Source of the DNA: an uncultured Alphaproteobacteria bacterium
GTDB taxonomy: Bacteria; Pseudomonadota; Alphaproteobacteria; JAPULJ01
Assembly (NCBI GenBank): GCA_964494065.1
Contig: CAZBRE010000001.1
Location: 14,737-78,736, forward strand
DNA length: 64,000 nucleotides
Direction of reading: 5' to 3'
In this document: piece by piece, positions 1 through 64,000 of the stretch
How positions within the stretch are numbered: position 1 is the first letter of the stretch
Layout: each line of letters opens with the position of its first letter
Translations under genes and position numbers: made by a program
Notes under the pieces: generated by a model
Told to the model about the DNA's origin: nothing
Seen by the model: the letters and a program-made list of their open reading frames with translations, nothing else
Database searches by the model: none

Positions 1-204
1 ATTGAAGGCGATGAAGCCGGCCGAGGTGCCTTGTTCGCTGTATGGCGGTACCGACATGATCGTGCGCATCATGTCGCCGCCCCCGGGCCGCTCGATCTTG
101 ATCACATCGGCGCCCTGCAGCGCCAGTTGCATGGTCGCGAAGGGCCCGGCGATCACTTGCGTGAAATCGAGCACCGTCACCCCGTCGAACAAGCCGTCCG
201 TCAT
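1..204 (-). CDS. CoA transferase family III (CaiB/BaiF-like), N-terminal fragment; gene runs off the window start
   Basis: Reverse translation from ATG at 202-204 gives [48 protein letters not shown]..., with no stop before position 1. This matches the conserved N-terminus of family III CoA-transferases. Confidence 0.6.
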
Positions 205-384
205 CGGATCACCCGAAATTTCATCGGTGCAGCGGCACTCATCGTCACGCCTCGCTCAACGGCAGCGCGGGCGCTGGGTTTCATCGAGGATACCGATGAC
301 CTCGTCGAGACTGATCGACTCGCCTTGGGCGACCCCGGAAATCAAGATGCGCGCCGGACCGCATCCCGCCGGCGGCATTCGCCC

Positions 385-1197
385 TCATAGGGCCAGCCGC
401 TGCTCGACGACGCGGCAGTATTCGTCCGGCCGGGTCACGTAGGGATAGTGCCCGCCGCTCGTGAACGTATGAACATGCGCCGCAGGATAGCGGGCGGCAA
501 CGCTCCGACGCACCTCCGGCGAGATCAGGGGATCGTCCTCGGCCTCCAGGATGGTGATCCGCTCTTGGCTCACGGCGGCGGTGGGGATCTCCGCGAGGCG
601 CACCAGCGCCAGCAGACGCGCCTTGAACGCCCGGCCGGTGAAGTGGCGCGCGAGCTCGTCGAGGAGATAGACCTTGATGGCGGCGAATTCCGGCGCCGGT
701 TCCGGCCAGCTCGCCACGTTGTCGCGGACCGGGCCCTTGGCGGCGGCCGCCGGCATCGTCTCTACCATGGCGGGCGGGGGAAGGGTGGTGCGCATCGACG
801 ACAGATCGGCCAGCGAGTTCGCGATGAAGGCGTGGGCGACCCGCTCGGGATGCCGCGCCGCGATCGTCTGGACGACGATGCCGCCGAGCGAGCTGCCCAG
901 GAAATTGGCCTGCCCGACGCCCAGCCGATCGAGCAGCCCGATCGCACCGTCGGCAATCCGCGAGACGTCGCCCACCATTGGATAGGTCAGCGAGATCACC
1001 CGCAGCCGCGGGGAGAAGTGATCGATCAGATTGCGAAAGACGTCCGCATGGCCAAGCGTGCCGGGACACAGCACCAATGCGTCGGGCCCGCTTCCCTGAT
1101 CGATGAACGGCCAAACGAGACCGTCGATCGTCAGCCGCTTCACGGGCGTCCGGGCACGGTACCGCGCCGCGTCGCCGATATAGTCCGGCATGCTCAT
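385..1197 (-). CDS. alpha/beta-fold hydrolase
   Basis: 270 aa ORF with the G-S-S-L-G-G nucleophile elbow (FLGSSLGG) and overall alpha/beta hydrolase layout. Confidence 0.8.
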   Translation of the reverse strand: MSMPDYIGDAARYRARTPVKRLTIDGLVWPFIDQGSGPDALVLCPGTLGHADVFRNLIDHFSPRLRVISLTYPMVGDVSRIADGAIGLLDRLGVGQANFLGSSLGGIVVQTIAARHPERVAHAFIANSLADLSSMRTTLPPPAMVETMPAAAAKGPVRDNVASWPEPAPEFAAIKVYLLDELARHFTGRAFKARLLALVRLAEIPTAAVSQERITILEAEDDPLISPEVRRSVAARYPAAHVHTFTSGGHYPYVTRPDEYCRVVEQRLAL

Positions 1198-1235
1198 AAG
1201 CTCTCTCTCATGGGCTCTCCCTCATGGGCTCTCCC

Positions 1236-2702
1236 TCATGCGGTCTCCGCCCATGGGTCCTCCACCTTCGGCCAGAAGGGCACGGCCACCCGCTCAAACG
1301 GGATATTCGCGAAATCCGGGGTAATCGCGCCCGGCGTCGCCAGATAGATCACCTCGCTGGCGATCGGTGCAAAGCCGGCATGGAAGTGCTGCGATGATTT
1401 GACGATCACCGCCTTCTTCGCTGCGAGATCGATGCCGAGCTGGGTGAAGGCGTCGGGATTGAAGGTCTGGGTGCGCACCGTGTTGAGGACGAGGTCGAGC
1501 CCCGCCGCCTCGATCCATACCGCATCGCCGATCGGCGATTGCGCCGTGCCGAAGCTTTGCCGCGCGTTCTCGACGATCCGGCGCACGGTGACGGTGAGGT
1601 CGACCGGATCGCCCGACATCGGCCCGCACTTGCCGCCGAGGCGCAGATCGAAGGTCGCCCCCTCGCCCGCCTCCTTGCAGAAGCGCACGGCGACCGGATC
1701 CCAGAACAGTCCGAGCACCACGTCGGTCATGCCGCGGTCGAGCACGGCGCGCAGCACGAAGGTGGCGTCGGCCGGCGCGCCGCCGCCGGCGTTGTCCGAA
1801 ACATCCGCCGCGACGATCGGCACGGCGTTCGACGCGGCGATGCGCGTGAGCCCAGCGTCGAGCGGCACATAGTCCGGCGCCGTCTCAGCGCGCAGCGACC
1901 AGATCTCCTCGCCCAGCGCCCGCGCCAAGGCCGCGCCGCGCGCCGCGTCGCCATCGCTCACGACGAGCATCTTCGCCGTCGTCTCCGGCACGTCGGACCA
2001 GGGAAAGCCGTGGGCGAACGACACCGAGAGAATTCCCGGCTCCCCTTCAGCCTCCTTCAGCCGCTGCACGAAGGACGCCATCGGCTCGGCGGTGGTGGGC
2101 CACATGTTGACCATGCGGCAGTCGTGGACCGACATGACCGGCCGCGTCCGGCCCTCGGCTCTGCCGAGCATCACCTCGAACAGCTCGGCCGCGCGGTCCT
2201 TGCCGTCGATATGAGGATACTCCTTGAAGGTGATCAACGCGTCCGCCGCCTCGGTCATCGCCGGCGTGATCGAGCAGTGAAGATCGAGCTCGGCGCCGAG
2301 CGCCACGTCGGGCCCGACGAGGTCACGGATGCGGGCCAGGATATCGCCCTCGCAGTCGAGATAGCCGTCGGCGACCATCGCGCCGTGCATGCAGATGAGC
2401 ACCATGTCGACCGGCAGTGCGGCCTTGAGATCGCCGAGCAGCTCGTCGCGCAAGCTTTCATAGACCGCGCGCGCGGTCACGCCGGCGGGCTCGGCGAACG
2501 CCGCGATGCTTTCGACGACGTCGAACCCCTTGCCCTCTGCGGCCCGGCGCCAGACATGCAGCGGCTCGCTGAACAGGTTGGGCGGATGCGCCGTGGCATC
2601 GCCGCGGTAGAGCATCGTCTCCTCGAAATTCGCCCAGCCCGTCGGCAGCGGTGAGAACGTGTTCGTCTCGGTGCCCAGGCAGGCGATGAAGATCTTCGTC
2701 AT
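1236..2702 (-). CDS. M81 family metallopeptidase (MlrC/microcystinase C-like)
   Basis: 488 aa; N-terminus KIFIACLGTETNTFSP resembles the M81 signature (G-x-ETNTFSP), and the length is typical. Abuts the TRAP dctQ-like gene with no gap. Confidence 0.75.
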   Translation of the reverse strand: MTKIFIACLGTETNTFSPLPTGWANFEETMLYRGDATAHPPNLFSEPLHVWRRAAEGKGFDVVESIAAFAEPAGVTARAVYESLRDELLGDLKAALPVDMVLICMHGAMVADGYLDCEGDILARIRDLVGPDVALGAELDLHCSITPAMTEAADALITFKEYPHIDGKDRAAELFEVMLGRAEGRTRPVMSVHDCRMVNMWPTTAEPMASFVQRLKEAEGEPGILSVSFAHGFPWSDVPETTAKMLVVSDGDAARGAALARALGEEIWSLRAETAPDYVPLDAGLTRIAASNAVPIVAADVSDNAGGGAPADATFVLRAVLDRGMTDVVLGLFWDPVAVRFCKEAGEGATFDLRLGGKCGPMSGDPVDLTVTVRRIVENARQSFGTAQSPIGDAVWIEAAGLDLVLNTVRTQTFNPDAFTQLGIDLAAKKAVIVKSSQHFHAGFAPIASEVIYLATPGAITPDFANIPFERVAVPFWPKVEDPWAETA

Positions 2703-3239
2703 TCACGCGGTCTCCCGGTTCGTATCGGTGTCGTCCTCGAGCCCGGTCTTGTCGCCGGCCAGCCGGGCCATCAGGTGAACGACGATGGTCGCCATCGCGA
2801 ACGGCACCGCCGCGGCGATCCAGGCGAGCGACAGGCCGACGGCATCCGCGGTGCGGCCGGCGCTGCGCGCGACAAAGCCTTGCGAGATCGTCCAGCCGGC
2901 GCCGAACAGGGAGTAGTAGAGCACGGGCAGGACGAAGATCAGCACGGCGCCGGCCGCCACCAGCCCGGCCCCGACCACGACCGCCCGTCCCCGTGCGGCC
3001 GGAATGGTGACCAGCACCGGATCGAACCGGGCCTTGAAGGCGATCGTAGCCCCCAGCAGCCCGCCCCACACCATGGCAAAGCGGGTCAGTTCCTCGGTCC
3101 AGGACGGCGGCTGGGCGAAGCCGTAGCGTGCCACGACCTGGATGGTCACGAAGAGCAGCATGGCGCCCAGGCAGGCGATCGCGCCCCACCGGCAGAGCCG
3201 GTCGAGCGCGTCGCTTGCCCGGATGATGGCGCGCAGCAT
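2703..3239 (-). CDS. TRAP transporter small permease (DctQ family)
   Basis: 178 aa, four predicted TM helices, directly downstream of the DctP-like and DctM-like genes. Confidence 0.75.
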   Translation of the reverse strand: MLRAIIRASDALDRLCRWGAIACLGAMLLFVTIQVVARYGFAQPPSWTEELTRFAMVWGGLLGATIAFKARFDPVLVTIPAARGRAVVVGAGLVAAGAVLIFVLPVLYYSLFGAGWTISQGFVARSAGRTADAVGLSLAWIAAAVPFAMATIVVHLMARLAGDKTGLEDDTDTNRETA

Positions 3240-3270
3240 GGGCGCGGTCGACGGCCGCCTACTTCGCCGC

Positions 3271-4251
3271 CTACTTCGCCGCCGCCGCGGCGTCGGTCCA
3301 GATCTTCACCTGGGCCGCCGACATCACGCCTTGCGTGTAGACCTTCTTCGACAGCGCCACGAAGGTCGCGCGCTGGGCGGGCGTCAAGGTCGTGATCGTG
3401 ATGCCCTTGCTCTTGGCCATCGCGGCCATCGCCGGCGTGGCCTTCGCGCGCCAGGCGCGTGCGGTGGCGTTCGCCGCGACGATGGCAGCTTCGACGCGCT
3501 TGCGGTCCTTGGCGCTGAGCCCGCGGTACCACTTCTCCGAGGCGATGGCGATGCGCGTGGTCGGGGAGACCTTGGCGTCGGTGAAGTGCTTGATGAAGTC
3601 GGTATGGCCGAACAGGACCGGGACGAAGACCGGATTGAGATAGCCGTCGGCGACCCCGGTCTGCAACGCGTTGGGCACTTCCTTCCACGGCACGACGGTG
3701 CCCTTGGCGCCCCACGCCCGGTAGAGCGCGATCTGCGATTTGTCGAGCGCGCGCATGCGCAGGCCCTTGATATCGGCGGGGCTGTGGATCGGCCGCTTGG
3801 TGTTGCAGATGCCGGCGGGCGGCCCGAGGTGGAGGAAGGCGATCAGGCGCACGCCCTTGGGCGTGATCTTCTCGTTGATCTTCTTGATCAGCTCAGCCTT
3901 TTCGACCGCGCTGTCGAAGTGTTCGCTGTTGTCGAAGAGGTAGGGCAGATAGGCGCCGAAGATCAGCGTGTCGAGCTTGCCAGCGACCTGCAGCGCGGAG
4001 TTCGAGACCTCGAGCAGGCCTTGGCTCACCTGGTCGAGCCGTTCGGCTTCGCCGCCCAGCGCACCGCGCTTGTATAGCTTGGCCTTCAGTCCGGCGGCGC
4101 TCAGGTGCTCCGAAAACGCTTTGGACCATACATAGCTGCCGCAGAGTTTGGGATTGGGCGGACAGTCGAGGGCGATCTTGACTTCTGCGCGGGCGGCCCC
4201 TGCCCCGAGCAACAATACCGTGCCGATGATGCTGACAATGCGTTTTCTCAT
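3271..4251 (-). CDS. TRAP transporter substrate-binding protein (DctP family)
   Basis: 326 aa with an N-terminal signal peptide (MRKRIVSIIGTVLLLGAGAARA). Family-level similarity to DctP; positioned between DctM and DctQ. Confidence 0.85.
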   Translation of the reverse strand: MRKRIVSIIGTVLLLGAGAARAEVKIALDCPPNPKLCGSYVWSKAFSEHLSAAGLKAKLYKRGALGGEAERLDQVSQGLLEVSNSALQVAGKLDTLIFGAYLPYLFDNSEHFDSAVEKAELIKKINEKITPKGVRLIAFLHLGPPAGICNTKRPIHSPADIKGLRMRALDKSQIALYRAWGAKGTVVPWKEVPNALQTGVADGYLNPVFVPVLFGHTDFIKHFTDAKVSPTTRIAIASEKWYRGLSAKDRKRVEAAIVAANATARAWRAKATPAMAAMAKSKGITITTLTPAQRATFVALSKKVYTQGVMSAAQVKIWTDAAAAAK

Positions 4252-4280
4252 GACGGGCTCCTTTCCTCACCAGAGTATGG

Positions 4281-5570
4281 CTATCCGGTCGCAATCCCTG
4301 CAAGCCGGGGCAAAAACAGAACGAGTTCCGGGCACAACACCAGGATGAGCAGTACGATGACCTCGACGATCACGAACGGGATGATGGCGCGCGCGAGCTG
4401 CCAGTAGCCGACCTTCGAGACCGTGGAGACGACGATCAGACAGCCGCCCAGCGGCGGCGTGATCAGTCCAATGCACAGATTGAAGCAGAGGACGATGCCG
4501 AGATGGACCGGATCGACGCCCTGCGCGAGCGCGGCGGGTGCGAGGATCGGCACCAGCAGCGTCAACGCGACGGGGATGTCGAAGATCATGCCCGCAACGA
4601 GGAAGATCACGTTGATCATGAGCAGGTACTCGATGCCCGAGAGCCCGGCGCCCTTGACCAGTCCGGCCAGGGTGTCGGGCCAGCCGAGCAGTCCCGCGAG
4701 ATAGCCCAGAACCGCCACCGCCGACAGGATCATGAAGATCGCGCCGGTCAGCATGGCGGCACGTCGGAGCGCCTCGCCCAGCATCGCAAGGCTGATGCCC
4801 TTGTAGAGCCAGCCTGCCGCGATCGCGGCAAGTGCGGCGACCGCGGACGCCTCGGTCGGCGTCGTCAGGCCGAACACGATGCCGCCCAGAATGATCACCG
4901 GCAGGCTGAGCGCCGGCAGCGCCCGGACGAAGGACGGCAAGAGCGGCGGGATCACCTCCCCGCGCCCGCCCGGATGATCGTCGCGGTGGGCGATCCAGGC
5001 GTTGAGCGCGAAGAGCGCCAGCGCCAACAGAAGGCCGGGAACGATGCCGGCGATGAACAGCGCGGCGACCGAGGTCTGCATCAGCGCGCCGTAGATGATC
5101 AGGATGATGCTGGGCGGGATGATCGGCCCGATGATCGCAGACGCCGCGGTCACCGCCCCGGCGTAGGTGGCGGTATAGCCGCGCTCGCGCATCGCCGGCA
5201 CCAGCGTGTTCGAAAGCGCCGCCGCGTCGGCGACCGCCGAGCCGGAAATGCCGGCGAAGAACACCGAGGTCAGGATGTTGACATGGCCGAGGCCGCCCTT
5301 GAGGCGGCCCATCAGCGCCATCGAGAAGTCGATCAGCACCCGCGTGATCCCCGACCGGTTCATGATCTCGCCGGTGAGGATGAAGAGCGGCATCGCCAGC
5401 AGCGCGAAGACGTCGAGCTGCGCGAAGATGCGCTGGGGGATGATCGCCAGGTATTGCGGCCGGTCGGCGGCGATATAGGCGAGCACCGCGCCGGCGCCGA
5501 TCGCATAGGCAATTGCGGCTCCGGACGCAACGACCAGCGCCACGACGATGAGTGGCCACCACGCCATCAC
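4281..5570 (-). CDS. TRAP transporter large permease (DctM family)
   Basis: 429 aa polytopic membrane protein with DctM-like motifs (FILTGEIMNRSGIT, GPIIPPSI). Confidence 0.85.
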   Translation of the reverse strand: MMAWWPLIVVALVVASGAAIAYAIGAGAVLAYIAADRPQYLAIIPQRIFAQLDVFALLAMPLFILTGEIMNRSGITRVLIDFSMALMGRLKGGLGHVNILTSVFFAGISGSAVADAAALSNTLVPAMRERGYTATYAGAVTAASAIIGPIIPPSIILIIYGALMQTSVAALFIAGIVPGLLLALALFALNAWIAHRDDHPGGRGEVIPPLLPSFVRALPALSLPVIILGGIVFGLTTPTEASAVAALAAIAAGWLYKGISLAMLGEALRRAAMLTGAIFMILSAVAVLGYLAGLLGWPDTLAGLVKGAGLSGIEYLLMINVIFLVAGMIFDIPVALTLLVPILAPAALAQGVDPVHLGIVLCFNLCIGLITPPLGGCLIVVSTVSKVGYWQLARAIIPFVIVEVIVLLILVLCPELVLFLPRLAGIATG

Positions 5571-5728
5571 TCACGGCGCTCACGGGGCGCCCGCCGGGCC
5601 GGATCGAGCTCTTGCACGTTGCGTCGGACCTGCACCCCGGCGAACTCCCCCCCGCTCCACGCCGAAATGCCCGCCCGATAAGCGTCGCACCTGCGGTCGT
5701 TTGAAAAACCGTCGCATTTTCTCTTAGA

Positions 5729-5750
5729 GCGTGCAACGTGCATTGCACGC
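5729..5750. promoter_or_regulatory. inverted repeat GCGTGCAA-N6-TTGCACGC upstream of the TRAP dctM-led operon (candidate operator)
   Basis: Seen directly in sequence in the 290-bp region upstream of the dctM start on the minus strand. Confidence 0.25.
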
Positions 5751-5861
5751 CGCAGAATTCATGGATTCTCCGGCGGCTCGAGCAGAACTCCGGATCGATC
5801 AGGGCGATGTCCGCCAACCGCCCAAGAGCGGTCATCCATGATGCCGTTCAGGAGCGCCGGA

Positions 5862-6575
5862 TCAGTTCTTTTCGACCTTGCACGGCTCGGTGCGTACCTT
5901 GACCAGCTTGCCGCCACGCCGCTTCCAATAGATCATGGTGCACGGCTCGGGATCGTCCTTTCGTTCGACCCGGGAGATGTTGATCAGCCGATCGCCTTGC
6001 CAGCGGTAGACATCGGTCCCGTGAAGGCAGCATCCGTCTCGCCAAACACTGTAGATCAGCTTCTTCTTGGCGTCGAACTCGGCCGAGACGACCTTGTCAA
6101 GCTCGTGATTGCGGACGAACCGGTGCTTCTTGGGGTTCCAGATGAAATGCAAATACGAAGTGTTCGGGCTCGCCGGGAGGAGCTCGAAGACGCCGAAATC
6201 GAGATGGCCATCGAAATTCATGTCCTCGAACACGACGAACGGGAACTTATGTGAGGCCGGCGGCTCGGCCTTGATGCCGCGAAAGGTTTGCTGCGGCGCC
6301 CGCCCGCCGAACCCGACCGTGACACGGCGCACCGCATAGAAGCCGTTGTCCATCAGCCCGCCGAACAGCACGACGACCAGCGATCCCATCCGCTTGATCG
6401 GACGGCTCTTGCACGTAATCAGCCGGGCATTTTTGGACGGAGTCGGTTTGGTGACATGCCGGTGGCAGGTCGCCGTCGGCTTGCTCTCGGCAATGGCAGC
6501 CGAACCGCAGGTCAGAGCGGCGCCGATCGGCAGAAGAATCGACATTGAAACGCAGAACGCAGACCGCGCAGACAT
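5862..6575 (-). CDS. hypothetical secreted protein (signal peptide; Cys-rich; W/K-rich C-terminus)
   Basis: ORF 5862..6653; the likely start is the internal Met at 6575 (MSARSAFCVSMSILLPIGAALTCGSAAIAES = signal peptide). No family recognised. Confidence 0.4.
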   Translation of the reverse strand: MSARSAFCVSMSILLPIGAALTCGSAAIAESKPTATCHRHVTKPTPSKNARLITCKSRPIKRMGSLVVVLFGGLMDNGFYAVRRVTVGFGGRAPQQTFRGIKAEPPASHKFPFVVFEDMNFDGHLDFGVFELLPASPNTSYLHFIWNPKKHRFVRNHELDKVVSAEFDAKKKLIYSVWRDGCCLHGTDVYRWQGDRLINISRVERKDDPEPCTMIYWKRRGGKLVKVRTEPCKVEKN

Positions 6576-6749
6576 CGTCGCCTCTCGTTTTTGCTTCAAA
6601 AGCATCGGTCGGCGGCTCGATCGCAGGCACCATGAAATAGGCGCTGGTCCCATCGTAAAAGTGCTCAGCGTGGAATGTCCAACTTTTCAAGACCGATCGC
6701 GCGCCGCGGAGACGAGCTCGCGGCAGGCTGCCCCCTCCATGGGGCATGA

Positions 6750-7793
6750 TCAGTCGCGGCCGGCGCTCAGATTGTATTTCATGATGCGCCCGTGGGGCCC
6801 GGTCTTGTCCCGTTCCAGCTCGTAGATGTCCCCTTCCGGTCCCTGGCGCTTGTCCGTCACCGCGGCGATGGCCGCGCGGTCGGCATCGTCGAGCTTCAGA
6901 CCTGCAATGGCGAGATGGTCGGCAAGGTGGCTGCGATTGACGGCGCCGATGATGACCGCGGCGACGCTTGGCTTGTCTAGGATTGCCCGGGTCGCGACAT
7001 TGGCGATGCTCGTGCCGTGCTTCTTGGCGATCACATCGAGCGCGGCGAGCAACTCCTGAAACAGCGCCCAGCCGCCGAAATCGTCGATGATCAGCTTGTA
7101 TTTGCGCAGCGAGCGGTTGGCGTAGGGCTCGCCCGGCTCCGGCGCGCCTAGCCAGCGCTCGGAAAGAAAGCCGCCTGCCACGACGCCGTAGCATGTCAAG
7201 GCGACACCGCGCTCCAGGCAGAGCGGGACATGGCCGCTGCGCTCGGGCCGGTCGTCCAGGAGCGAGTATTGCAGCTGATGCGAGACCAGCGGCACGCCGG
7301 CGTCGAGCATCGCTTCGATCTCGGGCGTGCGGAAATTGATGCCGCCGATGGTGCGGGCTTTGCCGCGCTTGCGCAGGTCGTCATAGACCTTGGCGGCGGC
7401 GATATAGTCGCCGCGATTGGGATCCCACCAGGCGAATTGCAGCATGTCGACGCGCTCGACGCCAAGCCGCTTGAGCGAGCGGTCGACCGTCGCCTCGATC
7501 TGCGCCGCAGTGATGGTCGGCAGCGCGTCGTAGTCGGGCACGGCCTTGTCGTTGATCTCAATGCGCCCGGCCAGTTCGGGGTATCGCCGCCGGAACGCAC
7601 CGATCAGATCCTCTACGCCGGTGTAGATGTCCGCCGTGTCGAGCGTGGTGATGCCGGCCTCGACGAAGGCGGCCATGTCGTCGATGGCATCGGCTTCGGC
7701 GACATCGCCGTGGCCGCCAGCGAGATGCCAGCCGCCCTTCCAGATCCGCGAGACCTCCAGTCCTGGCGCGATCGTCACGCGTTCGATGGTCAT
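6750..7793 (-). CDS. aldo/keto reductase, YdhF-like (paralog 1 of 4)
   Basis: Start at M13 (MTIERVTIAPGLEVSRIWKGGWHL...LDTADIYTG...). The motif pattern matches E. coli YdhF-type reductases. Divergent from the GntR gene. Confidence 0.85.
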   Translation of the reverse strand: MTIERVTIAPGLEVSRIWKGGWHLAGGHGDVAEADAIDDMAAFVEAGITTLDTADIYTGVEDLIGAFRRRYPELAGRIEINDKAVPDYDALPTITAAQIEATVDRSLKRLGVERVDMLQFAWWDPNRGDYIAAAKVYDDLRKRGKARTIGGINFRTPEIEAMLDAGVPLVSHQLQYSLLDDRPERSGHVPLCLERGVALTCYGVVAGGFLSERWLGAPEPGEPYANRSLRKYKLIIDDFGGWALFQELLAALDVIAKKHGTSIANVATRAILDKPSVAAVIIGAVNRSHLADHLAIAGLKLDDADRAAIAAVTDKRQGPEGDIYELERDKTGPHGRIMKYNLSAGRD

Positions 7794-7893
7794 CCGTCCT
7801 CCCTCACATTGCAGGCACGTTGCAGGCACGTTGCAGGCGGCCGCGCCACCCTGCGATCAGACATTGGCAGCGGCACGTCGTTTATGATATAAA

Positions 7894-7909
7894 ATATTTG
7901 ATCAAATAT
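7894..7909. promoter_or_regulatory. perfect 16-bp palindrome ATATTTGATCAAATAT in the divergent reductase/GntR promoter region (candidate GntR operator)
   Basis: Seen in sequence. Embedded in an AT-rich island (7881-7920) inside an otherwise ~68% GC region, 48 bp upstream of the GntR ATG. Confidence 0.4.
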
Positions 7910-7956
7910 CTCGATAAAATCCCGATGCAACGCTTCGGACGAATAAGGGAGGTCTA

Positions 7957-8655
7957 ATGGGGCGGGCTGCTGCCACGGAAATTGACGTTGTTCCGATCGA
8001 GAGGGAGACGGTGCAGCAACGCATCTATCGTCAGCTGCGCGACCTCCTGATGCGCGGGCGGTTTCAGCCCGGTCAGCCGCTGCTCATCCACGATCTGGCC
8101 GAGGCTTTCGGCACCAGCGCCCAGCCGGTGCGCGAGGCGATCCGTCAGCTCGTCGCCGAGAAGGCGCTTGTCGCCTCCCCCAACCGCTCGGCCTGCGTGC
8201 CGGTCATCGATCGCGAACGGATGGACGATCTGCGGCGCGCACGCATCGCGATCGAGGGGCTGGCGGTGGAATTGGCCGCCGAGCGGAGCACCGATCGCGA
8301 CATCGAAGCGCTTGCCGCGCTCGTCGAAGAAGAAGTGCGCGCCGACGACGCATCGCGGCCCGAGGCCAGCGTCGCCCAGAATCAGGCCTTTCACATGCAG
8401 CTCTACCGGCTGTCGGGCTCCGCCGTGCTGCTGCCGATCATCGAGAGCCTATGGCTGCAGGTAGGCCCCTATATCCGGCGTGCCGCGGAGTATTTCGATG
8501 CGCGCGGCGGGCGCGGCGCGGAGTTTCACACCACTGCGATCGATGCGCTGAGGCGGCGCGATTTTCCGGCCGTGCGCGCCGCGATCGAGGCTGATATCAA
8601 CCGGCTCTTCGACATCTGCATCGAGCTGGAACGCGCGCCCGACACGGCAGCATGA
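7957..8655 (+). CDS. GntR family transcriptional regulator (FadR/FCD subfamily)
   Basis: 232 aa; N-terminal winged HTH (IYRQLRDLLMRGRFQPGQPL) plus C-terminal FCD-like helical domain. RBS AAGGGAGG lies 6 nt upstream of the ATG. Confidence 0.85.
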   Translation: MGRAAATEIDVVPIERETVQQRIYRQLRDLLMRGRFQPGQPLLIHDLAEAFGTSAQPVREAIRQLVAEKALVASPNRSACVPVIDRERMDDLRRARIAIEGLAVELAAERSTDRDIEALAALVEEEVRADDASRPEASVAQNQAFHMQLYRLSGSAVLLPIIESLWLQVGPYIRRAAEYFDARGGRGAEFHTTAIDALRRRDFPAVRAAIEADINRLFDICIELERAPDTAA

Positions 8656-8664
8656 GGCAGGACT

Positions 8665-9015
8665 ATGACCGCCGAGCATGACGATGAGTTCGAGCTGTAC
8701 GACCTGAGGGTCGAGGTCGTGGCGCCGCCCGGCGCCAAGATCTATTGCGGCAACAAGGTCGGCGATTACTTCGAGCTGCGGGGCGAGCTGCTCCATTTGC
8801 CGCCGGGTCAGCCGTTCAGCATCTATTCGCTGGCCACGGTCCTGCCGCTGCTGGCGGCCAAGCAGCGCGAGGTCGATCCGAACGACTGGATGGCGACCGA
8901 CGCCGAGGTCGCCTGCCCCGATCCGAACTGTCCCACACGCTTTCGCATCAGCCGCATCGGCAAACGCACATTCCGCCACGGCGAAACGACCGCCGTTCCG
9001 CTGAGGAAAGACTAG
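8665..9015 (+). CDS. small conserved protein with C...ACPDPNC motif (uncharacterised; copy 1), translationally coupled to the downstream reductase
   Basis: 116 aa. Starts 9 nt after the GntR stop and ends 4 nt before the reductase ATG. Paralog of 10105..10467. My memory of which uncharacterised Pfam/TIGRFAM family this belongs to (possibly TIGR04076-like) is unverified. Confidence 0.6.
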   Translation: MTAEHDDEFELYDLRVEVVAPPGAKIYCGNKVGDYFELRGELLHLPPGQPFSIYSLATVLPLLAAKQREVDPNDWMATDAEVACPDPNCPTRFRISRIGKRTFRHGETTAVPLRKD

Positions 9016-9019
9016 GTCC

Positions 9020-10069
9020 GTGGCCGTCGCGCGCGTCGAGCTCGTGCCCGGATACAGCGTGTCGCGGCTGACCAAGGGTAACTGGCAACTCGCCGAACGC
9101 CACGGCCCCAAGGTCGAGCGCGCGGAAGCGGTCGACGCCATGCGCCGCTTCGTCGAAGCCGGGATCACCAACTTCGATTGCGCCGATCACTATGTCGGGG
9201 TCGAGGAGCTGATCGGCGCCTTCCGCACGGCGCATCCGGATCTCGCCCGCCAACTGACCGTCCAGACCAAGCTCGTGCCCGACCGTGACACGTTGCGCGG
9301 CATCACGCGCGCCGATATCGAGCTGATCGTCGACCGGGCGCGCCAGCGGCTCGGCCAGGATACGCTCGACATGGTGCAGTTCCATTGGTGGGACTGGGCG
9401 ATCCCCGGCCACATCGAGAGCCTGCTCTGGCTGCGCGACATGAGCCAAGAGGGCAAGCTCAGGCTGATCGGCGTCACCAATTATGACGTCCCTCACCTCA
9501 AGGAAGCGATCGACGCGGGCGTACCCGTCGTCAGCCATCAGGTGCAATACTCTGTGCTCGACCGCCGGGTCGAGAACGGTATGGCCGCGTTCTGCCGCGA
9601 GCATGGCATTCATTTGCAGTGCTACGGCACAGTGGCCGGTGGCTTCCTCGGCGACGCATGGCTCGACGCACACGCGCCGGAAACGCCGGCCGACCGCTCG
9701 CAGGCCAAGTATCGTCTCATCATCGAGGAATTCGGCGGCTGGGAGCTGTTTCAGGAGCTGCTGGACGTTATCGGCTCCGTCGCGAGGCGGCACGAGGTCA
9801 GCATCACCGCCATCGCCATCCGCTGGATCCTCGACCGGCCGGGCGTCGCAACGGCGATCGTCGGTGCCCGCACGGACCGTCATCTGGCCGACCTTCTTGC
9901 GATCGACGCCATTCGCCTCGACGACGCCGACCGCGCCGCCATCGCGTCCGTCGTCAGCCGCGCCGACGGGCCGTCCGGCGACTGCTACAGCGTGGAGCGC
10001 GTGCCGGACGGGATGCATGGCGCGCTCAACTGGATGAACCAAAATCTCAAGGGGGTCGGCGCTCGCTGA
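9020..10069 (+). CDS. aldo/keto reductase, YdhF-like (paralog 2)
   Basis: 349 aa; VELVPGYSVSRLTKGNWQL...FDCADHYVG; paralogous to 6750..7793 and 10483..11544. Confidence 0.9.
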   Translation: MAVARVELVPGYSVSRLTKGNWQLAERHGPKVERAEAVDAMRRFVEAGITNFDCADHYVGVEELIGAFRTAHPDLARQLTVQTKLVPDRDTLRGITRADIELIVDRARQRLGQDTLDMVQFHWWDWAIPGHIESLLWLRDMSQEGKLRLIGVTNYDVPHLKEAIDAGVPVVSHQVQYSVLDRRVENGMAAFCREHGIHLQCYGTVAGGFLGDAWLDAHAPETPADRSQAKYRLIIEEFGGWELFQELLDVIGSVARRHEVSITAIAIRWILDRPGVATAIVGARTDRHLADLLAIDAIRLDDADRAAIASVVSRADGPSGDCYSVERVPDGMHGALNWMNQNLKGVGAR

Positions 10070-10136
10070 GGGCCGCTGAGGGCCGCTGAGGGTCGTTGAG
10101 GGAGATGAGCGAAGAGAGGGAGATGAGCGAAGACAG
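10061..10136. repeat. compound microsatellite at the reductase-2 / small-protein-2 junction: 4 x 10-mer (GGCCGCTGAG-like) then 2 x 18-mer (GGAGATGAGCGAAGA[G/C]AG)
   Basis: Seen in sequence. The 10-mers begin at the reductase stop codon; the 18-mers encode the duplicated N-terminus (R)EMSEEREMSED of the second small protein. Confidence 0.6.
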
Positions 10137-10467
10137 CTTCAGCCTCTACGATCTCAAGATCGAGGTCATTCACCACGACAAGGCAAAGCCATTCGTGTGC
10201 AAGCACACGCTGGGCGACAGCTTCATGGTCCGCGGCAGCCTGATCGAGATGCCGGCCGGACAGACCTTCGGGCTTTACGCCATGCTCGCGGTGCTTCCCT
10301 TCGTCCCCGCCAAGCAGCGCCCGACGCAAGACACGGACTGGATGGCGAGCGACGCCGTGATCGGCTGCACGGACCCCCATTGCGGCGCCGGGTTTCGTAT
10401 CTCACGCCTGGAGTCCAAGACCTACCCGCGCGCGGAGCACACGGTCGTTCCGCGACCCGGCGATTGA
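10105..10467 (+). CDS. small conserved protein with C...GCTDPHC motif (uncharacterised; copy 2)
   Basis: Paralog of 8665..9015 (FSLYDLKIEVI...GQTFGLYAMLAVLP...AKQRPT..DWMASDA..GCTDPHCGAGFRISRL). The first ATG is at 10105 and an alternative ATG at 10123; the ORF track begins at TTG 10096. Confidence 0.6.
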   Translation: MSEEREMSEDSFSLYDLKIEVIHHDKAKPFVCKHTLGDSFMVRGSLIEMPAGQTFGLYAMLAVLPFVPAKQRPTQDTDWMASDAVIGCTDPHCGAGFRISRLESKTYPRAEHTVVPRPGD

Positions 10468-10482
10468 AGGGAGCAGACGGCT

Positions 10483-11544
10483 GTGAACCCCGTCGAACGG
10501 ATCGAGATCGCGCCCGGCTACTCCATTTCGCGGCTCCTGAAAGGCGGCTGGCACCTGTCGAGCGGGCACTCGACCGACGTCGATCGAAGCCAGGCGATCG
10601 AGGACATGGCCACCTTCGTCGAGGCCGGCATCACGAGCTTCGACTGCGCCGATCACTATCTCGGCGTCGAGCAGCTGATTGGCGACTTCCGCGGCACCCA
10701 TCCCGAGCTCGCCGGCAAGGTGCAGGTCCACACCAAATACGTGCCCGATTTCGAGGCGCTGCCGACGCTCACGCGCGCGGACACGGAGCGTGTGATCGAC
10801 CGGTCGCTGCGCCGTCTCGGCGTCGAGACCCTCGATCTCGTCCAATTCTACTGGTGGGATCTGTCCGTTCCGGGCGCCGTGGACACCGCGTTGGTGCTGG
10901 CCGATCTCGTCCGCGCCGGCAAGATCCGCCATCTCGGCCTGACCAATTTCTCGACCGACCAGATGGCCGACTTCGTCGACGCCGGCGTGCCCGTCCTGGT
11001 CAACCAGCTGCAATACTCGCTGGTCGACAACCGCCCCGAAACGCGGCAGATCGACTACTGCCGCCGGCACGGCATCGCGCTCTTGACCTACGGCCATCTG
11101 CTCGGCGGCTTCATATCGGAGACCTGGCTCGGAGCGGAGGAGCCGCACGAGCCCTACCCCAACCGCTCGCTGCGCAAATACAAGCTCATCATCGACGATT
11201 TCGGCGGCTGGGCGCTGTTCCAGGAGCTGCTGGCCGAGCTGACCCGCATCGGCGACCGCCATGGTGTGGGCCCCGGCGAAGTCGCCTTGCGCTGGACCTT
11301 GGACCGGCCCGGTGTAGCTGGCTGCATCGTCGGGGCGACATCGACGCGGCATCTCGAGCGGAACGTGTCGGTCTTCGACCTGCAGCTCGACGACGACGAC
11401 CGCGCCGCGCTGGCCGCGATCTGCGACCGACGCCGAGGACCGCTGGGGGACTGCTACGAGCTCGAAAGCGACAGCGAAGGTCGCCACGGCCGCATCATGC
11501 GCCGCAACCAGAATAAGCTGGAGGATCGGCCCTGGCCCGGTTGA
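10483..11544 (+). CDS. aldo/keto reductase, YdhF-like (paralog 3)
   Basis: 353 aa; IEIAPGYSISRLLKGGWHL...FDCADHYLG; starts 15 nt after small protein 2. Confidence 0.9.
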   Translation: MNPVERIEIAPGYSISRLLKGGWHLSSGHSTDVDRSQAIEDMATFVEAGITSFDCADHYLGVEQLIGDFRGTHPELAGKVQVHTKYVPDFEALPTLTRADTERVIDRSLRRLGVETLDLVQFYWWDLSVPGAVDTALVLADLVRAGKIRHLGLTNFSTDQMADFVDAGVPVLVNQLQYSLVDNRPETRQIDYCRRHGIALLTYGHLLGGFISETWLGAEEPHEPYPNRSLRKYKLIIDDFGGWALFQELLAELTRIGDRHGVGPGEVALRWTLDRPGVAGCIVGATSTRHLERNVSVFDLQLDDDDRAALAAICDRRRGPLGDCYELESDSEGRHGRIMRRNQNKLEDRPWPG

Positions 11545-11678
11545 GCCAGACGCGTTGACCAGGACCCGGGTCCTGCTGCCGAAGGAGCAAGGAAAAAGCC
11601 GTGAGCACAAGTCTGATGAGAGCCGGACGACCCGCGCGCGCCGAAGCCCCGGCCCGGCCCTCGGGCGCGGCCAGTGCC

Positions 11679-11738
11679 GCGACTTGGGCCGCGACTTGGG
11701 CGGCGACTTGGGCGGCGACTTGGGCCGCGGCTTGGGCC
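11679..11738. repeat. 5 x 12-nt tandem repeat GCGACTTGGGC(C/G)
   Basis: Seen in sequence between the reductase-3 stop and the livG-like start. It keeps frame in all reading frames (GRDLG / ATWA / AAQV repeats). Confidence 0.7.
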
Positions 11739-11785
11739 ACGACCGGTCGCTATGGGAATGCGCGTATCGACGACCGAGGCCGTCC

Positions 11786-12583
11786 TTGACTGACGGAAAC
11801 GGACATCGCGACGAGGCGAACGAAATCCTCGCGACACGAGCGCTGACGCGGGATTTCGGCACGTTCCGCGCGGTCAACGAGGTGTCGCTGTCCATTCGGC
11901 GCGGGTCGATCAGCGGACTGATCGGCCCGAACGGCGCCGGCAAATCGACGTATTTCAATACTCTGACCGGCTCGTTGAAGCCGACCAACGGAGCGGTCTT
12001 CCTCGACGGGCGCGATGTGACCGGGCATTCGCCCGACAGCCTCTACCGGCAGGGTCTCGCGCGCACCTTCCAGATCCCGCGGCCGTTCGCCCGTATGAGC
12101 GTGCTCGAAAACGTCATGGTCGCGCCGACCGAGCAAGTCGGCGAATCGATCTTCGGCGCGCTCCTGCGGCGCCGGCAGTTCACGCGTCAGGAAGCCGAGC
12201 TTCGCGACAAGGCGATGGCGATACTGGACTTCATGACCTTGTCCGACCTGGCCGACAATCCGGCCGGAAAAATCTCCGGCGGCCAGACAAAGCTGCTGGA
12301 GCTGGCGCGCGTCCTGATGGGAGATCCCTCCATCATCCTGCTCGACGAGCCGGCGGCCGGGGTCAATCCTGCGCTGACCGAGATCCTCATCGAGCGCATC
12401 GAGGCGCTCAACCGCCAGGGCAAGACGTTCTTCATCATCGAGCACGACATGGATTTCGTCATGCGCCACTGCGATCCGGTAATCGCCCTGGCGGAAGGCC
12501 GCGTGGTGTTCGAGGGAACGGCGGAGGCGGCGCGAAACGATCCCGTGCTGCTCGACGCCTATCTGGGGGCGCAGATCGTATGA
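11786..12583 (+). CDS. ABC transporter ATP-binding protein (LivG-like; branched-chain amino acid/amide type)
   Basis: Walker [10 protein letters not shown], LivG-like N-terminus ILATRALTRDFGTFRAVNEVS. The start is uncertain: I place it at TTG 11786 (in frame); the ORF track extends to ATG 11555 through the repeat. Confidence 0.75.
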   Translation: MTDGNGHRDEANEILATRALTRDFGTFRAVNEVSLSIRRGSISGLIGPNGAGKSTYFNTLTGSLKPTNGAVFLDGRDVTGHSPDSLYRQGLARTFQIPRPFARMSVLENVMVAPTEQVGESIFGALLRRRQFTRQEAELRDKAMAILDFMTLSDLADNPAGKISGGQTKLLELARVLMGDPSIILLDEPAAGVNPALTEILIERIEALNRQGKTFFIIEHDMDFVMRHCDPVIALAEGRVVFEGTAEAARNDPVLLDAYLGAQIV

Positions 12584-13314
12584 GCGCGCCCGACATCGTC
12601 CTCAGCATCGACCACCTGGTCGCGGGCTACGTTCGGGATCTGCCGATCCTGCGCAATGTAAGCCTGCGTTTGAGCGAGGCCAGCGTCGTCGTCATCATCG
12701 GGCCCAACGGCGCCGGCAAGTCGACGCTCATCAAGGCGGTCGCCGGCCTGGTGCCCGTCTCGGACGGCGCGATCAGCCTGCGCGGGCGCGATATCGGCGG
12801 CATCCGTCCCGACCAGCTGGCGCGGCTCGGCATCTCCTACGTGCCGCAGACCGACAACATCTTCCGCACGCTCACGGTTCGGCAGAACCTTCTCCTCGTC
12901 CTGCGCCGATCGGCCTCCGGTGACAAGCGTTTGCATGAGCTCTACACGATGTTCCCGCCCCTCGCCGAGAAGCAGCGCGACAGCGCCGGATCGCTGTCCG
13001 GCGGCCAGCGTCAGATGCTGGCGATCGCGATGGCGCTGGCGACCGAGCCGTCGGTCATCCTGATGGACGAGCCGTCGGCGGGGCTCTCGCCCAAGGCGGC
13101 GAGCGAGGTGCTGACGCTGGCGCGCGGCCTGACCGAGCGGGGCGTCTCGATCCTGCTCGTCGAGCAGAACGTCAAGCAGGCGCTCGCCATCGCCGACCAT
13201 TGCTACATCCTGGCGGAAGGCAGGAACCAGCTGGACGGGCCCTCCGAACAGCTTCTGTCCGATCCGGTAGTCGGGGAGATCTACCTTGGCGGCAAGCGCA
13301 TGGACCCGACATGA
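12580..13314 (+). CDS. ABC transporter ATP-binding protein (LivF-like)
   Basis: 244 aa; Walker [10 protein letters not shown], signature LSGGQRQ; 4-nt overlap with the upstream ATPase gene. Confidence 0.85.
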   Translation: MSAPDIVLSIDHLVAGYVRDLPILRNVSLRLSEASVVVIIGPNGAGKSTLIKAVAGLVPVSDGAISLRGRDIGGIRPDQLARLGISYVPQTDNIFRTLTVRQNLLLVLRRSASGDKRLHELYTMFPPLAEKQRDSAGSLSGGQRQMLAIAMALATEPSVILMDEPSAGLSPKAASEVLTLARGLTERGVSILLVEQNVKQALAIADHCYILAEGRNQLDGPSEQLLSDPVVGEIYLGGKRMDPT

Positions 13315-14222
13315 TCCAGGGGCTGCTCGACGGGCTCCTCGTAGGCTCGATCGTGTCGTTGGGCGCGATCGGCCTCACGATGGTGATGCACATGCTGCGC
13401 TTCGCCAACTTCTCCCATTCCGAGCTGCTATCGATCGGCGCCTATGGCGCGCTGGTCTTCGACCGGATCTTCGCCGCCTTGGTGCCGGTGGCGGCCTCGA
13501 GCGTCGGACCGCTCAGCCTGACCTGGGCGCTGTTCCTTGCAATGATCGTGGCGATGGCACTGACCGGGCTGTCTGCCATCGTCATCGACAAGCTGGTGTT
13601 CAAGCGCATTCGCGAAACGGCGGGGCCTTTGTCGATGGTGTTCGCCTCGTTCGGCGTCGCGCTCATCATCCGCAACGTGCTGGCGCTGATCTTCGGCCTG
13701 AAGCCTCAGCTCTACAGCGGCGACATCGCCTTCGCCGTTACGATCAGCACCGATCCGTCCCTCCTCGTCAAGCCCGATCAGGTGTTCGTGTTTTGCGCGG
13801 CGGTGATCATCATGCTGGCTCTGCACTTCGTGCTTTCGCGCACCACGTTCGGATATGCGTTGCGCGCGGTGGCCGAGAACCCTGCCCTCGCCCAGGTCGC
13901 CGGCGTGCGGCTTTCGACCGTCATCGCCATGACCTGGATCATCGGCGGCGCGCTCGCCGGGGCGGCAGGCGTGTTTCAGGCGCTCGACAACCAGGTTTCG
14001 CCGATGATCGGCAGCGACTTCGTGCTCGCCCTGTTTGCCGCGGCGATCGTCGGCGGCATCGGCAGCGTTTACGGTGCGGTGCTGGGCGGCTTCGTCGTCG
14101 GCATTGCGTCCAGCCTGGCGCTGGTGGTCCTGCCGCCGGGCTACAGCCCGGCCATGCCGTTCCTGATCATCCTCGCCATCCTCTTCATCCGGCCGAACGG
14201 CATTTTCGGGGTGGAGCGATGA
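13311..14222 (+). CDS. branched-chain amino acid ABC transporter permease (LivH-like)
   Basis: ATG at 13311 overlaps the upstream TGA (ATGA); polytopic membrane protein. The longer track ORF from 13200 is an N-terminal over-extension. Confidence 0.8.
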   Translation: MIQGLLDGLLVGSIVSLGAIGLTMVMHMLRFANFSHSELLSIGAYGALVFDRIFAALVPVAASSVGPLSLTWALFLAMIVAMALTGLSAIVIDKLVFKRIRETAGPLSMVFASFGVALIIRNVLALIFGLKPQLYSGDIAFAVTISTDPSLLVKPDQVFVFCAAVIIMLALHFVLSRTTFGYALRAVAENPALAQVAGVRLSTVIAMTWIIGGALAGAAGVFQALDNQVSPMIGSDFVLALFAAAIVGGIGSVYGAVLGGFVVGIASSLALVVLPPGYSPAMPFLIILAILFIRPNGIFGVER

Positions 14223-15187
14223 TCGGCGTTCTGTCCTATCTCGTGTTCTTTCTGTCGGTCGCCGCCATCCTGGCCGTCGCGGTGCTTGGCCTCGATCTGC
14301 ACTGGGGCAATACCGGTCTGTTCAACGGCGGCGTCGCCGCGTTCTTCGGGATGGGCGCCTATGTGACGATCCTGCTCGGCGGATCGCCGCAGCCGGGCCA
14401 GTTCGGCGGCTTCGGCCTCATCTATCCGACGGCGCTGCTCGGCGGCATTCTGGCCTCCGGCGTGCTTGCCTGGATCGTCGGGGTGGCAACGCTGAGGCTG
14501 CGGCACGACTATCTCGCGATCGCGACGTTCGGCGTTGCGGTCGCCTTCGAGACGTTGGCGCGCAACGCCGAATGGCTCACCGGCGGCGCCAAGGGCCTGC
14601 GCGGCTTTGAGCGGCCGCTCGAAGCGACGATCGGCAATCCCTTCCTGTTCAACGTCTGCTTTCTCGTGTTCGTCGTTGCCGTGCTGGCGATCGTCTATGT
14701 GGGACTTAGACGCCTCATCCGCTCGCCCTACGGCAGGCTGCTGCGCGCCATCCGCGAGGATGAGACCGCGGCCCAGGCGCTGGGAAAGAGCCCAGCCAGA
14801 ATCCGCTTGGCCAGCTTCATCACCGGGGCGATGATCATCGGAACATCGGGTGGGCTCTACGTCACCTTCTACGCCTATGTGAGCCCGCAGGACGTTTCGC
14901 CCATCCTGACGTTCCAGATCTGGGCGATGCTCATCGTCGGCGGCGCCGGCAACAACAAGGGCGCGGTGCTTGGGGCCTTCGTCGTATGGGCCGCATGGAC
15001 GGCGAGCGGCTGGGCGTTGGCGCGGTTCGCGCCGGTCGAGATGCAGCTCTACACGGGCACCATTCAGTACATCCTGATTGGGCTCGTCATCGTCGCCATG
15101 CTGCTGCTGCGGCCGCAGGGGCTGCTGCCGGAGAAATTGCTGATTTCGCAGACGGGAAGCGGGGGAACCCGCCAACCTGCATCTTGA
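14219..15187 (+). CDS. branched-chain amino acid ABC transporter permease (LivM-like)
   Basis: ATG at 14219 overlaps the upstream stop; MIGVLSYLVFFLSVAAILAV... The 633 aa track ORF (13286..15187) is an alternate-frame artefact upstream of this start. Confidence 0.8.
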   Translation: MIGVLSYLVFFLSVAAILAVAVLGLDLHWGNTGLFNGGVAAFFGMGAYVTILLGGSPQPGQFGGFGLIYPTALLGGILASGVLAWIVGVATLRLRHDYLAIATFGVAVAFETLARNAEWLTGGAKGLRGFERPLEATIGNPFLFNVCFLVFVVAVLAIVYVGLRRLIRSPYGRLLRAIREDETAAQALGKSPARIRLASFITGAMIIGTSGGLYVTFYAYVSPQDVSPILTFQIWAMLIVGGAGNNKGAVLGAFVVWAAWTASGWALARFAPVEMQLYTGTIQYILIGLVIVAMLLLRPQGLLPEKLLISQTGSGGTRQPAS

Positions 15188-15223
15188 ACTTGAACTGCAC
15201 TACCAAGGAGGAGGCACGAAGAG

Positions 15224-16495
15224 ATGTCAAAATACGCACTACGGACCGCAGCCATATTGGCGGCGGGCGCACTTCTGGGAATGGCGGCCACACCGGCAAC
15301 CGTTCATGCCGCAGACTGCACAGTAAAGATCGGCGCGGTTCTACCGACTTCGGTGGACTGGGGCCGTCCGATCGCCAGGACCGCGCAGTTCGCGACCGAG
15401 ATTGCGAACAAGGCCGGCGGCGTCAATGGCTGCACGGTGAAGATGGTCCTTCGCGACACGCAGACCGACGCGAAGGTCGGCGTCGATGCCGCCAAGGCGA
15501 TGGTCGACCTCGACAAGGTGCCGGTCCTGCTCGGGGCAGTTTCGAGCGGCGTCTCGATGCCGATCCTGACCTCGGTGGCCGTACCGGCGAACGTCATGCA
15601 GATGTCGTGCTGCTCATCGTCGACGAGCTTCTCGCGGCTGGCGGCGTCGGGCAAGACCAAGGGCCTGTGGTTCCGCACCTTCGCCACGACCCGGATCCAG
15701 ACCTCGATGGCGGCCCTGATGGCCAAGGAGAAGGGCTACAAGAAGATCGCCATCTTCTACAAGAATGACGACTGGGGTCAGGATGTGGTCAAGCTCGTCG
15801 AGGCCGATTTCAAGTCCGTCGGCGTGACGATCACCTCCAAGGTCGCGATCACCAACGGCCAGCCGTCCTATCGGGCCGAAGTGACCTCGGCGCTCAAGGG
15901 CAAGCCCGATGCGGTCTATCTGGCGCTCTATCCAAAAGAGGGTATCGCGGTCGTGCGTGAGTGGATCTCGCTCGGCGGCACGCGGAAGATGATCGTCGCC
16001 AACTCGCTGAAGTCGAACGACTTCCGCGACAGCGTCGGGCTCAAATATCTCGGCCAGCTGATCGGCACCGATACGTCGGCGCCGCGCACGAAGTCGGCCG
16101 GCGATTTCGTCAAGCTCTACAAGGCGCGTTTCAACGCCGAGCCGAACGGCCCCGGTATCGCCAACAGCTTCGATGCCGCCATGGTCTCGCTGCTCGCCAT
16201 GCAGGCGGCCGGCAAGGGTGCCAACGGTACGGCCATTGCGGCGAAGGTGCCGATGGTCACCGACCCGAACGGCACGCCGATCGAAGGCAGCGTCGCGGGC
16301 TTCAAGAAGGCGATCGCCCTGCTGAAGGCGGGCAAGCCGGTGAGCTATCAGGGCGCGACCGGTGCGGTGAAGTTCGACCGCAACGGCGACGTCTCGGCCC
16401 CGGCGTTGATCTGGACGTTCACGAAGACGGGCATCAAGGAGCTCCGCTACATCTCGCTCAAGGAGGTCGACGCGTTCGTCGCGACGCTCAAGTAG
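15224..16495 (+). CDS. ABC transporter substrate-binding protein (LivK/Peripla_BP_6 family)
   Basis: 423 aa with signal peptide (AAILAAGALLGMAATPATVHA); type I periplasmic binding fold. Confidence 0.85.
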   Translation: MSKYALRTAAILAAGALLGMAATPATVHAADCTVKIGAVLPTSVDWGRPIARTAQFATEIANKAGGVNGCTVKMVLRDTQTDAKVGVDAAKAMVDLDKVPVLLGAVSSGVSMPILTSVAVPANVMQMSCCSSSTSFSRLAASGKTKGLWFRTFATTRIQTSMAALMAKEKGYKKIAIFYKNDDWGQDVVKLVEADFKSVGVTITSKVAITNGQPSYRAEVTSALKGKPDAVYLALYPKEGIAVVREWISLGGTRKMIVANSLKSNDFRDSVGLKYLGQLIGTDTSAPRTKSAGDFVKLYKARFNAEPNGPGIANSFDAAMVSLLAMQAAGKGANGTAIAAKVPMVTDPNGTPIEGSVAGFKKAIALLKAGKPVSYQGATGAVKFDRNGDVSAPALIWTFTKTGIKELRYISLKEVDAFVATLK

Positions 16496-16521
16496 CGATC
16501 AACCACGCAGTGCATTTCGGT

Positions 16522-16560
16522 CCCGGGCCTCGGCAAGAGGCTCGGGACTTGTCTTTCGTC
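16522..16560 (+). terminator. candidate rho-independent terminator after the binding-protein gene (10-bp GC stem with one G-U, loop GGCAA, T-rich tail)
   Basis: CCCGGGCCTC-GGCAA-GAGGCTCGGG followed by ACTTGTCTTTCGTC; seen in sequence. Confidence 0.45.
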
Positions 16561-16640
16561 GTACGCAGGCAACGGCTGATACTTGAAACGAGGCTGCCGG
16601 CGTTTCGGCGTCGGTCGTTGCAAAGGAGCAGGGTTCCGCG

Positions 16641-17393
16641 ATGCCCACGGTGGTGAGTGTGATCGGCGCGGGCCGGATCGCCGCGCCGGTGATCGCGCAT
16701 ATCCGCGAGGCCGGCGATTTCCATCTCGGCGCCGTGCTGACCCGCGGCGCCCGAACTGGCGCCCTGGCTGACATCCGTGGACCGGGCGTTTCCGATATCG
16801 ACGCGTTTCTCGCCTCCCCGGCGGATATCGTCATCGACGCGGCCGGTCCCGGCGCGCTGCGTCAGTACGGCCCGCTGATCCTGGAGCGCGCCGAGCTGTG
16901 GACGGTCGGTGCGAGCGCTCTGGCCGACGACGGTTTCCGCGAACGCATGCGCGACGTGGCTCTGCGTCATGGCCACACGCTGCACCTCTTCTCCGACTGG
17001 ATTGCGGCAGCGGATCAATGCATTCCGGGCGTTCCGGGCCTTCCGGGCGTTCCGGCGCGCTTGCGGATCCGCGCGGCGCGGCCCGGGATCGCTGAGCACC
17101 CAGGCACGGCGTTTGACGGCCCACTGCGCGAGGCCGCCCGCCTCTATCCCAACGAGGTCAACTCCGCCGTTGCCGCCGCGCTGTGCGGACCCGGTCTCGA
17201 CAACACGGTCATCGAGCTGATCGACTCCGGGCCGGACGGCGAGCACACCATCCGCGGCGAGATCGAGATCGGCGCCCTGCGCCTCACGACGCAGGTCGAT
17301 CTGGGAGGGGCCGGGCCCGAGGCGTTGCACCCGGTCGCAGGCGCCCTGATCGCGGCGCTCGAACGACGATCCCAACCGTTCCGCTACGGTTAG
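16641..17393 (+). CDS. aspartate dehydrogenase-like NAD(P)-binding protein (DUF108 family)
   Basis: 250 aa; N-terminal Rossmann motif VSVIGAGRIAAPV and a C-terminal aspartate-dehydrogenase-like region. Contains the in-frame 9-nt repeat encoding PGVPGLPGVPA. Confidence 0.55.
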   Translation: MPTVVSVIGAGRIAAPVIAHIREAGDFHLGAVLTRGARTGALADIRGPGVSDIDAFLASPADIVIDAAGPGALRQYGPLILERAELWTVGASALADDGFRERMRDVALRHGHTLHLFSDWIAAADQCIPGVPGLPGVPARLRIRAARPGIAEHPGTAFDGPLREAARLYPNEVNSAVAAALCGPGLDNTVIELIDSGPDGEHTIRGEIEIGALRLTTQVDLGGAGPEALHPVAGALIAALERRSQPFRYG

Positions 17394-17424
17394 GCGGCGG
17401 CGCGGCAGCACGCTTGTTCCAACG

Positions 17425-18888
17425 TCAAGCGACGAAGGCCTCAGCCTCGATTTCCACTTTGTAGTCGCCGATCAGCGAGCCGATCGCATTCAATGTGTTG
17501 ACCGGCTTGATCGACCCGAAGACGCGCCCATGCGCTTCCGACACGGCCATGACGTCGGCGGCGTCGGCGAGATAGACCTGTGTGCGAACGACGTCCTCCA
17601 TCGAAGCCCCCAAGGCGCCGAGGGCTCCGGCGATCTTGTCGAGTATGTATGTGGTCTGCGCACCGGCGTCGCCGCGGGCAACCACCCGATCGGCACCCGC
17701 CGTTGCAGTCGTGCCCGATACCAGGATCCGGTCGCCGATCCGTCGCGCCCGGCAATATCCCGCAATGTCCTCCCATTCGCTGCCGGACAGGACCCTGCGC
17801 TGGCCCGGCTTGCCCGGTACGTCCTCGGCCACATAGGCTCGGTCGAACGACGTCAGGTGATCGCTGAGGTCGCCCGCGGCGGTCAGGTAAGGCGGCCTGC
17901 GGTACTCGTCGCCGCAGTCGCCCGGCACCGGTTTCGTGGCGGCAAAGGCCTCGTCGAGCAGTGCGTGGTCTTCGCCGTCGAGCGTGAAGGCGAACAGGCG
18001 CAGATTGTCGGCGCGGTGCTCGCGCTCACCCGGCCTGGCGCCGATGATCACGCCGGCCACGGCGGCTTGCTCGAGCACCCACCGCGAGGCGACGTTGGGG
18101 ATTGAGACGCCGTGCTTGTCGCCGATCTTGGCGGCGGCGCGCAGAATGCCCTGGTAGGGCTCCCAGCCGCCGATCACGTCGATGAAGCGCTTGTATTTCA
18201 TGCTGCTCCAGTCGGACAGGGTCGCCGGCTCTGGCTGGTCCAACCATTTGTTCGACAGGAAACCGCCGCACAGCGTGCCATAGGCGAGGAGGCGCATGCC
18301 CGTTGCGGCGCAAACCTCCGCGAGCGGTCCTGCGGCCCGGCGGTCGAGCAGCGAGAACGAAACCTGGTTGGTCAGCAGCGGAATGCCGTCGGCATGCGCC
18401 AAGTGCAGATGGGCCGCATCGAAATTGGTGACGCCGATCTCGCCGATAATGCCCTGCGCGCGCAGATCCGCCATCACATGGAGCGCGTCGAGCCATGCCG
18501 GATGCTCGAACGTCCACCAGTGAAGCTGCAGCAGGTCGATATGCTCGACGCCGAGGCGCTGGCGGCGTTCCTCGATCCCGGCACGCACCACCGCTTCGGT
18601 CATCGGTCCGGGCGCAGGGCACCATTTCGTGAAGGCGCGCGGCCGTTCACCGGCGTCCGGGTAGCGCTTGAGCAGGCGGCCCGCAATGATCTCGGCGCTG
18701 CCGTAGTGGTCGGCCATATCGAAGGTCGAAAAGCCTTCGTCTACATAGGCCTGCAGGTGATCGGCAGCGTCGTCCGGGTCGAGCATCTCGCCGTCCTTTT
18801 CCATGTCGGCGACCTGCCACAGGCCCGTCACCACACGGCTGATCTCCATACCGCCGGTCAGTTTCAGCTGTTCGGGACCCTTCGACAT
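17425..18888 (-). CDS. aldo/keto reductase (YdhF-like, paralog 4) fused to a C-terminal RidA/YjgF-like domain
   Basis: Start at internal Met 18888 (MSKGPEQLKLTGGMEISRVVTGLWQV...FDMADHYG). The C-terminal ~120 aa (RILVSGTTATAG...TQVYLADAADV...VNTLNAIGSLIGDYKVEIEAEAFV) has RidA hallmarks. Confidence 0.8.
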   Translation of the reverse strand: MSKGPEQLKLTGGMEISRVVTGLWQVADMEKDGEMLDPDDAADHLQAYVDEGFSTFDMADHYGSAEIIAGRLLKRYPDAGERPRAFTKWCPAPGPMTEAVVRAGIEERRQRLGVEHIDLLQLHWWTFEHPAWLDALHVMADLRAQGIIGEIGVTNFDAAHLHLAHADGIPLLTNQVSFSLLDRRAAGPLAEVCAATGMRLLAYGTLCGGFLSNKWLDQPEPATLSDWSSMKYKRFIDVIGGWEPYQGILRAAAKIGDKHGVSIPNVASRWVLEQAAVAGVIIGARPGEREHRADNLRLFAFTLDGEDHALLDEAFAATKPVPGDCGDEYRRPPYLTAAGDLSDHLTSFDRAYVAEDVPGKPGQRRVLSGSEWEDIAGYCRARRIGDRILVSGTTATAGADRVVARGDAGAQTTYILDKIAGALGALGASMEDVVRTQVYLADAADVMAVSEAHGRVFGSIKPVNTLNAIGSLIGDYKVEIEAEAFVA

Positions 18889-19211
18889 ACTCTTTCGTCC
18901 TCTTCGGGGCTTGCGACGGTATTGACGTCGTTGTTGAAGTCGAGACGACATATCGGCAGCGACCACAGCGGTTTTCTTCGCGATCGCAGCACAACGGCAT
19001 TCGTTGCCACACAACGACATCGCTTGAGAGCGTCATCGGGCAAATTTCGCGATGCGCGCGGTGTGGGACGAGGCGGCGCCGGTCGTTTAGGTGAGTGTAG
19101 ACCCACGGGTGTCGTGCGTGGAACCGTTGAGCTGACGTCGGCAGGGATACGGCCGACCGTGGTCCGATCGCAGGTCCCCCGATCGGTCGATCAATCAACC
19201 ACGTCGCAGAC

Positions 19212-20297
19212 CTAGCCCGCGGCAACGCGGGAGGTTTGCGGCTCCAGATGACGGAGCTGCGGTGCGACCTCTTCCATGAACCGCGTCATCGACCGTGCCC
19301 GTTTCTCGCGTGTGGCCCAGTCCTTTCCCGTGACGATCAGAAATGTGCCGAATCCGTCAACGGCATCATAGAAATCCTTGATCTGACCTGCGATCCGGTC
19401 CGGCTCGCCCAGCAGATAGAAACCGGCCTCGGCAAGTGCCTCGACGGCCCGCTCGTCATTCGGCACGTCGATGTTCAAGACCTCTTTGGCGACTTTGAGG
19501 AATCCGCGCTCGGCCTGGACGCCGACCTCGAACGTGACCGATGGCCGCAGATCCTCCAAGGCTTCCTCGTAGGAATCCGCGACGTAGACAATCCGCGACG
19601 CGGCGATGTTCTGTCGTGCCCCCGCGACCCCCGCATCGGCGGCGTATTTCTGATAGAGATCGGCCTTGGCGCGTACCCGATCGGCGCTCTCCAGAAAAGC
19701 CGTCAAAACCGTGTAGCCACGCTCCGCCGAAAGCTTGATGACAGCCTCGGTATCCGTCGCCGTCGCCATCGGCATATGCGGCGTCGACAGCGGTTTGGGC
19801 AGGGCGACCACACCATTGCCCTGCCAGTGATCGCCGTTCCAGTCGAAAATCTCATCGCTGGTCCAGCATTTTAGAATGAAATCAAGCGATTCCTGGAGCC
19901 GTGCGTGGCGATCCTCGAACGTCAGACCACGCTCGTCGCAGAAAAGCGGCGACGGAAATCCCGTCCCAAACCCGAAGATGAATCGGCCTTCGCCGAGCAG
20001 ATGCTCGGTTACCGCCGCCTGTATCGCGACATCGAGCGGATGCTCGATATGAAGCAGCTTGACCGCCGCCCCCATACGGATCTGCTTCGTAAGACCCGCC
20101 GCCTTGCACATCATCAGTTCCGGCGCGGGAATGGTATCCACGCGATTGATATAGGGCGGCTCGCCATGATGCGCGCTGATATAGGCATCCCGGAAACCCA
20201 GCCTGTCGGCCAACACGATTTCGAGGATGTCTTCTTCGTAGGTTTTTGCAGCACTGGTATGTGGGCGAAATCCGTTTGACCATATTCCGAAATGCAT
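19212..20297 (-). CDS. LLM-class (luciferase-like) flavin-dependent oxidoreductase
   Basis: Start at Met 20297 (MHFGIWSNGFRP...); TIM-barrel LLM family pattern. Confidence 0.75.
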   Translation of the reverse strand: MHFGIWSNGFRPHTSAAKTYEEDILEIVLADRLGFRDAYISAHHGEPPYINRVDTIPAPELMMCKAAGLTKQIRMGAAVKLLHIEHPLDVAIQAAVTEHLLGEGRFIFGFGTGFPSPLFCDERGLTFEDRHARLQESLDFILKCWTSDEIFDWNGDHWQGNGVVALPKPLSTPHMPMATATDTEAVIKLSAERGYTVLTAFLESADRVRAKADLYQKYAADAGVAGARQNIAASRIVYVADSYEEALEDLRPSVTFEVGVQAERGFLKVAKEVLNIDVPNDERAVEALAEAGFYLLGEPDRIAGQIKDFYDAVDGFGTFLIVTGKDWATREKRARSMTRFMEEVAPQLRHLEPQTSRVAAG

Positions 20298-20565
20298 GAG
20301 GGCGGTGGCTCCGACGACGGGCAGGTATGGCAGGGCGTCAATGGCGCGGAGTATCTCGCGCCAGGCGATGCCCCGCAATCCAATTGGCCGGGGCGGCGCG
20401 TGGCAAGGGCGCAATGGCCGGCGGCGCCTTGCGTACGGGCAAGGGTCGCCCGGAGCGCCAGCAGAATCCACGTTCCATCCCGCGACGGCTGCCAGTCGAC
20501 CGCCCGGGTAACACCCTTGACCGTCGATCGGGTATGCCCGCTGATGGTTGGGACCGGACGCCCGG

Positions 20566-23500
20566 CTAGCTAACCGCCTCTTCGCCTGCATCCGGCGCAA
20601 CGGCTTTTTGCGTTTTGGGCCGCGGCGCGAGGTAGGAATAGACCGCCGGTATTACGAATAGCGTGAAGAAGGTTCCGACCAGCACGCCGCCGACGATGAC
20701 AAGGCCGATGTCCTGTCGCGATTCCGCCCCAGCCCCACTCGCGATCGCCAGCGGGATGGCACCAAACACCATCGCGCCGGTGGTCATCAGGATCGGCCGC
20801 AAGCGCAGGACCGCAGCCTCGACGACGGCATCCTTGACCCCTGCGCCCGCCTCCACCCGCTGGTTGGCGAAGTCGACGATCAGGATTCCGTGCTTTGTGA
20901 TCAGTCCGATCAGCGTCACCAGGCCGACCTGGCTGTAGATGTTGAGCGTGCTGCCGTCGAGCCACAGGGCGGTGAGGCCTCCGGTGATCGAGAGCGGCAC
21001 CGTGAGCATGATGATGAACGGGCTGCGGAAGCTCTCGAACTGGGCGGCCAGGACCAAATAGATAAAGGCGAGCGCGAGCACGAAGGTGAGATAGATGCCG
21101 CCGCTCGCCACCTTGAACTCACGCGACTGACCGGCGTAGTCGATCTGCGCGGTCGGAGGCAGCACCTCCTTGACGGCTTGCTCGAGATACGCCAGCGCCT
21201 GGCTGAGCGATGTGCCGGTGGCGAGGTTGGCGGTGATCTTGGCCGCGCGCAGCTGATTGAAGTGGTTGAGCTCTTGCGGCGCCACCGTCTCCTGCACGCG
21301 CACGAGGTTGCCGAGCTGTATCAGCTGATTACGGCTGCTGCGGACGTAGATCCGCGGAATATCGGTCGGGTTCGTCCGGAAGCGCTGGTCGATCTGCACC
21401 ACGACGTCGTATTGGCGGCCCTCACGGTTGAACCGCGTGACCTGTCGACCACCCAGAAAGGTCTCCAGAGTTCGGCCCAGGACTTCGGCCGATACGCCGA
21501 GATCGGCCGCCTTGTCGCGGTCGACGGTGAGCTTGAGCTGCGGCTTGTTCAGGCGCAGGTCGCTGTCGACATTCAGCAGTCCGGGATACGCCTTGGCCTT
21601 GGCCAGGACCTTGTTCGCCATCGCCTGAAGCTCGACGAAGGGGCGCGTCGTCTGGATCACGATCTGCACCGGCTTGTCGCGGACGCTTTGGCCGAGCGGC
21701 GGCGGACGGATCGGAAAGGCCAGCACGCCGGTGATACCCACCATCGATGGGAACATCTGCCGGATGATCTCCGGCTGGCTGCGCTTGCGCGTCGACCAGG
21801 GTTTCAGGCCGGCGAAGCCGATGCCCTGCGAGACGACCGGAAAGCCCGACACGACGAAGTAGCGCTCGATCTCGGGGACCTTCGAGAAGATCTTCTCGAC
21901 CTCGGAGGCGTAGCGGTCGGTGTACCGGATCGTCGATCCCACGGGCGCCCGTATGAACCCGATGATGGTGCCCGTGTCCTCATACGGCGCGAGCTCTGAG
22001 TTGAGCTGCGTAAACACCCCGAAACCGCAGCCCGCGACCGCCAGTCCGACGAGAAGAACCAACGGGCGGATGCGCATCGTCCTGGTGAGCACGGTGCGGT
22101 AACCCTTGCTCAGGCCTTCGATTCCCTGCTCCACCAGGCGATACGCCCAGCCATGCCGGGCCTGGTGCCGCAACAGCAGCGAGCACATCATCGGCGATGC
22201 CGTGAGCGCCACGAAACCCGACACCACGACGGTACCGGCCAGCGTGATCGCGAACTCGGTGAACAGGCGTCCCGTCGTCCCGCCCATGAAGCCGATCGGC
22301 ACGTAGACCGCGGCCAGGGTCAGGGTCATCGCGACGATCGCGAAGCCGATCTCCCGCGAGCCCTGGAACGCAGCCTGCAGCGGCGACTTTCCCTCCTCGA
22401 CGTGACGGAAGATGTTCTCCAGCATCACGATGGCGTCGTCGACCACCAGCCCGATCGCGAGCACCATGGCAAGCAGGGTCAGCGTGTTGATCGAGAAGCC
22501 GAACAGGCTCATCAGCGCGAACCCGCCGATCAGCGAGACCGGGATCGTCACCAGGGGCACGAGGATCGCCCGGAACGAGCGCAGGAAGACGAAGATGATC
22601 AGAACCACGAGGACGACCGCTTCGCCGATCGTGGTGTAGACGTTCTTGATCGACGCATCGATGAACAGCGAGCGGTCGTAGGCGACGCGCGCGGTCATGC
22701 CTTTCGGCAGCCCGGCGACGATCTGCGGCAGTCGGTCGCGCACGGCTTTCGAGACGTCGAGCGGATTTGCGGTGGCCTGCTTGATCACGCCCAGTGCGAT
22801 TGCGCTCTGGCCGTTGAAGCGGACGATCCGGCGCTCGTCCAGGGGGGCCAGCTGCGCGCGGCCGATGTCGTTGAGGCGGACCAGGTAACCCTGCTCGGTC
22901 TTGCGGATCACCATGGTGTTGAACTGCCGCGGGGCCTTGAGGTCGGTCTCCAGCAGGACCGTGAACTCGCGGTAGCGGCTCTCCACCAGGCCGGCGGGTA
23001 TCTCGATGTTCTCGCGCCGCAGCGCCGCTTCGACGTCCTGGGGCGTAACCCGGTAGGCCGCCATGCGGTCGGGATCGAGCCAGATCCGCATCGAATAGCG
23101 GCGCTCACCGAAGATCCGCACCTGCGCCATGCCCGGCAGGGTCTGCAGCTGGTCCTTCACGTAGCGATCGACATAGTCGGTGATCTCCATCGCCGAATGC
23201 CGGTTGCTGGAGAAGGCAAGGTAGATGGTGGGCTGCGCGTCGGCCTCGACCTTCTCGATCACCGGCTCGTCGACTTCCGGCGGCAGGTTCCGGCGCACCC
23301 GGCTGACCCGGTCGCGGATGTCGGCGGCTGCGGCTGAGGGGTTGCGGTCGAGCGTGAAGGTGACGCTGATCTGGCTGGTTTCCTGCCGGCTGATCGAGGT
23401 GATGAAATCGATCCCTTCGATTCCGGCGAGGGCGTCCTCGAGGATCTGCGTCACCTGCGTTTCCATGATCTCCGCGCTGGCGCCCGGATAGCGCGTCTCG

Positions 23501-23649
23501 ACGCTGACGACCGGCGGGTCGATCTTGGGATATTCGCGAACGGTCAATTCGTTGTAGGAGACCAGCCCCAGGAGGACGACGACAAGGCTGAGGACGGTTG
23601 CGAAGACCGGGCGGCGGATACAGATCTCGGAAATGTTCATTGCCGTCAA
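20566..23649 (-). CDS. RND efflux transporter permease (AcrB/HAE1 family)
   Basis: 1027 aa, 12-TM RND topology, conserved ICIRRPVFATVLSL N-terminus. Confidence 0.95.
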   Translation of the reverse strand: MTAMNISEICIRRPVFATVLSLVVVLLGLVSYNELTVREYPKIDPPVVSVETRYPGASAEIMETQVTQILEDALAGIEGIDFITSISRQETSQISVTFTLDRNPSAAAADIRDRVSRVRRNLPPEVDEPVIEKVEADAQPTIYLAFSSNRHSAMEITDYVDRYVKDQLQTLPGMAQVRIFGERRYSMRIWLDPDRMAAYRVTPQDVEAALRRENIEIPAGLVESRYREFTVLLETDLKAPRQFNTMVIRKTEQGYLVRLNDIGRAQLAPLDERRIVRFNGQSAIALGVIKQATANPLDVSKAVRDRLPQIVAGLPKGMTARVAYDRSLFIDASIKNVYTTIGEAVVLVVLIIFVFLRSFRAILVPLVTIPVSLIGGFALMSLFGFSINTLTLLAMVLAIGLVVDDAIVMLENIFRHVEEGKSPLQAAFQGSREIGFAIVAMTLTLAAVYVPIGFMGGTTGRLFTEFAITLAGTVVVSGFVALTASPMMCSLLLRHQARHGWAYRLVEQGIEGLSKGYRTVLTRTMRIRPLVLLVGLAVAGCGFGVFTQLNSELAPYEDTGTIIGFIRAPVGSTIRYTDRYASEVEKIFSKVPEIERYFVVSGFPVVSQGIGFAGLKPWSTRKRSQPEIIRQMFPSMVGITGVLAFPIRPPPLGQSVRDKPVQIVIQTTRPFVELQAMANKVLAKAKAYPGLLNVDSDLRLNKPQLKLTVDRDKAADLGVSAEVLGRTLETFLGGRQVTRFNREGRQYDVVVQIDQRFRTNPTDIPRIYVRSSRNQLIQLGNLVRVQETVAPQELNHFNQLRAAKITANLATGTSLSQALAYLEQAVKEVLPPTAQIDYAGQSREFKVASGGIYLTFVLALAFIYLVLAAQFESFRSPFIIMLTVPLSITGGLTALWLDGSTLNIYSQVGLVTLIGLITKHGILIVDFANQRVEAGAGVKDAVVEAAVLRLRPILMTTGAMVFGAIPLAIASGAGAESRQDIGLVIVGGVLVGTFFTLFVIPAVYSYLAPRPKTQKAVAPDAGEEAVS

Positions 23650-24725
23650 CCGCCCTGCGGGGCGATGACCGTTACCGGCGTGCCGTCGGCGAGCTTGAGC
23701 TGGCCCGCGGTGACGACCACATCGCCGGCCACGAGCCCCGCGACGATTTCAACGCTGCCGTATCGGCGGAGGCCGATCTCGACCTTCGTCAGCGCGGCTT
23801 TTCCGTTCACCACCTTGAAGACGTAGAAGTCCCGGCCACGCGGGATGATCGACTGCTCGAGGACCACGACCGCCTTCTTGCGAACCTGGATCACGAGCGC
23901 GACCCTGGCAAAGAGCCCCGGCTTCAGCCGGTTGTCCGCATTGGGGATCAGCGCACGCACCGTAAGGCTGCGGCCGGCGGGATCGATCCGGGTCGCGATC
24001 GCCGAGACCCTGCCCTTGAAGCTTTCCCCAGGCAGGGCATCCACGCTGACGGTCACCGTCTGATCCACGCGGATGAAGCGGAGGTATCGCTCCGGCAGCT
24101 CGAAATCCAGCTCCAGGGGATCGGCGTCGTCCAGCGTGATCAAATCCTGGCCGACATTGACGTAGGCGCCGACGTCGACACGGCTCAACCCGACGATCCC
24201 GGCAAAGGGAGCGTGCAGCTTGGTCTTCGACAGGCGCGCCTTGGCGAGGTTGACGGCCGCGCGGTCAGTCTGGACCTTGCTGAGCGCCTCGTCGCGAGCC
24301 TGCCCAGTCCCGGCGCCGCGCTTGTAGAGTTTGACCGCGCGCTCGTAGTTGCTGAGGCTGAGCCGCAGGCTGGCCTCCGCCTTCTCCAGCTCCGCCTGAT
24401 AGATCGTGTCGTCGAGGCTGAACAGCAGCGCGCCCTTTTTTACCCGCTCCGTCTCGCGCGCTTCGATGCTGGCGATGACGCCTGCGATCTCGGGCCGCAC
24501 GATGATCGACTTGTTGGCGCGCAGCGAGCCGATCGCATTGACCTCGTTCATGACCGAACGAACGGTCACCTTCTGTGCCTCGACGGGGACCCCCCGACGG
24601 GCCGGTGCGCCCTGGCCGACTGCATGCAGCGCGCCGCCGAGGACGACTGTCCCCATGATGGCAACGCTCGTCAGGGTGCGCAGATGCCGGCCCAGCGAGG
24701 GCCGCCGATCGAGGGATGGCAACAT
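23646..24725 (-). CDS. RND efflux periplasmic adaptor (membrane fusion protein)
   Basis: 359 aa, AcrA/HlyD-like; 4-nt overlap with the RND gene. Confidence 0.9.
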   Translation of the reverse strand: MLPSLDRRPSLGRHLRTLTSVAIMGTVVLGGALHAVGQGAPARRGVPVEAQKVTVRSVMNEVNAIGSLRANKSIIVRPEIAGVIASIEARETERVKKGALLFSLDDTIYQAELEKAEASLRLSLSNYERAVKLYKRGAGTGQARDEALSKVQTDRAAVNLAKARLSKTKLHAPFAGIVGLSRVDVGAYVNVGQDLITLDDADPLELDFELPERYLRFIRVDQTVTVSVDALPGESFKGRVSAIATRIDPAGRSLTVRALIPNADNRLKPGLFARVALVIQVRKKAVVVLEQSIIPRGRDFYVFKVVNGKAALTKVEIGLRRYGSVEIVAGLVAGDVVVTAGQLKLADGTPVTVIAPQGG

Positions 24726-24765
24726 CTTGATGACGAACCGGACCCGGTTTGATGCTAGGCTAAAC

Positions 24766-24781
24766 TGAACTGGTCAGTTCA
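24766..24781. promoter_or_regulatory. inverted repeat TGAACTG-gt-CAGTTCA in the divergent TetR / adaptor-RND promoter region (candidate TetR operator)
   Basis: Seen in sequence; 7-2-7 perfect arms between the adaptor start (24725) and the TetR start (24875). Confidence 0.45.
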
Positions 24782-24874
24782 TATATGATGCGCCGAGGCT
24801 TGAGAAGTCACTTCGATGCGAGCCCGTCGGTGGCTTTGTCGGGCGTTTGACGAGAGGCGAAAAGGCTAGCTTGG

Positions 24875-25561
24875 ATGAATGCACCGACGGTGAACACGCC
24901 CGCCCCGACGCATGGCAGAACGCCGGATTTTGCGACATCGCGCTGGTTGCGAAAGCACGGCGCGATCCTGGACGCCGCGACCGAACTCTTCTTGTCGGAG
25001 GGGTATCTGCGCACCAGCATGGAAGCGATTGCCGATCGGGCCGGGGTGTCCAAAGCCACCCTCTACACGCATTTCGGAAACAAGGCGGGACTCTTTGAAG
25101 CCATCGTCGACGGGCTCTGCCATCAGCTGTTCGAGCCGGTCAGGCGGTCTACTGAGCAGCCTGCGAGCCCGCGGGAGGTTCTCCTGGCATTGGCGCGCCA
25201 GTATATGCAGCTCATGCTCGAGCCGTCGTCGATCGGCCTGTTTCGGGCGCTGGTCTCCGAAGAGGAGGTCCGCAGCGAGCTCGGCGCCCGGTCTTATGGC
25301 GCGGGCGCCGGCGCCGCCTTGGCCGAGCTGGCCGCCTATCTGGAAGACTGGACAAATGACGGCCTGCTATCGGTGGATGACTGCGGGCTGGCGGCCGAGC
25401 AGTTTTTCGGCATGCTGGGCGGCATCGCACAGGTGCGCGCGCTGCTGGGCGTTTGCGAGCAGATATCAGAGACGGCGCTGTCGCGTATGACCGAGGGCGC
25501 CGTAACCACCTTCCTGCGGGCCTTCGCGGCGGCACCAGGTGTCAGCCGGTCTCCCGACTAA
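24875..25561 (+). CDS. TetR/AcrR family transcriptional regulator
   Basis: 228 aa; N-terminal TetR HTH (ILDAATELFLSEGYLRTSMEAIADRAGVSKATLYTHF); divergent from the efflux operon. Confidence 0.9.
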   Translation: MNAPTVNTPAPTHGRTPDFATSRWLRKHGAILDAATELFLSEGYLRTSMEAIADRAGVSKATLYTHFGNKAGLFEAIVDGLCHQLFEPVRRSTEQPASPREVLLALARQYMQLMLEPSSIGLFRALVSEEEVRSELGARSYGAGAGAALAELAAYLEDWTNDGLLSVDDCGLAAEQFFGMLGGIAQVRALLGVCEQISETALSRMTEGAVTTFLRAFAAAPGVSRSPD

Positions 25562-25749
25562 GCCGATACGTAAACGATAGACTACGCAAGTAGACGCGAT
25601 CGGACCTGTGTCCGGCGCGCGATCACGGTCGAACGGTGGATGCCCGACACCCCCGCGCCGCTCTATTTTCGCCTTCCGGTCGGCGGAGAAGATGTCCGCC
25701 TATGACCTATGACCCGCTGCGGAATATTCTCTGACCGGGCAAAGGCAGG

Positions 25750-27468
<1,719 letters not shown>

Positions 27469-27475
27469 GCGCCGC

Positions 27476-30067
27476 CTACATCTGCGTCCAGTCGCCCGAC
27501 TGCTCGAAGGCGTGGGCGGCCTGGTAGATGGTCGACTCGTTCCAGTGCCGGGCGATCAGCATCATGCCGACCGGCAGACCGTCGTTCATGCCGCAGGGGA
27601 TGCTCATCGCCGGATGGCCGGTCACGTCGAAGGGGCAGGTGTTGGTGACCATCTCGAAGGCGCGCTGCGCGTAGAGCGCGAGCGAGGCGTCGGGCGGCGG
27701 CAAGGGCGTCGCCTTCATCGGCAAGGTGGGCATCAGCAGCAGGTCGTAGGCGCCCAGCATCGCGTCATAGGCAGCGCGCAGCTTGCGCGCCAGGTTCTGC
27801 GACTTGGCGTAGTAGTGGCCGCGGTGGTGCCGGAGATAATACTCGCCGATGAACATGCAGATCTTGAGGCTGTCGGACAGCTCGTCCGCCCGCGTCCGCC
27901 AGTTGGCGTGGTAGTCGAGCAGGCTGGTGGTGTAGAGCCCCTTCCAGCCCGTCCCCATGCCGTTGCCCTTCATCATCTGGTTGGTCAGGCCTTCGACCGC
28001 GATCGGCGTCCATATCGCCGGGCCCGCCAGATGCATCGGGATCGAGATCTCGTCGACCGTGGCGCCGAGGGCGCGGAACTTATCCGCCGCCGCACGAACG
28101 CTGGCATCGACATCGGCCTCGGAGTTGTCGTGGCCGAAGCCTTCCTTGACGACGCCGATGCGCAGGCGCGAGGCGCCGCGCCCGAGGGCGGCCGTGTACT
28201 TGTCGACCTGCGGCGAATATTGGCGCGGATCGAGCCCGTCCTCGCCCGCCAGCGCCTCGAGCATGAGCGCGTTGTCGGCAACGTTCTGGGTCATCGGCCC
28301 CGTATGGTCGATCGTGGTCTCGATCGGCATGACCCCGGTATAGGGCACTAGGCCGTGCGTCGGCTTCATGCCGTAGCAGCCGCAGAATGACGCCGGCATA
28401 CGGATCGAGCCGCCCTGATCGCCGCCGATCGCCATATCGACCTCGCCCGCGGTGACGAGCGCGCCCGAGCCGCAGGACGAGCCCCCGGCGGAATAGCCGC
28501 GCTTCCGCGGGTTGTGGATCGGGCCGGTGGCGTTGGTGTGGCTGCCGCCGGAGAGGCAGAAATACTCGCAATGCGCCTTGCCCATGATGGTGGCGCCGGC
28601 GTCGAGCAGCCGCGTGACGATGGTCGCGTCGATGTCGGGCGTATAACCTTTGAGCGTCGAGGCGCCGTTCATCATCGGCACGCCGGCGAGGCAGACATTG
28701 TCCTTGAGCACCACGGTGCGCCCGGCGAGCGGGCCGCGCGGCGCACCGCGGATCTCGGTCTTCACATACCAGGCATTGTAGGGGTTCTCCTCCTCCGAGG
28801 GCCGGTAGCCCGCGGTGCGCGGGTAGTCGACCGGCGGCACGTAGTCCGGCATCGCGTCGACCACGTCGTAGGCGGCGATGTAGTCCTCCATCACCGTCAG
28901 GAACTCGGCGACGCGCGCATCGTTCATATGCATGCCGAAATCGGCAACGATTTCGCTGAGCTGCGCGTGGGTCGGCCGCTTGACGATTTTGTAGCCCTGG
29001 GGATGGAAGGCCGCCGTCTCGGGCGGCACGCCGCCGGTGGCCCGCGCCGGCGCGGATTGCGCATGAGCCCCGTTGCCGCCATTGGGGCGCCCGCTTCCGT
29101 TCGAGGACAAGGCCGCGCTCATGGGGCGGCCGCCGTTCGGCGACGTGGTGGGATTGGTGCTCATGGCGGGGCTCCTTTGGAAATCGCCGTTTGCTGTCGG
29201 ACTCATAGCCTTAGTCTGGGGTTGAGGCTGGGGCTGGGGCGGTATCGGGCGCGGCGGTGATGCTGGGGGCGAGACCTGCGCACCCACCGCCGCCGCTGCG
29301 GGGCCGGCAGCGGCGCGGGCCGCGGGCTGGACCGGTGCGGCCCCCCGCCCGCCGCCGAAGCCGACGAACTCGTCGACCAGCGCCGGGTTCTCGGCCTCGC
29401 TGCCTTTGACCTCGCCGCTGATCAGGCCCTTCTGCAGCAACAGGACCCGGTCGGACAGCTCGGTGATGAATTCGAGGTTCTGCTCGACCAGCACGATCGA
29501 GATGCCGCGCCTGCTGACCAGGCCCTTCAGGACCTCGATGATCTCGTCGACGATCGAGGGCTGGATGCCTTCGGTCGGCTCGTCGAGCAGGACGAGGCGC
29601 GGCTCGCTCACCAGGCAGCGCGCGATCGCCAGCAGCTGCTGCTCGCCGCCGCTGAGCGCGCTGCCGGCGCGCTCGAGCAGCGGTTCGAGGCGCGGGAACT
29701 CGTGGAGGATGAGGTTGAGCGCCTCGTCCTCGTCCTCGCCGTGGGCGGCGACGGCGATGCGGAGATTGTCGCGGGCGGAGAGCATCGGGAAGACGCCGCG
29801 GCCCTGGGGCACATAGCCGATGCCGAGCTGGTTGCGGGCATGCGTCGGCTCGTTGGTGACGTCGATGCCCTGGAAGTGGATGCTGCCGGCGGTCGCGGGC
29901 ACCAGGCCGATCAACGCCTTCAGCAGCGTCGTCTTGCCCATGCCGTTATGGCCGAGGATGCCGACGACCTCGCCCTCGCCCACGCGCAGGTCGATGCCGT
30001 GCAGCACCGGAATGCGGCCGTATCCGGCGCGCAGTCCCTTGGTTTCGAGAATCGTATCGGCGCTCAT
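27476..30067 (-). CDS. fusion protein: LivF/UrtE-like ABC ATPase (N-terminal ~235 aa) + Pro/Ala/Ser-rich linker (~100 aa) + amidase-signature enzyme (C-terminal ~510 aa)
   Basis: Single uninterrupted 863-aa frame. Walker [10 protein letters not shown] and LSGGEQQ at the N-terminus; linker [18 protein letters not shown]...; C-terminal [15 protein letters not shown] (amidase signature). The start ATG overlaps the upstream ATPase stop (30065-30069). Confidence 0.75.
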
Positions 30068-30768
30068 CAGTGGCGATGTCCCAGATAGACCTCGCGAACG
30101 CGGGCGTCGTTGGCCACGACGTCCATCGTGTCCTCGATCAGGATACTCCCCTGATGGAACACGGTCACCTTGTTCGCGATCATTCGGATGAATTGCATGT
30201 CGTGCTCGACCACGATCAGCGTGGCGGTGCGGTTGATCTCGCGGATCAGCTCGGCGGTGCGCGCGACCTCGTCATGGGTCATGCCGGCGGCCGGCTCGTC
30301 GAGCAGCACCAGCCACGGCTCGGCGGCGATCACCATGCCGAGCTCGACCCATTGGCGCTGGCCGTGGGCGAGCAAACCGACGACGTCGCTTCGGATATCG
30401 CCCAGTTGCAGCCGCTCGATGGTCTCCGCCGTCAGCACCCGCGCGCGGTGGGTCGGATGCCAGCGCCGCGCCGCGAGCCAGATGTTCTCCTCGGCGGTGA
30501 GGCCGTCGAAGATGTTCGGCACCTGCGTCTTGATGCCGACGCCCAGGCGCGCGATCTCATGCGGCTGGCGGCCGTTTACGGTGAAGTCGCGGATCACCAC
30601 GCTGCCCTCGCTCGGCTCGAGCTGGCCGGTCAGGCATTTGAAGAAGGTGCTCTTGCCCGCGCCGTTGGGGCCGATCAGGCAGCGCAGCTCGTTCTCCCAG
30701 AGCGTGAAGTTGACGTGATCGACCGCCGCCACGCCGCCGAAGTGCATGGACAGATCCCGGCTTTCCAC
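30067..30768 (-). CDS. ABC transporter ATP-binding protein (LivG/UrtD-like)
   Basis: 233 aa; Walker [10 protein letters not shown]. Confidence 0.85.
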
Positions 30769-30793
30769 GACGACCTCGCTTCTGATCGAGCTT

Positions 30794-31852
30794 CTAATCG
30801 ACCGTCTCCCTTGCCGGCCGCGCGAACTTCCGCTGCCGCAGCCGCTTTTCCTTGCGCAACGAGGCGCGCCGGTTGAGGCCGCGCTCCCATAAGCGGATCA
30901 CCTCGGGCACGATGCCGCGCGGCACCGCCAGCACGAAGAGAATGAGGATGGCACCGAGCACCAGGTTGTTGTTGACGACCGATTGGGTGCCGAGCCACGA
31001 GATCAGGTAGAACAGCCCGAACGCGCCCAGGATCGGCCCGATCAGCGTGCCCCGCCCGCCGACGATCACCCAGATGATGGTGAGCGCGGTGTTGTAGAGG
31101 CTGAAGACGTCGGGAGTCACGCGGCCCACGCCGTTGACGAAGAGGATGCCCGCCATCCCGGCGATCCCGCCGCTGATCGCGAAGAGCCCGAGCTTGTAGG
31201 CGCGCACGTCGTAGCCGAGCAGCTCGGCACGCAGCTCGTTCTCGCGGATCGCCTGCGCCACCCGGCCGAAATGGGTCTGGGTCAGCCAGACGCAGAAGAA
31301 ATAGGCAAGGATCAGCACCGCCATGGCGACGTAGAATACGTCCTCGGGCAGCAGCGCGACCGAGACGTCACCCGGCAGGTTGATCGGCGGCGACGTAATG
31401 CCGTTGAAGCCGCCGAGCAGCGACTTGCCGATCTTGTATTCGGGCCCCGAGGTGCGGCGCATCAGATTGTAGAGGATCAACGTAACCGTAAGCGTGATGA
31501 CCGCGAGATAGACGTCGCTCACCCGCCCGTAGAACATCACGTAGCCGAGCACGGCGGCGAAGGCGGCGGCGACCAGGATCGCCACGATAATCGCCCAGCT
31601 GGTGCCGCCGAAGTTGATCGCAGCGACGGTGTAGGCGTAGGCGCCGATGCCGAAGAACGCCGTCTGGCCGAAGCACAGAATGCCGCCATAGCCCCAGATC
31701 AGCCCGAGGCTGAGCGCCAGCACCGCGAGCGCGATGGCAGTGGTGAGGTTGATGATCGCGAAAAGCTCGAAGACCTGCGGGCCGAACAGCAGAAAAAGGA
31801 CGCCAACGACCCCGACCGCAATGCGCCAGCGAAGGAGCCGCTTGCCGTTCAC
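30794..31852 (-). CDS. ABC transporter permease (LivM/UrtC-like)
   Basis: GTG start at 31852 overlapping the upstream permease stop (GTGA). The 581-aa track ORF is an N-terminal over-extension through another gene. Confidence 0.8.
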   Translation of the reverse strand: MNGKRLLRWRIAVGVVGVLFLLFGPQVFELFAIINLTTAIALAVLALSLGLIWGYGGILCFGQTAFFGIGAYAYTVAAINFGGTSWAIIVAILVAAAFAAVLGYVMFYGRVSDVYLAVITLTVTLILYNLMRRTSGPEYKIGKSLLGGFNGITSPPINLPGDVSVALLPEDVFYVAMAVLILAYFFCVWLTQTHFGRVAQAIRENELRAELLGYDVRAYKLGLFAISGGIAGMAGILFVNGVGRVTPDVFSLYNTALTIIWVIVGGRGTLIGPILGAFGLFYLISWLGTQSVVNNNLVLGAILILFVLAVPRGIVPEVIRLWERGLNRRASLRKEKRLRQRKFARPARETVD

Positions 31853-32718
31853 AGGCTCTTCCGGAAGATGCGGCCGGTAATGCCCTGGGGCATCAGGCGC
31901 AGGAGAATGATCGCGGTCAGCAGCAGCGCCACCTCGCCGATCGTGGGCCCGGTGACGTAGCTCGCCACACCATTGACCACGCCGAGCAGCGCCGAGGCCG
32001 AGGCCGTGCCGGCGAGGATCGCGGTGCCGCCGCTGATCACGGTGATGAAGGCCTTGGCGATATAGGTCGCGCCGATCGACGGCAGCACGCCCGTGACCGG
32101 CGCCAGCAGCCCGCCCGCGAGCCCCGAGACCGCGGCGCCCAGACCGAAGGTCGTGGCGTAGACGCGGGAGGTCGACACACCGAGGGTCGAGGCGATGTCG
32201 GCGAGCTGCATGGTGCCGCGGGCGACGAGGCCGAGCTTGGTATAGCGCAGCACCGCGAATACGGCGCCCACGAGCAGGATGGCGACGAGGATGAGGAAGA
32301 GCTCGTAGCCGCTCGTGCTGTAGGTGCCGATGCGCAAGGGCCCGATCGGCGGCGAGATCGTGGTCGCGGTCTGGGCGCCGAAGATCGTCGTGATCAAGCC
32401 GACGAACAGCAGGCTCAATCCCCAGGTCGCCAGCAGCGTGTCGACCATGCGTCCGTAGAGGAAGCGGATCAGCAGCCGCTCCACGATCACGCCGATGACG
32501 CCGACCACCAGCGGCGCCAGGATCAGCATGGCGATCCACAAGTTGACGCCGTTGTTGGTGGCGATCACCACGGTGTAGCCGCCGAGCATCAGGAACTCGC
32601 CATGCGCCAGGTTGATGACGCGCATCATCCCGAAGATGATCGCCAGCCCCATGCTGATCAGCACCAGGTTGGCGACGCCGTATAGGATCTGAAGCGCAAG
32701 CGCGACGGACTGGTCCAC
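31849..32718 (-). CDS. ABC transporter permease (LivH/UrtB-like)
   Basis: 289 aa polytopic membrane protein. Confidence 0.85.
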   Translation of the reverse strand: MDQSVALALQILYGVANLVLISMGLAIIFGMMRVINLAHGEFLMLGGYTVVIATNNGVNLWIAMLILAPLVVGVIGVIVERLLIRFLYGRMVDTLLATWGLSLLFVGLITTIFGAQTATTISPPIGPLRIGTYSTSGYELFLILVAILLVGAVFAVLRYTKLGLVARGTMQLADIASTLGVSTSRVYATTFGLGAAVSGLAGGLLAPVTGVLPSIGATYIAKAFITVISGGTAILAGTASASALLGVVNGVASYVTGPTIGEVALLLTAIILLRLMPQGITGRIFRKSL

Positions 32719-32845
32719 GAGGGCTACCTACCCTTTCCTAGGTTCTGTCGAAGTCCGGCGGGAAGAAGCCTCGCCGGGTGGGCGGCGACCCTCCCCCGAG
32801 ATTTGAGGGAGGGCGCACCCGTCAAGCGGCGAAAGCGCCGCGCCG

Positions 32846-34102
32846 CTATTTGATCCCCGCGGCCTTGAGGCCGTTCTCGAAGTAGAACTTCGACTGGTTG
32901 GGGTTCTTGATGAGGTCGCAGACGAGCAGCGTGTCCGCCGGCGGCTGCTGTTTGTGGGTCTCCAGGATGGTGTATTTCTGGTCTTTGAGCTCCGCGAGGT
33001 AGACGTTCTGCAGCGCGTGATGCGTGCGCGGCTCGATCGCGACCTTGCCGCTCGGCCCGTCATAGGAGACCGGCGCCTCGAGCGCCTCGATCACCTTCAT
33101 TCGGTCGAGCGAGCCGGCCTTCTTCACGCCCTCGGCCCAGAGATAGACGGCCTCGTAGTTGCGCGCTGCGAGCTCGTTGAGGTCGGACGCCTTGGCGCCA
33201 TACTTGGCCTTGAAGCGCTTGACGAAGTCCTTGTTGGCCGGGGTGTCGATCTCCTGGAAGTAGCTGTAGGCGACGATCATGCCGTTGCCTTCCTCGGCGG
33301 AGATGAGCTTGTGCTCGTTGCCGACGCCGAAGGTGGTGGAGGCGATCGGCACATTCTTGTTCATGCCGGCCGACGCATATTGGCGATAGAAGGAGACGTG
33401 CGCGCCGCCGACCAGCGCCGACATGACGAGGTCGGGCTTGGCGGCCTGGATCTTCTGGATCGTCGGCCCGAAATTGGTGACGTTGAGCGGGAAGAACTCG
33501 GTCGCCACCGTGGTGCCGCCGTTGTCGCGCACATAGCGCTGAACCCACTGGGCGGTGATCTGGCCGTAATTGTAGTCGGCCGCGACGATATAGACCTTCT
33601 TGCCCCACTTCTTCATCACGTGCGGCACCAGCTTTTCCACCGTCTGGGCCGGCGTGGAGCCGGTGCAGAAGGTATTGCGGTCGCACACCCCGCCTTCGTA
33701 GAGCACGTTATAGAAATAGAGCGTCTTGAAGCGGTTGAGCGTCGGCCGGATCGCCTCGCGCGAGGCGGAGGTGATGCCGGCATGGACGACATGCGCCCGG
33801 TCGCGCGCCGCGGCCTGCGTCGCATATTGGGTGTAGAACTGGATGTTCGATTGCGGGTCGTAGACCTTGAGATCGATCTGCTTGCCGAGCACGCCGCCGG
33901 CCTTGTTGATCTCCTCGACCGCCATCTTCATCGTGTCGACCATCGGCTTGCCGTAGATGTCGAGGCCGCCCGACTGGTCGAGGATGCCGACCATCTTGAT
34001 GTTGTTCGCGGCCGCGTTCGCGCGGCCGATGATGGCGGGCGCTGCGAGCGCCAAAGCCGCGGTGGATGCGCCTTGAAGAAACTTTCTGCGGTCGACATGC
34101 AT
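32846..34102 (-). CDS. urea/short-chain amide ABC transporter substrate-binding protein (UrtA/FmdD-like), Tat signal
   Basis: Start at Met 34102 (MHVDRRKFLQGASTAALALAAPAIIGRANA = twin-arginine signal). Motifs shared with UrtA (GGVLGK, YEGG, DYNYG, a HH pair near the C-terminus). Confidence 0.8.
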   Translation of the reverse strand: MHVDRRKFLQGASTAALALAAPAIIGRANAAANNIKMVGILDQSGGLDIYGKPMVDTMKMAVEEINKAGGVLGKQIDLKVYDPQSNIQFYTQYATQAAARDRAHVVHAGITSASREAIRPTLNRFKTLYFYNVLYEGGVCDRNTFCTGSTPAQTVEKLVPHVMKKWGKKVYIVAADYNYGQITAQWVQRYVRDNGGTTVATEFFPLNVTNFGPTIQKIQAAKPDLVMSALVGGAHVSFYRQYASAGMNKNVPIASTTFGVGNEHKLISAEEGNGMIVAYSYFQEIDTPANKDFVKRFKAKYGAKASDLNELAARNYEAVYLWAEGVKKAGSLDRMKVIEALEAPVSYDGPSGKVAIEPRTHHALQNVYLAELKDQKYTILETHKQQPPADTLLVCDLIKNPNQSKFYFENGLKAAGIK

Positions 34103-34154
34103 GGTCCCAACTCCTCGTTCGTGTCTGTTTCTGGCCGTTGCCCGATTTGTGCCG

Positions 34155-35837
34155 TTACGTCTTTTCGCCACCGCTCTCGGAAGCGCCCCCGGTATCCGCG
34201 GCGTCGTCGCTGAACTCGCTCTCGCCGTTGGCGTTGGCCCGCTCGGTGACGGAGGTGGCGAGACCGTCGAGACCGTCGGCGATGTTGAGGCCGACCTGCT
34301 CGCCGAGCTTGCGCACCGCCGGAAGCTGCAGCGCCATCGCGAGTATGCCATCGACGACCTGATTGACCACGGCCCGATCGCCGCCACCATTGGCGGCGCC
34401 GTTCGCATGACCGTTTCCGCCGCCGTTTCCACCGCCGTTGCCGAACCCGGTGATGTGGTTGATGCGGATGCTGTCGATCTTTTCCGCCGGCCGCATCATC
34501 TCGCCGACGACCTCGGGCAGCGTCTTCAGGCGCGCGAGGTCGAGCTTGAGGCCGATGAGCTCCTCGCTCTGCGAATTCTCCGCATCGATCAGCGCCGCCT
34601 CGCCCTGCGCCTTGGCGAGCTGCTCGGTCTTGTTCGCCCGCGCGCGGATCGTGGTCGCATTGGCCTCGGCGTTCGCCATGGCGAGGATGGTGCCGGTCTC
34701 GCTGCGCACGCGGGTGTCGTCGACTTCCGCCTGCTCGGCCGCGCGGATCAGGGCGAGCGCCTTCTCGCGCTCGACGATGGCGGTTTCGCGCGCCGTCTCG
34801 ACCTGCTCTTGGGCCGCGATCTCCTCGGCTTTCGCCTTCTGCGCCGCGGCCTCGGCATGGGCTTCCTCGCTACGCTTGGCGGCGAGCTTGATCGCGACAT
34901 CGTGCTGGACGGTCTCGCTGGCCAGGTTGGCTTCGAGCTCGTTGGCGCGCAGCGAGCGGTCGCGCTCGATCTCGGCGGCGCGCACCTCGCGGTCGCGGTT
35001 GATGCGCGCCTGCTCGCGGCGCTCCTCGGCCGCCGCCTGGCGCTCGGCGACCTCGGCGTCGCTCAGCGCCCGCTGGGTCTCGATCTGCTGGTGCTGCGCG
35101 ATCTGCGCCTCCTGCTCCTCCTGCTCGATGATGAGGCGGCGCTTGGTGGCGTCGAGCTGGCTCTGGCGCACCGAGGTCTCGGCATCGGCCTCGATGGCGG
35201 CGCGCTCTTTCTTGTTGGTGGCGATGATCTCGGCCAGCCGCCGCATGCCGAGGGCATTGAAGGCGTTGTTCTCGTCGAGGGCGTGGAACGGCGTCTGGTC
35301 GAGGCGGGTCAGCGACACGGACTCGAGCACCAGGCCGTCCTGCGCCAGGTTGTCCTCCAGGGTCTGCGAGACCTCGCCGACATACTGGCCGCGGCCGTCC
35401 TGGAGGCTGTCCATGGTGTAACGCGCGGCCACCGCGAGCATCGAGTCGACCAGCCGGCCCTCGAGGATCTCGGCAAGTTCGGCGGCGCGGAACGACTTCC
35501 CGCCGAGCGCCTGGGCCGCCGTCGCCACGCCCTTTTCGGTCGATTGGACGCGCACGTAGAACTCAGCGGAGGCGTCGACGCGCAGGCGGTCGAGGGTGAT
35601 CATCGAGCGCTCGCCGACCCGCTCGATCTCCAGGCGGGTCGTCTTCATGTTGACTTCGGAGACCTTGTGCAGGAACGGCAATGCCAGGCAGCCGCCATCG
35701 AGCACGACCTTCTGGCCGCCGGCGCCGGTTCGCACCAACGCGATCTCGCGCGTCGCCTTCTTGTAGAAGCGATTGAGGAAGAGGATCGCCAGGATGATGG
35801 CGATAACGAGGATGACAATCGCGACGAACCAGACCAA
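34155..35837 (-). CDS. flotillin-like SPFH/band-7 protein (YqiK family)
   Basis: 560 aa; N-terminal TM helix, SPFH domain, long Ala/Glu-rich coiled coil, Gly/Asn-rich tail. Confidence 0.85.
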   Translation of the reverse strand: MVWFVAIVILVIAIILAILFLNRFYKKATREIALVRTGAGGQKVVLDGGCLALPFLHKVSEVNMKTTRLEIERVGERSMITLDRLRVDASAEFYVRVQSTEKGVATAAQALGGKSFRAAELAEILEGRLVDSMLAVAARYTMDSLQDGRGQYVGEVSQTLEDNLAQDGLVLESVSLTRLDQTPFHALDENNAFNALGMRRLAEIIATNKKERAAIEADAETSVRQSQLDATKRRLIIEQEEQEAQIAQHQQIETQRALSDAEVAERQAAAEERREQARINRDREVRAAEIERDRSLRANELEANLASETVQHDVAIKLAAKRSEEAHAEAAAQKAKAEEIAAQEQVETARETAIVEREKALALIRAAEQAEVDDTRVRSETGTILAMANAEANATTIRARANKTEQLAKAQGEAALIDAENSQSEELIGLKLDLARLKTLPEVVGEMMRPAEKIDSIRINHITGFGNGGGNGGGNGHANGAANGGGDRAVVNQVVDGILAMALQLPAVRKLGEQVGLNIADGLDGLATSVTERANANGESEFSDDAADTGGASESGGEKT

Positions 35838-36074
35838 TGCCCCGTCCCTCCGCCGGCCGTCGCGTCGGGGTGCCCCGATTATCGAGGCGCCCGCCGCCCG
35901 CCGGTCTCAGTTCGGCTCCTCGCGCGCCCCGGCCGCTGCCCCGGCCGGACCGCTGAAGCCCTTGTGAAACCAACGTTATCGAATGATTGTTTTCCTCGTC
36001 AAATAAAAACTTTCCAATTCAAGCTTTTCGATTTGGATGAATTCGGCCGGCGGCGACCGTGAAAGCGACAGAAG

Positions 36075-37229
36075 TCAGCGCGCGCCGAGCTCGGTGACGA
36101 TGTCGAAGCGGTTGCCCTTGGCCTCGGCGAGGAAGATCGGCGCCTTGACGCGCCGGTCGGGACCGAACGCAGCGCCGCGGACGCCGCCGAACGAAATCGT
36201 CCGGTCGAGCCGCCGCCAGTCGTCGCCCGGGGCGAGCAGCGCGCGCAGGAAATGCATGCCCTCGTAAAGCGACTCGCCAAGCGCGTTCAACATCGGCGCG
36301 CCGTCGCCGAGATGCCCGTAATAGCGCTCCTTGAAGCCGCCATTGTCGCGCGTGCCCATATTCGCGAAGTAGCCGGCGGCGGCAAACAGCCCGTCGGTAT
36401 GCGCGCTGTCGATGCCGAGAAGAACATTCTCCTCCACGGCGCAGGAAAAGCGCAGGATACGCTCGCTCAAGCCCCGCCGCCCGAAAGCGCGATTGAAGTT
36501 CACGGCGTCCTGGCCGACCAGCGACACCAGCACCGCGTCGGGCTTCAAACCCGCAATCCAGTCGAGCACATCGTCGAATTGCTCGCGGTCGAAGGGCAGA
36601 TAACGCTCCCCCACCACCTCGCCGTCATGCGCCTTGAGGAACTGGCGGGCCAGCGCGTGGCTGCGGTGCGGCCAGACATAGTCGTTGCCCAGCAGCACCC
36701 AGCGCCGCACCCGGTAGCGCTCGCCAAGCCAGCCCATCGCCGGCAGAAGCTGGTCGGCCGGCGTCTCGCCGATCGCATAGACCCCCGGCGTGCGCTCGCC
36801 GCCCTCGTAGAGCGGCGTGTAGACGTATGGAATGACGCCGCCGATGGTGCGCACCAATGACTCGCGCACGGCGCTGATATGCATGCCGACGATGGCGTCG
36901 ATCTCGCCGGTCTCGACCAGGATCGCCGCGCGCTCGGCCGTGTCGTCGGGATCCGCGCCGGCGTCCTCGATGCGCAGCGCCACTTCGAGGCCGAGAATGC
37001 CGCCCGCCTCGTTGATCTCGTGCGCGGCGAGGGTGGCGCAACTCCGGCACGATGGCCCCCAGATGCCCGCCGCACCCTCGGTTGGAATGAAGATCCCGAC
37101 ATTGAGGCGCCGCGCGTCGTGCCGCACGAGCCCCGCGCCGCGCGCGGCCATAACCCCGTGCGCGCCTGCACCGAATGCCTTTGCCGCCAGCAGCCCCTGC
37201 CGCCGTTCCCCGAGGGCTCGTGCCAACAT
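36075..37229 (-). CDS. LivK/Peripla_BP_6-family binding protein (orphan; either periplasmic via a possible Tat signal or an AmiC-like cytoplasmic sensor)
   Basis: Type I PBP fold motifs; N-terminus MLARALGERRQGLLAAKAFGAGAHGVMAA has an RR motif. No permease or ATPase genes adjacent. The start is uncertain; the track ORF extends to 37328. Confidence 0.65.
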   Translation of the reverse strand: MLARALGERRQGLLAAKAFGAGAHGVMAARGAGLVRHDARRLNVGIFIPTEGAAGIWGPSCRSCATLAAHEINEAGGILGLEVALRIEDAGADPDDTAERAAILVETGEIDAIVGMHISAVRESLVRTIGGVIPYVYTPLYEGGERTPGVYAIGETPADQLLPAMGWLGERYRVRRWVLLGNDYVWPHRSHALARQFLKAHDGEVVGERYLPFDREQFDDVLDWIAGLKPDAVLVSLVGQDAVNFNRAFGRRGLSERILRFSCAVEENVLLGIDSAHTDGLFAAAGYFANMGTRDNGGFKERYYGHLGDGAPMLNALGESLYEGMHFLRALLAPGDDWRRLDRTISFGGVRGAAFGPDRRVKAPIFLAEAKGNRFDIVTELGAR

Positions 37230-37369
37230 GTCCCGCAACCCGTTGTTTTCCGGGCTCTCTGGACACAACTGTGCGGGCAGCAAGCGGTGAAAGCAACAAA
37301 AATGCTGCACCTGCGTAATGCAGACCATGGCGCGCAGCGGCCGAATGTTTTCCTCGGCAAATAACTTGT

Positions 37370-37387
37370 GGCCGTCGCGCGACCGCC
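37370..37387. promoter_or_regulatory. imperfect 18-bp palindrome GGCCGTCGCGCGACCGCC upstream of marR (candidate MarR operator)
   Basis: Seen in sequence 46 bp upstream of the MarR ATG. The core GTCGCGCGAC is a perfect palindrome. Confidence 0.3.
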
Positions 37388-37432
37388 TTATATGTCGCGG
37401 CGGGAAACGCCAGCCTCAAGAAGGCCATAAAA

Positions 37433-37879
37433 ATGACGGATGAACCGTACGCCGATCAGCTGCCTTACCTCCTTGCCCAGGCAAACCGGCATGTGCACGG
37501 CGACCTCCAGGGCCTGCTCAAGGCGAAGGGGATCCCGGTGGAGCAATGGCGCATCCTGCAGGTCTTGAGCGACCGCCGCGGCCGCTCGATGGGCGAGCTC
37601 GCCAAGGCGGTGCTGATGAACCACCCGGCGCTGACCAAGACCATCGACCGCATGATCATGCGCGCCCTGGTCCACCGCCGCCATGACCCGGAAGACAACC
37701 GCCGCGTGCTCGTCCACATCTCGGAGTTCGGCTCCGACCTGGTGGCGCAGTGCGAGGAGCGGATCGCGGGCTACGAGGATCAGCTCGCCGAACGGCTCGG
37801 TCCCCGCAACGCCGCGCAGCTGCGCAGGCTCCTCCACACCCTGGTTGCCGACGCCAACGCAACGCCGTCGCGCCACTAG
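37433..37879 (+). CDS. MarR family transcriptional regulator
   Basis: 148 aa winged-helix protein (EQWRILQVLSDRRGRSMGELAKAVLMNHPALTKTIDRM). Confidence 0.85.
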   Translation: MTDEPYADQLPYLLAQANRHVHGDLQGLLKAKGIPVEQWRILQVLSDRRGRSMGELAKAVLMNHPALTKTIDRMIMRALVHRRHDPEDNRRVLVHISEFGSDLVAQCEERIAGYEDQLAERLGPRNAAQLRRLLHTLVADANATPSRH

Positions 37880-38001
37880 GTCTGGTTGAGCGGACTGGCG
37901 CCAGACTGGCCAATGCACGCAATTTTATTGCGTTTTTCATGGCCGCCGCCGGAGACGCTTGTCACCACCGTTAATCGCGATACATAGCTGCAACTTGGCG
38001 T

Positions 38002-39237
38002 TTGTTTGAGCGCCGCTTGTTCCGGAAAAAACCGAAAATGTCGTTTGGACGCATAGGCGTTTGGACGGTGGCCGCCGTGGTGCTGATCGCGGGCGGCTAC
38101 GGATTCGTCCGCTGGACCAGCGGCGCGAGTACCGTTCGGGCCGGCCGGGTTCTGCCGCCGGCGCCGGTCACGGTGGCGCGCGTCACGACCGCCGACGTAC
38201 CCGTGAGGCTCAGGGTCGTCGGCACCGTGCAACCGGTCGAGACCGTCGCCATCAAGTCGCGGGTCGACGGCCAGATCGTCAAGGTCCACTTCGCCGAGGG
38301 CCAGATGGTCAAGAAGGGCGATCTGCTCTTCTCGATCGATCCACGGCCCTTCGAGTGGCAGCTGCGCCAGGCCGAGGCCAATCTCGCGCGCGACCGGGCG
38401 TTGCTCGCCAAGGCGCGGGCGGACCTCGAGCGCATTCAGCCGCTGTGGCAGCGCGGCGTGGCGCCGAAGCAGACGTATGACGCGGCGGTCGCCGGCGTCA
38501 ATTCGCTGCTCGCGACCATCCAGGCCGGCCAGGCAACCACCGAGCAGATCAAGCTGCAGATCGAGTTCGCGGCCATCCGCGCGCCGATTGACGGCAAGAC
38601 CGGCGCAGTGCTGATCAACGCCGGCAACCTCGTCAAGGCGAACGATACCGGCGCGCTGGTGGTCATCAACCAGCTGCGGCCGATCGACGTGACCTTCGCC
38701 ATTCCCGAGCGCCATGTCGAAGCGCTGCGCACGGCCAGGCAGGCCGGACCGGTGGCCGTCAACGTCACGCGCCCCGACGAGCCCACGCCCTTCGCCACCG
38801 GCAAGCTCATCTTCGTCAACAACGCCATCGACGCCGCCACCGGCACGATCCAGCTGAAGGCGCGCTATGAGAACACGGACGGCAACCTGGTGCCGGGCCG
38901 CTTCGTCGGCGTGCAGGTGACGCTCGCGGTCCGCCGCAACGCGTTGGTGGTGCCGTCGGAGTCGGTCCAGGTCGGCCAGCGCGGGCGCTACGTCTTCGTC
39001 GTCAAGGCCGACCTCACGGTCGAGCAGCGCATGGTGCGCGACGGCATTTCCGAGGGCGGGCGCACCGTCATCGAGTCGGGCCTCAAGCTCGGCGAGACGG
39101 TGGTGACCGACGGCCAGCTGCGGCTCTTCCCGGGCATCAAGGTGACGCCGCGCCCGCCGGCGACGCGCGGCGGCGCCCGGCCCGGGCCCGCGGTGCGCAA
39201 GACCGGCGGCAGCAGCCTGGCGAAGGACGACCACTGA
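38002..39237 (+). CDS. RND efflux periplasmic adaptor (membrane fusion protein)
   Basis: 411 aa AcrA-like; alternative start at M13 (38038). Confidence 0.85.
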   Translation: MFERRLFRKKPKMSFGRIGVWTVAAVVLIAGGYGFVRWTSGASTVRAGRVLPPAPVTVARVTTADVPVRLRVVGTVQPVETVAIKSRVDGQIVKVHFAEGQMVKKGDLLFSIDPRPFEWQLRQAEANLARDRALLAKARADLERIQPLWQRGVAPKQTYDAAVAGVNSLLATIQAGQATTEQIKLQIEFAAIRAPIDGKTGAVLINAGNLVKANDTGALVVINQLRPIDVTFAIPERHVEALRTARQAGPVAVNVTRPDEPTPFATGKLIFVNNAIDAATGTIQLKARYENTDGNLVPGRFVGVQVTLAVRRNALVVPSESVQVGQRGRYVFVVKADLTVEQRMVRDGISEGGRTVIESGLKLGETVVTDGQLRLFPGIKVTPRPPATRGGARPGPAVRKTGGSSLAKDDH

Positions 39238-42200
39238 TGACCCTGCCGGAGCTCTGCATCCGCCGGCCGGTGATGACGACGTTGCTGATGGCGACGCTGC
39301 TCATCTTCGGCATGATGTCCTACCGCGCACTGCCGGTGAGCGAGCTGCCCAACGTCGACTTCCCGACCATCCTGGTGACCGCCGCCCTGCCCGGCGCCAG
39401 CCCCGAGACCATGGCCGCGACGGTGGCCAAGCCGCTGGAGGCGCAGTTCTCGACCATCGCCTCGGTCGCCTCGATGAACTCCTCTAGCGCCCTCGGCCTG
39501 TCGCAGATCACGCTCCAGTTCACCCTCGACCGCGACATCGACGCGGCCGCCCAGGACGTGCTGGCGGCAATTGCTGCCGCTGGGCGCAACCTGCCCTCGG
39601 GCATGCCGAGCCCGCCGACCATCCGCAAGGTGAACCCGGCCGAGCAGCCCGTGCTCTATCTCGCCATGTCCTCGGCGACGCTGCCGCTCTCCACGGTCGA
39701 CGAATACGCCCAGACGGTCTTCGCCCAGAGCCTCTCGATGGTGCCGGGCGTGGCGCTGGTGCAGGTCTATGGCAGCCAGAAATACGCGCTCCGCGTCCAG
39801 GTCGACCCCGGCAAGCTCGCGGTGCGCGGCATCGGCATCGACGAGGTCGAGCGCGCGGTGCGCGGGGTCAACTCGAACCTGCCGACCGGCACGCTCGACG
39901 GCGCCAAGAAATCGATGACGATCAGGACCACCGGCAAGATTACCGGGGCCGCGACCTACGGCCGGCAGATCGTCGCCTACCGTAACGGCGCGCCGGTACG
40001 CCTGCGCGAGCTCGGCCAGGTGATCGACGGCGTGGAGAATGAGCGCGTGGCGAGCTGGTACAGTGGCAAGCGCGCGATCATCCTGGCGATCCAGCGCCAG
40101 CCCGGCTCGAACACCGTGAAGGTGGTCGGCGACATCAAGGCCTCGATCAACCGCATCAAGCGGCTCCTGCCCGCCTCGGTGCAGTTCAATGTGATCTACG
40201 ACCGCTCGCTCTCGATCAAGGCCTCGATCCACGACGTCCAGTTCACGCTGCTGCTGGCGGCGCTGCTGGTGATCATGGTGATCTTCCTCTTCCTGCGCCG
40301 GCTCTGGGCGACGGTGATCCCGGCAATCGCCCTGCCGCTTTCGGCGATCGGCACCTTCAGCGTGATGGCGATGTTCGGCTTCAGCCTCGACAATCTGTCG
40401 CTGATGGCGCTGACGCTCTCGGTCGGCTTCGTGGTCGACGATGCGATCGTCATGCTGGAGAACATCGTCCGCCACATCGAAAAGGGCGAGACGCCGCTTC
40501 AGGCGGCGCTCAAGGGCTCGCGCGAGATCGGCTTCACCATCATCTCGATGACCATCTCGCTCGCCGCGGTGTTCATCCCGGTGGTGTTCCTGGGCGGCGT
40601 GGTCGGGCGTCTCTTGAACGAGTTCGCAGTGACCATCGTCGCGGCGATCCTGGTCTCGGGCTTCGTCTCGCTGACCCTGACGCCGATGATGTGCGCCCGC
40701 CTGCTGAAGGACGACCGCGAGGTCAAGCACGGCGCACTCTACCGCGCGATCGAGCGCGGCTTCGATGCGATGCTGCGCGGCTACGAGCGCAGCCTGCGTT
40801 GGTGCGTCAACCACGGGCCGGTGATGCTGCTGGTCTTCGCGCTCTCGGTGGCGGCGACGGTGCATCTCTTCCGCGTCACCCCGCGCGACTTCCTGCCGAG
40901 CGAGGATACCGGGCGCATCGTCGCTTTCACTGCGGGCGGCCAGGACATCTCCTTCGCGGCGATGAAGGTCCACCAGCAGCGCATCGTGGGCATTGTCAGC
41001 CGCAATCCCAACGTCGAGGCCACCATGTCGTCGGTCGGCGCCGGCGGCCCGCGCGCGACCTCCAACTCGGGCACCATCTTCATCCGCCTGAAGCCGCGCG
41101 ATCAGCGCACGGCGCATGTCGACCAGATCATGCAGCAGCTCCGCCGCCAGGTCGCGAACGTGCCGGGCATCCGCGTCTTCTTCCAGAACCCGCCGCCGGT
41201 CCGCTTCGGCGCCTACATCACCAAGGGCAGCTACCAGTATGTGATGGAGAGCCTCGACATCGAGGAGCTCTACCGCTCGGCGACGGCGATGCAGCTCGCC
41301 TTGCGGCGCCTGCCCGGCCTGCAGGACGTCTCCAGCGACATGGATATCTCCAGCCCGCAGGCGGTGGTGTCGATCGACCGCAGCCAGGCGGCCGCGCTGG
41401 GTGTCTCGCCCGAGCAGATCGAAAGCGCCCTTGCCAGCGCCTTCGGCACGCGCCAGATCTCGACGATCTCGACCTCGTCCAACCAGTACCAGGTGATCCT
41501 GGAGGTGCGCCCGCAGGACCGCGAGAACCTCGACGCGCTGTCGCAATTGTATGTGCGCTCGAGCGCGGGGCCGCTGATCCCGCTCTCGGCCGTGGTGACG
41601 ATCAAGCAGGGCGTCGGGCCGCTGACCGTGAACCACCGCGGTCAGCTCCCGTCGGTGACACTCTCCTTCAACCTGCGGCCAGGGGTCTCGGTCGGCACGG
41701 CGCTCGCCAGCGTGCGCACGCTGGAGCGCCAGATCCGCCTGCCCGCCACCGTCGCCACCAGCTTCCAGGGCGCCGCCGAGGCCTTCGCCAGCTCGACGGA
41801 AACCCTCGGTATCCTGATCATCCTGGCGCTGGTCGTCGTCTACATCGTGCTCGGCATCCTCTACGAGAGCTTCATCCACCCGCTGACCATCCTCTCGGGC
41901 CTGCCCTCGGCGAGCTTCGGCGCGCTCTTGATACTGCAGATCTTCAACGTGCCGCTCAGCCTGTATGCCTTCGTCGGCGTGATCATGCTGATCGGCATCG
42001 TCAAGAAGAACGCGATCATGATGATCGACTTCGCGCTGGCCCGCCAACGCGCCGACAATCTGCCGGCGAACGAGGCCATCTTCGAAGCCTGCCTCGTGCG
42101 CTTCCGCCCGATCATGATGACGACGATGGCCGCGCTCCTGGGCACGCTGCCGATCGCGATCGCCTTCGGCGCGGGCGCGGAGGCGCGCCAGCCGCTCGGT

Positions 42201-42338
42201 CTCGCGGTCGTCGGCGGGCTGCTCGTCTCGCAGCTCCTGACGCTCTATCTGACGCCGGTGATCTACGTCTATCTCGACCGCCTGTCGCATTGGCGGCCAT
42301 TTCGCCGGGGCGGCGCGGTAACGGTCCCGGCCGAATAG
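39237..42338 (+). CDS. RND efflux transporter permease (AcrB/HAE1 family)
   Basis: 1033 aa; the start overlaps the adaptor stop (ATGA). Confidence 0.95.
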   Translation: MTLPELCIRRPVMTTLLMATLLIFGMMSYRALPVSELPNVDFPTILVTAALPGASPETMAATVAKPLEAQFSTIASVASMNSSSALGLSQITLQFTLDRDIDAAAQDVLAAIAAAGRNLPSGMPSPPTIRKVNPAEQPVLYLAMSSATLPLSTVDEYAQTVFAQSLSMVPGVALVQVYGSQKYALRVQVDPGKLAVRGIGIDEVERAVRGVNSNLPTGTLDGAKKSMTIRTTGKITGAATYGRQIVAYRNGAPVRLRELGQVIDGVENERVASWYSGKRAIILAIQRQPGSNTVKVVGDIKASINRIKRLLPASVQFNVIYDRSLSIKASIHDVQFTLLLAALLVIMVIFLFLRRLWATVIPAIALPLSAIGTFSVMAMFGFSLDNLSLMALTLSVGFVVDDAIVMLENIVRHIEKGETPLQAALKGSREIGFTIISMTISLAAVFIPVVFLGGVVGRLLNEFAVTIVAAILVSGFVSLTLTPMMCARLLKDDREVKHGALYRAIERGFDAMLRGYERSLRWCVNHGPVMLLVFALSVAATVHLFRVTPRDFLPSEDTGRIVAFTAGGQDISFAAMKVHQQRIVGIVSRNPNVEATMSSVGAGGPRATSNSGTIFIRLKPRDQRTAHVDQIMQQLRRQVANVPGIRVFFQNPPPVRFGAYITKGSYQYVMESLDIEELYRSATAMQLALRRLPGLQDVSSDMDISSPQAVVSIDRSQAAALGVSPEQIESALASAFGTRQISTISTSSNQYQVILEVRPQDRENLDALSQLYVRSSAGPLIPLSAVVTIKQGVGPLTVNHRGQLPSVTLSFNLRPGVSVGTALASVRTLERQIRLPATVATSFQGAAEAFASSTETLGILIILALVVVYIVLGILYESFIHPLTILSGLPSASFGALLILQIFNVPLSLYAFVGVIMLIGIVKKNAIMMIDFALARQRADNLPANEAIFEACLVRFRPIMMTTMAALLGTLPIAIAFGAGAEARQPLGLAVVGGLLVSQLLTLYLTPVIYVYLDRLSHWRPFRRGGAVTVPAE

Positions 42339-42413
42339 CGATCTATCCTCGGAAATTGGCTCTACGGATAAGGGCTCTGCGGATAACGGCGGGGTCGCGA
42401 TGGACTGTGCCGT

Positions 42414-43544
42414 TTGTCTGCATGTCCGACTTCGAATCTCCGATCGGGCCGAAGACCTGATACATTGCCGATTGTGATCCAAGCCAAAAGACATACAGAC
42501 GACCCCGCCTCGATATATTTCCCAGACGTGACCGTGCTGCTGGGCGATCCGCGGATTGCCGACGGCTCCAAGCGCGAAGGCGCCTTCCACGAGGAGGACT
42601 TCGCGACGCGCGACGCGATGAAGGCGGCGTTCGAGAGCCTGCCCGGCTATTCCTTCCGATATCTCGACGACCACACGACGATCCTTGAGGACCTGCGCGC
42701 GGCGCCGCCGCAGTTCGTCATCAACTTCTGCGACACGGGCTTCCGCAACGACCCCTATCGGGAGCTCAACCTGCCGGCCTATCTGGAAATGCTCGGCGTG
42801 CCCTATTCGGGCGCGCCGCCGGCGGCGATGGTGCTCGCCTGGGACAAGTCGATCGTGCGCGCGATTGCGCTCGCCTCGGGCATCGACGTGCCCGACGAGG
42901 TCACTGTGGCGCCCGACGACGACGTCGAGGCGTGCCTGCCCGAGCGCTATCCGGCCTTCGTCAAGCCGGCCTGTGCCGACGGCAGCGTCGGGATCACGGT
43001 CGATGCGATCGTCAAGGACCGGGCCGCGGCGGAGAAACGTGTGCGCGCGGTGCAGACCGAGCTGCCGGGCCGGGCGATCCTGGTGCAGGAGTTCCTCTCG
43101 GGCACCGAATACGGCGTCGGCGTGATCGGCAACCCGGATAGCGGCTTCACGGTGCTGCCGCCGCTCGAAGTCGATTACGGGAGCCTCGATCCCGAGCTGC
43201 CGCGCCTCCTCGGCTTCGAGTCGAAGGCGATGCCCGACTCGCCCTATTGGTCCGACATCCATTTCCGCGAGGCGCGCTTGTCGGCCGCGGATCGCGCGAA
43301 AATCGAGGCCGCGGCGACGACGATGTTCGAGCGCCTGAACCTCCGCGACTACGGCCGCTTCGACTTCCGCGCCGATGCCGACGGCCGGATCAAGTTCATG
43401 GAATGCAACCCCAACCCGGCCTGGTCGAACGACGGTAAGCTCGCCTACATGGCGGGCTTCGCCGGCATCGAGTACCGCGACTTTCTACGCCTGATCCTGG
43501 AGACCGCGCAGGCGCGCGCGGCGGCGGAGCTGGGAAAAGCCTAA
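42414..43544 (+). CDS. ATP-grasp protein, D-alanine-D-alanine ligase-like
   Basis: Ddl-like layout (VTVLLGD...SKREG...; EYGVGVIGNP; FDFRADADGRIKFMECNPNP). The start is either ATG 42414 or in-frame GTG 42474. Confidence 0.7.
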   Translation: MSACPTSNLRSGRRPDTLPIVIQAKRHTDDPASIYFPDVTVLLGDPRIADGSKREGAFHEEDFATRDAMKAAFESLPGYSFRYLDDHTTILEDLRAAPPQFVINFCDTGFRNDPYRELNLPAYLEMLGVPYSGAPPAAMVLAWDKSIVRAIALASGIDVPDEVTVAPDDDVEACLPERYPAFVKPACADGSVGITVDAIVKDRAAAEKRVRAVQTELPGRAILVQEFLSGTEYGVGVIGNPDSGFTVLPPLEVDYGSLDPELPRLLGFESKAMPDSPYWSDIHFREARLSAADRAKIEAAATTMFERLNLRDYGRFDFRADADGRIKFMECNPNPAWSNDGKLAYMAGFAGIEYRDFLRLILETAQARAAAELGKA

Positions 43545-43550
43545 GCCGCG

Positions 43551-45641
43551 CTAGACGAGATCGCGCGGGATCGTTTCGGTCCATTCGCGGGCGAAGACCT
43601 CGCTCAGTCCCTCGTTGGCCGTAATCTTCGCGGTGACGATGAAGTCGGTCTTGGTGGCGGTGAGCTCGATGCGGCCGCGCAGCTCGGGTGCCCAGGCGCC
43701 GCGGCGGAGCAGCGCATGGGCGACGATCTCGCCCGAGGCGGTCAGCGGACTGGCTTCGCCGATGCGATATTGCTGGAGCAGCGCGAAGCCCGCCTCGAGG
43801 TCGATATCCTCCAGATGGATGAGCGCCGCGCCGTCGAACTCGCCGCCGTCGTCATAGATCCGGTAGGTCACGTCGCCTGTCAGAAGGTCGCGCTCGAAGG
43901 TGCGGCGGAGTGTGGAGTCGCGGAGCACCGTGCCGCTGTTCGAGGGGCCGGTCTCGGGCGGCGGGAAGGCGGGCAAGTCGTCGTCCTCGGCGCGCGGCGC
44001 GCGCACCGGCAGGACCACGCTGCTGGCGCCGGTATGAACGCCGAGCGTGACCCATTCCGGCGTCGGCCAGACGATCGGCCAGTAGGCGGTCGAAATCGCC
44101 ACGCGCACCCGGTTGCCGGCCGCAAAGCGGTGGGCGATGTCGTTGAGGCGGATCGTCGCCTCGGTGCGCTGGCCGGGCACGAGCGGCTCCGGATGCTCGT
44201 GGCTCTCGCGGTGGCTGAGGTTGAGCACGCCGTAGCTGACCCGCGCCGAGGTGCCGTCGGGGAAGACGTCGTTCAGGCGCACGATCACGTGGGCGACCGG
44301 CCGGTTCGATTCGAAGACCAGATGCAGTTCGGGCGCGCCCATGATCTCCAGCGGCTCGTCGAGGGCTTCGCTGTCGAAGACGAGCGAGCGGCCGTCGTCG
44401 GGGCGCTGGTCGATCGGCATCTCGCCCTCGCTGCCCATGGCGCACCAGCTTCCCGCGGTGATGCCGGTGGCGGGCGGCGAAACGACCTCCAGGAGCGCCT
44501 CTTCCGCGGCGCCAGGGATCAGCAGTCCGGCGGCGTCGAGGGCGAGCGCGTGGGGCGTGACGTTGTCCGACGGCCAGCCGGGCTCGGCGATCCAGCGACC
44601 GGGCCGCTCGTCGTATTGTGGCTGCGGGGCGAGGCTGTCTTGCATCCAGACACGGTAGAGGGGCTCGTCCATGATGCCGGTGTCGACGCCTTTGAGCCAA
44701 TGGTCCCACCAGCGCAGCGCTTCCTGGAGGAAGCCGATCGCCGGCGCCGGCACGCCGTTGTGCGGGAAGACATGCGCCCAGGGGCCGATGAGCCCCTTGC
44801 GCGGAACGTCGAGCCCTTCGAGCAGGCGCGGCACGGCGTTCGAATAGCCGTCGGCCCAGCCGCCGATCGCATAGACCGGGCAGGTAACCGCGGAATAGTC
44901 CTCGCAGACCGAACCGTGCTTCCAGAAGTCGTCGCGGCGCTGGTGGCCGAGCCAGTGGGCCGGGAACAGCACGGCGTTTTCCAGCCGCTCGAGCCACATC
45001 TCGCGCCAGCGGTCGCCGACGATGTCGGGGTCGGGCGGCAGCAGGTGGTACATGAAGAAGGCGCTGCCCCAGATCAGGTTCTCGTTGAGCAGGCAGCCGC
45101 CCATGTAGTGCGCGTCGTCGGCATAGCGGTCGTCGGCGGCGCAAAGCGTGATGATGGCCTTCAAGGCCGGCGGCTGGCGCGCGGCCACCTGCAGTGAATT
45201 GAAGCCGCCCCAGGAGATGCCGAACATGCCGACGGCGCCGCTGCACCAGGGCTGGGCGGCGAGCCATTCGATGACGGCCGTCGCGTCGTCGTGCTCGGCC
45301 TCGGTGTATTCGTCGAGGGTCAGGCCGTCGCTGTCGCCCGAGCCGCGGATGTCGACCCGCACGCTCGCATAGCCGTGGCCGGCGAAGTAATGGTGCATCG
45401 GCTCGTCGCGGGCGCGCATGAAGTCGCGCTTGCGGTAGGGCAGGAACTCAAGCAGCGCCGGGACCGGATCGGCCTCGGCGTCCTCGGGCAGCCAGATGCG
45501 CGCCGCGAGCTGCACGCCGTCGGGCATCGGGATCCAGGTGTTCTCGATGACACGGACGGGACGCGGGAACTCGGTGACGATCTTCAAGCGCCGCTCCGGT
45601 CCGTCGTCACGAGGCCCGCCGGGCGCCGTCGCGGCGTCCAC
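43551..45641 (-). CDS. CocE/NonD family hydrolase (S15 X-Pro dipeptidyl-peptidase-like alpha/beta hydrolase)
   Basis: Motifs RDGVRL-like (MPDGVQLAARIWLP), GISWGG nucleophile region, and a C-terminal beta-sandwich. The start is uncertain: GTG 45641, or ATG 45749 would overlap the upstream gene. Confidence 0.8.
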   Translation of the reverse strand: MDAATAPGGPRDDGPERRLKIVTEFPRPVRVIENTWIPMPDGVQLAARIWLPEDAEADPVPALLEFLPYRKRDFMRARDEPMHHYFAGHGYASVRVDIRGSGDSDGLTLDEYTEAEHDDATAVIEWLAAQPWCSGAVGMFGISWGGFNSLQVAARQPPALKAIITLCAADDRYADDAHYMGGCLLNENLIWGSAFFMYHLLPPDPDIVGDRWREMWLERLENAVLFPAHWLGHQRRDDFWKHGSVCEDYSAVTCPVYAIGGWADGYSNAVPRLLEGLDVPRKGLIGPWAHVFPHNGVPAPAIGFLQEALRWWDHWLKGVDTGIMDEPLYRVWMQDSLAPQPQYDERPGRWIAEPGWPSDNVTPHALALDAAGLLIPGAAEEALLEVVSPPATGITAGSWCAMGSEGEMPIDQRPDDGRSLVFDSEALDEPLEIMGAPELHLVFESNRPVAHVIVRLNDVFPDGTSARVSYGVLNLSHRESHEHPEPLVPGQRTEATIRLNDIAHRFAAGNRVRVAISTAYWPIVWPTPEWVTLGVHTGASSVVLPVRAPRAEDDDLPAFPPPETGPSNSGTVLRDSTLRRTFERDLLTGDVTYRIYDDGGEFDGAALIHLEDIDLEAGFALLQQYRIGEASPLTASGEIVAHALLRRGAWAPELRGRIELTATKTDFIVTAKITANEGLSEVFAREWTETIPRDLV

Positions 45642-46599
45642 GCGGTGTGCGGGCGTGCTCGATCGACCAGAAGCGCAAGGCCAGGCGATCGCGCACGTCG
45701 AAGCCGACATCGAGGTCCCAGCAGTTGACGATCGCGAGACGGAAGCCACCCGGCGGCATGGCGTGGGTCTCGGCCGGCCGGTCGGCGTGGAAGGTGATCT
45801 GGATGCTGGTGACCTCGTCGTACTCGTCGCACAATCTTGGAACCTGGGTGCGGTCGATCATATAGTCGATGCCGTGGGCGCCGAAGAGGACGACGCTGTA
45901 GCCGGTGCGCCGGTCGGTGTCGTCGAACGCCCAGACGCCCTCGCTGTAGAGCCGCACCACCGCCTCGATCCAGCCGGCCCCGTAGAGGTCGGGCCACTGG
46001 TCGCTGAAGCGGAGATGGCATTCAATGATGCGCCCGCCGATGGTCTCGAAATTGACCATGCCGGAATAGCCCTTGAGGTTCTTCAAGAGCCAGGCGCCGC
46101 AATAGTCCTCGATGTTGGGCCGCGCCTCGGCGTGGATCGTCCAGTAGTCGAACATGCCGCCCTTGAGCGGCTCGCCGGTGACGTGGCGCCACCAGCGCGC
46201 CTCGCCGTCGACCACCGCGACGTCGCTCGAGACGTGCTCGCCTTCCAGCAGCTCGCTCCACATATGGCCCGGCGCCTGGCGTCGGCGCCACTGCTCGAGC
46301 GAGCGGATGACGCGACTGCCCGTACCCATGCCGCGCATGTTGTAGATAGGCTTGGAGAAGACCGGGAATTCCGGCGGGGTAAGGCCGTGCGGCGCGCATT
46401 GGATGCCCTGGCTCTCGGCGACGAGGAGCTTGTTGTAGACCCAGCGCTGAGCCGGATAGAGCTGATACGCATCACCGTCATCCGTTGGCACGACGATGGT
46501 ATCGGGACAAGGCACGCCCTCGAAATACTGCTCGCGCCAGGGATCGGTTTCGTTGATCGGCATTCGAGGAACCACCTTCGGCGGACGTCGCGGAGCCAA
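45607..46599 (-). CDS. hypothetical protein, possibly ATP-grasp fold
   Basis: 330 aa. Weak ATP-grasp-like features (FSKPIYNMRGMGTGSRV; GEHVSSDVAVVDGE; MVNFETIGGRIIECHLRFSD). No confident family assignment. Confidence 0.4.
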   Translation of the reverse strand: MAPRRPPKVVPRMPINETDPWREQYFEGVPCPDTIVVPTDDGDAYQLYPAQRWVYNKLLVAESQGIQCAPHGLTPPEFPVFSKPIYNMRGMGTGSRVIRSLEQWRRRQAPGHMWSELLEGEHVSSDVAVVDGEARWWRHVTGEPLKGGMFDYWTIHAEARPNIEDYCGAWLLKNLKGYSGMVNFETIGGRIIECHLRFSDQWPDLYGAGWIEAVVRLYSEGVWAFDDTDRRTGYSVVLFGAHGIDYMIDRTQVPRLCDEYDEVTSIQITFHADRPAETHAMPPGGFRLAIVNCWDLDVGFDVRDRLALRFWSIEHARTPRGRRDGARRAS

Positions 46600-46923
46600 G
46601 AGTACAAAGAGTACAATATGCCGCCGCCCTCTTCACCATCCTCCAAAGGGTATGAAGCTATTGCGGCAGGTGAAAGACAGCCGGTGCGAGGCTGTCCTTA
46701 TCGCGCGACCGAAACGCCAGCAGCGGTCGGAGATACTGCACTGTCTCCGTCAGGGCTTCGGGATCCGGTTCCACAATTCCATCATCCGTGGGCCGACCCA
46801 AGATGGACGCGCAGCGCACTGTGCAGCATGCGATCCGATGAGCGTGACGCGGGCGAGAAGGCGATCGCCGCCTTCCGCCCGGGCCGGCGAGCACGCCCGT
46901 CCCGCCCAGCCCACCGCGTGTCG

Positions 46924-48177
46924 CTAGCCGCGCTTGCGCCAGCCGCGCATCGGCCAAATCGGCTTGCTGACCGCCGCGCTCTTCGGCAGGACCACCAATG
47001 ATTTGCCGCCGCGGTTCTGTACCCCAGAATTCTTCGTATCCGGGTTCTGGCCTTTCTCGTTGAACTTGATGCCGGGACCCGTGGAGACGTTGTCCTTGAT
47101 GTCGGTCGCCTTGAGGGCCGCCTGCAGCGCGGTGTTCTTGGTCGAGCCCGCGCGGCGGAAGGCGTCGGACGCGATCAGCAGCGCCTCGAATGTGTGCGAA
47201 TGGTTGGGGCCCATATTTCGGTCGGGAAACCGCTTGGCGAACTCGGCGGCGAGCGCCTGGGACATCGGCTTTTTGGCATCGTGCCACGGCACCAGGCTGA
47301 TGACGTCGTCGCCATACTTGCCGGTCGCGCGCATATAGGCATCCTCGTACCAGCCGGGCCCGGTGGAGAGGACGCCCATCGGCTCGTAGCGCTGCTTGAC
47401 CATCTCCTTGGTAAGCGCAATCGCGTCGTTGAGACGGCTCACCATCCATACCGCCTCGGCGCGGCTGGCCTTGGCCTTGCGGATTTCGCTCGCGAAGGCG
47501 CGGCCGTAAGGATCGTAGGAGACCTTCTCTACGATCTTGTAGGGCATCTTGAATTTGGGAGCCAAGGCGAACAGCGCGCCGGCGAGGCTGGTGCCGAACG
47601 TGTCGTTCACATGCAGCAGGGCCACGGTCTTGGGTGTGTGGCCGCTGATCTGGAAGAGCTCCTTCTGATTGAGGAACGCGTCCTTGACCACCATCGGGCC
47701 GGTCGGGAAGTTGCGAAAGACCCACTTGTAGCCGAGCTCCGTCAGCTTGGGCACGGCGGCGATATTGACGACCAGAGGAATGTTGTGCTGCTCGCAGACC
47801 TGCGCCGCGGCCATGGTCGCGCCCGAATCGAAGCAACCGATGATGAGCTGCGCCCCGTCATTGATCAGGCTCGCCGCGCGCACGCGCGCGACGTCGACCT
47901 TGGTCTCCGTATCGGCATGCATCAGCTCGAGTTCGGGAAAGCCCTTGGCCTTCAGCAACGGGAGACCGGCGTCGACGCCGCGCAGGCAATCAAGGCCGAT
48001 CTGGCCTTGCGGCCCCGAGCGGGGCAGCAAGATGCCGACTTTGAGCTTGCTGGCCGCGAGGCCATGTCTGAGGGGCACCGCGGCCGCAACCGCGCTGGCG
48101 GCAACGATCGAGCCAAAGCGCCTCCGGCTGATCCGCCGGCCGAGGTGATCGAAGTAAACCTTTGTCCGTCCTGCCAT
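46924..48177 (-). CDS. ABC transporter substrate-binding protein (Peripla_BP_6 family), Tat-type signal
   Basis: Start at Met 48177 (MAGRTKVYFDHLGRRISRRRFGSIVAASAVAAAVPLRHGLA). Orphan: no permease or ATPase genes adjacent. Confidence 0.8.
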   Translation of the reverse strand: MAGRTKVYFDHLGRRISRRRFGSIVAASAVAAAVPLRHGLAASKLKVGILLPRSGPQGQIGLDCLRGVDAGLPLLKAKGFPELELMHADTETKVDVARVRAASLINDGAQLIIGCFDSGATMAAAQVCEQHNIPLVVNIAAVPKLTELGYKWVFRNFPTGPMVVKDAFLNQKELFQISGHTPKTVALLHVNDTFGTSLAGALFALAPKFKMPYKIVEKVSYDPYGRAFASEIRKAKASRAEAVWMVSRLNDAIALTKEMVKQRYEPMGVLSTGPGWYEDAYMRATGKYGDDVISLVPWHDAKKPMSQALAAEFAKRFPDRNMGPNHSHTFEALLIASDAFRRAGSTKNTALQAALKATDIKDNVSTGPGIKFNEKGQNPDTKNSGVQNRGGKSLVVLPKSAAVSKPIWPMRGWRKRG

Positions 48178-48494
48178 GTTTTCGTCCTCCCGCCCTCGGG
48201 CTTGGTTCATTAGTCGTCTACCGTACTATTCGCTTCTCGCAGCCTATACCAAGCCCGATATTTCAGAAACCTGCCGATGAGCGCCGGTAAGCGGATACGG
48301 TCGTGGGCGCAGGGCGGCGGATGCGCGCGCCGGCGTCGATGTCAGTTCCGGTGACGGGCCGGCGAAGCGGCTCGAGGTGGCCGAGGTGGCCGCGTCCTGG
48401 GTGCACGGCCGGATCGTGCAGCCCAATGGCGGCCTCGTCTGAGCGCGGGCCGCGATTGCGCTGACCGGCCCATCGAAGGATAACAACCACCGTA

Positions 48495-49988
48495 ATGGCA
48501 AAGACATCCAAGTCTTATGACGTGATCATCGTCGGTGCGGGCAACGCGGCGTTCTGCGCGGCGCTTGCGGCGGCGGAGAGCGGTGCGCGTATTCTGGTGC
48601 TGGAGCGCGCGCCGAAGGACGAGAACGGCGGCAACTCGCGCTTCACCGCCGGCGCCATCCGCTTCGCCTACGACGGGCTCGAAGACATCAGGCGCATCGT
48701 CCCGGACCTCAGCGAGGACGAGATCGCACGCACCGATTTCGGCACCTACACGACCGACCAGTTCTACGACGACATGTTCCGGGTGACCCGCTACCGGAGC
48801 GACCCCGCGCTCTGCGAAGCCCTCGTCATGCGCTCCTTTAAGACCATGGCCTGGCTGCGCGACAAGGGCGTGCGCTTCCAGCCGATCTATGGCCGCCAGG
48901 CCTTCCAGGTCGACGGCATCTTCAAGTTCTGGGGCGGCTTGACGATCGAGGCCTGGGGCGGCGGGCCGGGGCTGGTCGACCGCCAGACCGAGCTGGCGGA
49001 GGCCGCCGGCATCGAGATCCGCTACGGCGCACGCGCGGTGGCGCTCCTATACGACGGCCACACCGTCACCGGCGTGAAGGTGCGGACCGGCGGCGAGATC
49101 TACGACGTGGCGGGCAAGGCGGTGATCCTGGCGAGCGGCGGCTTCGAGGCCAACACTGAGTGGCGCACACGATACCTGGGGCCGGGCTGGGAGATGGCGA
49201 AAGTGCGCGGCAGCCGTTTCAACACCGGCGACGGCATCCGCATGGCGCTGGAGATCGGCGCCAGCCCCTTCGGCAACTGGTCGGGCTGTCACGCCGTCGG
49301 CTGGGACTACAATGCGCCGGAGTTCGGCGACCTCGCCGTGGGCGACGGCTTCCAGAAGCACTCCTATCCCTTCGGCGTCATGGTGAACGCAACCGGGCGG
49401 CGCTTCGTCGACGAGGGCGCGGACTTCCGCAACTACACTTATGCGAAATACGGCCGTGTCGTGCTCGAGCAGCCCGACCAACTCGCCTGGCAGGTCTTCG
49501 ACCAGAAAGTCGCGCATCTGCTGCGCGACGAATACCGGATCAAGCAGGTGACCAAGGTCACGGCGAACACGCTCGACGAGCTCGCGCCCAAGCTCGAGGG
49601 CGTCGAGCCGACGGCGTTCCTGGAAGAAATCGCGGCCTACAATGCCGCGGTCGACACCGACACGCCGTTCAATCCGAACGTCAAGGATGGACGCGCGACC
49701 AAGGGCCTTGCCGTCCCCAAATCCAACTGGGCGAACACGCTCGACGCCCCACCGTATGAGGCTTACCAGATCGGCTGCGGCATCACCTTCACCTTCGGCG
49801 GGTTGCGCATCGACCCGGCGACCGGCCAAGTCATGGACACCGACCTCCATCCCATCCCCGGCCTCTATGCGGCGGGCGAGCTCGTCGGCGGCATCTTCTA
49901 TTTCAACTATCCCGGCGGCACCGGCCTCCTCTCAGGCGCGGTCTTCGGACGCCAGGCGGGCACGGCAGCGGCCGTCTGTGCCGATTAG
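48495..49988 (+). CDS. tcuA: FAD-dependent tricarballylate dehydrogenase TcuA-like flavoprotein
   Basis: 497 aa; N-terminal DVIIVGAGNAAFCAALAAAESGARILVLE (FAD Rossmann), GGFEANTEWR and ITFTFGGLRID, which I recall as characteristic of TcuA and fumarate-reductase-like flavoproteins. No tcuB or tcuC nearby. Confidence 0.7.
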   Translation: MAKTSKSYDVIIVGAGNAAFCAALAAAESGARILVLERAPKDENGGNSRFTAGAIRFAYDGLEDIRRIVPDLSEDEIARTDFGTYTTDQFYDDMFRVTRYRSDPALCEALVMRSFKTMAWLRDKGVRFQPIYGRQAFQVDGIFKFWGGLTIEAWGGGPGLVDRQTELAEAAGIEIRYGARAVALLYDGHTVTGVKVRTGGEIYDVAGKAVILASGGFEANTEWRTRYLGPGWEMAKVRGSRFNTGDGIRMALEIGASPFGNWSGCHAVGWDYNAPEFGDLAVGDGFQKHSYPFGVMVNATGRRFVDEGADFRNYTYAKYGRVVLEQPDQLAWQVFDQKVAHLLRDEYRIKQVTKVTANTLDELAPKLEGVEPTAFLEEIAAYNAAVDTDTPFNPNVKDGRATKGLAVPKSNWANTLDAPPYEAYQIGCGITFTFGGLRIDPATGQVMDTDLHPIPGLYAAGELVGGIFYFNYPGGTGLLSGAVFGRQAGTAAAVCAD

Positions 49989-50113
49989 GGCAACGGTCGC
50001 GCCGACGATGTCTGTGATCAGTGGCGTTGCTTACCGGCTGGTCTGTCGAAAAAGCGTCTCCCGGCGGCGGGGCACAACAACGCTGGCGCGGTCGCTCCTG
50101 GCCGACGATCCGA

Positions 50114-51013
50114 TCACTTGATCGGCGGCACCGGCAGGCGCGCCTCGCCGGACAGCATGGCGAAGGTCTTCTCCAGCGAGTACCAGGGGCCGTCGACATC
50201 GTCCGCCGGCGCGGGCTCGTCCGCCTCGTGGCGCACATAGTCGCCGACCAGCGCCTCGGTCACGCCGAACTGGACGTCGGTATCGATGTAGGGCGCGCCC
50301 TTCACATAGACCTGCGAGATCAATGTCTTGTGCCCCGGCTTGTAGACGAGGAAGTGGATATGGGCGGGCCGCATGTTGTGCCGGCCCTGGGCGGCGAGGA
50401 GCTCGCCCGTCGGCCCGTCGATCGGGATCGGATAGCCCGCCGGCAGCACGGTCCGGAAACCGAAGCGGCCTTGCGTGTCCGTGGTGAACTTGCCGCGCAG
50501 GTTCATCTCGGCCTGCTTTTCGTCCTGCTGCTCGTAGAGGCCTTCGGGCGAGGAATGCCAGACATCGACCTCTGCCCCCGCGATCGGCGCGCCGTCCTGG
50601 TCGACCACGCGGGCGCTTACGAAGAGCGGGTCGCCGGGCGTCGGCGAGCGCACGATCGAAGCGCCGTTCTCGGTCGGCGGCGAGTGCATGCGCCAGAACG
50701 GGCCCAGCAGGTTCGCCGTCGTCTCGACCCGCTCGTGCCCGGCGTTGTTGTTGAGCAGGCAGATCAGCATCGAAAAGCCCAGCGAGCCGGACATCAGCAC
50801 CGCCTCGTTGTGGCGCTCGTTGGTGTGCTGGCCGAGCGCGACGACATAGCCGATGGCCTTCTGGAACTCCGCTTCGGTCAGCTTCACCTCGCGGGCGAAG
50901 TCGTGGAGATGGCGAACCAGCGCGGACATGATCTCCTTGAAGCGCGGATCCGTCGCCCCTTCGAGCTCGCCCAGCACCGCTTGGGTGACGTCCGCTTCGG
51001 TCTTGATAATCAT
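50114..51013 (-). CDS. intradiol ring-cleavage dioxygenase (catechol/hydroxyquinol 1,2-dioxygenase-like)
   Basis: Start at Met 51013 (MIIKTEADV...). Intradiol dioxygenase core with HIHF and the conserved Tyr and His ligand regions. Confidence 0.75.
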   Translation of the reverse strand: MIIKTEADVTQAVLGELEGATDPRFKEIMSALVRHLHDFAREVKLTEAEFQKAIGYVVALGQHTNERHNEAVLMSGSLGFSMLICLLNNNAGHERVETTANLLGPFWRMHSPPTENGASIVRSPTPGDPLFVSARVVDQDGAPIAGAEVDVWHSSPEGLYEQQDEKQAEMNLRGKFTTDTQGRFGFRTVLPAGYPIPIDGPTGELLAAQGRHNMRPAHIHFLVYKPGHKTLISQVYVKGAPYIDTDVQFGVTEALVGDYVRHEADEPAPADDVDGPWYSLEKTFAMLSGEARLPVPPIK

Positions 51014-51123
51014 CTTAGGTTCTCCAGGCTCTGGCAGCCGCCACACAATGCCTTCCCCCGGCCTTCCCGGGCAAGCGCGGGCGGTTCCGGCTGCTAGGGG
51101 CGGCCGGAGGCATCTGATATAGT

Positions 51124-52587
51124 TTGCGTCCTAACCAATGCGATCTCCCGTTCGACGAGGGAAATTTGGAACCGCCCAAGTCGAAGACCAGAGCCGCGAG
51201 GCCGAAGAAGCCTCCTTCCGCGCCGCCGGGCCGCGCGGACGGTGGCGCGTCGGCCGGGCGTGGGGCCGGCGAAGAGGCGGACGATCCCCAGGCGCTCCGT
51301 CAGGCACTCGCCGAAGCCCTCGAGCAGCAGACGGCCACGAGCGAAATCCTGCACATTATCTCGAGCTCGCCCAGGGACCTCGAGCCGGTTTTCGCCGCGA
51401 TCGCCAAGAGCGCCGCGCGACTTTGCGAGGGAACGTTCTGTTTCGCGACGCGCTACGACGGGGAGCTGATCCACATGGCCGCCCACCACAACATGGGACC
51501 GGCCGCCCTCGAAAAGGTTCGCAAGGCCTACCCGCACCTCGCAGACCGCGACACCCTCACTGGGCTGGCGATCCTCGATCGACGGATGGTCCACGTGCAG
51601 GATGTCGAGGAGGACATAAATATACCGTCTCGCGGACGCGAGATGTCGCGGTCGTTCGGGTTCAAGTGCGTCGTGGCAGTGCCCATGCTGCGTGACGGCA
51701 ATGCGATCGGTGCGATCACTGTCGCACGGGACGAGGCGGAGCCGTTCTCCGAAGGCCAGATCGAGCTACTCAAGACGTTTGCCGACCAAGCGGTGATCGC
51801 GATCGAGAACGCACGCCTGTTCGACGAGGTCCAGGCGCAAACCCGCACGGTCGAGGAGCAAGCCGCGCAGCTCGCCGATTGGAACCGCACGCTGGAGAGC
51901 CGCGTCGCCGAGCAGGTGGCCGAGCTGACGCGCCTTTCCAAGCTCACCCGCTTCCATTCGCCCAAAATCAGCGACCTCATTATGTCGGGCGAAGCGGATG
52001 ATCCGCTAAAGACCAGACGAAGCGAGGTCACGGTGGTCTATGCCGATCTGCGCGGCTTCACGGGCTTCACCGAGATCGCCGATCCCGAGGAGGTGATGGC
52101 GGTGCTCCGCGAATACCATGCCGAGCTCGGCCGGGCGATCGTGGCTTACGACGGAACCATCGAGCACTTCGCCGGCGACGGTGCGATGGTGCTGTTCAAT
52201 GCGCCCGTTCCGGTCGACGATCACGAAATGCATGCGATCCGCATGACGATACAGATGCGCAATTCGTTGGCGGCGCTTTCGTCGGAGTGGCGCAAGCGCG
52301 GCTATGAGCTGGGATTTGGTGCCGGGATCGCGTCCGGCTACGCCACGCTGGGCACAATCGGCTTTGAGGAACGCCTCGATTACGGCGCTATCGGTACGGT
52401 CTGCAATCTCGCCGCCCGCCTCTGCGGCGAAGCCGAGGACGGCCAGATCCTCATCTCACCGCGCGTCTTCGCCAAGCTCGAGGACCGCGTCGAGGCGGCC
52501 CCCGTGGGCGCGTTGACCCTCAAGGGATTTCACCGCCCGGTTGCCGCCCACAACGTCCTCGGTCTGAGCAGCGATACGCTTACTTAA
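51124..52587 (+). CDS. GAF domain-containing class III adenylate/guanylate cyclase
   Basis: GAF region (residues ~70-220), coiled coil, then a CHD cyclase domain ([16 protein letters not shown]...[11 protein letters not shown]...). The N-terminal ~60 aa are low-complexity and the start may be later. Confidence 0.8.
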
Positions 52588-52605
52588 AATCCGAGCGCTT
52601 GCGCC

Positions 52606-53778
52606 TTACTGTGCGGCCGCTACCGCGTTCTCGTTCGTTCCTTCGGCCACCCTATCGCGGAAATAGGGGATAATCTCTTCGGCGATGGCGGCGATGTTGT
52701 CGCGCGCCATTTCGTTCGGCATGGTTCCGAACTGCGTCTTGGTGAGCGAGGTGTTGAAGCGGGCGAGGTCCTGATATTCGGCGAGCTTCTCGCGCACCGT
52801 GTTCGGGCTGCCGATGATGACGATGCCGCTTTCGATCAGCTGCTCGATCGACTGCGTGCGCCCGGTGATCTTGGCAGCGCGGATGCGCTTGATCGATTCG
52901 ATGCTGGTGTAGCCGGGCGGCAGCAAAAATTCGGTCGGCATCTTCAAAAGCGCGTTCACCAACGCCTCCAGATGCGGCCGCGCCTGGGCGACCGCCTTCT
53001 CGTCGGTCTCGGCGATGTAGATCGAATTCGACCAGGCGAGCTGGTCGGGCGAGGCTTGGTAGCCGGCCTGGTCCGCGGCCTCGCGGTACATGTCGAAGAA
53101 GCGCGCCACCGTGGCAATCGGGCTCAAGGTCTGACAGTAGGTGTAGCGCATCTTCGCCGCCCATTTGATCGTGCTCGACGAGCCCTGGCTCGGGATCCAG
53201 ATCGGCGGATGGGGCTTCTGATAGGGCCGCGGCCACGGGTTGACGTAGCGGAAATTGTAGTGCTCGCCCTCGTACTGGAACGGGCCGTCCTCGGTCCAGG
53301 CCCGCAGGATGAGGTCGTGCGCCTCGTCGAAGCGCGCCTGCGAGGTCGAGGGATTGATGCTCATCGCGTGGTATTCGGCGCCGATGCCGCGCACGAAACC
53401 GGCGATGAACCGGCCGCGCGTCAGGTTGTCGAGGATGGCGTATTCCTCGGCGATGGTGATCGGGTTGTTGACCAGCGGCAGCGCCCGGCCGAGCACCGCC
53501 AATTTGCAGTTCTTGAGCCGCCGTGACAGCGCGCCCGCGAGCACGCCCGGGATCGGCATCATTCCGTATGCGGTGGTGTGATGCTCGTTCAGGACCACCC
53601 CGTCGAAGCCCATCTCGTCGGCGTATTCGAGCTGGTCGAGATAGTCGTGGTACAGCTCGGCGCCCTTCTCCGGGTCGTAGTCCTTGTTCGAATAGGTGAG
53701 CCAGGCCGAGCCGTTCTTCTTGATCGCCTCGATGTCTGCATGGGCGTAGGGCATGAGGTGGAAGTTGAAAAACTTCAT
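52606..53778 (-). CDS. LLM-class flavin-dependent oxidoreductase (luciferase-like monooxygenase)
   Basis: 390 aa; 4-nt overlap with the upstream TRAP fused-permease gene, consistent with co-transcription. Confidence 0.85.
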   Translation of the reverse strand: MKFFNFHLMPYAHADIEAIKKNGSAWLTYSNKDYDPEKGAELYHDYLDQLEYADEMGFDGVVLNEHHTTAYGMMPIPGVLAGALSRRLKNCKLAVLGRALPLVNNPITIAEEYAILDNLTRGRFIAGFVRGIGAEYHAMSINPSTSQARFDEAHDLILRAWTEDGPFQYEGEHYNFRYVNPWPRPYQKPHPPIWIPSQGSSSTIKWAAKMRYTYCQTLSPIATVARFFDMYREAADQAGYQASPDQLAWSNSIYIAETDEKAVAQARPHLEALVNALLKMPTEFLLPPGYTSIESIKRIRAAKITGRTQSIEQLIESGIVIIGSPNTVREKLAEYQDLARFNTSLTKTQFGTMPNEMARDNIAAIAEEIIPYFRDRVAEGTNENAVAAAQ

Positions 53779-55778
53779 GGCGTGCTCCCTCCCGTTCGGC
53801 CGCCGGTATCATAGGCCTTTCGCTCCCGGCGCGCGCCCTGAACCTCCCAGGTGACCAGCGCGATCCCCAAGACCAGGCCGACGAGATCGGTCCAGATCGC
53901 CCAGGGCCCGACGTCGCGCGGCACCATCAGCATGATGCCGGATACAATGACGGCGACGCGCATGGGCGGCGCGAGCGGCCGCATCATATAGCCGATGGCG
54001 CCGGTGCAGACGAGCCAGACACCCGCAACCGCGGTCGTAAGCGCGATCGCAAGATCGAGCGGCTTGACGTCCTGCAGCAGCAAGACCGGCGCGAAGACGA
54101 AGAGGAACGGCACGATATAGGCGGTCCAGCCGAAGCGCATCGCGGCGAAGCCGGTGCGCATCGGATCGGACCTCGCGAGGTTGGCGGCGAAGAAGGCGGC
54201 GATCGCGACCGGCGGCGTGATGAAGGACATCATCCCGAAATAGAAGATGAACATATGCGCCGCCAGCTTGTTGACGCCGACCTCGGCGAGCGCAGGGGCG
54301 ATCAGCACGGCGAGCAGGATGTAGACGCTCACCGTCGGCATGCCCATGCCCAACACGATGCACATCACCGCGGCCATCAGCAGCAGCAGGAGCATGTGTC
54401 CCTCGCCGATGCTCACCAATGCCGAGGTCAGCAGGAAGCCGAGCCCCGCGACGTTGAGCACGCCGAGGATGAAGCCGGCGGCCGCAACGATCATGAACAC
54501 GTCGAGCGCGCCGAGGCAGGTCTGGACCAGCGCGTCCCAGACGCCCTTGAAGGTGAGCCGGTTGTCGCCGTAGCCGAGGACGAGCCCCACCGCGATTACC
54601 CCGACACACGCCCAGAAGGCCGCCGTCTCGGGCCGGTAGTTCCAGGCGAACAGCGTGTAGATCAGCACCGCAAAGGGAACGATGAAAGGCCAGCCCCGCA
54701 CGAGAACGTTGCGCAAGCGGGGAATTTTCACTTCCTCGACCCGGGCGATGCCGTGCTTGGCCGCCTCGAGATCGACCATGATGAAGAGTGCTACGTAGTA
54801 GAGGATCGCCGGGATCAACGCTGCCAGCACGATGGTGCCGTAGTCGGTGCCGAGGATGTCGGCCATCAGGAAGGCGACCGCGCCCATCACCGGCGGCATC
54901 AGCTGCCCGCCGGTGGAAGCGACCGCCTCGATCGCGGCGGCGACGTGGGGCCGGTAGCCGGCCTGGCGCATCAGCGGGATCGTCACCACCCCGGTCGCCA
55001 TGATGTTCGAGGCCGCGAGGCCGGAGACGGTGCCGAAGAGGCTCGAGCCGGTCACCGCGATCTTCGCCGAGCCGCCGCGGAAGCGCCCCATTGCCGCCAG
55101 CGAGAAGTCGTTGAACACCTCCGAGCCGCCCGAGCGGAGCAGCAGCTGGCCGAAGAAGACGAAGGCGAAGACGATGGTCGTCGCGACCTTGAGCACGATT
55201 CCGAAGAGGCCGTTGGTATCGAGCGCGAGCGTGGTGACCAGGACCTCGACCCCGACCTCGCGCGCCTGCATCTTGCCGGGCAGGAGATGGCCCAACAGCC
55301 CGAAGGCGATGAAGATGGCCACCACGATCACGAGCGTGTAGCCGACGCTCCGGCGCAGCCCTTCGATACACAGTCCGAAGATGATCGTGCCGACGATGAC
55401 GGTGTCCGGCGGCGTGTCCGTCAGGAAGGTGATCATGTCCGGGTAGACCACGGCGACATACCACCCCGCACCGAAACCCGCGGCCGACGCCAGCGCGTCG
55501 TACCATGGCAGGCGCGTGCGCATGGTGCCGCGCTTGGCCGGAAAATGGAGATAGACGAGACACAGAACCAGGCCGAGGATCGCGGCCATGAACTGCTCGT
55601 TGTAGGGCGTGTAGCCGACGAGCGACTTGATGTCGAACCCCCATTGGGGGATCTCCATCGCCCAGGCGAGCGACAGCAACGTCGTCAGCGCCGCGAGCCC
55701 GGGACGCAGCACACGCACGACCGGCGAAAGCTTAGCCCCCGCCGTCACTTGCGCGGATTCCGTCGCCGTTTCCGTCAC
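53775..55778 (-). CDS. TAXI-type TRAP transporter fused permease (DctQ-DctM fusion)
   Basis: 667 aa, ~18 TM segments. Confidence 0.85.
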   Translation of the reverse strand: MTETATESAQVTAGAKLSPVVRVLRPGLAALTTLLSLAWAMEIPQWGFDIKSLVGYTPYNEQFMAAILGLVLCLVYLHFPAKRGTMRTRLPWYDALASAAGFGAGWYVAVVYPDMITFLTDTPPDTVIVGTIIFGLCIEGLRRSVGYTLVIVVAIFIAFGLLGHLLPGKMQAREVGVEVLVTTLALDTNGLFGIVLKVATTIVFAFVFFGQLLLRSGGSEVFNDFSLAAMGRFRGGSAKIAVTGSSLFGTVSGLAASNIMATGVVTIPLMRQAGYRPHVAAAIEAVASTGGQLMPPVMGAVAFLMADILGTDYGTIVLAALIPAILYYVALFIMVDLEAAKHGIARVEEVKIPRLRNVLVRGWPFIVPFAVLIYTLFAWNYRPETAAFWACVGVIAVGLVLGYGDNRLTFKGVWDALVQTCLGALDVFMIVAAAGFILGVLNVAGLGFLLTSALVSIGEGHMLLLLLMAAVMCIVLGMGMPTVSVYILLAVLIAPALAEVGVNKLAAHMFIFYFGMMSFITPPVAIAAFFAANLARSDPMRTGFAAMRFGWTAYIVPFLFVFAPVLLLQDVKPLDLAIALTTAVAGVWLVCTGAIGYMMRPLAPPMRVAVIVSGIMLMVPRDVGPWAIWTDLVGLVLGIALVTWEVQGARRERKAYDTGGRTGGSTP

Positions 55779-55878
55779 CGGCCGGCCCCCCGCGAGCGGG
55801 CATGCCGGCGCGGCGTAGCGCGGCCGCCCCCCTGAAATGGGCTGCGGCCGCGCAGTCCGTCAGTGGACAATTCGGGCG

Positions 55879-56850
55879 CTACTTCTTCGGCCAGATGCCT
55901 ATCTCTTTGTAATATTTGATCGCGCCCGGATGATACTTCAGCACCGAGAACTGCTTCGCCGCCCGCTTGGGGAAGAAGCCGCGGAACATCGGGTGACCCT
56001 TCGCGAGGGTGGCCTTGTTCTCGCCGAACGCCTTCGCGACCTTGTAAGCCACTTCGTCCGACACGTGGGCGCCGGTGACGAGCGCGTTGTCGAAGGCGAG
56101 CATGGCGGTCGGCACCGCGACGCCGGGGATATGCGGCGCCGGCTTGACCGTGATGATGTAGAAGTCCTTGCGGACCGACTTCACCGCGGCCAGCTGCTTC
56201 GGCCCGTTGCCGATGGACAGGAAGCGGATGCCGCCGGTGGCGCTGTCGACCTCGCGGACCTTGGGCGCCAGCGGCGCGATGTAGCCGGCATCGGTCTTGC
56301 CGGCCTTGAAGTCGTCGGCGGCCGTGATCAGGCCGATCGTCGGCACGCCCTTCACGTCGTTCCAGGTGAGCCCGCCGGCGGCGAGCGACGCGCCCATCAG
56401 CGCGATGCTCTGCCGGAACGCCCGCCAGCCGCTCGGCACGCGCTTGCCCTTCAAGTCGGCGATCGACTTGATCGGCGAGTTCTTGCGCACCATGAACGCG
56501 GTTGGAAAGGTAACGGTCTTCGCGATCGCGAGCAGGTTCTTCGCCGGCCGGCCCTTCCAGGCTTCCTCGCCGTTGATCGCCGCGGCCACCTGGGTGACGT
56601 CGTTGAAGGCGAACTCGGCGCGTCCCGAATTGAGCGCCGAGATCACCGCCTCGGTACCGCGCATCGGCACGACGCTGACCCGCATGCCGGCCTTGTCGAT
56701 CAGCATCTTGGAGCCGATCGTGCTGAGCAGATGCAGGATCGCGCCCTGCGGCAGCGAGGCGAAGGTAAGCGTCTTCTCCGCCGAGGCCGGGCTGGCCGCG
56801 AAGCCGGCCAGCAGCGCAACGCCCGCAAGCAATGCCTTTGTCCGTCTCAT
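55879..56850 (-). CDS. TAXI family TRAP transporter solute-binding protein (copy A)
   Basis: Start at Met 56850 (MRRTKALLAGVALLAGFAASPASA signal). Near-identical to copy B. Confidence 0.85.
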   Translation of the reverse strand: MRRTKALLAGVALLAGFAASPASAEKTLTFASLPQGAILHLLSTIGSKMLIDKAGMRVSVVPMRGTEAVISALNSGRAEFAFNDVTQVAAAINGEEAWKGRPAKNLLAIAKTVTFPTAFMVRKNSPIKSIADLKGKRVPSGWRAFRQSIALMGASLAAGGLTWNDVKGVPTIGLITAADDFKAGKTDAGYIAPLAPKVREVDSATGGIRFLSIGNGPKQLAAVKSVRKDFYIITVKPAPHIPGVAVPTAMLAFDNALVTGAHVSDEVAYKVAKAFGENKATLAKGHPMFRGFFPKRAAKQFSVLKYHPGAIKYYKEIGIWPKK

Positions 56851-57030
56851 GGTTCGTCCTCCCTGTAAGCTGCGGGTGATCCCCGCGTTTATCGTTGTCT
56901 CCAGGCCAATGCTACGGGTTTGGGGGCGGTTAGCGCAAGAAAGGCAGGCCGTCACGCGCCAGCCGGGCCGGCGTGCCATTGAATACTGCCGGGCGCCACC
57001 GCGTTTTTTTCTCAGAGGACGAGTCGGACG

Positions 57031-57999
57031 CTACTCCGCCCAGATGCCTTTTTCTTTGTAAAATTTGATCGCGCCCGGGTGATACTTCAGCACCGAGAAC
57101 TGCTTGGACGCCCGCTTGGGGAAGAAGCCGCGGAACATCGGGTGCCCCTTGGCGAGGGTTGCTTTGTTCTCGTAGAACGCCTTTGCGGCCTTGTAGGCGG
57201 TTTCGTTCGATACGTGGCTGCCCGTGACGAGCGCCGTGTCGTAGGCCAGCATGGCGGTCGGCTTGGCAACGCCCGGGATGTGCGGCGCCGGCTTGACCGT
57301 GACGATATAGAAGTCGGGACGAATCGCCTTTACGGCCGCCAGCTGTTTCGGCCCATTGCCGATGCTGAGGAAGCGGATGCCGCCGACCGAGCTGTCGACC
57401 TCGCGGACCTTCGGCGCCAGCGGCGCAATATAGCCGGCGTCGGTCTTGCCGGCCTTGAAGTCGTCGGCGGCCGTGATCAGACCGATCGTCGGTACATGCT
57501 TGACGTCCTTGAGTGTAAGCCCGCTCGCCGCGAGCGACGCCTCCATGAGCACGAGGCCCTGCCGGAAGGCGCGCCAGCCGGTGGGCAGGCGCTTGCCCTT
57601 CAAGTCGGCGATCGTCTTGATCGGTGAGTCCTTCCGCACCATGAAGGCGGTCGGGAAGGTGACGATCTTCGCGATCGCGCGCAGATTCTTGGTCGGCCGG
57701 CCCTTAAAGGCTTCCTGGCCGTTGATCGCCGCGGCGATCTGGGTCACGTCGGAGAACAGAAACTCCGCGCGGCCTGCATTGACCGCCGAGACCACCGCTT
57801 CCGTACCGCGCATGGGCACGACGCTGACCCGCATGCCGGCCTTGTCGATCAGCATCTTCGACGAGATCGTGCTCAGCAGGTGCAGGATCGCGCCCTGCGG
57901 CAGCGAGGCGAATGTAAGCGTCTTTTCCGCCGCTGCCGGTCCTGCCGAAAAGCCGGCCAGTAGCGCCACACCCGCCAGCAATGCCTTTGTCCGTCTCAT
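57031..57999 (-). CDS. TAXI family TRAP transporter solute-binding protein (copy B)
   Basis: 322 aa; ~85-90% identical to copy A by eye, including the flanking non-coding DNA. Confidence 0.85.
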   Translation of the reverse strand: MRRTKALLAGVALLAGFSAGPAAAEKTLTFASLPQGAILHLLSTISSKMLIDKAGMRVSVVPMRGTEAVVSAVNAGRAEFLFSDVTQIAAAINGQEAFKGRPTKNLRAIAKIVTFPTAFMVRKDSPIKTIADLKGKRLPTGWRAFRQGLVLMEASLAASGLTLKDVKHVPTIGLITAADDFKAGKTDAGYIAPLAPKVREVDSSVGGIRFLSIGNGPKQLAAVKAIRPDFYIVTVKPAPHIPGVAKPTAMLAYDTALVTGSHVSNETAYKAAKAFYENKATLAKGHPMFRGFFPKRASKQFSVLKYHPGAIKFYKEKGIWAE

Positions 58000-58233
58000 G
58001 ATTGGCCCATCTCCCTGTAAGCGGGGGGACCCCCCGCGATTATCGTCGCTTGCGAGGGCGATGCTACGGGCTCGGGGGCGGCAAGCGCAAGGATGGCTCC
58101 AATCGGATTGAGTAATCCGGAGTGACCGTCCGGCAGGGTCCGGTGACGGGCATCGGGCAATTCATACCGCGATTTTTCGGGGGATTTGCTGTAGTTCAAC
58201 GGGTCCCGCCCGTTTGCAGATTGGATCGGCCGC

Positions 58234-59316
58234 ATGAAATTCGCCCATTTCGCCCATGTCTGGACCAAGCCCGGCATGACGCCGCACGACCGCTACGAGC
58301 AGCTCTGGCGCGAGCTGGAGCTCTGCGACGCGCTCGGCTTCGACTACGGCTTCTGCGTCGAGCACCATTTCACGCCGCATGAAAGCTGGATGTCCGCGCC
58401 CAGCCTCTTCACGGTCGGCGCCGGCGCCAGGACCAAGAATATCCGCCTCGGGCCCATGGGATATGTGGTGCCGCTTTACCACCCGCTGCGCCTCGCCGAG
58501 GAAATCGCGATCATCGACCAGATGCTGGACGGGCGCATGGAGATCGGCTTGGTTCCCGGCATCATGGGCTCCTACTTCGAGCCCTTCGGCCTCGACTACA
58601 CCAAGCGCAAGTCGCCGACGCTCGAATATCCCGACTATCTTCGCGCCGCCTATGGCGACACCCAGCCCTTCTCATTCTCCAGCGAGAGCTTCACCACCAA
58701 GAACGCCCGCCTTTCGGTGATGCCGGTGCAGAAACCCCATCCGCCTCTGTGGATGATGAGCCGCGATCCCGATACCCTCGACTTCCTCGCCGCCAACGGC
58801 ATCAACACCGGCAACTTCCTGGTCTTCCCGCGCGCCGTCGCGGCCCCGCGCTACCGCAAGTACCTGGAAGACTGGAAAACGGCCGGATGGGACCGCAAGC
58901 CCAACATCGCCTACGCCACCACGATCTATGTCGACGAAAGCGACGACAAGGCGCTGGACGTGGCGCTCACCCGCGCCGCCCGCGCCTATGAGGGCATCCT
59001 GCCCGCGCATGGCGAGCCCTTCGAACGGCGTCTGGAGATCTTCCGCGAGCAGTTCGAGGCGCGCGGCGAAGCCCAGGCCGCGGCGGCGCTGACCCGCATC
59101 TTCGATCCCGAGATCATCATCGACGAAGACCTGGTCTTCATCGGCTCGCCACAAACCGTGACAGAGAAGCTGCGCGCGGCCGCCGAGACCGGCGTCTTCA
59201 ACACCTTCATGGGCGAGTTCAATTTCGGCGATCTGCCCGAGGACGATCTGATGCGCTCGATCCGCCTGTTCGGCGAGAAGGTCATCCCCGAGCTCAAGGA
59301 TTTCGAGCCGTTCTAA
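58234..59316 (+). CDS. LLM-class flavin-dependent oxidoreductase (luciferase-like monooxygenase)
   Basis: 360 aa; MKFAHFAHVW..., LLM TIM-barrel pattern. Divergent from the TAXI-TRAP operon. Confidence 0.85.
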   Translation: MKFAHFAHVWTKPGMTPHDRYEQLWRELELCDALGFDYGFCVEHHFTPHESWMSAPSLFTVGAGARTKNIRLGPMGYVVPLYHPLRLAEEIAIIDQMLDGRMEIGLVPGIMGSYFEPFGLDYTKRKSPTLEYPDYLRAAYGDTQPFSFSSESFTTKNARLSVMPVQKPHPPLWMMSRDPDTLDFLAANGINTGNFLVFPRAVAAPRYRKYLEDWKTAGWDRKPNIAYATTIYVDESDDKALDVALTRAARAYEGILPAHGEPFERRLEIFREQFEARGEAQAAAALTRIFDPEIIIDEDLVFIGSPQTVTEKLRAAAETGVFNTFMGEFNFGDLPEDDLMRSIRLFGEKVIPELKDFEPF

Positions 59317-59350
59317 GATGTGACCGAACGCGGTCTGCGCTGATGCGTGA

Positions 59351-59887
59351 CTATAAGCCCTTGGCGCACGCGGCCAGCGCCAACGTCGCCGCCTTTTCGT
59401 AGGCCGTCTGCTCGGGATCGTCCGATACCGCGAACGCGGGCTCTTCGCCGGCCCGCAAGACGAAGCCCGTGCCGCCGGCCTTTGCCGAAATCGATGCAGC
59501 GCCGGCTGCACTCTGGATGCGCGCACGGCCGCGGCGGGTCTTGTCGTGGTCGCCGGCGGTCAGACGTGCCCAAACCACAACGTCCTCGCCGTCGCGACGC
59601 CTGTCGACGATCTCGAAGCGCCAATTTTCGCCGTAGCGCCTGGCAAGCGTCTGGCCGATATCGCTCGCGCGGATATCGATATGCTCGCCGTCTGTCGACC
59701 GTGCCGGAGGGGCAGCGGCGGGCGGTGCGGACATTTCTGCCGGCGCGGAAGGCCGCGGAGGCTCGGCGCGGAGCTCCGGCCGCGCCGCCGGCGCACGCCG
59801 GGTCAGCAGCGCGTCGAACTGCCTGCGGTTGTCATCGAGCATGCGGTCGAAGGGCGAGGACCGCTTGCCGCCCGCATCGGTCGTCAT
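59351..59887 (-). CDS. hypothetical protein (Pro/Ala-rich N-terminal half, conserved C-terminal ~90 aa)
   Basis: 178-aa ORF, 7 nt downstream of the isochorismatase-like gene on the same strand. No family recognised. Confidence 0.35.
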   Translation of the reverse strand: MTTDAGGKRSSPFDRMLDDNRRQFDALLTRRAPAARPELRAEPPRPSAPAEMSAPPAAAPPARSTDGEHIDIRASDIGQTLARRYGENWRFEIVDRRRDGEDVVVWARLTAGDHDKTRRGRARIQSAAGAASISAKAGGTGFVLRAGEEPAFAVSDDPEQTAYEKAATLALAACAKGL

Positions 59888-59894
59888 CGCTGGC

Positions 59895-60611
59895 TCATCG
59901 CGCGCTCGCCGGCTCGTTCCACCAGCGCTGGAAGTCGTCGCGCGCTTCGCCGGCCATGCCGCCGATGGTGGAGAGGCCGGTCAGGTAGTCGAGCACCTCG
60001 CGGCTCTCCACCACGTCGCCGTATTTGGCCTCGATGTCGAAGAGGTTGGCCTCGTGGGTGCCTTCCGCGCGGTCCCCTACCCCGTCGCGCACGACGATGC
60101 AGTGATAGCCGCTCTGCATGGTGTCGATGGCCGAGGATCGGATGCAGCCGCTCGTGGTGCAGCCGGTCATCACCACCGTGTCGACGCCGAGGCTCCGGAG
60201 ATAAGCGTCGAGGTCGGTGCCGAAGAAGGCGCTGGCGAACTTCTTCTCCACCACGCGCTCGCCCGGCGCCGGGGCGATGCGTTCGTCGACCTCCACCATC
60301 GAGGAACCACGCACCAGGATCGAGAGCGAGGGCACCTTTTTGATGAACATGCCGGCGTCGCGGAGGTCCGCCTCGTAGACGACGGTCGTGTAGACGACCG
60401 GCAGGTGGCTGCCGCGGAAGGCCTGGATGAGACGGTCGGTCACCGCGAGCTGGGGAGAGAAGTCGCCGCCCAACGGCGTCGAGGCGTCGGTGAAACCGTT
60501 GATGAAGTCGACGATGAGCAGCGCCGGATGCTTGCCGAAGCCCATGCGGTTGGCGAAGCCCTTCCGGCGGTAGGCATCGTGGGTATGGCCGTTGTCCATG
60601 GCACGCTCCAT
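59895..60611 (-). CDS. isochorismatase-family cysteine hydrolase (N-carbamoylsarcosine amidase/CSHase-like)
   Basis: [11 protein letters not shown]...(D), K (FIKK), and the catalytic Cys in [15 protein letters not shown]. Start at M7 (60611); alternatives at 60629 or 60599. Confidence 0.75.
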
Positions 60612-60617
60612 CGTGGG

Positions 60618-60634
60618 ATCGTTTCGCAAACGAT
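60618..60634. promoter_or_regulatory. inverted repeat ATCGTTT-cgc-AAACGAT at the 5' end of the isochorismatase-like gene, in the divergent promoter region
   Basis: Seen in sequence; perfect 7-3-7 arms. Confidence 0.3.
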
Positions 60635-60838
60635 AGCCGCTCGCCGAAGCCCGCGCAAACGCGCGTCACGCATACCATCTGGAGGGATTGCGTCCGCCGG
60701 GAAAACATGGACACTCATTTGTCACGTGATGGACTTCGCGTCCCGGCGGCACGCCTTTGCGGACATCGACGATCGTTGCCGAATGGCACTGATCCGGCGC
60801 GCCGGGACCTGACGGCGGAATTTGCTGGAGAGACCGCA

Positions 60839-61924
60839 ATGAACGACGACCACGATCCACGCAGATACGGCGGGCGCAGCGCCCGCGCCGAGATCGGCCC
60901 GCGCTATCAGCCGCGTTCGCTGCTCGATTCGCGTGGCGGCGGTAGCGGCCACAGCGGCGCCTATCTGCCGACCGGCCGGCCGCCGACCCAGGCAAAAGCC
61001 AGCGGCGGCGGCAAGAAGGACATCCTCTGCGCCTTCGGCATCGACGTCGACGCGGTGGCGGGCTGGCTCGGCTCCTACGGCGGCGAGGACTCGCCCTGCG
61101 ACATCTCGCGCGGCATCTTCTCCGGCGAGATCGGCGCGCCGCGTCTGGTCAAGCTCTTCGACCGCTTCGGCATCAAGACGACCTGGTTCATCCCCGGCCA
61201 CTCGATCGAGACCTTCCCCGACCAGATGAAGCTGGTCGTCGATGCGGGTCACGAGATCGGCATGCACGGCTACTCCCACGAGAACCCCATCGCCATGACG
61301 CCCGAGCAGGAAGAGGCGGTGATGGACAAGTGCATCGACCTCATCGAGCGCCTCTCCGGGCGGCGGCCGACCGGCTATGTGGCGCCGTGGTGGGAGTTCA
61401 GCCCGGTGACCAACGAGCTGCTGCTCAAGAAGGGTATCAAGTACGACCACAGCCTGATGAACAACGACTTTCACCCCTTCTATGTGCGGGTGGGCGACAG
61501 CTGGACGAAGATCGACTATTCGAAACGCGCCGAAGACTGGATGAAGCCGCTGGTGCGCGGCCAGGAGACCGACCTGATCGATATCCCCGGCAGCTGGTAC
61601 TTGGACGACCTGCCGCCGATGATGTTCATCAAGGGGGCGCCGAACAGCTTCGGCTGGGTCAGCCCGCAACATGTCGAGCGGCTCTGGTGCGACCAGTTCG
61701 ATTGGGTCTACCGCGAATACGACTACGCGACCTTCTGCATGACGATCCATCCCGACGTCTCGGGCCGGCCGCAGGTGCTGCTGATGCTCGAACGCGTCTT
61801 CGAGCATATCAGCCGGCATACGGGCGTGCGCTTCGTCACCTTCGATCAGATCGCCGACGACTTCCGCGAGCGCTTCCCGCGCGAAGGCGCGGCGCGGCCG
61901 GAAACCGTCTATACGAGCGTTTAG
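60839..61924 (+). CDS. polysaccharide deacetylase family protein (NodB-homology; PuuE-allantoinase-like divalent-metal hydrolase)
   Basis: Start at Met 60839 ([12 protein letters not shown]...). Motifs DVDAVAG, IETFPDQ, HGYSHE typical of the carbohydrate esterase 4/PuuE family. Confidence 0.7.
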
Positions 61925-61956
61925 GCGGAAGGGACCGAAAGGAGGTCCGTAAAACG

Positions 61957-62280
61957 ATGTGCAGCCTTTGCGGGGTTCTGGGCGGGCGCGGCCACTGGAC
62001 CGAGAGCGCCAGCACGCCCGAGGCTTTCGCCAGCCGGCTCGATGCGACCACCCGCCGCCGCGAGCGCCAGGAGCGAACGGCGATCGCCAACCGCATCCTC
62101 ACCCATTACGGGCTCACCCTGAAGGACTGGGGCGGCTCGTCCTACATCCTCTCGACCAAGACCGGACGGACGGTGATCGTCGACAATCTGAGTGAGATCT
62201 GGATCGCCGCCGAAGCGCTGACACAGGGCGAATGCGATCCACTCGACGACGGCCTGCTGGCCGATTTGAGGGCGAGCTGA
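61957..62280 (+). CDS. small hypothetical protein with N-terminal MCSLCG motif
   Basis: 107 aa. Strong RBS AAGGAGG 12 nt upstream of ATG 61957; 21 nt upstream of the COG0523 gene. Not in the track as a separate ORF because it is the tail of a longer stop-free frame. Confidence 0.5.
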   Translation: MCSLCGVLGGRGHWTESASTPEAFASRLDATTRRRERQERTAIANRILTHYGLTLKDWGGSSYILSTKTGRTVIVDNLSEIWIAAEALTQGECDPLDDGLLADLRAS

Positions 62281-62301
62281 GGGCCGACTAAGGGCAAGAG
62301 C

Positions 62302-63351
62302 GTGACACAGTACGAGACCCTCATCCCGATTAACGTGATTACCGGCTTTCTGGGCTCGGGCAAGACGACGGTGCTGGCGCAGCTCCTGCGCGCGCCCGAT
62401 CTCAGTGACACGGCCGTGCTGATCAACGAGTTCGGCGAGGTCGGGCTCGACCACCAATTGATCGAGCATGCGGAGGAGAGCACCCTGCTGCTCGAGAACG
62501 GCTGCCTCTGCTGCGCCATCCGCGGCGACCTCAAGGACGCGCTGCGCACCCTCTTCTCGCGCTGCGCGCGGGGCGAGATCCCGCAATTCAAGCGCGTCGT
62601 GATCGAGACCTCGGGGCTCGCCGATCCGGTGCCGATCGCCTACACGATCATGGCCGAGCCGGTGCTCCAGTACCATTTCCGACTCGGCAATATCGTCACG
62701 GTGGTCGATGCGGTGACCGGGGCGGACGCACTCGCGCGCTATCCCGAATCGGAAAAGCAGGCGGCGATCGCCGACCGCATCGTGCTCAGCAAGACGGATC
62801 TTTGCGAACCCGGCGACGAGGCCACGCTGCGCGCAAAGCTGGCCGAGATCAACAGCGCCGCCCCCATCATCGATGCCGTGCGCGATGGGCTCGACGCGGA
62901 CGCGCTGCTCACCCACGACATCTATACGCCGGAGGGCAAGCGTGCGGCGATCGATGCCTGGCTCGGCGAACAGGACGGCGGTCACGAAGATGCGCATGCG
63001 GCGCATACGGCCGATGTGTCGTCCTTCTGCCTGTGGTTCGACGAAGCTCTCGATTGGACGGCCTTCGGCATCTGGATGACGATGCTACTGAACCGCCACG
63101 GCGACCGTGTCCTGCGTATCAAGGGCATGCTGAACGTCGAAGGCGTCGCCGACCCGGTGCTGATCAACGGGGTGCAGCATGTCGTGCATCCGCCGACGCA
63201 TCTGGCCGGCTGGCCCGATACGGACCGCCGCTCGCGCATCGTCTTCATCACGCGCGGACTCTCGCGGGCGCGCATCGAAGCATCGCTCGCGGCCTTCAAC
63301 GCGCTGGCAAATCCGGCGCCGAGCGGGCGCGCGGGCGTGGCGGCCGAGTAA
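62302..63351 (+). CDS. COG0523-family GTPase (CobW/Nha3/ZigA-like metallochaperone)
   Basis: P-loop GFLGSGKTT, the CxCC metal-binding motif (GCLCCAIRGD), and a His-rich stretch (GGHEDAHAAH). Confidence 0.85.
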   Translation: MTQYETLIPINVITGFLGSGKTTVLAQLLRAPDLSDTAVLINEFGEVGLDHQLIEHAEESTLLLENGCLCCAIRGDLKDALRTLFSRCARGEIPQFKRVVIETSGLADPVPIAYTIMAEPVLQYHFRLGNIVTVVDAVTGADALARYPESEKQAAIADRIVLSKTDLCEPGDEATLRAKLAEINSAAPIIDAVRDGLDADALLTHDIYTPEGKRAAIDAWLGEQDGGHEDAHAAHTADVSSFCLWFDEALDWTAFGIWMTMLLNRHGDRVLRIKGMLNVEGVADPVLINGVQHVVHPPTHLAGWPDTDRRSRIVFITRGLSRARIEASLAAFNALANPAPSGRAGVAAE

Positions 63352-63366
63352 GACCGGAAGCTGGAT

Positions 63367-63897
63367 CTAACGGGAGGAGCGGCGCGAGCTGTCGACGCTT
63401 TGCGGCGCCCGGCGCGGCCGCCAGCCGATGCGGAAGGACCGTACCATGCGGTGCAGCAGGTAAAAGCCGATCGCCAAAATCACAAGCAGAACAATGGCTA
63501 GGAGCTTCCGGCCAAAGCTCGCATCGATGATCGAGCCGGTTCTGATGAGATGCGCGCCCAGCATCTCGATCACCTGAAGTATTCCACCCGCGCATAATAT
63601 GAGCGCCACCAGGATCGCGATCTGCACGGTGTCGTAGACGAGCGCCTCGGCATCGAGCTCCTTCACGTCGCGAAAGACGTGCTGGCGATAGGACTGCCAA
63701 TGGGCGATCGCGTAAGCGACGACGCCGACGAACGCGGCGAACCAGAAAATGATTGTCGAGGCAGCGAGTCCGCGAATGCTCTCGCTGACCAGCTTCTCGA
63801 ACGGCTGATAGAAATAGAGGAAGATCAGCAAGATGATTATGCCGACCAGCACCATTCCGTATCTGTAGGGGCGCGAGCCGCCGCCGTCCTGGGCCAT
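63367..63897 (-). CDS. hypothetical membrane protein (4 predicted TM helices)
   Basis: Start at internal Met 63897 (MAQDGGGSRPYRYGMVLVGIIILLIFLYF...). Confidence 0.45.
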   Translation of the reverse strand: MAQDGGGSRPYRYGMVLVGIIILLIFLYFYQPFEKLVSESIRGLAASTIIFWFAAFVGVVAYAIAHWQSYRQHVFRDVKELDAEALVYDTVQIAILVALILCAGGILQVIEMLGAHLIRTGSIIDASFGRKLLAIVLLVILAIGFYLLHRMVRSFRIGWRPRRAPQSVDSSRRSSR

Positions 63898-64000
63898 CAC
63901 CGACGCCGCGTTGTTTCGATCACGTGGTCTCAGTACAGCATAGTCGCCCCGGCCGCAAAAGAGCGGAGGCCGCAAGGCGCGCGGCATCCCGCGTATATCA

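Follow-up and report, generated by a model that had tools for sequence, protein, structure and literature searches.

The minus-strand gene at positions 17425 to 18888 of the window (the whole 64,000-nucleotide [nt] stretch of DNA that was analysed) codes for a true two-domain enzyme. Its family is large, conserved, and already catalogued, and joins an aldo/keto reductase (AKR) to a Rid/YjgF-fold domain. Taken as a whole, our data are best explained by a conserved enzyme composed of an AKR and an arginine-less Rid domain, and coupled to an amino-acid-type importer, a reading to which we give a probability of roughly 0.6. The gene, its parts, and its paralogs in the window are as follows:

17425..18888, minus strand: AKR-Rid fusion gene, 487 aa plus stop codon (open reading frame, gene calls, and both Pfam domains)
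18898..18904, minus strand: Shine-Dalgarno-like AAGAGGA (GAGGA), 9 nt before the ATG at 18888 (read directly)
17947..18834, minus strand: AKR TIM-barrel domain, aa 19 to 314 (Pfam PF00248, E 1.2e-57)
17854..17925, minus strand: inter-domain segment, aa 322 to 345, PGDCGDEYRxPPxLTAxGDLSxHL (conservation in homologs)
17434..17769, minus strand: Rid/YjgF-fold domain, aa 374 to 485, with a structural start near aa 354 (Pfam PF01042)
17497..17499, minus strand: codon AAC for Asn464, the site of RidA Arg105 (alignments)
6750-7829 (minus strand), 9020-10069 (plus strand), and 10483-11544 (plus strand): other AKR genes of the window, 34 to 36% identity

A preliminary description of this DNA had proposed that one gene encodes an AKR fused to a RidA/YjgF domain. 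Consistently, we found both PF00248 (195.6 bits versus a cutoff of 24; profile positions 2 to 289 of 291) and, in the C-terminal region, PF01042 (E 1.5e-18; 67.4 bits versus a cutoff of 27.3; profile positions 7 to 120 of 121) within a single 487-aa open reading frame. Sequence matches in the PDB were likewise split, with AKRs falling on aa 15 to 324 and Rid proteins on aa 365 to 486. The frame is uninterrupted from 19020 to 17425 on the minus strand, the start position is the same in homologs (database search, 99 to 100% coverage), and in-frame third-position GC remains at 0.73 to 0.93 over the entire gene, junction included. Across 129 two-domain homologs, the protein sequence at the AKR/Rid junction is conserved, and an identical 487-aa product is encoded on three metagenome contigs (independent gene calls). 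Thus, the frameshift between the domains that had been named as a way for the fusion to fail was not seen, and a frameshift or assembly artefact can be ruled out. A scan for promoters and terminators around the gene found none. As described earlier, the gene is convergent with an aspartate-dehydrogenase (AspDH)-like gene (16641-17393; 31 nt between the stop codons) and lies downstream of an LLM oxidoreductase gene (19212-20297), from which it is separated by 323 nt.

How common such fusions are had been left as a question for a survey, and they proved not to be rare. The best 120 database matches all carried PF00248 and PF01042 in proteins of ~487 aa, and all 80 retrieved loci matched nearly the full 487 aa, with the fusion present. 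In a 185,579-species genome collection, 333 stretches encode relatives, a count obtained from six narrow peptide patterns only. A second bacterial clade comprises at least 539 metagenome stretches, and two-domain relatives occur in Rhodanobacter (second bacterial clade), Lasiodiplodia and Vanrija (fungi), and Telonema (protist). RefSeq names these proteins "aldo/keto reductase," and JGI names both domains, calling the Rid half "enamine deaminase RidA." We also considered naturally split versions of the protein; the seemingly stand-alone Rid matches (~70% identity) directly follow truncated AKR genes whose neighbours are also broken, so we rejected them as frameshift-broken fusions. Larger fusions (P0126 and others) contained no further recognisable domains, and one protein (P0177) carries six tandem Rid domains. 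A search of the literature found nothing on the fusion and, for all family members, no biochemical or genetic work.

The AKR half is predicted to be catalytically intact, and it has every feature expected of a working NAD(P)H carbonyl reductase. More specifically, the catalytic tetrad D57/Y62/K88/H123, which we aligned with the motifs of 7utf and 8hwn, is kept in 128 to 129 of 129 homologs, and a cofactor motif is present (G283-A-R...H291..D294-N295). Foldseek matched the AlphaFold2 (AF2) model to the AKR structures 7utf, 4xk2, 8hwn, and 1lqa (TM ~0.75 on the target, E ~1e-17), and when the whole model was compared with solved structures, the matches covered the AKR half only. The gene had been introduced as the fourth YdhF-like reductase paralog of the window. 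It is indeed the fourth AKR-domain gene, but the YdhF label lacks specific support: the best NCBIfam match is YdjG (65 bits versus 550), and PRK10376 scored 31 versus 280, so that no equivalog was reached; the 60 best PDB sequence matches do not include YdhF (1og6).

Between the two domains, a linker of ~40 aa had been described. A separation of that size is present, but it is no neutral linker, since the segment holds the most conserved motif of the family (aa 322 to 345), which is recognisable from Alphaproteobacteria to fungi and Telonema. The GDC..E portion of this motif is common to stand-alone AKR paralogs, and part of the motif belongs to the C-terminal tail (GDCGDEYR...) of the fusion's AKR clade. 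The AF2 monomer model of the fusion reached a pLDDT of 88 and a pTM of 0.90, implying a fixed arrangement of the two domains; residues 336 to 345 are the sole region with pLDDT <50.

The Rid half shows the AF2 secondary structure typical for the fold and matched 37 Rid proteins in the PDB at E <1e-3. In canonical RidA, the pocket consists of Tyr17, Gly31, Asn56, Asn88, Arg105, Pro114, and Glu120 (PMC1884159), in which the catalytic Arg105 (Escherichia coli numbering) binds the substrate carboxylate. Only three of these seven residues are kept in the fusion (Y378, G392, and E479), the other four positions being changed (Asn56 to K418, Asn88 to S450, Arg105 to N464, and Pro114 to I473). "PVN" stands opposite "PAR" in alignments to E. 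coli RidA as well as to 2dyy, 5yu2, 2csl, and 2b33. Of the 129 homologs, 125 carry Asn at position 464 and none carries Arg. An arginine-less Rid protein is recognised by the absence of Arg105 together with retention of Glu120 (PMC4433059), and the fusion has N464 and E479 at these sites. Its Rid half scored 44.4 bits versus a cutoff of 106.25 for the RidA model TIGR00004, and 43 versus 169 for RutC, and its best sequence match in the PDB is Rv2704 (3i7t; E 1.5e-19 over 122 aa). By these features, the Rid half is classed as arginine-less and Rv2704-like, and not as a canonical RidA 2-imino-acid deaminase. As Trp at the Arg105 site marks Rid4 and Rid7, with the site being variable in Rid5 and Rid6 (PMC4433059), the presence of Asn464 speaks against Rid4/Rid7 and agrees with Rid5/Rid6. 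Across 50 to 129 homologs, eukaryotes included, ~15 polar residues at positions equivalent to the pocket do not vary, which speaks for a functional pocket and not just a scaffold.

The genes that recur near the fusion were counted across 80 loci, and their counterparts in the window are:

7957..8655, plus strand: GntR/FCD-family regulator (Pfam; 43 of 80 loci)
10123..10467, plus strand: TIGR04076-family small protein (NCBIfam E 5e-15, above cutoff; 69 of 80 loci)
10483..11544, plus strand: stand-alone AKR paralog (Pfam; a second AKR lies near the fusion in 67 to 69 of 80 loci)
11555..13314, plus strand: two ABC ATPase genes (Pfam ABC_tran; 75 of 80 loci)
13311..15187, plus strand: two BPD_transp_2 (LivH/LivM-type) permease genes (Pfam, L001 gene calls; 74 of 80 loci)
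15224..16495, plus strand: Peripla_BP_6 substrate-binding protein, HAAT family (Pfam; 68 of 80 loci)
16641..17393, plus strand: AspDH-like NAD-binding protein (Pfam/NCBIfam, below equivalog cutoffs; 9 of 80 loci)

The conserved partner of the fusion in Alphaproteobacteria is the liv-like HAAT ABC system, along with the second AKR and the TIGR04076 protein, often accompanied by the GntR/FCD regulator; any other neighbour occurs in at most 12 of the 80 loci. The RefSeq annotation gives the same cluster. The true start of the first ABC ATPase reading frame is probably internal, the AKR paralog carries Tyr at the catalytic-His position (alignment), and LivJ- and Atu2422-type binders are only remote relatives of the binding protein. 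In 34 loci, the fusion lies downstream of the permease genes and shares their strand (with a gap of 6 nt in locus L085). In the window, it is convergent with the transporter operon and not co-transcribed with it, an arrangement found in 5 of 80 loci. We rejected the LLM oxidoreductase as a functional partner (present in <4 of 80 loci) and the AspDH-like gene as a core partner (9 of 80). In the second clade, which is known mostly from metagenome contigs and has one named member (a Rhodanobacter metagenome-assembled genome [MAG]), an APC permease gene of the same strand precedes the fusion by ~40 nt in 50 to 57 of 80 loci and is the sole conserved neighbour. Thus, in both bacterial clades, an amino-acid-type importer is coupled genomically to the fusion. 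The second-clade permease matches generic APC models only, and we obtained no ligand hints beyond the generic from the PDB relatives of the binding protein or from the permease family. The transporter coupling is not obligatory, since eukaryotic members work without an operon partner.

According to the reading that we favour, the AKR site would use NAD(P)H to reduce an amino-acid-like compound brought in from outside, or a carbonyl derived from this compound. The Rid domain would assemble the protein into a trimer, as in Rid proteins, and would supply a second small-molecule pocket with re-tooled specificity, in which R380, K418, H453, R455, and N464 would replace Q19, N56, Y91, A93, and R105, respectively. 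This pocket may bind or convert a partner intermediate that is no 2-imino acid but, for instance, a tautomer or an imine/enamine with no alpha-carboxylate group; we infer its role from conservation only. A bolder version of this scheme, which we consider speculative and rather doubtful, would make the re-tooled pocket a true catalytic partner that hydrolyses or tautomerises an imine/enamine without alpha-carboxylate derived from an imported amino compound, the AKR then reducing the product, such that the fusion and its importer would form a self-contained "import-and-convert" module from bacteria to fungi. In a variant of this version drawn from a few loci, the fusion would perform a missing step of tryptophan/kynurenine catabolism, e.g., deaminating 2-aminomuconate reduction. 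If this bolder version held, it would provide the first biochemical role for arginine-less, Rv2704-like Rid proteins.

The channelled two-step reaction originally suggested for this gene, in which the Rid domain hydrolyses a reactive enamine/imine to a carbonyl that the fused AKR then reduces to an alcohol, has in its favour the domain pairing itself, the coupling to amino-acid importers, the retained equivalents of Glu120 and Tyr17, and the AspDH-like enzyme, a possible imine producer present in the window and in 9 of 80 clusters. Its reductase step agrees with the carbonyl reductase hallmarks of the AKR half, whereas RidA chemistry is hard to reconcile with Asn in place of Arg105 (Arg in none of 129 homologs), with the alteration of four of the seven canonical pocket residues, and with a score of 44 bits versus the 106-bit TIGR00004 cutoff. 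An arginine-less Rid7 had no imine hydrolase activity in the one case tested, and Rid4 to Rid7 were judged to be non-imine hydrolases (PMC4433059), although a Rid protein annotated as Rid6 in the Agrobacterium nicotine cluster is cited as a characterised imine deaminase acting on an imine without alpha-carboxylate (PMC7688666, PMC8552603). The conserved neighbours include no imine-generating enzyme, whether a pyridoxal phosphate (PLP) dehydratase or an amine oxidase (80 loci per clade). This channelled reaction is weakly supported, and we regard it as unlikely. The absence of the catalytic arginine would fit a non-catalytic Rid domain whose sole task is to trimerise the AKR or to sense a ligand and regulate the AKR allosterically, given that Rid proteins are obligate trimers and TdcF has been proposed as a metabolite sensor (PMC1884159), and that fused multi-Rid proteins such as the six-domain P0177 exist. 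The ~15 invariant polar residues at pocket positions, however, exceed the needs of a scaffold, and we hold a purely non-catalytic role to be quite unlikely, even if a sensor role is still compatible with these residues.

An assignment to the kynurenine pathway, for instance as the orphan deaminating 2-aminomuconate reductase (2-aminomuconate + NAD(P)H to 2-oxoadipate + NH3), is very improbable. It was raised by the Rhodanobacter contig, where the fusion is the last gene of an operon with an aldehyde dehydrogenase, 3-HAO, an ACMSD-like amidohydrolase, kynureninase, a KMO-like monooxygenase, and a permease, and by seven Mesorhizobium-type loci and locus L089, in which the fusion sits directly beside genes for Trp 2,3-dioxygenase and kynureninase. 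Yet pathway genes occur in 0 of 80 loci of the clade of the Rhodanobacter protein (P0121 clade) and are missing from the window as well as from 72 of 80 loci in Alphaproteobacteria, so that the kynurenine link was found to be lineage-specific; moreover, the Mesorhizobium adjacency is convergent, and the operon there has its own stand-alone Rid. The DYKH tetrad also counts against this assignment, since AKRs that carry it normally reduce C=O bonds and not C=C bonds. A related AKR with a sub-threshold IDO-like N-terminus would point towards the pathway, and a fungal study gives reduction to 2-oxoadipate as a possibility only, proposing no gene (PMC7842363), whereas the Rid-type 2-aminomuconate deaminase AmnE retains the arginine (PMC6742747). 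The IDO-like N-terminus on related AKRs scored 22.9 bits versus a cutoff of 26, had no PDB match, and was rejected as a domain assignment.

Taken alone, the gene adds another copy to an architecture that is widespread and annotated in databases. As a member of its family, it offers an experimental handle, because an arginine-less Rid domain is here covalently attached to an enzyme whose chemistry is known and is linked, at the genome level, to dedicated importers. It also serves as a warning against the label "enamine deaminase RidA" (JGI) for the Rid half of the fusion.

Among known systems, the AKR half shares the TIM barrel, the DYKH tetrad, and the GAR...H..N motif with AKR families 11 to 13 and their relatives (7utf, DepB 8hwn, AKR11B4 3n2t, YhdN 1pz1, and Tas 1lqa), of which 7utf and DepB are deoxynivalenol-detoxification AKRs. 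These relatives match the fusion at E 1e-17 to 1e-21, but with an identity of only ~25%, and the clade of the fusion adds the C-terminal GDC(G/Y)xE tail and the fused Rid domain. The Rid half has the fold and the equivalents of Tyr17, Gly31, and Glu120 in common with RidA/TdcF/YjgF; in contrast to RidA, a free 13-kDa protein, it is joined to an AKR. A precedent for fusing the Rid fold to an unrelated enzyme is yeast Dph6 (diphthine-ammonia ligase), which has C-terminal YjgF/UK114-like domains; we liken it to the AKR-Rid fusion by description only, and the catalytic partner and pathway differ. The closest counterpart of the Rid half is Rv2704 of Mycobacterium tuberculosis, with which it shares the GSExE...GY(S/C)RA, GTT, VVRT, H453, and VEIEA motifs, and which likewise lacks Arg105, carrying Thr at that site (alignment; PMC5038272). 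Rv2704 is a stand-alone protein of 149 aa, whereas the fusion possesses an AKR, Asn at the arginine site, and the additional invariant residues K418 and R455.

The gene at 17425-18888 (487 aa) had been proposed in a preliminary description to join an aldo/keto reductase (AKR) to a RidA-family (Rid) domain, and our analysis confirmed that this fusion is real. A single minus-strand open reading frame running from 19020 to 17425 carries both Pfam domains, each well over its curated cutoff, with the C-terminal region matching the Rid family in an HMM search:

18888, minus strand: ATG start of the fusion, with AAGAGGA upstream at 9-nt spacing
aa 19-314, minus strand: Aldo_ket_red (Pfam, E 1.2e-57)
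aa 374-485, minus strand: Ribonuc_L-PSP (Pfam, E 1.5e-18)

Independent gene calls on 3 metagenome contigs gave the identical 487-aa protein with the same start, PDB sequence matches divided cleanly between AKRs and Rid proteins, and in-frame GC3 was 0.73-0.93 across the full gene. There are exactly four genes with an AKR domain in the window, and a single Rid domain of the fusion type.

As to how common such a fusion is, a question raised in the preliminary description, we found it to be ordinary in the sense of a widespread, catalogued family. Both domains were present in all of the best 120 matches among 5.8 billion protein clusters (120/120; ~487 aa, 68-100% identity), which were mostly from Alphaproteobacteria and which NCBI names 'aldo/keto reductase', with JGI giving both domains. 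Six narrow peptide patterns, run against a collection holding one genome for each species, picked out 333 relatives, and when 1.84 billion representatives were searched exhaustively without a profile, full-length relatives with both domains were recovered at identities as low as 40%. Among the distant members were proteins from a Rhodanobacter MAG, two fungi (Lasiodiplodia and Vanrija) and the protist Telonema; a second bacterial clade, around the Rhodanobacter protein, contributed at least 539 metagenomic stretches; and a clearly eukaryotic metagenome contig (L093), bearing bromodomain and SBDS genes, held a fusion copy at 8571-10142. Rid genes that seemed to stand alone (~70% identity) came from assemblies rich in frameshifts, immediately after a truncated AKR gene, and are broken fusions. 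Because two-domain relatives extend from bacteria to eukaryotes and the apparent splits are broken fusions, the architecture is old, widespread and stable; a literature search on AKR-Rid fusions found no paper. The 1.84-billion-representative search also returned P0177, an 803-aa protein with six tandem Rid domains akin to that of the fusion, presumably two covalently linked trimers.

Alignments to solved AKRs placed D57, Y62, K88 and H123 at the tetrad positions. This tetrad was invariant in 129 two-domain homologs, the cofactor motif G-A-R...H..D-N was also invariant, and the AlphaFold model (pLDDT 88, pTM 0.90) matched the solved AKRs 7utf, 4xk2, DepB, Tas and AKR11B at ~25% identity. The best-supported view from these residues is that the AKR half would be catalytically competent. 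No NCBIfam equivalog was reached by the fusion, and its substrate is therefore not readable from homology. The tetrad and GDCGDEYR motif are intact in L093 and in the Lasiodiplodia, Vanrija and Telonema proteins (P0128, P0134 and P0139). The catalytic-His position varies in the stand-alone partner AKR beside the TIGR04076 gene (window 10483-11544, plus strand; loci L084, L086 and L088), being Tyr both in the window copy and in a Roseobacter; Albidovulum-type loci have Phe, and Rhizobium and Mesorhizobium have His; another window paralog (6750-7829, minus strand) has Ala there. Such variants may have altered or lost canonical AKR acid-base chemistry.

Between the two domains lies a conserved segment:

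aa 322-345 (17854-17925), minus strand: motif PGDCGDEYRxPPxLTAxGDLSxHL, by homolog conservation

From Alphaproteobacteria to fungi and Telonema, these residues show the highest conservation in the protein, above either catalytic domain. The GDC..E part is common to the stand-alone AKR paralogs of the window and to fungal stand-alone relatives, whose sequences end exactly at ...GDCGAEYR, and therefore belongs to the C-terminal tail of the fusion's AKR clade. Residues 336-345 are the sole segment without AlphaFold placement.

To survey the neighbourhood, window genes and genes of three annotated loci were compared by tblastn with 80 alphaproteobacterial genome loci, and a conserved module surrounds the fusion.

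Neighbours of the fusion in the 80 genome loci
two ABC ATPases: 75/80
two LivH/M-type permeases: 74/80
TIGR04076 small protein: 69/80
Peripla_BP_6 binding protein: 68/80
stand-alone AKR: 67-69/80
GntR/FCD regulator: 43/80
AspDH-like gene: 9/80
LLM gene: <4/80
every other neighbour: <=12/80

Annotated maps from Roseobacter, Allorhizobium, Albidovulum, Mesorhizobium and a RefSeq Rhizobium plasmid agreed with this module. In 34 loci the fusion shares the strand of the permease genes and lies 3' of them (with a gap of 6 nt in locus L085); it is divergent in 35 and convergent in five, as in the window, those five being the window's closest relatives. The preliminary description had placed contextual weight on the AspDH-like gene and on a luciferase-like monooxygenase (LLM) gene, which these counts show to be misplaced:

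19212-20297, minus strand: LLM gene, 323 nt upstream of the fusion, same strand

The LLM gene adjoins the fusion only among the window's nearest relatives and thus stands outside the conserved module. Just upstream of it are genes for an RND efflux transporter (20566-23649, minus), a membrane-fusion protein (23646-24725, minus) and a divergent TetR/AefR-like regulator (24875-25561, plus), which appear unrelated to the AKR cluster.

In 80 loci of the second clade, the sole conserved neighbour was an APC-family amino-acid permease of generic specificity, on the same strand and ~40 nt upstream of the fusion in 50-57/80 loci. With a liv-like ABC module in one clade and an APC permease in another, two unrelated amino-acid importer types are thus tied to the fusion. 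This tie is the strongest functional clue, pointing to an enzyme whose substrate is an amino-acid-like compound taken up by the cell, or something formed from it.

In alignments to E. coli RidA and the four solved RidA-type proteins 2dyy, 5yu2, 2csl and 2b33, the catalytic Arg105 ('PARS') corresponds to Asn464 ('KPVNTL') of the fusion. At this position, 125/129 homologs had Asn and 0/129 had Arg, an absence extending to fungal and gammaproteobacterial members. More specifically, of the seven family-invariant pocket residues described for TdcF (Tyr17, Gly31, Asn56, Asn88, Arg105, Pro114 and Glu120; PMC1884159), three are kept (Y378, G392 and E479) and the remainder are K418, S450, N464 and I473; the RidA model TIGR00004 gave 44 bits (cutoff, 106 bits). 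Since the family keeps ~15 polar residues unchanged at positions equivalent to the pocket, this pocket probably retains a function, with altered specificity. The domain call of the preliminary description stood, but its reading as a RidA deaminase feeding a reductase is not supported at the defining residue. Arginine-less Rid proteins (Rid4-7) are considered most likely not imine hydrolases, and Rid7, when tested, showed no imine hydrolase activity (PMC4433059). A counter-lead is a Rid6-annotated protein of the Agrobacterium nicotine cluster, which is cited as a characterised imine deaminase handling an imine without an alpha-carboxylate (PMC7688666, PMC8552603); imine-type chemistry on a carboxylate-free substrate is conceivable for the fusion Rid domain.

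In the best-supported view, a competent reductase is joined to a Rid domain of the Rv2704-like kind that lacks the arginine. This domain most likely trimerises the enzyme and supplies a second, re-specified predicted ligand pocket, and the fusion would provide the enzyme activity of an amino-acid-type import module.

Alternatively, the fusion might perform the unassigned 2-aminomuconate to 2-oxoadipate step (PMC7842363) of kynurenine catabolism, to which we assign a low probability. This step was suggested by a Rhodanobacter MAG contig in which the permease-fusion pair comes last behind kynurenine-type genes and a separate 2-aminomuconate deaminase is not visible in the operon:

L091, 1-8078: aldehyde dehydrogenase, 3-hydroxyanthranilate dioxygenase (3-HAO), ACMSD-like amidohydrolase, kynureninase, KMO-like monooxygenase, APC permease, fusion

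It was also suggested by Trp 2,3-dioxygenase and kynureninase genes abutting the fusion in seven Mesorhizobium-type loci and L089, and by the IDO-like N-terminus of a related AKR, P0235, a match (PF01231) that at 22.9 bits is below the cutoff of 26. However, kynurenine genes occur in 0/80 loci of the Rhodanobacter-type clade and are missing from 72/80 alphaproteobacterial loci and from the window, and the association is not general. P0235 and P0206, both from the 1.84-billion-representative search, are partner-paralog-type AKRs with a homologous ~350-aa N-terminal domain, for which Pfam and PDB searches with P0206 gave no match. In the Mesorhizobium MAG locus L096, a convergent operon abuts the fusion with a 4-nt overlap with the end of the fusion gene, and its gene content suggests a route from tryptophan through anthranilate to 2-aminobenzoyl-CoA:

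L096, 11461-21464: stand-alone 132-aa Rid, Trp 2,3-dioxygenase, kynureninase, AMP-ligase, acyl-CoA dehydrogenase, enoyl-CoA hydratase, FAD/OYE fusion

Among known systems, the closest solved relative of the fusion Rid domain is M. tuberculosis Rv2704 (3i7t, E 1.5e-19), and both are without Arg105, which in Rv2704 was taken as 'suggesting an alternative role' (PMC5038272). In contrast, AmnE, a known Rid-type 2-aminomuconate deaminase, retains the arginine (PMC6742747), where the fusion has Asn464 instead.

Follow-up and report, generated by a model that had tools for sequence, protein, structure and literature searches.

The usual view of ABC importers is that solute reaches the cytoplasm free. 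In MalK, MetN, ModC, and OpuAA, the nucleotide-binding subunit of the importer has an extra domain on its C-terminus; these domains are small, rigidly attached, and regulatory, whereas the protein described here carries a complete 500-aa catabolic enzyme on a long tether predicted to be disordered. Trapping of a solute by chemical modification at the membrane is familiar from FadL/FadD vectorial acylation and PTS group translocation, and ClpB, CheA-L/S, and IF2 are cases in which a long and a short protein arise from one ORF by internal initiation. The likeness of these last systems, those of solute trapping and of internal initiation, to the present locus is conceptual and involves no homology. 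Closer in kind are the UrtABCDE and Urt/Fmd-type transporters, which like this one comprise a binding protein, two permeases, and two ATPases, and whose NCBIfam models (UrtA-E) are the best matches here. Urt-like transporters co-located with amidase or formamidase genes have been read as systems for amide uptake (PMC13209695). The P. aeruginosa ami operon and the Pseudomonas fmd-urt clusters likewise have an AmiC-like gene nearby and a link to an amide hydrolase, but the hydrolase of the present locus belongs to the amidase-signature enzymes and is neither AmiE (nitrilase superfamily) nor FmdA. The locus further differs from Urt/Fmd-type clusters in that the second ATPase is fused and that flotillin and CoA-ligase genes belong to the cluster.

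The locus lies in the window, i.e., the whole 64,000-nucleotide stretch of DNA analyzed, which comes from an uncultured alphaproteobacterium. Its operon order is flotillin, binding protein, UrtB- and UrtC-like permeases, UrtD-like ATPase, UrtE-like ATPase fused to amidase, and acyl-CoA ligase. The features, in the direction of transcription, are as follows.

36075-37229 (start approximate), minus strand: AmiC-like gene with a cytoplasmic binding-protein fold, probable amide sensor or regulator (Pfam Peripla_BP_5/6)
34155-35837, minus strand: flotillin-family protein, SPFH/Band_7 plus Flot (PF15975, PF01145), 52 nt upstream of the binding-protein gene
32846-34102, minus strand: periplasmic substrate-binding protein of UrtA/FmdD/AmiC fold, 418 aa (Pfam Peripla_BP_5/6)
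31849-32718, minus strand: UrtB/LivH-like permease, 289 aa (profile matches)
30794-31852, minus strand: UrtC/LivM-like permease of 352 aa, with a GTG start overlapping the stop of urtB (GTGA)
30067-30768, minus strand: UrtD/LivG-like first ATPase subunit, with a TGA that overlaps the ATG of the fusion (TGATG)
27476-30067, minus strand: UrtE-like ATPase::linker::amidase fusion gene, a single 863-codon ORF (91.5 kDa predicted)
29363-30067, minus strand: ABC nucleotide-binding domain of UrtE/LivF type, aa 1-235 of the fusion (Pfam PF00005, TIGR03410)
28988-29362, minus strand: low-complexity Pro/Ala/Ser/Gly/Asn-rich linker, aa 236-360 (AlphaFold2, TRF, GC3, homologue comparison)
29162-29177, minus strand: internal Shine-Dalgarno AAGGAG (29177-29172), 7-nt spacer, and ATG of Met302 (29164-29162) (sequence inspection and conservation)
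27479-28987, minus strand: amidase-signature enzyme of PRK07235/RhAmidase type, aa 361-863 (NF005565, PF01425, PDB 3A1K)
25750-27468, minus strand: acyl-CoA ligase of the PRK12583 family, starting 7 nt past the fusion stop (NF009233, 887 bits against a cut-off of 832)

The fusion ORF begins with an ATG at 30067, ends with a TAG at 27478-27476, and encodes 863 aa with no internal stop. The original prediction had described a single stop-free 863-codon frame at 27476-30067; coordinates and openness were exact, and only the strand needed correcting to minus, the plus-strand frame over this interval being interrupted by stops. All the peptide strings it had quoted from the fusion were found, including GHNGMGKT of Walker A, LSGGEQQ of the signature motif, and LLDEPTEG of Walker B, and its central claim of an in-frame fusion between a second, UrtE/LivF-like ATPase and a full amidase-signature enzyme stood, both domains being complete with intact motifs. 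Codon-position GC supports coding throughout, with GC3 values of 0.94 for the ATPase, 0.80 for the linker, and 0.92 for the amidase; the highest values fall in this frame, and each of the other five frames has one to three stops across the linker. A public protein (P0145, from a 104,635-bp NCBI contig) is 100% identical to the 863-aa fusion.

The ATPase part matched Pfam ABC_tran PF00005 over aa 22-165 (114.1 bits against a cut-off of 25) and has Walker A at G39-T47, the Q-loop at Q88, the signature at L138-Q143, and Walker B at D162-E163; these motif residues were invariant in a 26-sequence homologue alignment. With the NCBIfam UrtE model TIGR03410 it scored 251.6 bits over aa 7-227, below the equivalog cut-off of 285.8. 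By these profile scores, it resembles UrtE without being assignable to urea transport. The other components behaved similarly against their NCBIfam equivalog cut-offs: 255.5 bits versus 492.75 for the UrtA-type binding protein (363.8 versus 494.8 with the archaeal-type model), 202.4 versus 250.3 for the UrtB-like permease, 188.2 versus 296.2 for the UrtC-like permease, and 249.6 versus 304.1 for the UrtD-like ATPase. All five transporter components thus fall below urea-transporter cut-offs, and specificity is not readable from homology. The binding protein has a twin-arginine signal (MHVDRRKFLQG...) and its best PDB matches were 8TG1, UrtA (7S6E/8HIC), and AmiC (1PEA); the UrtC-like permease equals in length the 352-aa orthologues in loci L083-L086.

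The amidase part matched Pfam Amidase PF01425 over aa 437-847 (321.1 bits, cut-off 27) and the NCBIfam PRK07235 amidase model NF005565 over aa 362-862, i.e., model positions 3-505 of 506 (816.8 bits, cut-off 545). For the GGSS(S/G)GS signature of the family, the sequence has GGSSCGSG. RhAmidase, the amidase of Rhodococcus N-771, is linked to nitrile hydratase; here, neither of the two scanned flanking ORFs is a nitrile hydratase. RhAmidase (PDB 3A1K) gave a full-length match of 485 bits, and the predicted catalytic Lys455, cis-Ser530, and Ser554 align with its K96, S171, and S195 and were invariant in the 26-sequence alignment. RhAmidase forms a dimer of 107 kDa and has a K96/S171/S195 triad (PMC11732141). 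The enzyme in the window resembles it (PDB 3A1K/3A1I) in being built of the same three parts, an N-terminal helical domain among them, and in the Lys-cisSer-Ser triad. On the other hand, RhAmidase and nearly all PRK07235 members are free-standing and about 500 aa long, whereas the amidase here is covalently joined to an ABC ATPase.

Between the two domains lies a low-complexity Pro-rich linker, as the original prediction had said, albeit slightly longer than the ~100 aa proposed (about 125 aa). Its GC content is 0.75, and it holds short slippage-type repeats (PQPQPQ; TRF repeats of 6 nt and 12 nt). AlphaFold2 with the 26-sequence alignment predicted it to be disordered, with pLDDT 25-38 and no secondary structure, against a pLDDT of about 80 for the ATPase domain; the amidase was poorly modeled, with a mean pLDDT of 45.9 and no information on domain contacts. 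Linkers of homologous fusions range from 40 to 157 aa, consist to 69% of P+A+S+G+T, and are not alignable. Across 15 linkers, indels were frequent and off-frame stops had a density of 1.1% per codon; this set, having been picked as fused, served solely for that rate, a count of stop-free linkers from it being circular. The span 29250-29450, earlier suggested for re-inspection, comprises only the end of the ATPase and the first third of the linker.

The genes flanking the transporter also set the locus apart. The flotillin gene (PF15975, 114.1 bits against a cut-off of 27; PF01145, 48.3 bits against 23.6) encodes a hydrophobic N-terminus, MVWFVAIVILVIAIILAILFL, that fits an N-terminal membrane anchor. 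All fused loci whose flank is long enough have it at this position, and none of 10 unfused loci does. The acyl-CoA ligase gene lies directly downstream of the fusion in 12 of the 13 fused loci that reach past it. A 238-nt interval separates the flotillin gene from the AmiC-like gene upstream, which has orthologues in fused loci L003, L008, L014, and L086 and none in L081 or L087. In amidase operons of the P. aeruginosa type, an AmiC-like sensor goes with an ANTAR antiterminator (AmiR) and a leader terminator; here the two ORFs upstream had no Pfam match. PDB searches gave no match for the flotillin and no substrate clue for the CoA ligase; an Rfam scan and fold of the flotillin leader, and a promoter and terminator scan of the operon, yielded nothing above background, terminator-like sites being no commoner than expected by chance. 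This result, the overlaps at the urtB/urtC and urtD/fusion junctions, and the 7-nt gap before the ligase gene speak for an operon. The same gene neighborhood was found in Alpha- and Gammaproteobacteria.

The two-domain ATPase-amidase architecture occurs in at least 120 protein clusters, which come from NCBI, JGI, ENA, and Logan assemblies with contigs of up to 6.4 Mb. The original prediction had advised looking in related genomes for orthologous fusions as opposed to separate genes, and the fusion withstood the refuting condition set there, orthologues that uniformly encode two genes. The best 120 whole-protein matches all have two domains (768-893 aa; identity 65-97% in the ATPase and 78-96% in the amidase), and an intervening stop appeared only in more distant relatives. 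When the amidase domain alone was used, 112 of the closest 120 were annotated as fused, and those exceptions that could be checked proved to be errors of assembly or annotation. In a genome scan, patterns were drawn from the ATPase domain. Among the matches listed, fused loci come from at least eight species-representative genomes of several orders (L001-5, L008, L014, L018), and unfused loci, in which a urtE-like gene is followed by a stop, 35-140 nt, and the amidase gene, are L006, L007, L009-11, L013, L015-17, L020, L024, and L036. Aquibium sp. ELW1220 is a carrier of the fusion that can be cultivated. Unfused sisters such as those of Rhizobium rhizogenes (L011/L015), Roseicella frigidaeris (L006), and Pseudomonas morbosilactucae (L016) share the order binding protein, urtB, urtC, urtD, urtE-like, and amidase, with amidases 54-68% identical, but differ in the stop and spacer between urtE and amidase and in having no flotillin gene and no orthologous CoA ligase. 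Several seemingly unfused close relatives were rejected: P0127, P0154, and P0152 stem from low-coverage long-read contigs in which neighboring genes are also broken; P0158 (L092) has a single uninterrupted frame at DNA level, annotated just from an internal ATG; and in P0140 (L090) the frame is open up to the contig edge. No description of an ATPase-amidase fusion was found in a full-text literature search, and the original prediction likewise knew of none, but in sequence databases it is common, labeled simply 'amidase'.

In a neighbor-joining tree of the amidase domain, the fused genes formed one clade nested among unfused ones; because the tree carries no support values, a single origin is likely but not proven. 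Every member of the fused clade that could be checked in DNA was in frame, even at amidase identities as low as 62% and in members of two proteobacterial classes, and the domains always share the same frame despite the range in linker length. The shared architecture, the tree, and the adjacent but separate genes of more distant relatives point to one old stop-loss fusion, kept since. In a single event, loss of the stop codon of a urtE-like gene would have extended its frame into the adjacent PRK07235-type amidase gene downstream, and the former intergenic spacer would have become a long disordered Pro/Ala-rich tether, drifting in length and sequence while remaining in frame.

The fused gene also appears to contain a second start. 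Internal starts had been proposed earlier at MSPTANG and MSAALSS; neither has a Shine-Dalgarno sequence, and the internal start that is supported, with a perfect AAGGAG 7 nt upstream, is at Met302 (MSTNPTT), from which a 562-aa, 60-kDa free amidase is predicted. QRSxxPAMSTN and its AGGAG...ATG DNA are kept in the window's subclade (L083, L085, L086, P0001-5) as the remaining linker diverges, with a Shine-Dalgarno-to-ATG spacing in three members of 13 nt, beyond the optimum. This subclade has lost the boundary Met of the amidase (K360 in the window protein). A Met stands exactly at the amidase N-terminus, after E-R or E-G, in 114 of 120 fused proteins, and the DNA 5-10 nt before this boundary ATG reads AAAGGA, GAGAGG, or AGGGAG, using the rare AGG Arg codon (AGR codons make up 6% of Arg codons overall). 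Shine-Dalgarno-like motifs of at least 5 nt precede 8 of 15 boundary ATGs versus 4.3% of in-frame positions; they are weak or absent in fused loci L008, L014, and L018. Unfused sister amidases have a Shine-Dalgarno sequence and ATG at the same place, and the fused genes would have retained this ancestral start, shifted in the window to Met302. Preservation of a ribosome-binding site and ATG inside the fused gene argues that an untethered amidase is probably made alongside the fusion from the same mRNA.

Since the internal start is conserved, free amidase may be what the cell chiefly relies on. Carried to its end, this becomes the explanation that the fusion is neutral or near-neutral read-through, with free amidase from the internal start or from linker proteolysis doing the work and the link to UrtE being baggage. 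The conserved internal Shine-Dalgarno and ATG speak for this, and gene callers sometimes pick that start; for example, the IMG caller took the Met302-equivalent ATG on contig L090 despite an open frame upstream. Moreover, relatives that share the gene order but not the fusion evidently work, and the linker is hypervariable and disordered, and therefore likely protease-sensitive. A neutral fusion should break frequently, however, at the observed rates of off-frame stops and indels, yet all members checkable in DNA are in frame. In addition, the fusion is strictly paired with gain of the flotillin gene and is accompanied by the ligase gene in nearly all cases, which suggests a coordinated change in system organization. 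We consider neutral read-through unlikely on this evidence.

Another explanation is that the main role of the amidase is to regulate the ATPase or to act as its sensor domain, mediating trans-inhibition by cytoplasmic substrate or product (cf. MalK, MetN, ModC), rather than to work as a catabolic enzyme. ABC-importer ATPases do commonly bear C-terminal accessory domains that gate transport, and the enzyme here is likewise placed C-terminal to the nucleotide-binding domain. But the triad and the whole 500-aa enzyme are strongly conserved, the tether is long, disordered, and variable in length with no rigid domain interface, and the presence of a CoA ligase downstream implies metabolism of the acid product, so that a mainly regulatory role seems very improbable.

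That separate urtE and amidase genes were joined by a missed stop or frameshift in the linker, or by a very recent mutation, is effectively refuted: GC-rich, low-complexity DNA with short repeats is error-prone in assemblies, and chance stop-free stretches do arise in high-GC DNA (an off frame lacked stops in 5-9 of 15 linkers), but the fusion recurs in more than 100 independent clusters from all four database sources and in species-representative genomes of several orders, the same domain frame is kept across linkers of differing length with GC3 highest in that frame, and the identical protein was deposited independently.

The reading we prefer, and hold to be probable, is therefore that of a genuine, old, and selectively maintained fusion within an amide-uptake and catabolism operon, i.e., a real, conserved, functional tethered enzyme. 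In such a system, the Urt-like importer would bring in a small uncharged amide, and one amidase per transporter, tethered flexibly to the cytoplasmic ATPase by ~40-150 residues, would turn the amide into carboxylate and ammonium near the entry point. Hydrolysis there would trap a membrane-permeant solute as charged products, and the co-transcribed ligase would then turn the acid into a CoA thioester. Hydrolysis of the substrate at the transporter exit, as first suggested, is plausible. The floppy tether of 40-157 aa favors co-localization over a rigid channel, and the kinetic benefit of tethering is uncertain for a fast-diffusing small molecule. We infer the substrate class, metabolic trapping or co-localization, dual translation, and dimerization of tethered with free amidase, the dual-product and dimer details being less certain. 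A free amidase copy could pair with a tethered one because the closest solved homologue is homodimeric and there is one UrtE per transporter.

More doubtful is a transport metabolon, in which a flotillin scaffold on the cytoplasmic face would gather the importers, leashed protomers of amidase would pair with free ones from the internal start, and the ligase would sit alongside, such that an uncharged, membrane-permeant amide is imported, hydrolyzed, and CoA-activated in one flotillin-delimited patch. If it held, the locus would provide the first example of an ABC importer joined covalently to the catabolic enzyme for its own substrate, together with a rare bacterial flotillin whose client is genetically defined. 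What flotillins do in bacteria is still a matter of debate, and strict co-occurrence with a flotillin gene makes the fusion a concrete, genetically defined candidate client.

A widespread and selectively maintained covalent link between an importer ATPase and the probable consumer enzyme of the imported solute would, if true, be natural transport-coupled catabolism, for which the unfused sister operons and the internal start site offer built-in controls. Hundreds of these fusions are annotated just as 'amidase', some of them solely from the internal ATG, and the transporter half is therefore invisible to annotation-based surveys.

The original prediction of a single stop-free frame joining an ATPase to an amidase held for its coordinates (ATG at 30067, TAG at 27478-27476, 863 codons), and all the peptides cited for it were found in the minus-strand translation; the frame belongs to the minus strand, and the plus-strand reading is interrupted by stops. 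Pfam placed an ABC_tran domain at residues 22-165 of the fusion and an Amidase domain at residues 437-847. The NCBIfam UrtE model covered residues 7-227 at 251.6 bits, below its equivalog cut-off of 285.8, and the PRK07235 amidase model covered residues 362-862 (model positions 3-505 of 506) at 816.8 bits against a cut-off of 545. By the Pfam and NCBIfam bounds, a linker lies outside both domains:

28988-29362, minus strand: linker, residues 236-360 of the fusion (~125 residues)

Because GC3 was 0.94, 0.80 and 0.92 in ATPase, linker and amidase, respectively, and the linker has stops in all five other frames, the linker is a coding frame and not a chance open stretch; the fusion frame is genuinely coding. 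The Walker A, Q-loop, LSGGEQQ and Walker B motifs and the catalytic Glu of the ATPase are all present, and are invariant in 26 diverse homologues. The amidase aligned over its full length with the Rhodococcus sp. N-771 amidase RhAmidase (PDB 3A1K; 485 bits), with Lys455, Ser530 and Ser554 matching the RhAmidase triad Lys96, cis-Ser171 and Ser195. Judged from sequence, both halves appear functional. The tether between them is predicted to be disordered (pLDDT 25-38).

The fusion is a conserved architecture. In a search of 5.8 billion clustered proteins with the whole fusion, the best 120 matches (768-893 aa) all had PF00005 and PF01425, with domain-by-domain identities of 65-97% for the ATPase and 78-96% for the amidase. 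Linkers of homologues were 40-157 aa long (median 77), were 69% Pro, Ala, Ser, Gly and Thr, and could not be aligned from one subgroup to another. A second ranking by the amidase domain alone, which removed the bias towards fusions, gave 112 of the 120 closest relatives (at least 80% identity) annotated as fused; the exceptions examined were amidase-only calls located on long contigs. Three of these loci (L089, L091, L093) were rejected as unfused because they are on low-coverage long-read contigs with neighbouring genes fragmented too, and a fourth (L092, an Aestuariivirgaceae MAG) because its DNA is one open frame whose annotation begins at an internal ATG. The public protein P0145 is the identical 863-aa sequence. 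Fused sequences are abundant in public data, where the name given by sources, if any, is simply 'amidase'.

Comparison of orthologous fusions with separate urtE and amidase genes, the check proposed with the prediction, found close relatives fused and separate genes in others. A scan of species-representative genomes likewise found both arrangements among the matches listed:

Fused, in an uninterrupted single frame: Roseicyclus, Sedimentitalea, Aquibium, Pseudophaeobacter, an Acidiferrobacteraceae MAG, a Rhodobacteraceae MAG, an alphaproteobacterial chromosome and a truncated Sneathiellales contig
Separate and adjacent (urtE-like gene, stop, 35-140 nt, amidase gene): Roseicella, Rhizobium rhizogenes, Rhizobium sp. 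SL86, Pseudomonas morbosilactucae and several MAGs

In a few of the matches listed (Rhizobacter, Bradyrhizobium uaiense) the amidase is at the opposite side of the transporter genes. Two unfused loci have two tandem PRK07235-type amidase genes after urtE, with 68% and 54% (L007, 10759-13800) or 63% and 54% (L024, 4057-7105) identity to the window amidase. Neighbour joining on the amidase domain placed all fused genes in a single clade nested among unfused ones, and the ATPase tree was broadly congruent; as the tree has no support values, this grouping is likely but not proven. Clustering at 50% identity left the fused family with two or three representatives, and nearly all remaining relatives in that library were stand-alone proteins of ~500 aa. 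The most parsimonious history is a single loss of the urtE stop codon, after which the fusion was kept and spread among Alphaproteobacteria and some Gammaproteobacteria (Acidiferrobacteraceae, Immundisolibacterales). Three distant PRK07235-like amidases (P0193, P0292, P0293; 40-44% identity) have N-terminal extensions of ~95-170 aa that may represent other kinds of fusion.

Of 120 fused proteins, 114 have a Met exactly where the amidase domain begins, with Glu-Arg or Glu-Gly four to six residues before it. The DNA encoding these residues is a Shine-Dalgarno sequence 5-10 nt 5' of the ATG (AAAGGA, GAGAGG, AGGGAG or GAGGAAAGGA), its Arg codon typically being AGG; overall, AGA and AGG account for 6% of Arg codons. 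Shine-Dalgarno-like motifs of at least 5 nt occurred at 8 of 15 boundary ATGs versus 4.3% of in-frame positions in the same genes, and unfused relatives have the ribosome-binding site of the amidase at the same place. In the window's subclade (proteins P0001-P0005; loci L083, L085, L086) Lys (K360) replaces the boundary Met, and another start signal is retained 59 codons upstream (ccaAAGGAGccccgccATG):

29177-29172, minus strand: internal Shine-Dalgarno, AAGGAG
29164-29162, minus strand: ATG of Met302

The QRSxxPAMSTN encoded at this signal is the sole conserved island of the linker, and the IMG gene caller chose the Met302 ATG on a contig whose frame is open upstream. The starts originally proposed, MSPTANG and MSAALSS, lack a Shine-Dalgarno. 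We infer that the mRNA gives both the 91.5-kDa fusion, unavoidable because ribosomes on urtE meet no stop codon, and a ~60-kDa free amidase. In L092 (DATKDE010000211.1, 3137-5515) and L090, annotation of the open fused frame starts at the internal ATG and so records just a 504- or 562-aa 'amidase', the ATPase half going uncalled.

The fusion is a member of a tightly packed minus-strand cluster:

37229→36075, minus strand: AmiC-like gene with cytoplasmic binding fold, upstream of flotillin
35837→34155, minus strand: flotillin-family gene (Band_7 + Flot)
34102→32846, minus strand: binding protein with Tat signal
32718→31849, minus strand: UrtB-like permease
31852→30794, minus strand: UrtC-like permease
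30768→30067, minus strand: UrtD-like ATPase
27468→25750, minus strand: PRK12583 acyl-CoA ligase, 7 nt past the fusion stop

Junctions include a GTGA overlap, a TGATG overlap and a 7-nt gap, and a scan of the cluster gave terminator-like sites at no more than chance frequency; the importer-amidase genes are in an operon with the CoA ligase. In every fused locus with sufficient flank (L001, L003-5, L008, L014, L081, L086-88 and the window), flotillin lies immediately upstream of the binding-protein gene, and the ligase lies directly downstream of the fusion in all fused loci extending that far save L088. Flotillin and an orthologous ligase were each found in 0 of 10 unfused loci, so that the fusion, flotillin and, with one exception, the ligase set the fused loci apart. 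The genetic tie of flotillin to one ABC importer is an unusual and specific link.

Linkers have an off-frame stop density of 1.1% per codon and a constantly changing length, yet the frame persists throughout the clade, which argues for selection on the covalent ATPase-amidase link. The internal start would also be compatible with a neutral read-through fusion in which the free amidase does the work, but this is unlikely given the frame kept over deep divergence and the correlated gene gains. That the amidase is a regulatory 'sensor' domain is highly improbable because its catalytic machinery is intact and the tether floppy. An artefact is excluded by the widespread conservation, the fused loci in species-representative genomes and the single fused clade. 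Linkers of six homologues (P0034, P0035, P0069, P0099, P0104, P0113) contain '...SVFGSGPMDSRLRGNDEQALFPSFPRRRESI...', which at the protein level we take to resemble a translated repetitive extragenic palindromic (REP/MITE-like) element inserted in frame; in that case the linker would accept any insertion that keeps the frame open.

The importer is Urt-like, with five components, and a disordered tether links its second ATPase covalently to an intact amidase; importer, amidase join and ligase linkage are all conserved. The nearest matches of the binding protein are urea-binding UrtA proteins and acetamide-binding AmiC, and Urt-like transporters beside amidases have been read as amide importers (PMC13209695), which suggests uptake of a small amide. 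Urea is not implied because all five transporter parts score below the NCBIfam urea equivalog cut-offs. The leashed amidase would convert the amide to carboxylate and ammonium near the transporter exit, trapping a membrane-permeant solute, and the ligase would activate the resulting acid. As RhAmidase is a dimer and each transporter has one UrtE, a tethered protomer would pair with another, either a free one from the internal start or that of a neighbouring transporter; this need for a partner would explain why the internal start signal is kept. More speculatively, flotillin may organise importer-amidase complexes.

The component families (the PRK07235 subfamily of amidase-signature enzymes, LivF/UrtE-type NBDs) are well known, as is an amide- or urea-type importer beside an amidase. 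The novelty lies in their combination: the NBD of an importer carries an entire catabolic enzyme on a tether, with an internal start retained and a flotillin partner. Full-text searches of literature outside subscription journals found no description of an ATPase-amidase fusion.

PDB homologues of the ligase (feruloyl-, fatty-acyl- and malonyl-CoA synthetases, 220-280 bits) gave no pointer to its substrate. The two ORFs next to the AmiC-like gene (37388-37918, 37876-39234; no Pfam match) showed no ANTAR/AmiR partner. Within the 238-nt gap between the AmiC-like gene and flotillin, an AT-rich patch precedes a GC-rich leader that gave no Rfam match. A twin-arginine motif (MHVDRRKFLQGASTAALALAAP...) suggests that the binding protein is exported via Tat rather than Sec. 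RND efflux systems, probably unrelated to the fusion, border the cluster at both sides (window 20566-25561 and 38002-42338):

20566-23649, minus strand: AcrB-like
23646-24725, minus strand: membrane-fusion protein
24875-25561, plus strand: TetR, divergent
39237-42338, plus strand: AcrB-like

Follow-up and report, generated by a model that had tools for sequence, protein, structure and literature searches.

The stretch of DNA analyzed here (the window), 64,000 nucleotides from an uncultured alphaproteobacterium, includes a copy of a three-gene module that is very widespread. The module encodes a CE4-fold hydrolase of the HpPgdA/cyclic-imide-hydrolase (CIH) family, a 107-aa HP0311-like protein, and a COG0523 G3E GTPase. 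On balance, we lean towards an account in which the small protein and the GTPase form a chaperone pair that loads the hydrolase with metal, and in which the hydrolase serves a cyclic imide or cyclic amide route. Linkage of COG0523 and CIH genes has been on record since 2009, as COG0523 subgroup 7, and only the small protein looks to be a new element of the module.

All five genes described in an earlier note on this region are real and have the coordinates that it gave. The three genes of the module lie on the plus strand, with TRAP/TAXI transporter genes upstream. The long open reading frame of the hydrolase spans positions 60707 to 61924 and contains a Polysacc_deac_1 domain (PF01522); the gene starts at the ATG at 60839 (60839 to 61924, 361 aa). 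After a gap of 32 nt comes the small gene (61957 to 62280, MCSLCG start), and 21 nt beyond it the COG0523 gene (62302 to 63351, GTG start, 349 aa). The strong ribosome-binding site claimed for the small gene could be read directly as AGGAGG at 61940 to 61945 on the plus strand, 16 nt after the hydrolase stop codon (61922 to 61924) and 11 nt before the ATG at 61957. On the minus strand is a gene for an isochorismatase-family cysteine amidohydrolase (59895 to 60599; PF00857, E 2e-38), as the note had proposed. In the list of open reading frames it spans 59895 to 60629, with a TTG at 60629, and its start is likely the ATG at 60599 (234 aa), as called on the identical public contig L088. Downstream of it is the gene for a 178-aa hypothetical protein (59351 to 59887, minus strand) that matched no Pfam, NCBIfam or PHROG family. 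The intergenic region from which the amidase gene and the hydrolase operon diverge (60600 to 60838) was also read directly, and an alignment with 12 sister loci revealed no operator in it that is common to all.

To assess conservation, we collected 80 genome loci with the hydrolase as the sole anchor; they belong to Alpha-, Beta- and Gammaproteobacteria and Actinomycetota. The small gene, recognized by MCxLCG...HW, is present in 75 of the 80 loci and the COG0523 gene in 73, an arrangement far beyond chance that favors the note on the neighborhood conservation it had proposed to check. Of the five loci that lack the small gene, two are truncated by contig ends; the only loci with enough sequence to judge in which the hydrolase lacks the small-protein/GTPase pair are L015, L036 and L060. 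The distance from the small gene to the GTPase gene downstream of it is 3 to 181 bp in 75 of 77 pairs. This coupling holds even where the pair is about 3 kb from the hydrolase gene (Pseudomonas) or divergent from it (Actinomycetota). Helicobacter pylori carries the same trio. HP0310 is the hydrolase, HP0311 is a homologue of the small protein (35% identity) with the same MCxLCG...HW start, and HP0312 is the COG0523 GTPase; the last base of the HP0311 frame is also the first base of the HP0312 start codon. The H. pylori locus differs in that a CN_hydrolase is the amidase next to HP0310 and, in the one strain that we looked at, HP0311 is set apart from HP0310 by a restriction-modification insertion. 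Across the loci the hydrolase is the constant partner, whereas neighboring amidases and transporters vary.

The small gene is a genuine gene, because its product has 175 close homologues and 553 representatives of 50%-identity clusters. Nearly all of these are stand-alone proteins of about 95 to 125 aa with MC at residues 1 and 2. They share an invariant N-terminal motif, M-C-x-L-C-G-x(6-7)-H-W, which gives the pattern Cys-x2-Cys-x(7-8)-His. The conserved C2, C5 and H13 sit on an N-terminal tail that is predicted to be disordered. The protein matched no Pfam or NCBIfam model and no known structure, we found no literature on it, and it resembles neither HypA nor UreE in sequence or fold. HypA also has its metal-binding motif at the extreme N terminus. 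To our knowledge, no dedicated partner protein has been described for COG0523 GTPases.

The GTPase contains the cobW (E 4e-44) and CobW_C (E 4e-23) domains, and its closest solved relative is YjiA (1nij, E 1e-44), but it scored below the cutoff for each of the YjiA-like, CobW and ZigA equivalogs. Walker A is GFLGSGKT at residues 15 to 22 (62344 to 62367), and CLCC occupies residues 68 to 71 (62503 to 62514). Both Walker A and CxCC are present in all 76 GTPase orthologues. The CxCC motif of the earlier note is thus real, but the linker stretch that it called His-rich, GGHEDAHAAHTAD, has four His and is only modestly so. Linker His235 is kept in at least 95% of the 76 orthologues.

We suggest that the small protein and the GTPase act as a pair, like HypA with HypB or UreE with UreG. 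A metal ion would be held between the Cys/Cys/His tail of the small protein and the CxCC site of the GTPase, and GTP hydrolysis would push the ion into the occluded Asp-His-His site of the hydrolase. In this scenario, the hydrolase is a cytoplasmic, mononuclear-metal client of the pair. The GTPase probably loads the metal of the hydrolase; we infer the delivery role of the pair from gene linkage, and the metal and the substrate are likewise putative. A similar arrangement is known for the COG0523 nitrile hydratase activator Nha3/P47K, a G3E GTPase whose gene is hard-wired beside its client enzyme.

It is possible, though rather unlikely, that the small protein does not carry metal but regulates or adapts the GTPase, by GTPase activation, nucleotide exchange or client docking, and that its Cys and His residues form a structural zinc site. 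The small gene is tied less closely to the hydrolase gene than to COG0523, the C-terminal domain of its product is well folded and conserved, and two representatives (P0361 and P0347) join the small protein to COG0523 segments. However, these two fusions may be assembly artefacts, and the invariant Cys-x2-Cys...His lies at the extreme N terminus on a tail with predicted flexibility, a placement typical of transfer rather than structural sites. We consider it improbable that the small protein belongs to the hydrolase, as a subunit or a modulator of its activity, and that the GTPase acts independently of the small protein. The window and most alphaproteobacterial loci do have the small gene directly after the hydrolase gene, but Pseudomonas, Halomonas, Enterobacterales and H. 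pylori keep it with COG0523, 2.8 to 6.4 kb from the hydrolase gene, and HpPgdA crystallized as a homotetramer with the small protein not present.

The hydrolase is 71% identical to HP0310/HpPgdA (PDB 3qbu/4ly4) over 290 ungapped residues (E 6e-154). The metal ligands Asp14, His86 and His90 of HpPgdA correspond to D71, H143 and H147, and Asp12 and His247 to D69 and H304; all five are invariant. The pocket-closing residues Y80, W184, W253 and L258 are retained. The enzyme belongs to the CIH branch of the CE4 family, with an intact Asp-His-His metal site and a closed small-molecule pocket, and some database sources name its 293-aa orthologues cyclic imide hydrolase. Residues 1 to 58 are a poorly conserved extension that is absent from the 293-aa H. 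pylori and Pseudomonas forms. The note had called the enzyme a NodB/PuuE-type divalent-metal-dependent deacetylase or amidohydrolase. It is not of the PuuE type: it scored 69.7 bits against the 424.6-bit cutoff of the PuuE model, and it retains the Asp-His-His triad, which PuuE lacks. The PuuE allantoinase (PDB 3cl6) and the BpIH imidase (3s6o) are the closest structural relatives of HpPgdA and share the CE4 fold as tetrameric hydrolases of small cyclic amides, but they are metal-independent and have a Glu-His-Trp triad.

Several observations bear on metal loading and on the substrate. HpPgdA is metal-bound, and the ion is already present when the protein is expressed alone in Escherichia coli; therefore, some metal can bind even without a chaperone. 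The metal independence of BpIH, a related imidase of the PuuE branch, also counts against metal loading, as does Aspergillus nidulans HxnM, a cyclic imidase that works in fungi without a known linked small gene. HxnM belongs to the CDD family CE4_HpPgdA_like, as does the window hydrolase, and shares over 60% identity with the Pseudomonas putida imidase; no COG0523 or small-protein partner has been described for the fungal and P. putida imidases. The CIH of P. putida YZ-26 presumably binds zinc.

A true peptidoglycan or polysaccharide deacetylase, to which the COG0523 pair would supply zinc for cell wall modification, is very improbable. HP0310 is annotated as a peptidoglycan deacetylase, the literature cites genetic and crude-extract data for H. 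pylori PgdA, the window enzyme matches PF01522, and one study reported HP0310 esterase activity on acetyl-xylan and chitin, which conflicts with a strictly small-molecule role. However, HpPgdA has neither a polysaccharide groove nor a signal peptide; polysaccharide substrates and allantoin were not turned over, and the purified protein was inactive on GlcNAc substrates. The window enzyme likewise has no signal peptide, its N terminus being hydrophilic, and its closed pocket is conserved. The neighbors are amidases, short-chain dehydrogenases/reductases (SDRs), solute transporters and hydantoinases, not cell wall genes, and HxnM, a fungal relative at the level of an orthologue, is a proven cyclic imidase.

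We return to the cyclic imide or amide route. The loaded hydrolase would open the ring of a small cyclic imide, or of a related cyclic amide, and the resulting half-amide would be converted to acid and ammonia by the divergent isochorismatase-type cysteine amidase (59895 to 60599). The best solved relative of the amidase is an N-carbamoylsarcosine amidohydrolase (PDB 26st_A), with 50% identity over 201 aa; identity to 4l07_A is 40%. Its Cys162 falls at the position of the Cys-to-Ala change in 4l08_B, and it has Asp41 and Lys129/130, but it fell below the cutoff for all NCBIfam equivalogs, including BiuH and RutB. We propose that it is of the N-carbamoylsarcosine amidase/maleamate amidase type and a candidate for the second step. 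Across loci, the amidase next to the hydrolase is of the amidase-signature family in 30, isochorismatase in 13, Amidohydro_2 in 3 and CN_hydrolase in 2. This swapping of unrelated amidases between lineages fits ring opening followed by half-amide hydrolysis; the ring-opening amidohydrolase chemistry that the note had envisaged fits as well. The cluster runs on into an ATP-dependent hydantoinase/lactamase (HydA; also HydB in sister loci), as would suit a catabolic island for cyclic amides. The module is accompanied by HydA/HydB in 14 to 19 loci, including the window's organism.

Because of the N-carbamoylsarcosine amidase relationship and the nearby HydA/HydB, a hydantoin- or creatinine-type route is also possible. 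The known creatinine/N-methylhydantoin pathway combines an ATP-dependent N-methylhydantoinase, HyuA/HyuB, with N-carbamoylsarcosine amidase; however, it contains no CE4 hydrolase, and most trio loci have neither HydA/HydB nor isochorismatase. We also regard as highly improbable that HydA/HydB or an amidase, which do recur in the island, is the client of the pair in place of the CE4 hydrolase, since neither HydA/HydB nor any one amidase type occurs in most loci, the hydrolase being the constant element, and the defined mononuclear metal site belongs to the hydrolase. That the pair serves general zinc homeostasis, with the hydrolase adjacent by accident, is scarcely credible: many COG0523 proteins belong to Zur regulons in the literature, but the orthologues here adjoin the hydrolase in 73 to 75 of 80 loci in several phyla, no zinc-uptake genes are among their recurrent neighbors, and a scan with a Zur consensus found no Zur-box-like palindrome in the window, including the divergent intergenic region.

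An independent source lists COG0523 subgroup 7 as co-localizing with CIH, a GatA-like amidase, PotABCD and FabG (Haas et al. 2009, BMC Genomics 10:470, Additional file 3). The window shares the CIH linkage, and the Pseudomonas and Rhizobium sister loci add an amidase-signature amidase, a PotD-like binding protein with an ABC transporter, and a FabG-like SDR. The GatA-like amidase, PotABCD and FabG are missing from the window itself, which has instead the isochorismatase-type amidase, a conserved membrane protein, hydantoinase A and the upstream TRAP/TAXI genes. The MCxLCG protein is absent from the 2009 description, which rests on gene co-localization. Like the route proposed here, the HxnM system pairs a ring-opening imidase with an amidase (HxnN) and includes an SDR, HxnW; an SDR recurs beside the module in 35 bacterial loci. 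However, the window's cluster has no SDR, and its amidase is not of the amidase-signature family.

The cluster extends beyond the earlier note's account, into a hydantoinase A gene just past the window end, on a contig from the same organism. The top NCBIfam match of this HydA is the caprolactamase alpha subunit, below cutoff. Of the 13 sister loci with the isochorismatase gene, 10 have a homologue of the 178-aa protein (30 to 35% identity) in the equivalent place. A conserved multi-pass membrane protein (63367 to 63897, minus strand; 176 aa as called, with a frame that could reach 63987) matched Pfam only below threshold (CopD, E 0.003). Its homologues (48 to 65% identity) occur in 20 sister loci. 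In most of these the gene is flanked by COG0523 and hydantoinase A and runs on the opposite strand; in a few it is 4 to 6.6 kb from the hydrolase gene.

The locus at 59351-63351 contains five genes, and the earlier note had described every element of it correctly and interpreted it well. The minus strand encodes a 178-aa protein without a family match (59351-59887) and an isochorismatase-family hydrolase (PF00857; 59895-60599). On the plus strand, a 361-aa Polysacc_deac_1 protein (60839-61924), a 107-aa protein beginning MCSLCG (61957-62280), and a COG0523 GTPase with cobW and CobW_C domains (62302-63351) are separated by gaps of 32 and 21 nt. An AGGAGG site at 61940-61945 (plus strand) precedes the small ORF. 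The same gene starts were called on public contigs whose small protein is identical. None of the five proteins reached an NCBIfam equivalog cutoff.

We scanned one genome per species, using an alignment of the hydrolase alone as the query. The test of conservation was therefore not biased towards the small ORF. Relatives of the hydrolase were found in at least 575 species, and the best 80 loci (68 to 83% identical) were kept. The hydrolase-small ORF-COG0523 neighborhood proved to be conserved: tblastn located the small ORF in 75 of these 80 loci and the COG0523 gene in 73. These counts run against both outcomes that the note had regarded as adverse, namely, absence of the small ORF from orthologous loci and placement of the COG0523 gene beside zinc-homeostasis (zur regulon) genes rather than with the hydrolase. 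A Zur-box-like palindrome (AATGTTATAACATT, used as the consensus, with up to three mismatches) was absent from the entire window. Five loci gave no small ORF: L043 and L070 end before its expected position, and in L015, L036, and L060 it is truly absent. The 80 loci represent Alpha-, Beta-, and Gammaproteobacteria (Pseudomonas, Halomonas, Pantoea, and Mangrovibacter) and Actinomycetota.

The distance from the end of the small ORF to the COG0523 gene is 3 to 181 bp in 75 of 77 pairs. This spacing is kept wherever the pair lies: immediately after the hydrolase gene in most Alphaproteobacteria, about 3 kb downstream in Pseudomonas, and divergently oriented in Actinomycetota. Near HP0310 of H. pylori, a 128-aa ORF starting MCVLCGELIRSFHW is 35% identical to the small protein of the window (E = 1e-24), and its last base is the first of the COG0523 start codon. 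Therefore, the H. pylori trio is HP0310, HP0311, and HP0312. In one H. pylori strain (L087, 5936-7764), four minus-strand genes lie between HP0310 and HP0311/HP0312, among them the N6_N4 methyltransferase genes of a restriction-modification system; HP0311 and HP0312 stay adjacent. It is nearly certain that the locus belongs to a conserved module. This module is common and partly described, and its ring opening and amidase chemistry are ordinary.

The hydrolase belongs to the CE4/NodB superfamily, scoring 64.6 bits against Polysacc_deac_1 (PF01522; cutoff 23.1 bits; E = 1e-17). Among solved structures, one match stood out, H. pylori PgdA (HpPgdA, HP0310; PDB 3qbu/4ly4), with 71% identity over 290 ungapped residues (E = 6e-154), which is the level of an orthologue (CDD cd10938, CE4_HpPgdA_like). 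The HpPgdA metal ligands D14/H86/H90 correspond to D71/H143/H147 of the window protein, the catalytic D12/H247 to D69/H304, and the occluding Y23/W127/W196/L201 to Y80/W184/W253/L258. All are invariant in our alignment. The hydrolase has no signal peptide, and its N terminus lacks a hydrophobic segment. HpPgdA is a homotetramer that binds metal through Asp14, His86, and His90; it too lacks a signal peptide, and Tyr23, Trp127, Trp196, and Leu201 obstruct its active-site entry (Shaik et al. 2011, PMC3084791). It was inactive on GlcNAc substrates, acetyl-putrescine, and allantoin, and its substrate was concluded to be a small molecule (PMC3084791). One study reported esterase activity of HP0310 on acetyl-xylan and chitin. 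The Aspergillus nidulans cyclic imidase HxnM, whose activity was assigned by genetics and metabolomics, matches CE4_HpPgdA_like and is >60% identical to the cyclic imide hydrolase (CIH) of Pseudomonas putida YZ-26. In some database sources, the 293-aa orthologues of enterobacteria also go by the name "cyclic imide hydrolase." As judged from its sequence, the window enzyme is a member of this HpPgdA-like/cyclic imide hydrolase family, and EC 3.5.2.16 activity is predicted from its relatives.

The earlier note had also offered a PuuE-type enzyme. The PuuE/BpIH branch is metal independent and carries a Glu-His-Trp triad. The window hydrolase keeps Asp-His-His and scores 69.7 bits against NCBIfam TIGR03212 (cutoff 424.6 bits), and we reject a PuuE allantoinase. 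Residues 1 to 58 of the hydrolase (60839-61012) form a hydrophilic, poorly conserved N-terminal extension. Such extensions span about 30 to 85 residues in alphaproteobacterial hydrolases, with a recurring RYxPRxL motif, and are absent from the 293-aa forms of H. pylori, Pseudomonas, and enterobacteria. Hydrolase identity is 68 to 83% between Actinomycetota and the three Proteobacteria classes and 71% to H. pylori; across the same phylogenetic span, the small protein and the COG0523 GTPase fall to 30 to 50%. This unusual conservation suggests that the hydrolase either is very strongly constrained or has been transferred horizontally more than once.

The GTPase is a COG0523 (G3E) protein, scoring 150.7 bits against PF02492 and 81.4 bits against PF07683. 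It has the Walker A sequence GFLGSGKT and a CLCC motif, and Walker A and CxCC motifs occur in 76 of 76 orthologues. The CxCC motif noted earlier is thus confirmed, and the linker GGHEDAHAAHTAD is modestly His-rich. Scores fell below the cutoffs of the named COG0523 equivalogs: PRK11537 (YjiA-like; 193.5 against 361), CobW (136.8 against 332.1), and ZigA (109.2 against 600). Haas et al. (2009; PMC2770081, Additional file 3) defined COG0523 subgroup 7 by colocalization with CIH, a GatA-like amidase, PotABCD, and FabG, with examples from P. fluorescens, P. syringae, R. leguminosarum, and others. The window GTPase gene begins about 380 bp after the hydrolase stop codon, in one operon, and so is colocalized with a CIH-type gene. 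By this linkage it is a putative member of subgroup 7, for which monophyly with PFL_1367/PSPTO4198 is a further criterion. The GatA-like amidase, PotABCD, and FabG are not in the window. They are present in our Pseudomonas and Rhizobium loci, which agree with the subgroup-7 description and whose COG0523 proteins are 46 to 53% identical to the window GTPase. Shaik et al. had also used HP0312 to anchor a gene-context analysis (PMC3084791). Therefore, given this use and the subgroup of Haas et al., the link between COG0523 and the hydrolase is not new. Literature searches found no paper on COG0523 with "cyclic imide," nothing relevant with "polysaccharide deacetylase," and no experiment on this subgroup.

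What is new is the HP0311-like small Cys protein, which has no annotation and accompanies this COG0523 subgroup almost without exception. It matched no model in Pfam, NCBIfam, or PHROG, and we found no mention of it as a family in the literature. Permissive Pfam and PHROG scans of this protein, the 178-aa protein, and the small membrane protein downstream gave nothing usable. An exhaustive profile search returned 553 representative clusters, of which 342 reached E ≤ 1e-10. With few exceptions, the representatives are stand-alone proteins of 95 to 125 aa, and position 1 of the profile is residue 1. An alignment of 80 sequences (the window and 79 loci) keeps M-C-x-[LVI]-C-G, an H-W six to seven residues on, a C-terminal DPL(D), and scattered Arg, Asn, Gly, and Trp positions. 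The window protein is an HP0311-like protein by all of its features: it is stand-alone and within about 100 to 130 aa, starts with MC, has the H-W and DPL(D), and is encoded directly upstream of COG0523. Its AlphaFold model (mean pLDDT 77.6) has a confident alpha-beta-beta-beta-alpha-alpha domain at residues 33 to 107. The Cys/Cys/His tail is modeled with low confidence and is probably flexible. In P0361 and P0347, representatives of two 50%-identity clusters, the small protein is joined to a CobW_C-like segment or to a middle portion of a COG0523 protein. These may be genuine fusions, which would favor physical interaction, or artifacts of assembly or deletion, and we give them little weight. 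MCSLCG probably resembles the CSLCSC motif of nitrile hydratase only by coincidence, the family consensus being C-[SGAV]-L-C-G. A RiPP precursor is rejected, since the protein is conserved along its full length of 107 residues and the C-terminal domain is folded.

Gene content, protein families, intact metal-binding and catalytic residues, and linkage across phyla are directly established. By analogy with HypB-HypA and UreG-UreE, in which G3E GTPases have small partners, and with the COG0523 activator of nitrile hydratase, the small protein and the GTPase would jointly load the hydrolase with metal at its Asp-His-His site, which is occluded. The hydrolase would then open a cyclic imide or amide, and an amidase would act next. 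We lean toward this overall explanation, which combines metal insertion by the pair with ring opening for the amidase. HpPgdA produced in E. coli without partner proteins already contained metal (PMC3084791). We put forward only tentatively a further reading, in which subgroup-7 COG0523 GTPases require the HP0311-like protein as their partner. If it is true, we know of no earlier COG0523 system that combines a small metallochaperone of its own with a hard-wired, structurally solved client. To our knowledge, the client has been identified for few COG0523 GTPases. The H. pylori "PgdA" would then be a chaperone-matured cyclic-imide/amide hydrolase, and its inactivity in vitro could stem from wrong or missing metallation when it is expressed without HP0311 and HP0312. 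This bears on the substrate and function of PgdA, a reported immune-evasion factor. The module brings together a candidate client that gene linkage ties to the pair in hundreds of species, a crystal structure of that client (HpPgdA), and a small partner with an obvious Cys/Cys/His site that had previously gone unnoticed. Therefore, metal transfer by COG0523 becomes directly testable here. An unannotated protein family of 553 representative clusters also now has a name.

We clustered all ORFs of the loci and scanned the cluster representatives. Recurrent neighbors were a PotD-like binding protein (36 loci), an SDR (35), an amidase-signature amidase (30), a GntR regulator (25), an MFS transporter (21), a conserved membrane protein (20), hydantoinases A and B (19 and 14), and the isochorismatase (13). 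A CN_hydrolase lies immediately 5' of HP0310 in H. pylori, and an Amidohydro_2 protein occurs in marine loci. The hydrolase is constant, and the adjoining amidase alternates among four unrelated families. This pattern is expected if the ring is opened to a half-amide that any amidase is able to finish. The fungal HxnM/HxnN pair follows the same logic of ring opening and then amidase action.

The isochorismatase (PF00857, 132.6 bits) has the Asp-Lys-Cys triad (D41, K129/130, and C162) of the CSHase/maleamate amidase group, and the Cys that is mutated in 4l08_B aligns with C162. It is 50% identical to the N-carbamoylsarcosine amidohydrolase 26st_A (E = 1.6e-64) and 40% identical to 4l07, which we take to be a maleamate amidase. 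In 10 of the 13 loci with an isochorismatase gene, the 178-aa protein has a counterpart, at only 30 to 35% identity; the middle of this protein is rich in Pro and Ala, and its C-terminal half is conserved. When the divergent intergenic region was aligned with those of 12 sister loci, conservation was clade specific, and no common operator was found.

Two luciferase-like flavin monooxygenases are encoded upstream of the locus (52609-53778, minus strand, and 58234-59316, plus strand). Between them lie a fused TRAP DctM permease (53775-55778) and tandem paralogous TAXI/NMT1_3 binding proteins (55879-56979 and 57031-57999). The genes at 52609-59316 are not conserved in sister loci; they could serve uptake and oxidation of the substrate of the cluster.

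On a contig of the same organism (L089, 3722-4333), a hydantoinase A gene follows the membrane gene. Therefore, the cluster continues past the end of the window. This hydantoinase A is 75% identical to that of locus L001, and its best NCBIfam match, below the cutoff, is the caprolactamase alpha subunit. The membrane protein (63367-63987, minus strand; L001, 9435-9962) is small and multipass, without a family assignment; its only match is a subthreshold one to CopD (E = 0.003). It is kept at 48 to 65% identity in 20 loci of Alpha-, Beta-, and Gammaproteobacteria, mostly between COG0523 and hydantoinase A and on the opposite strand.
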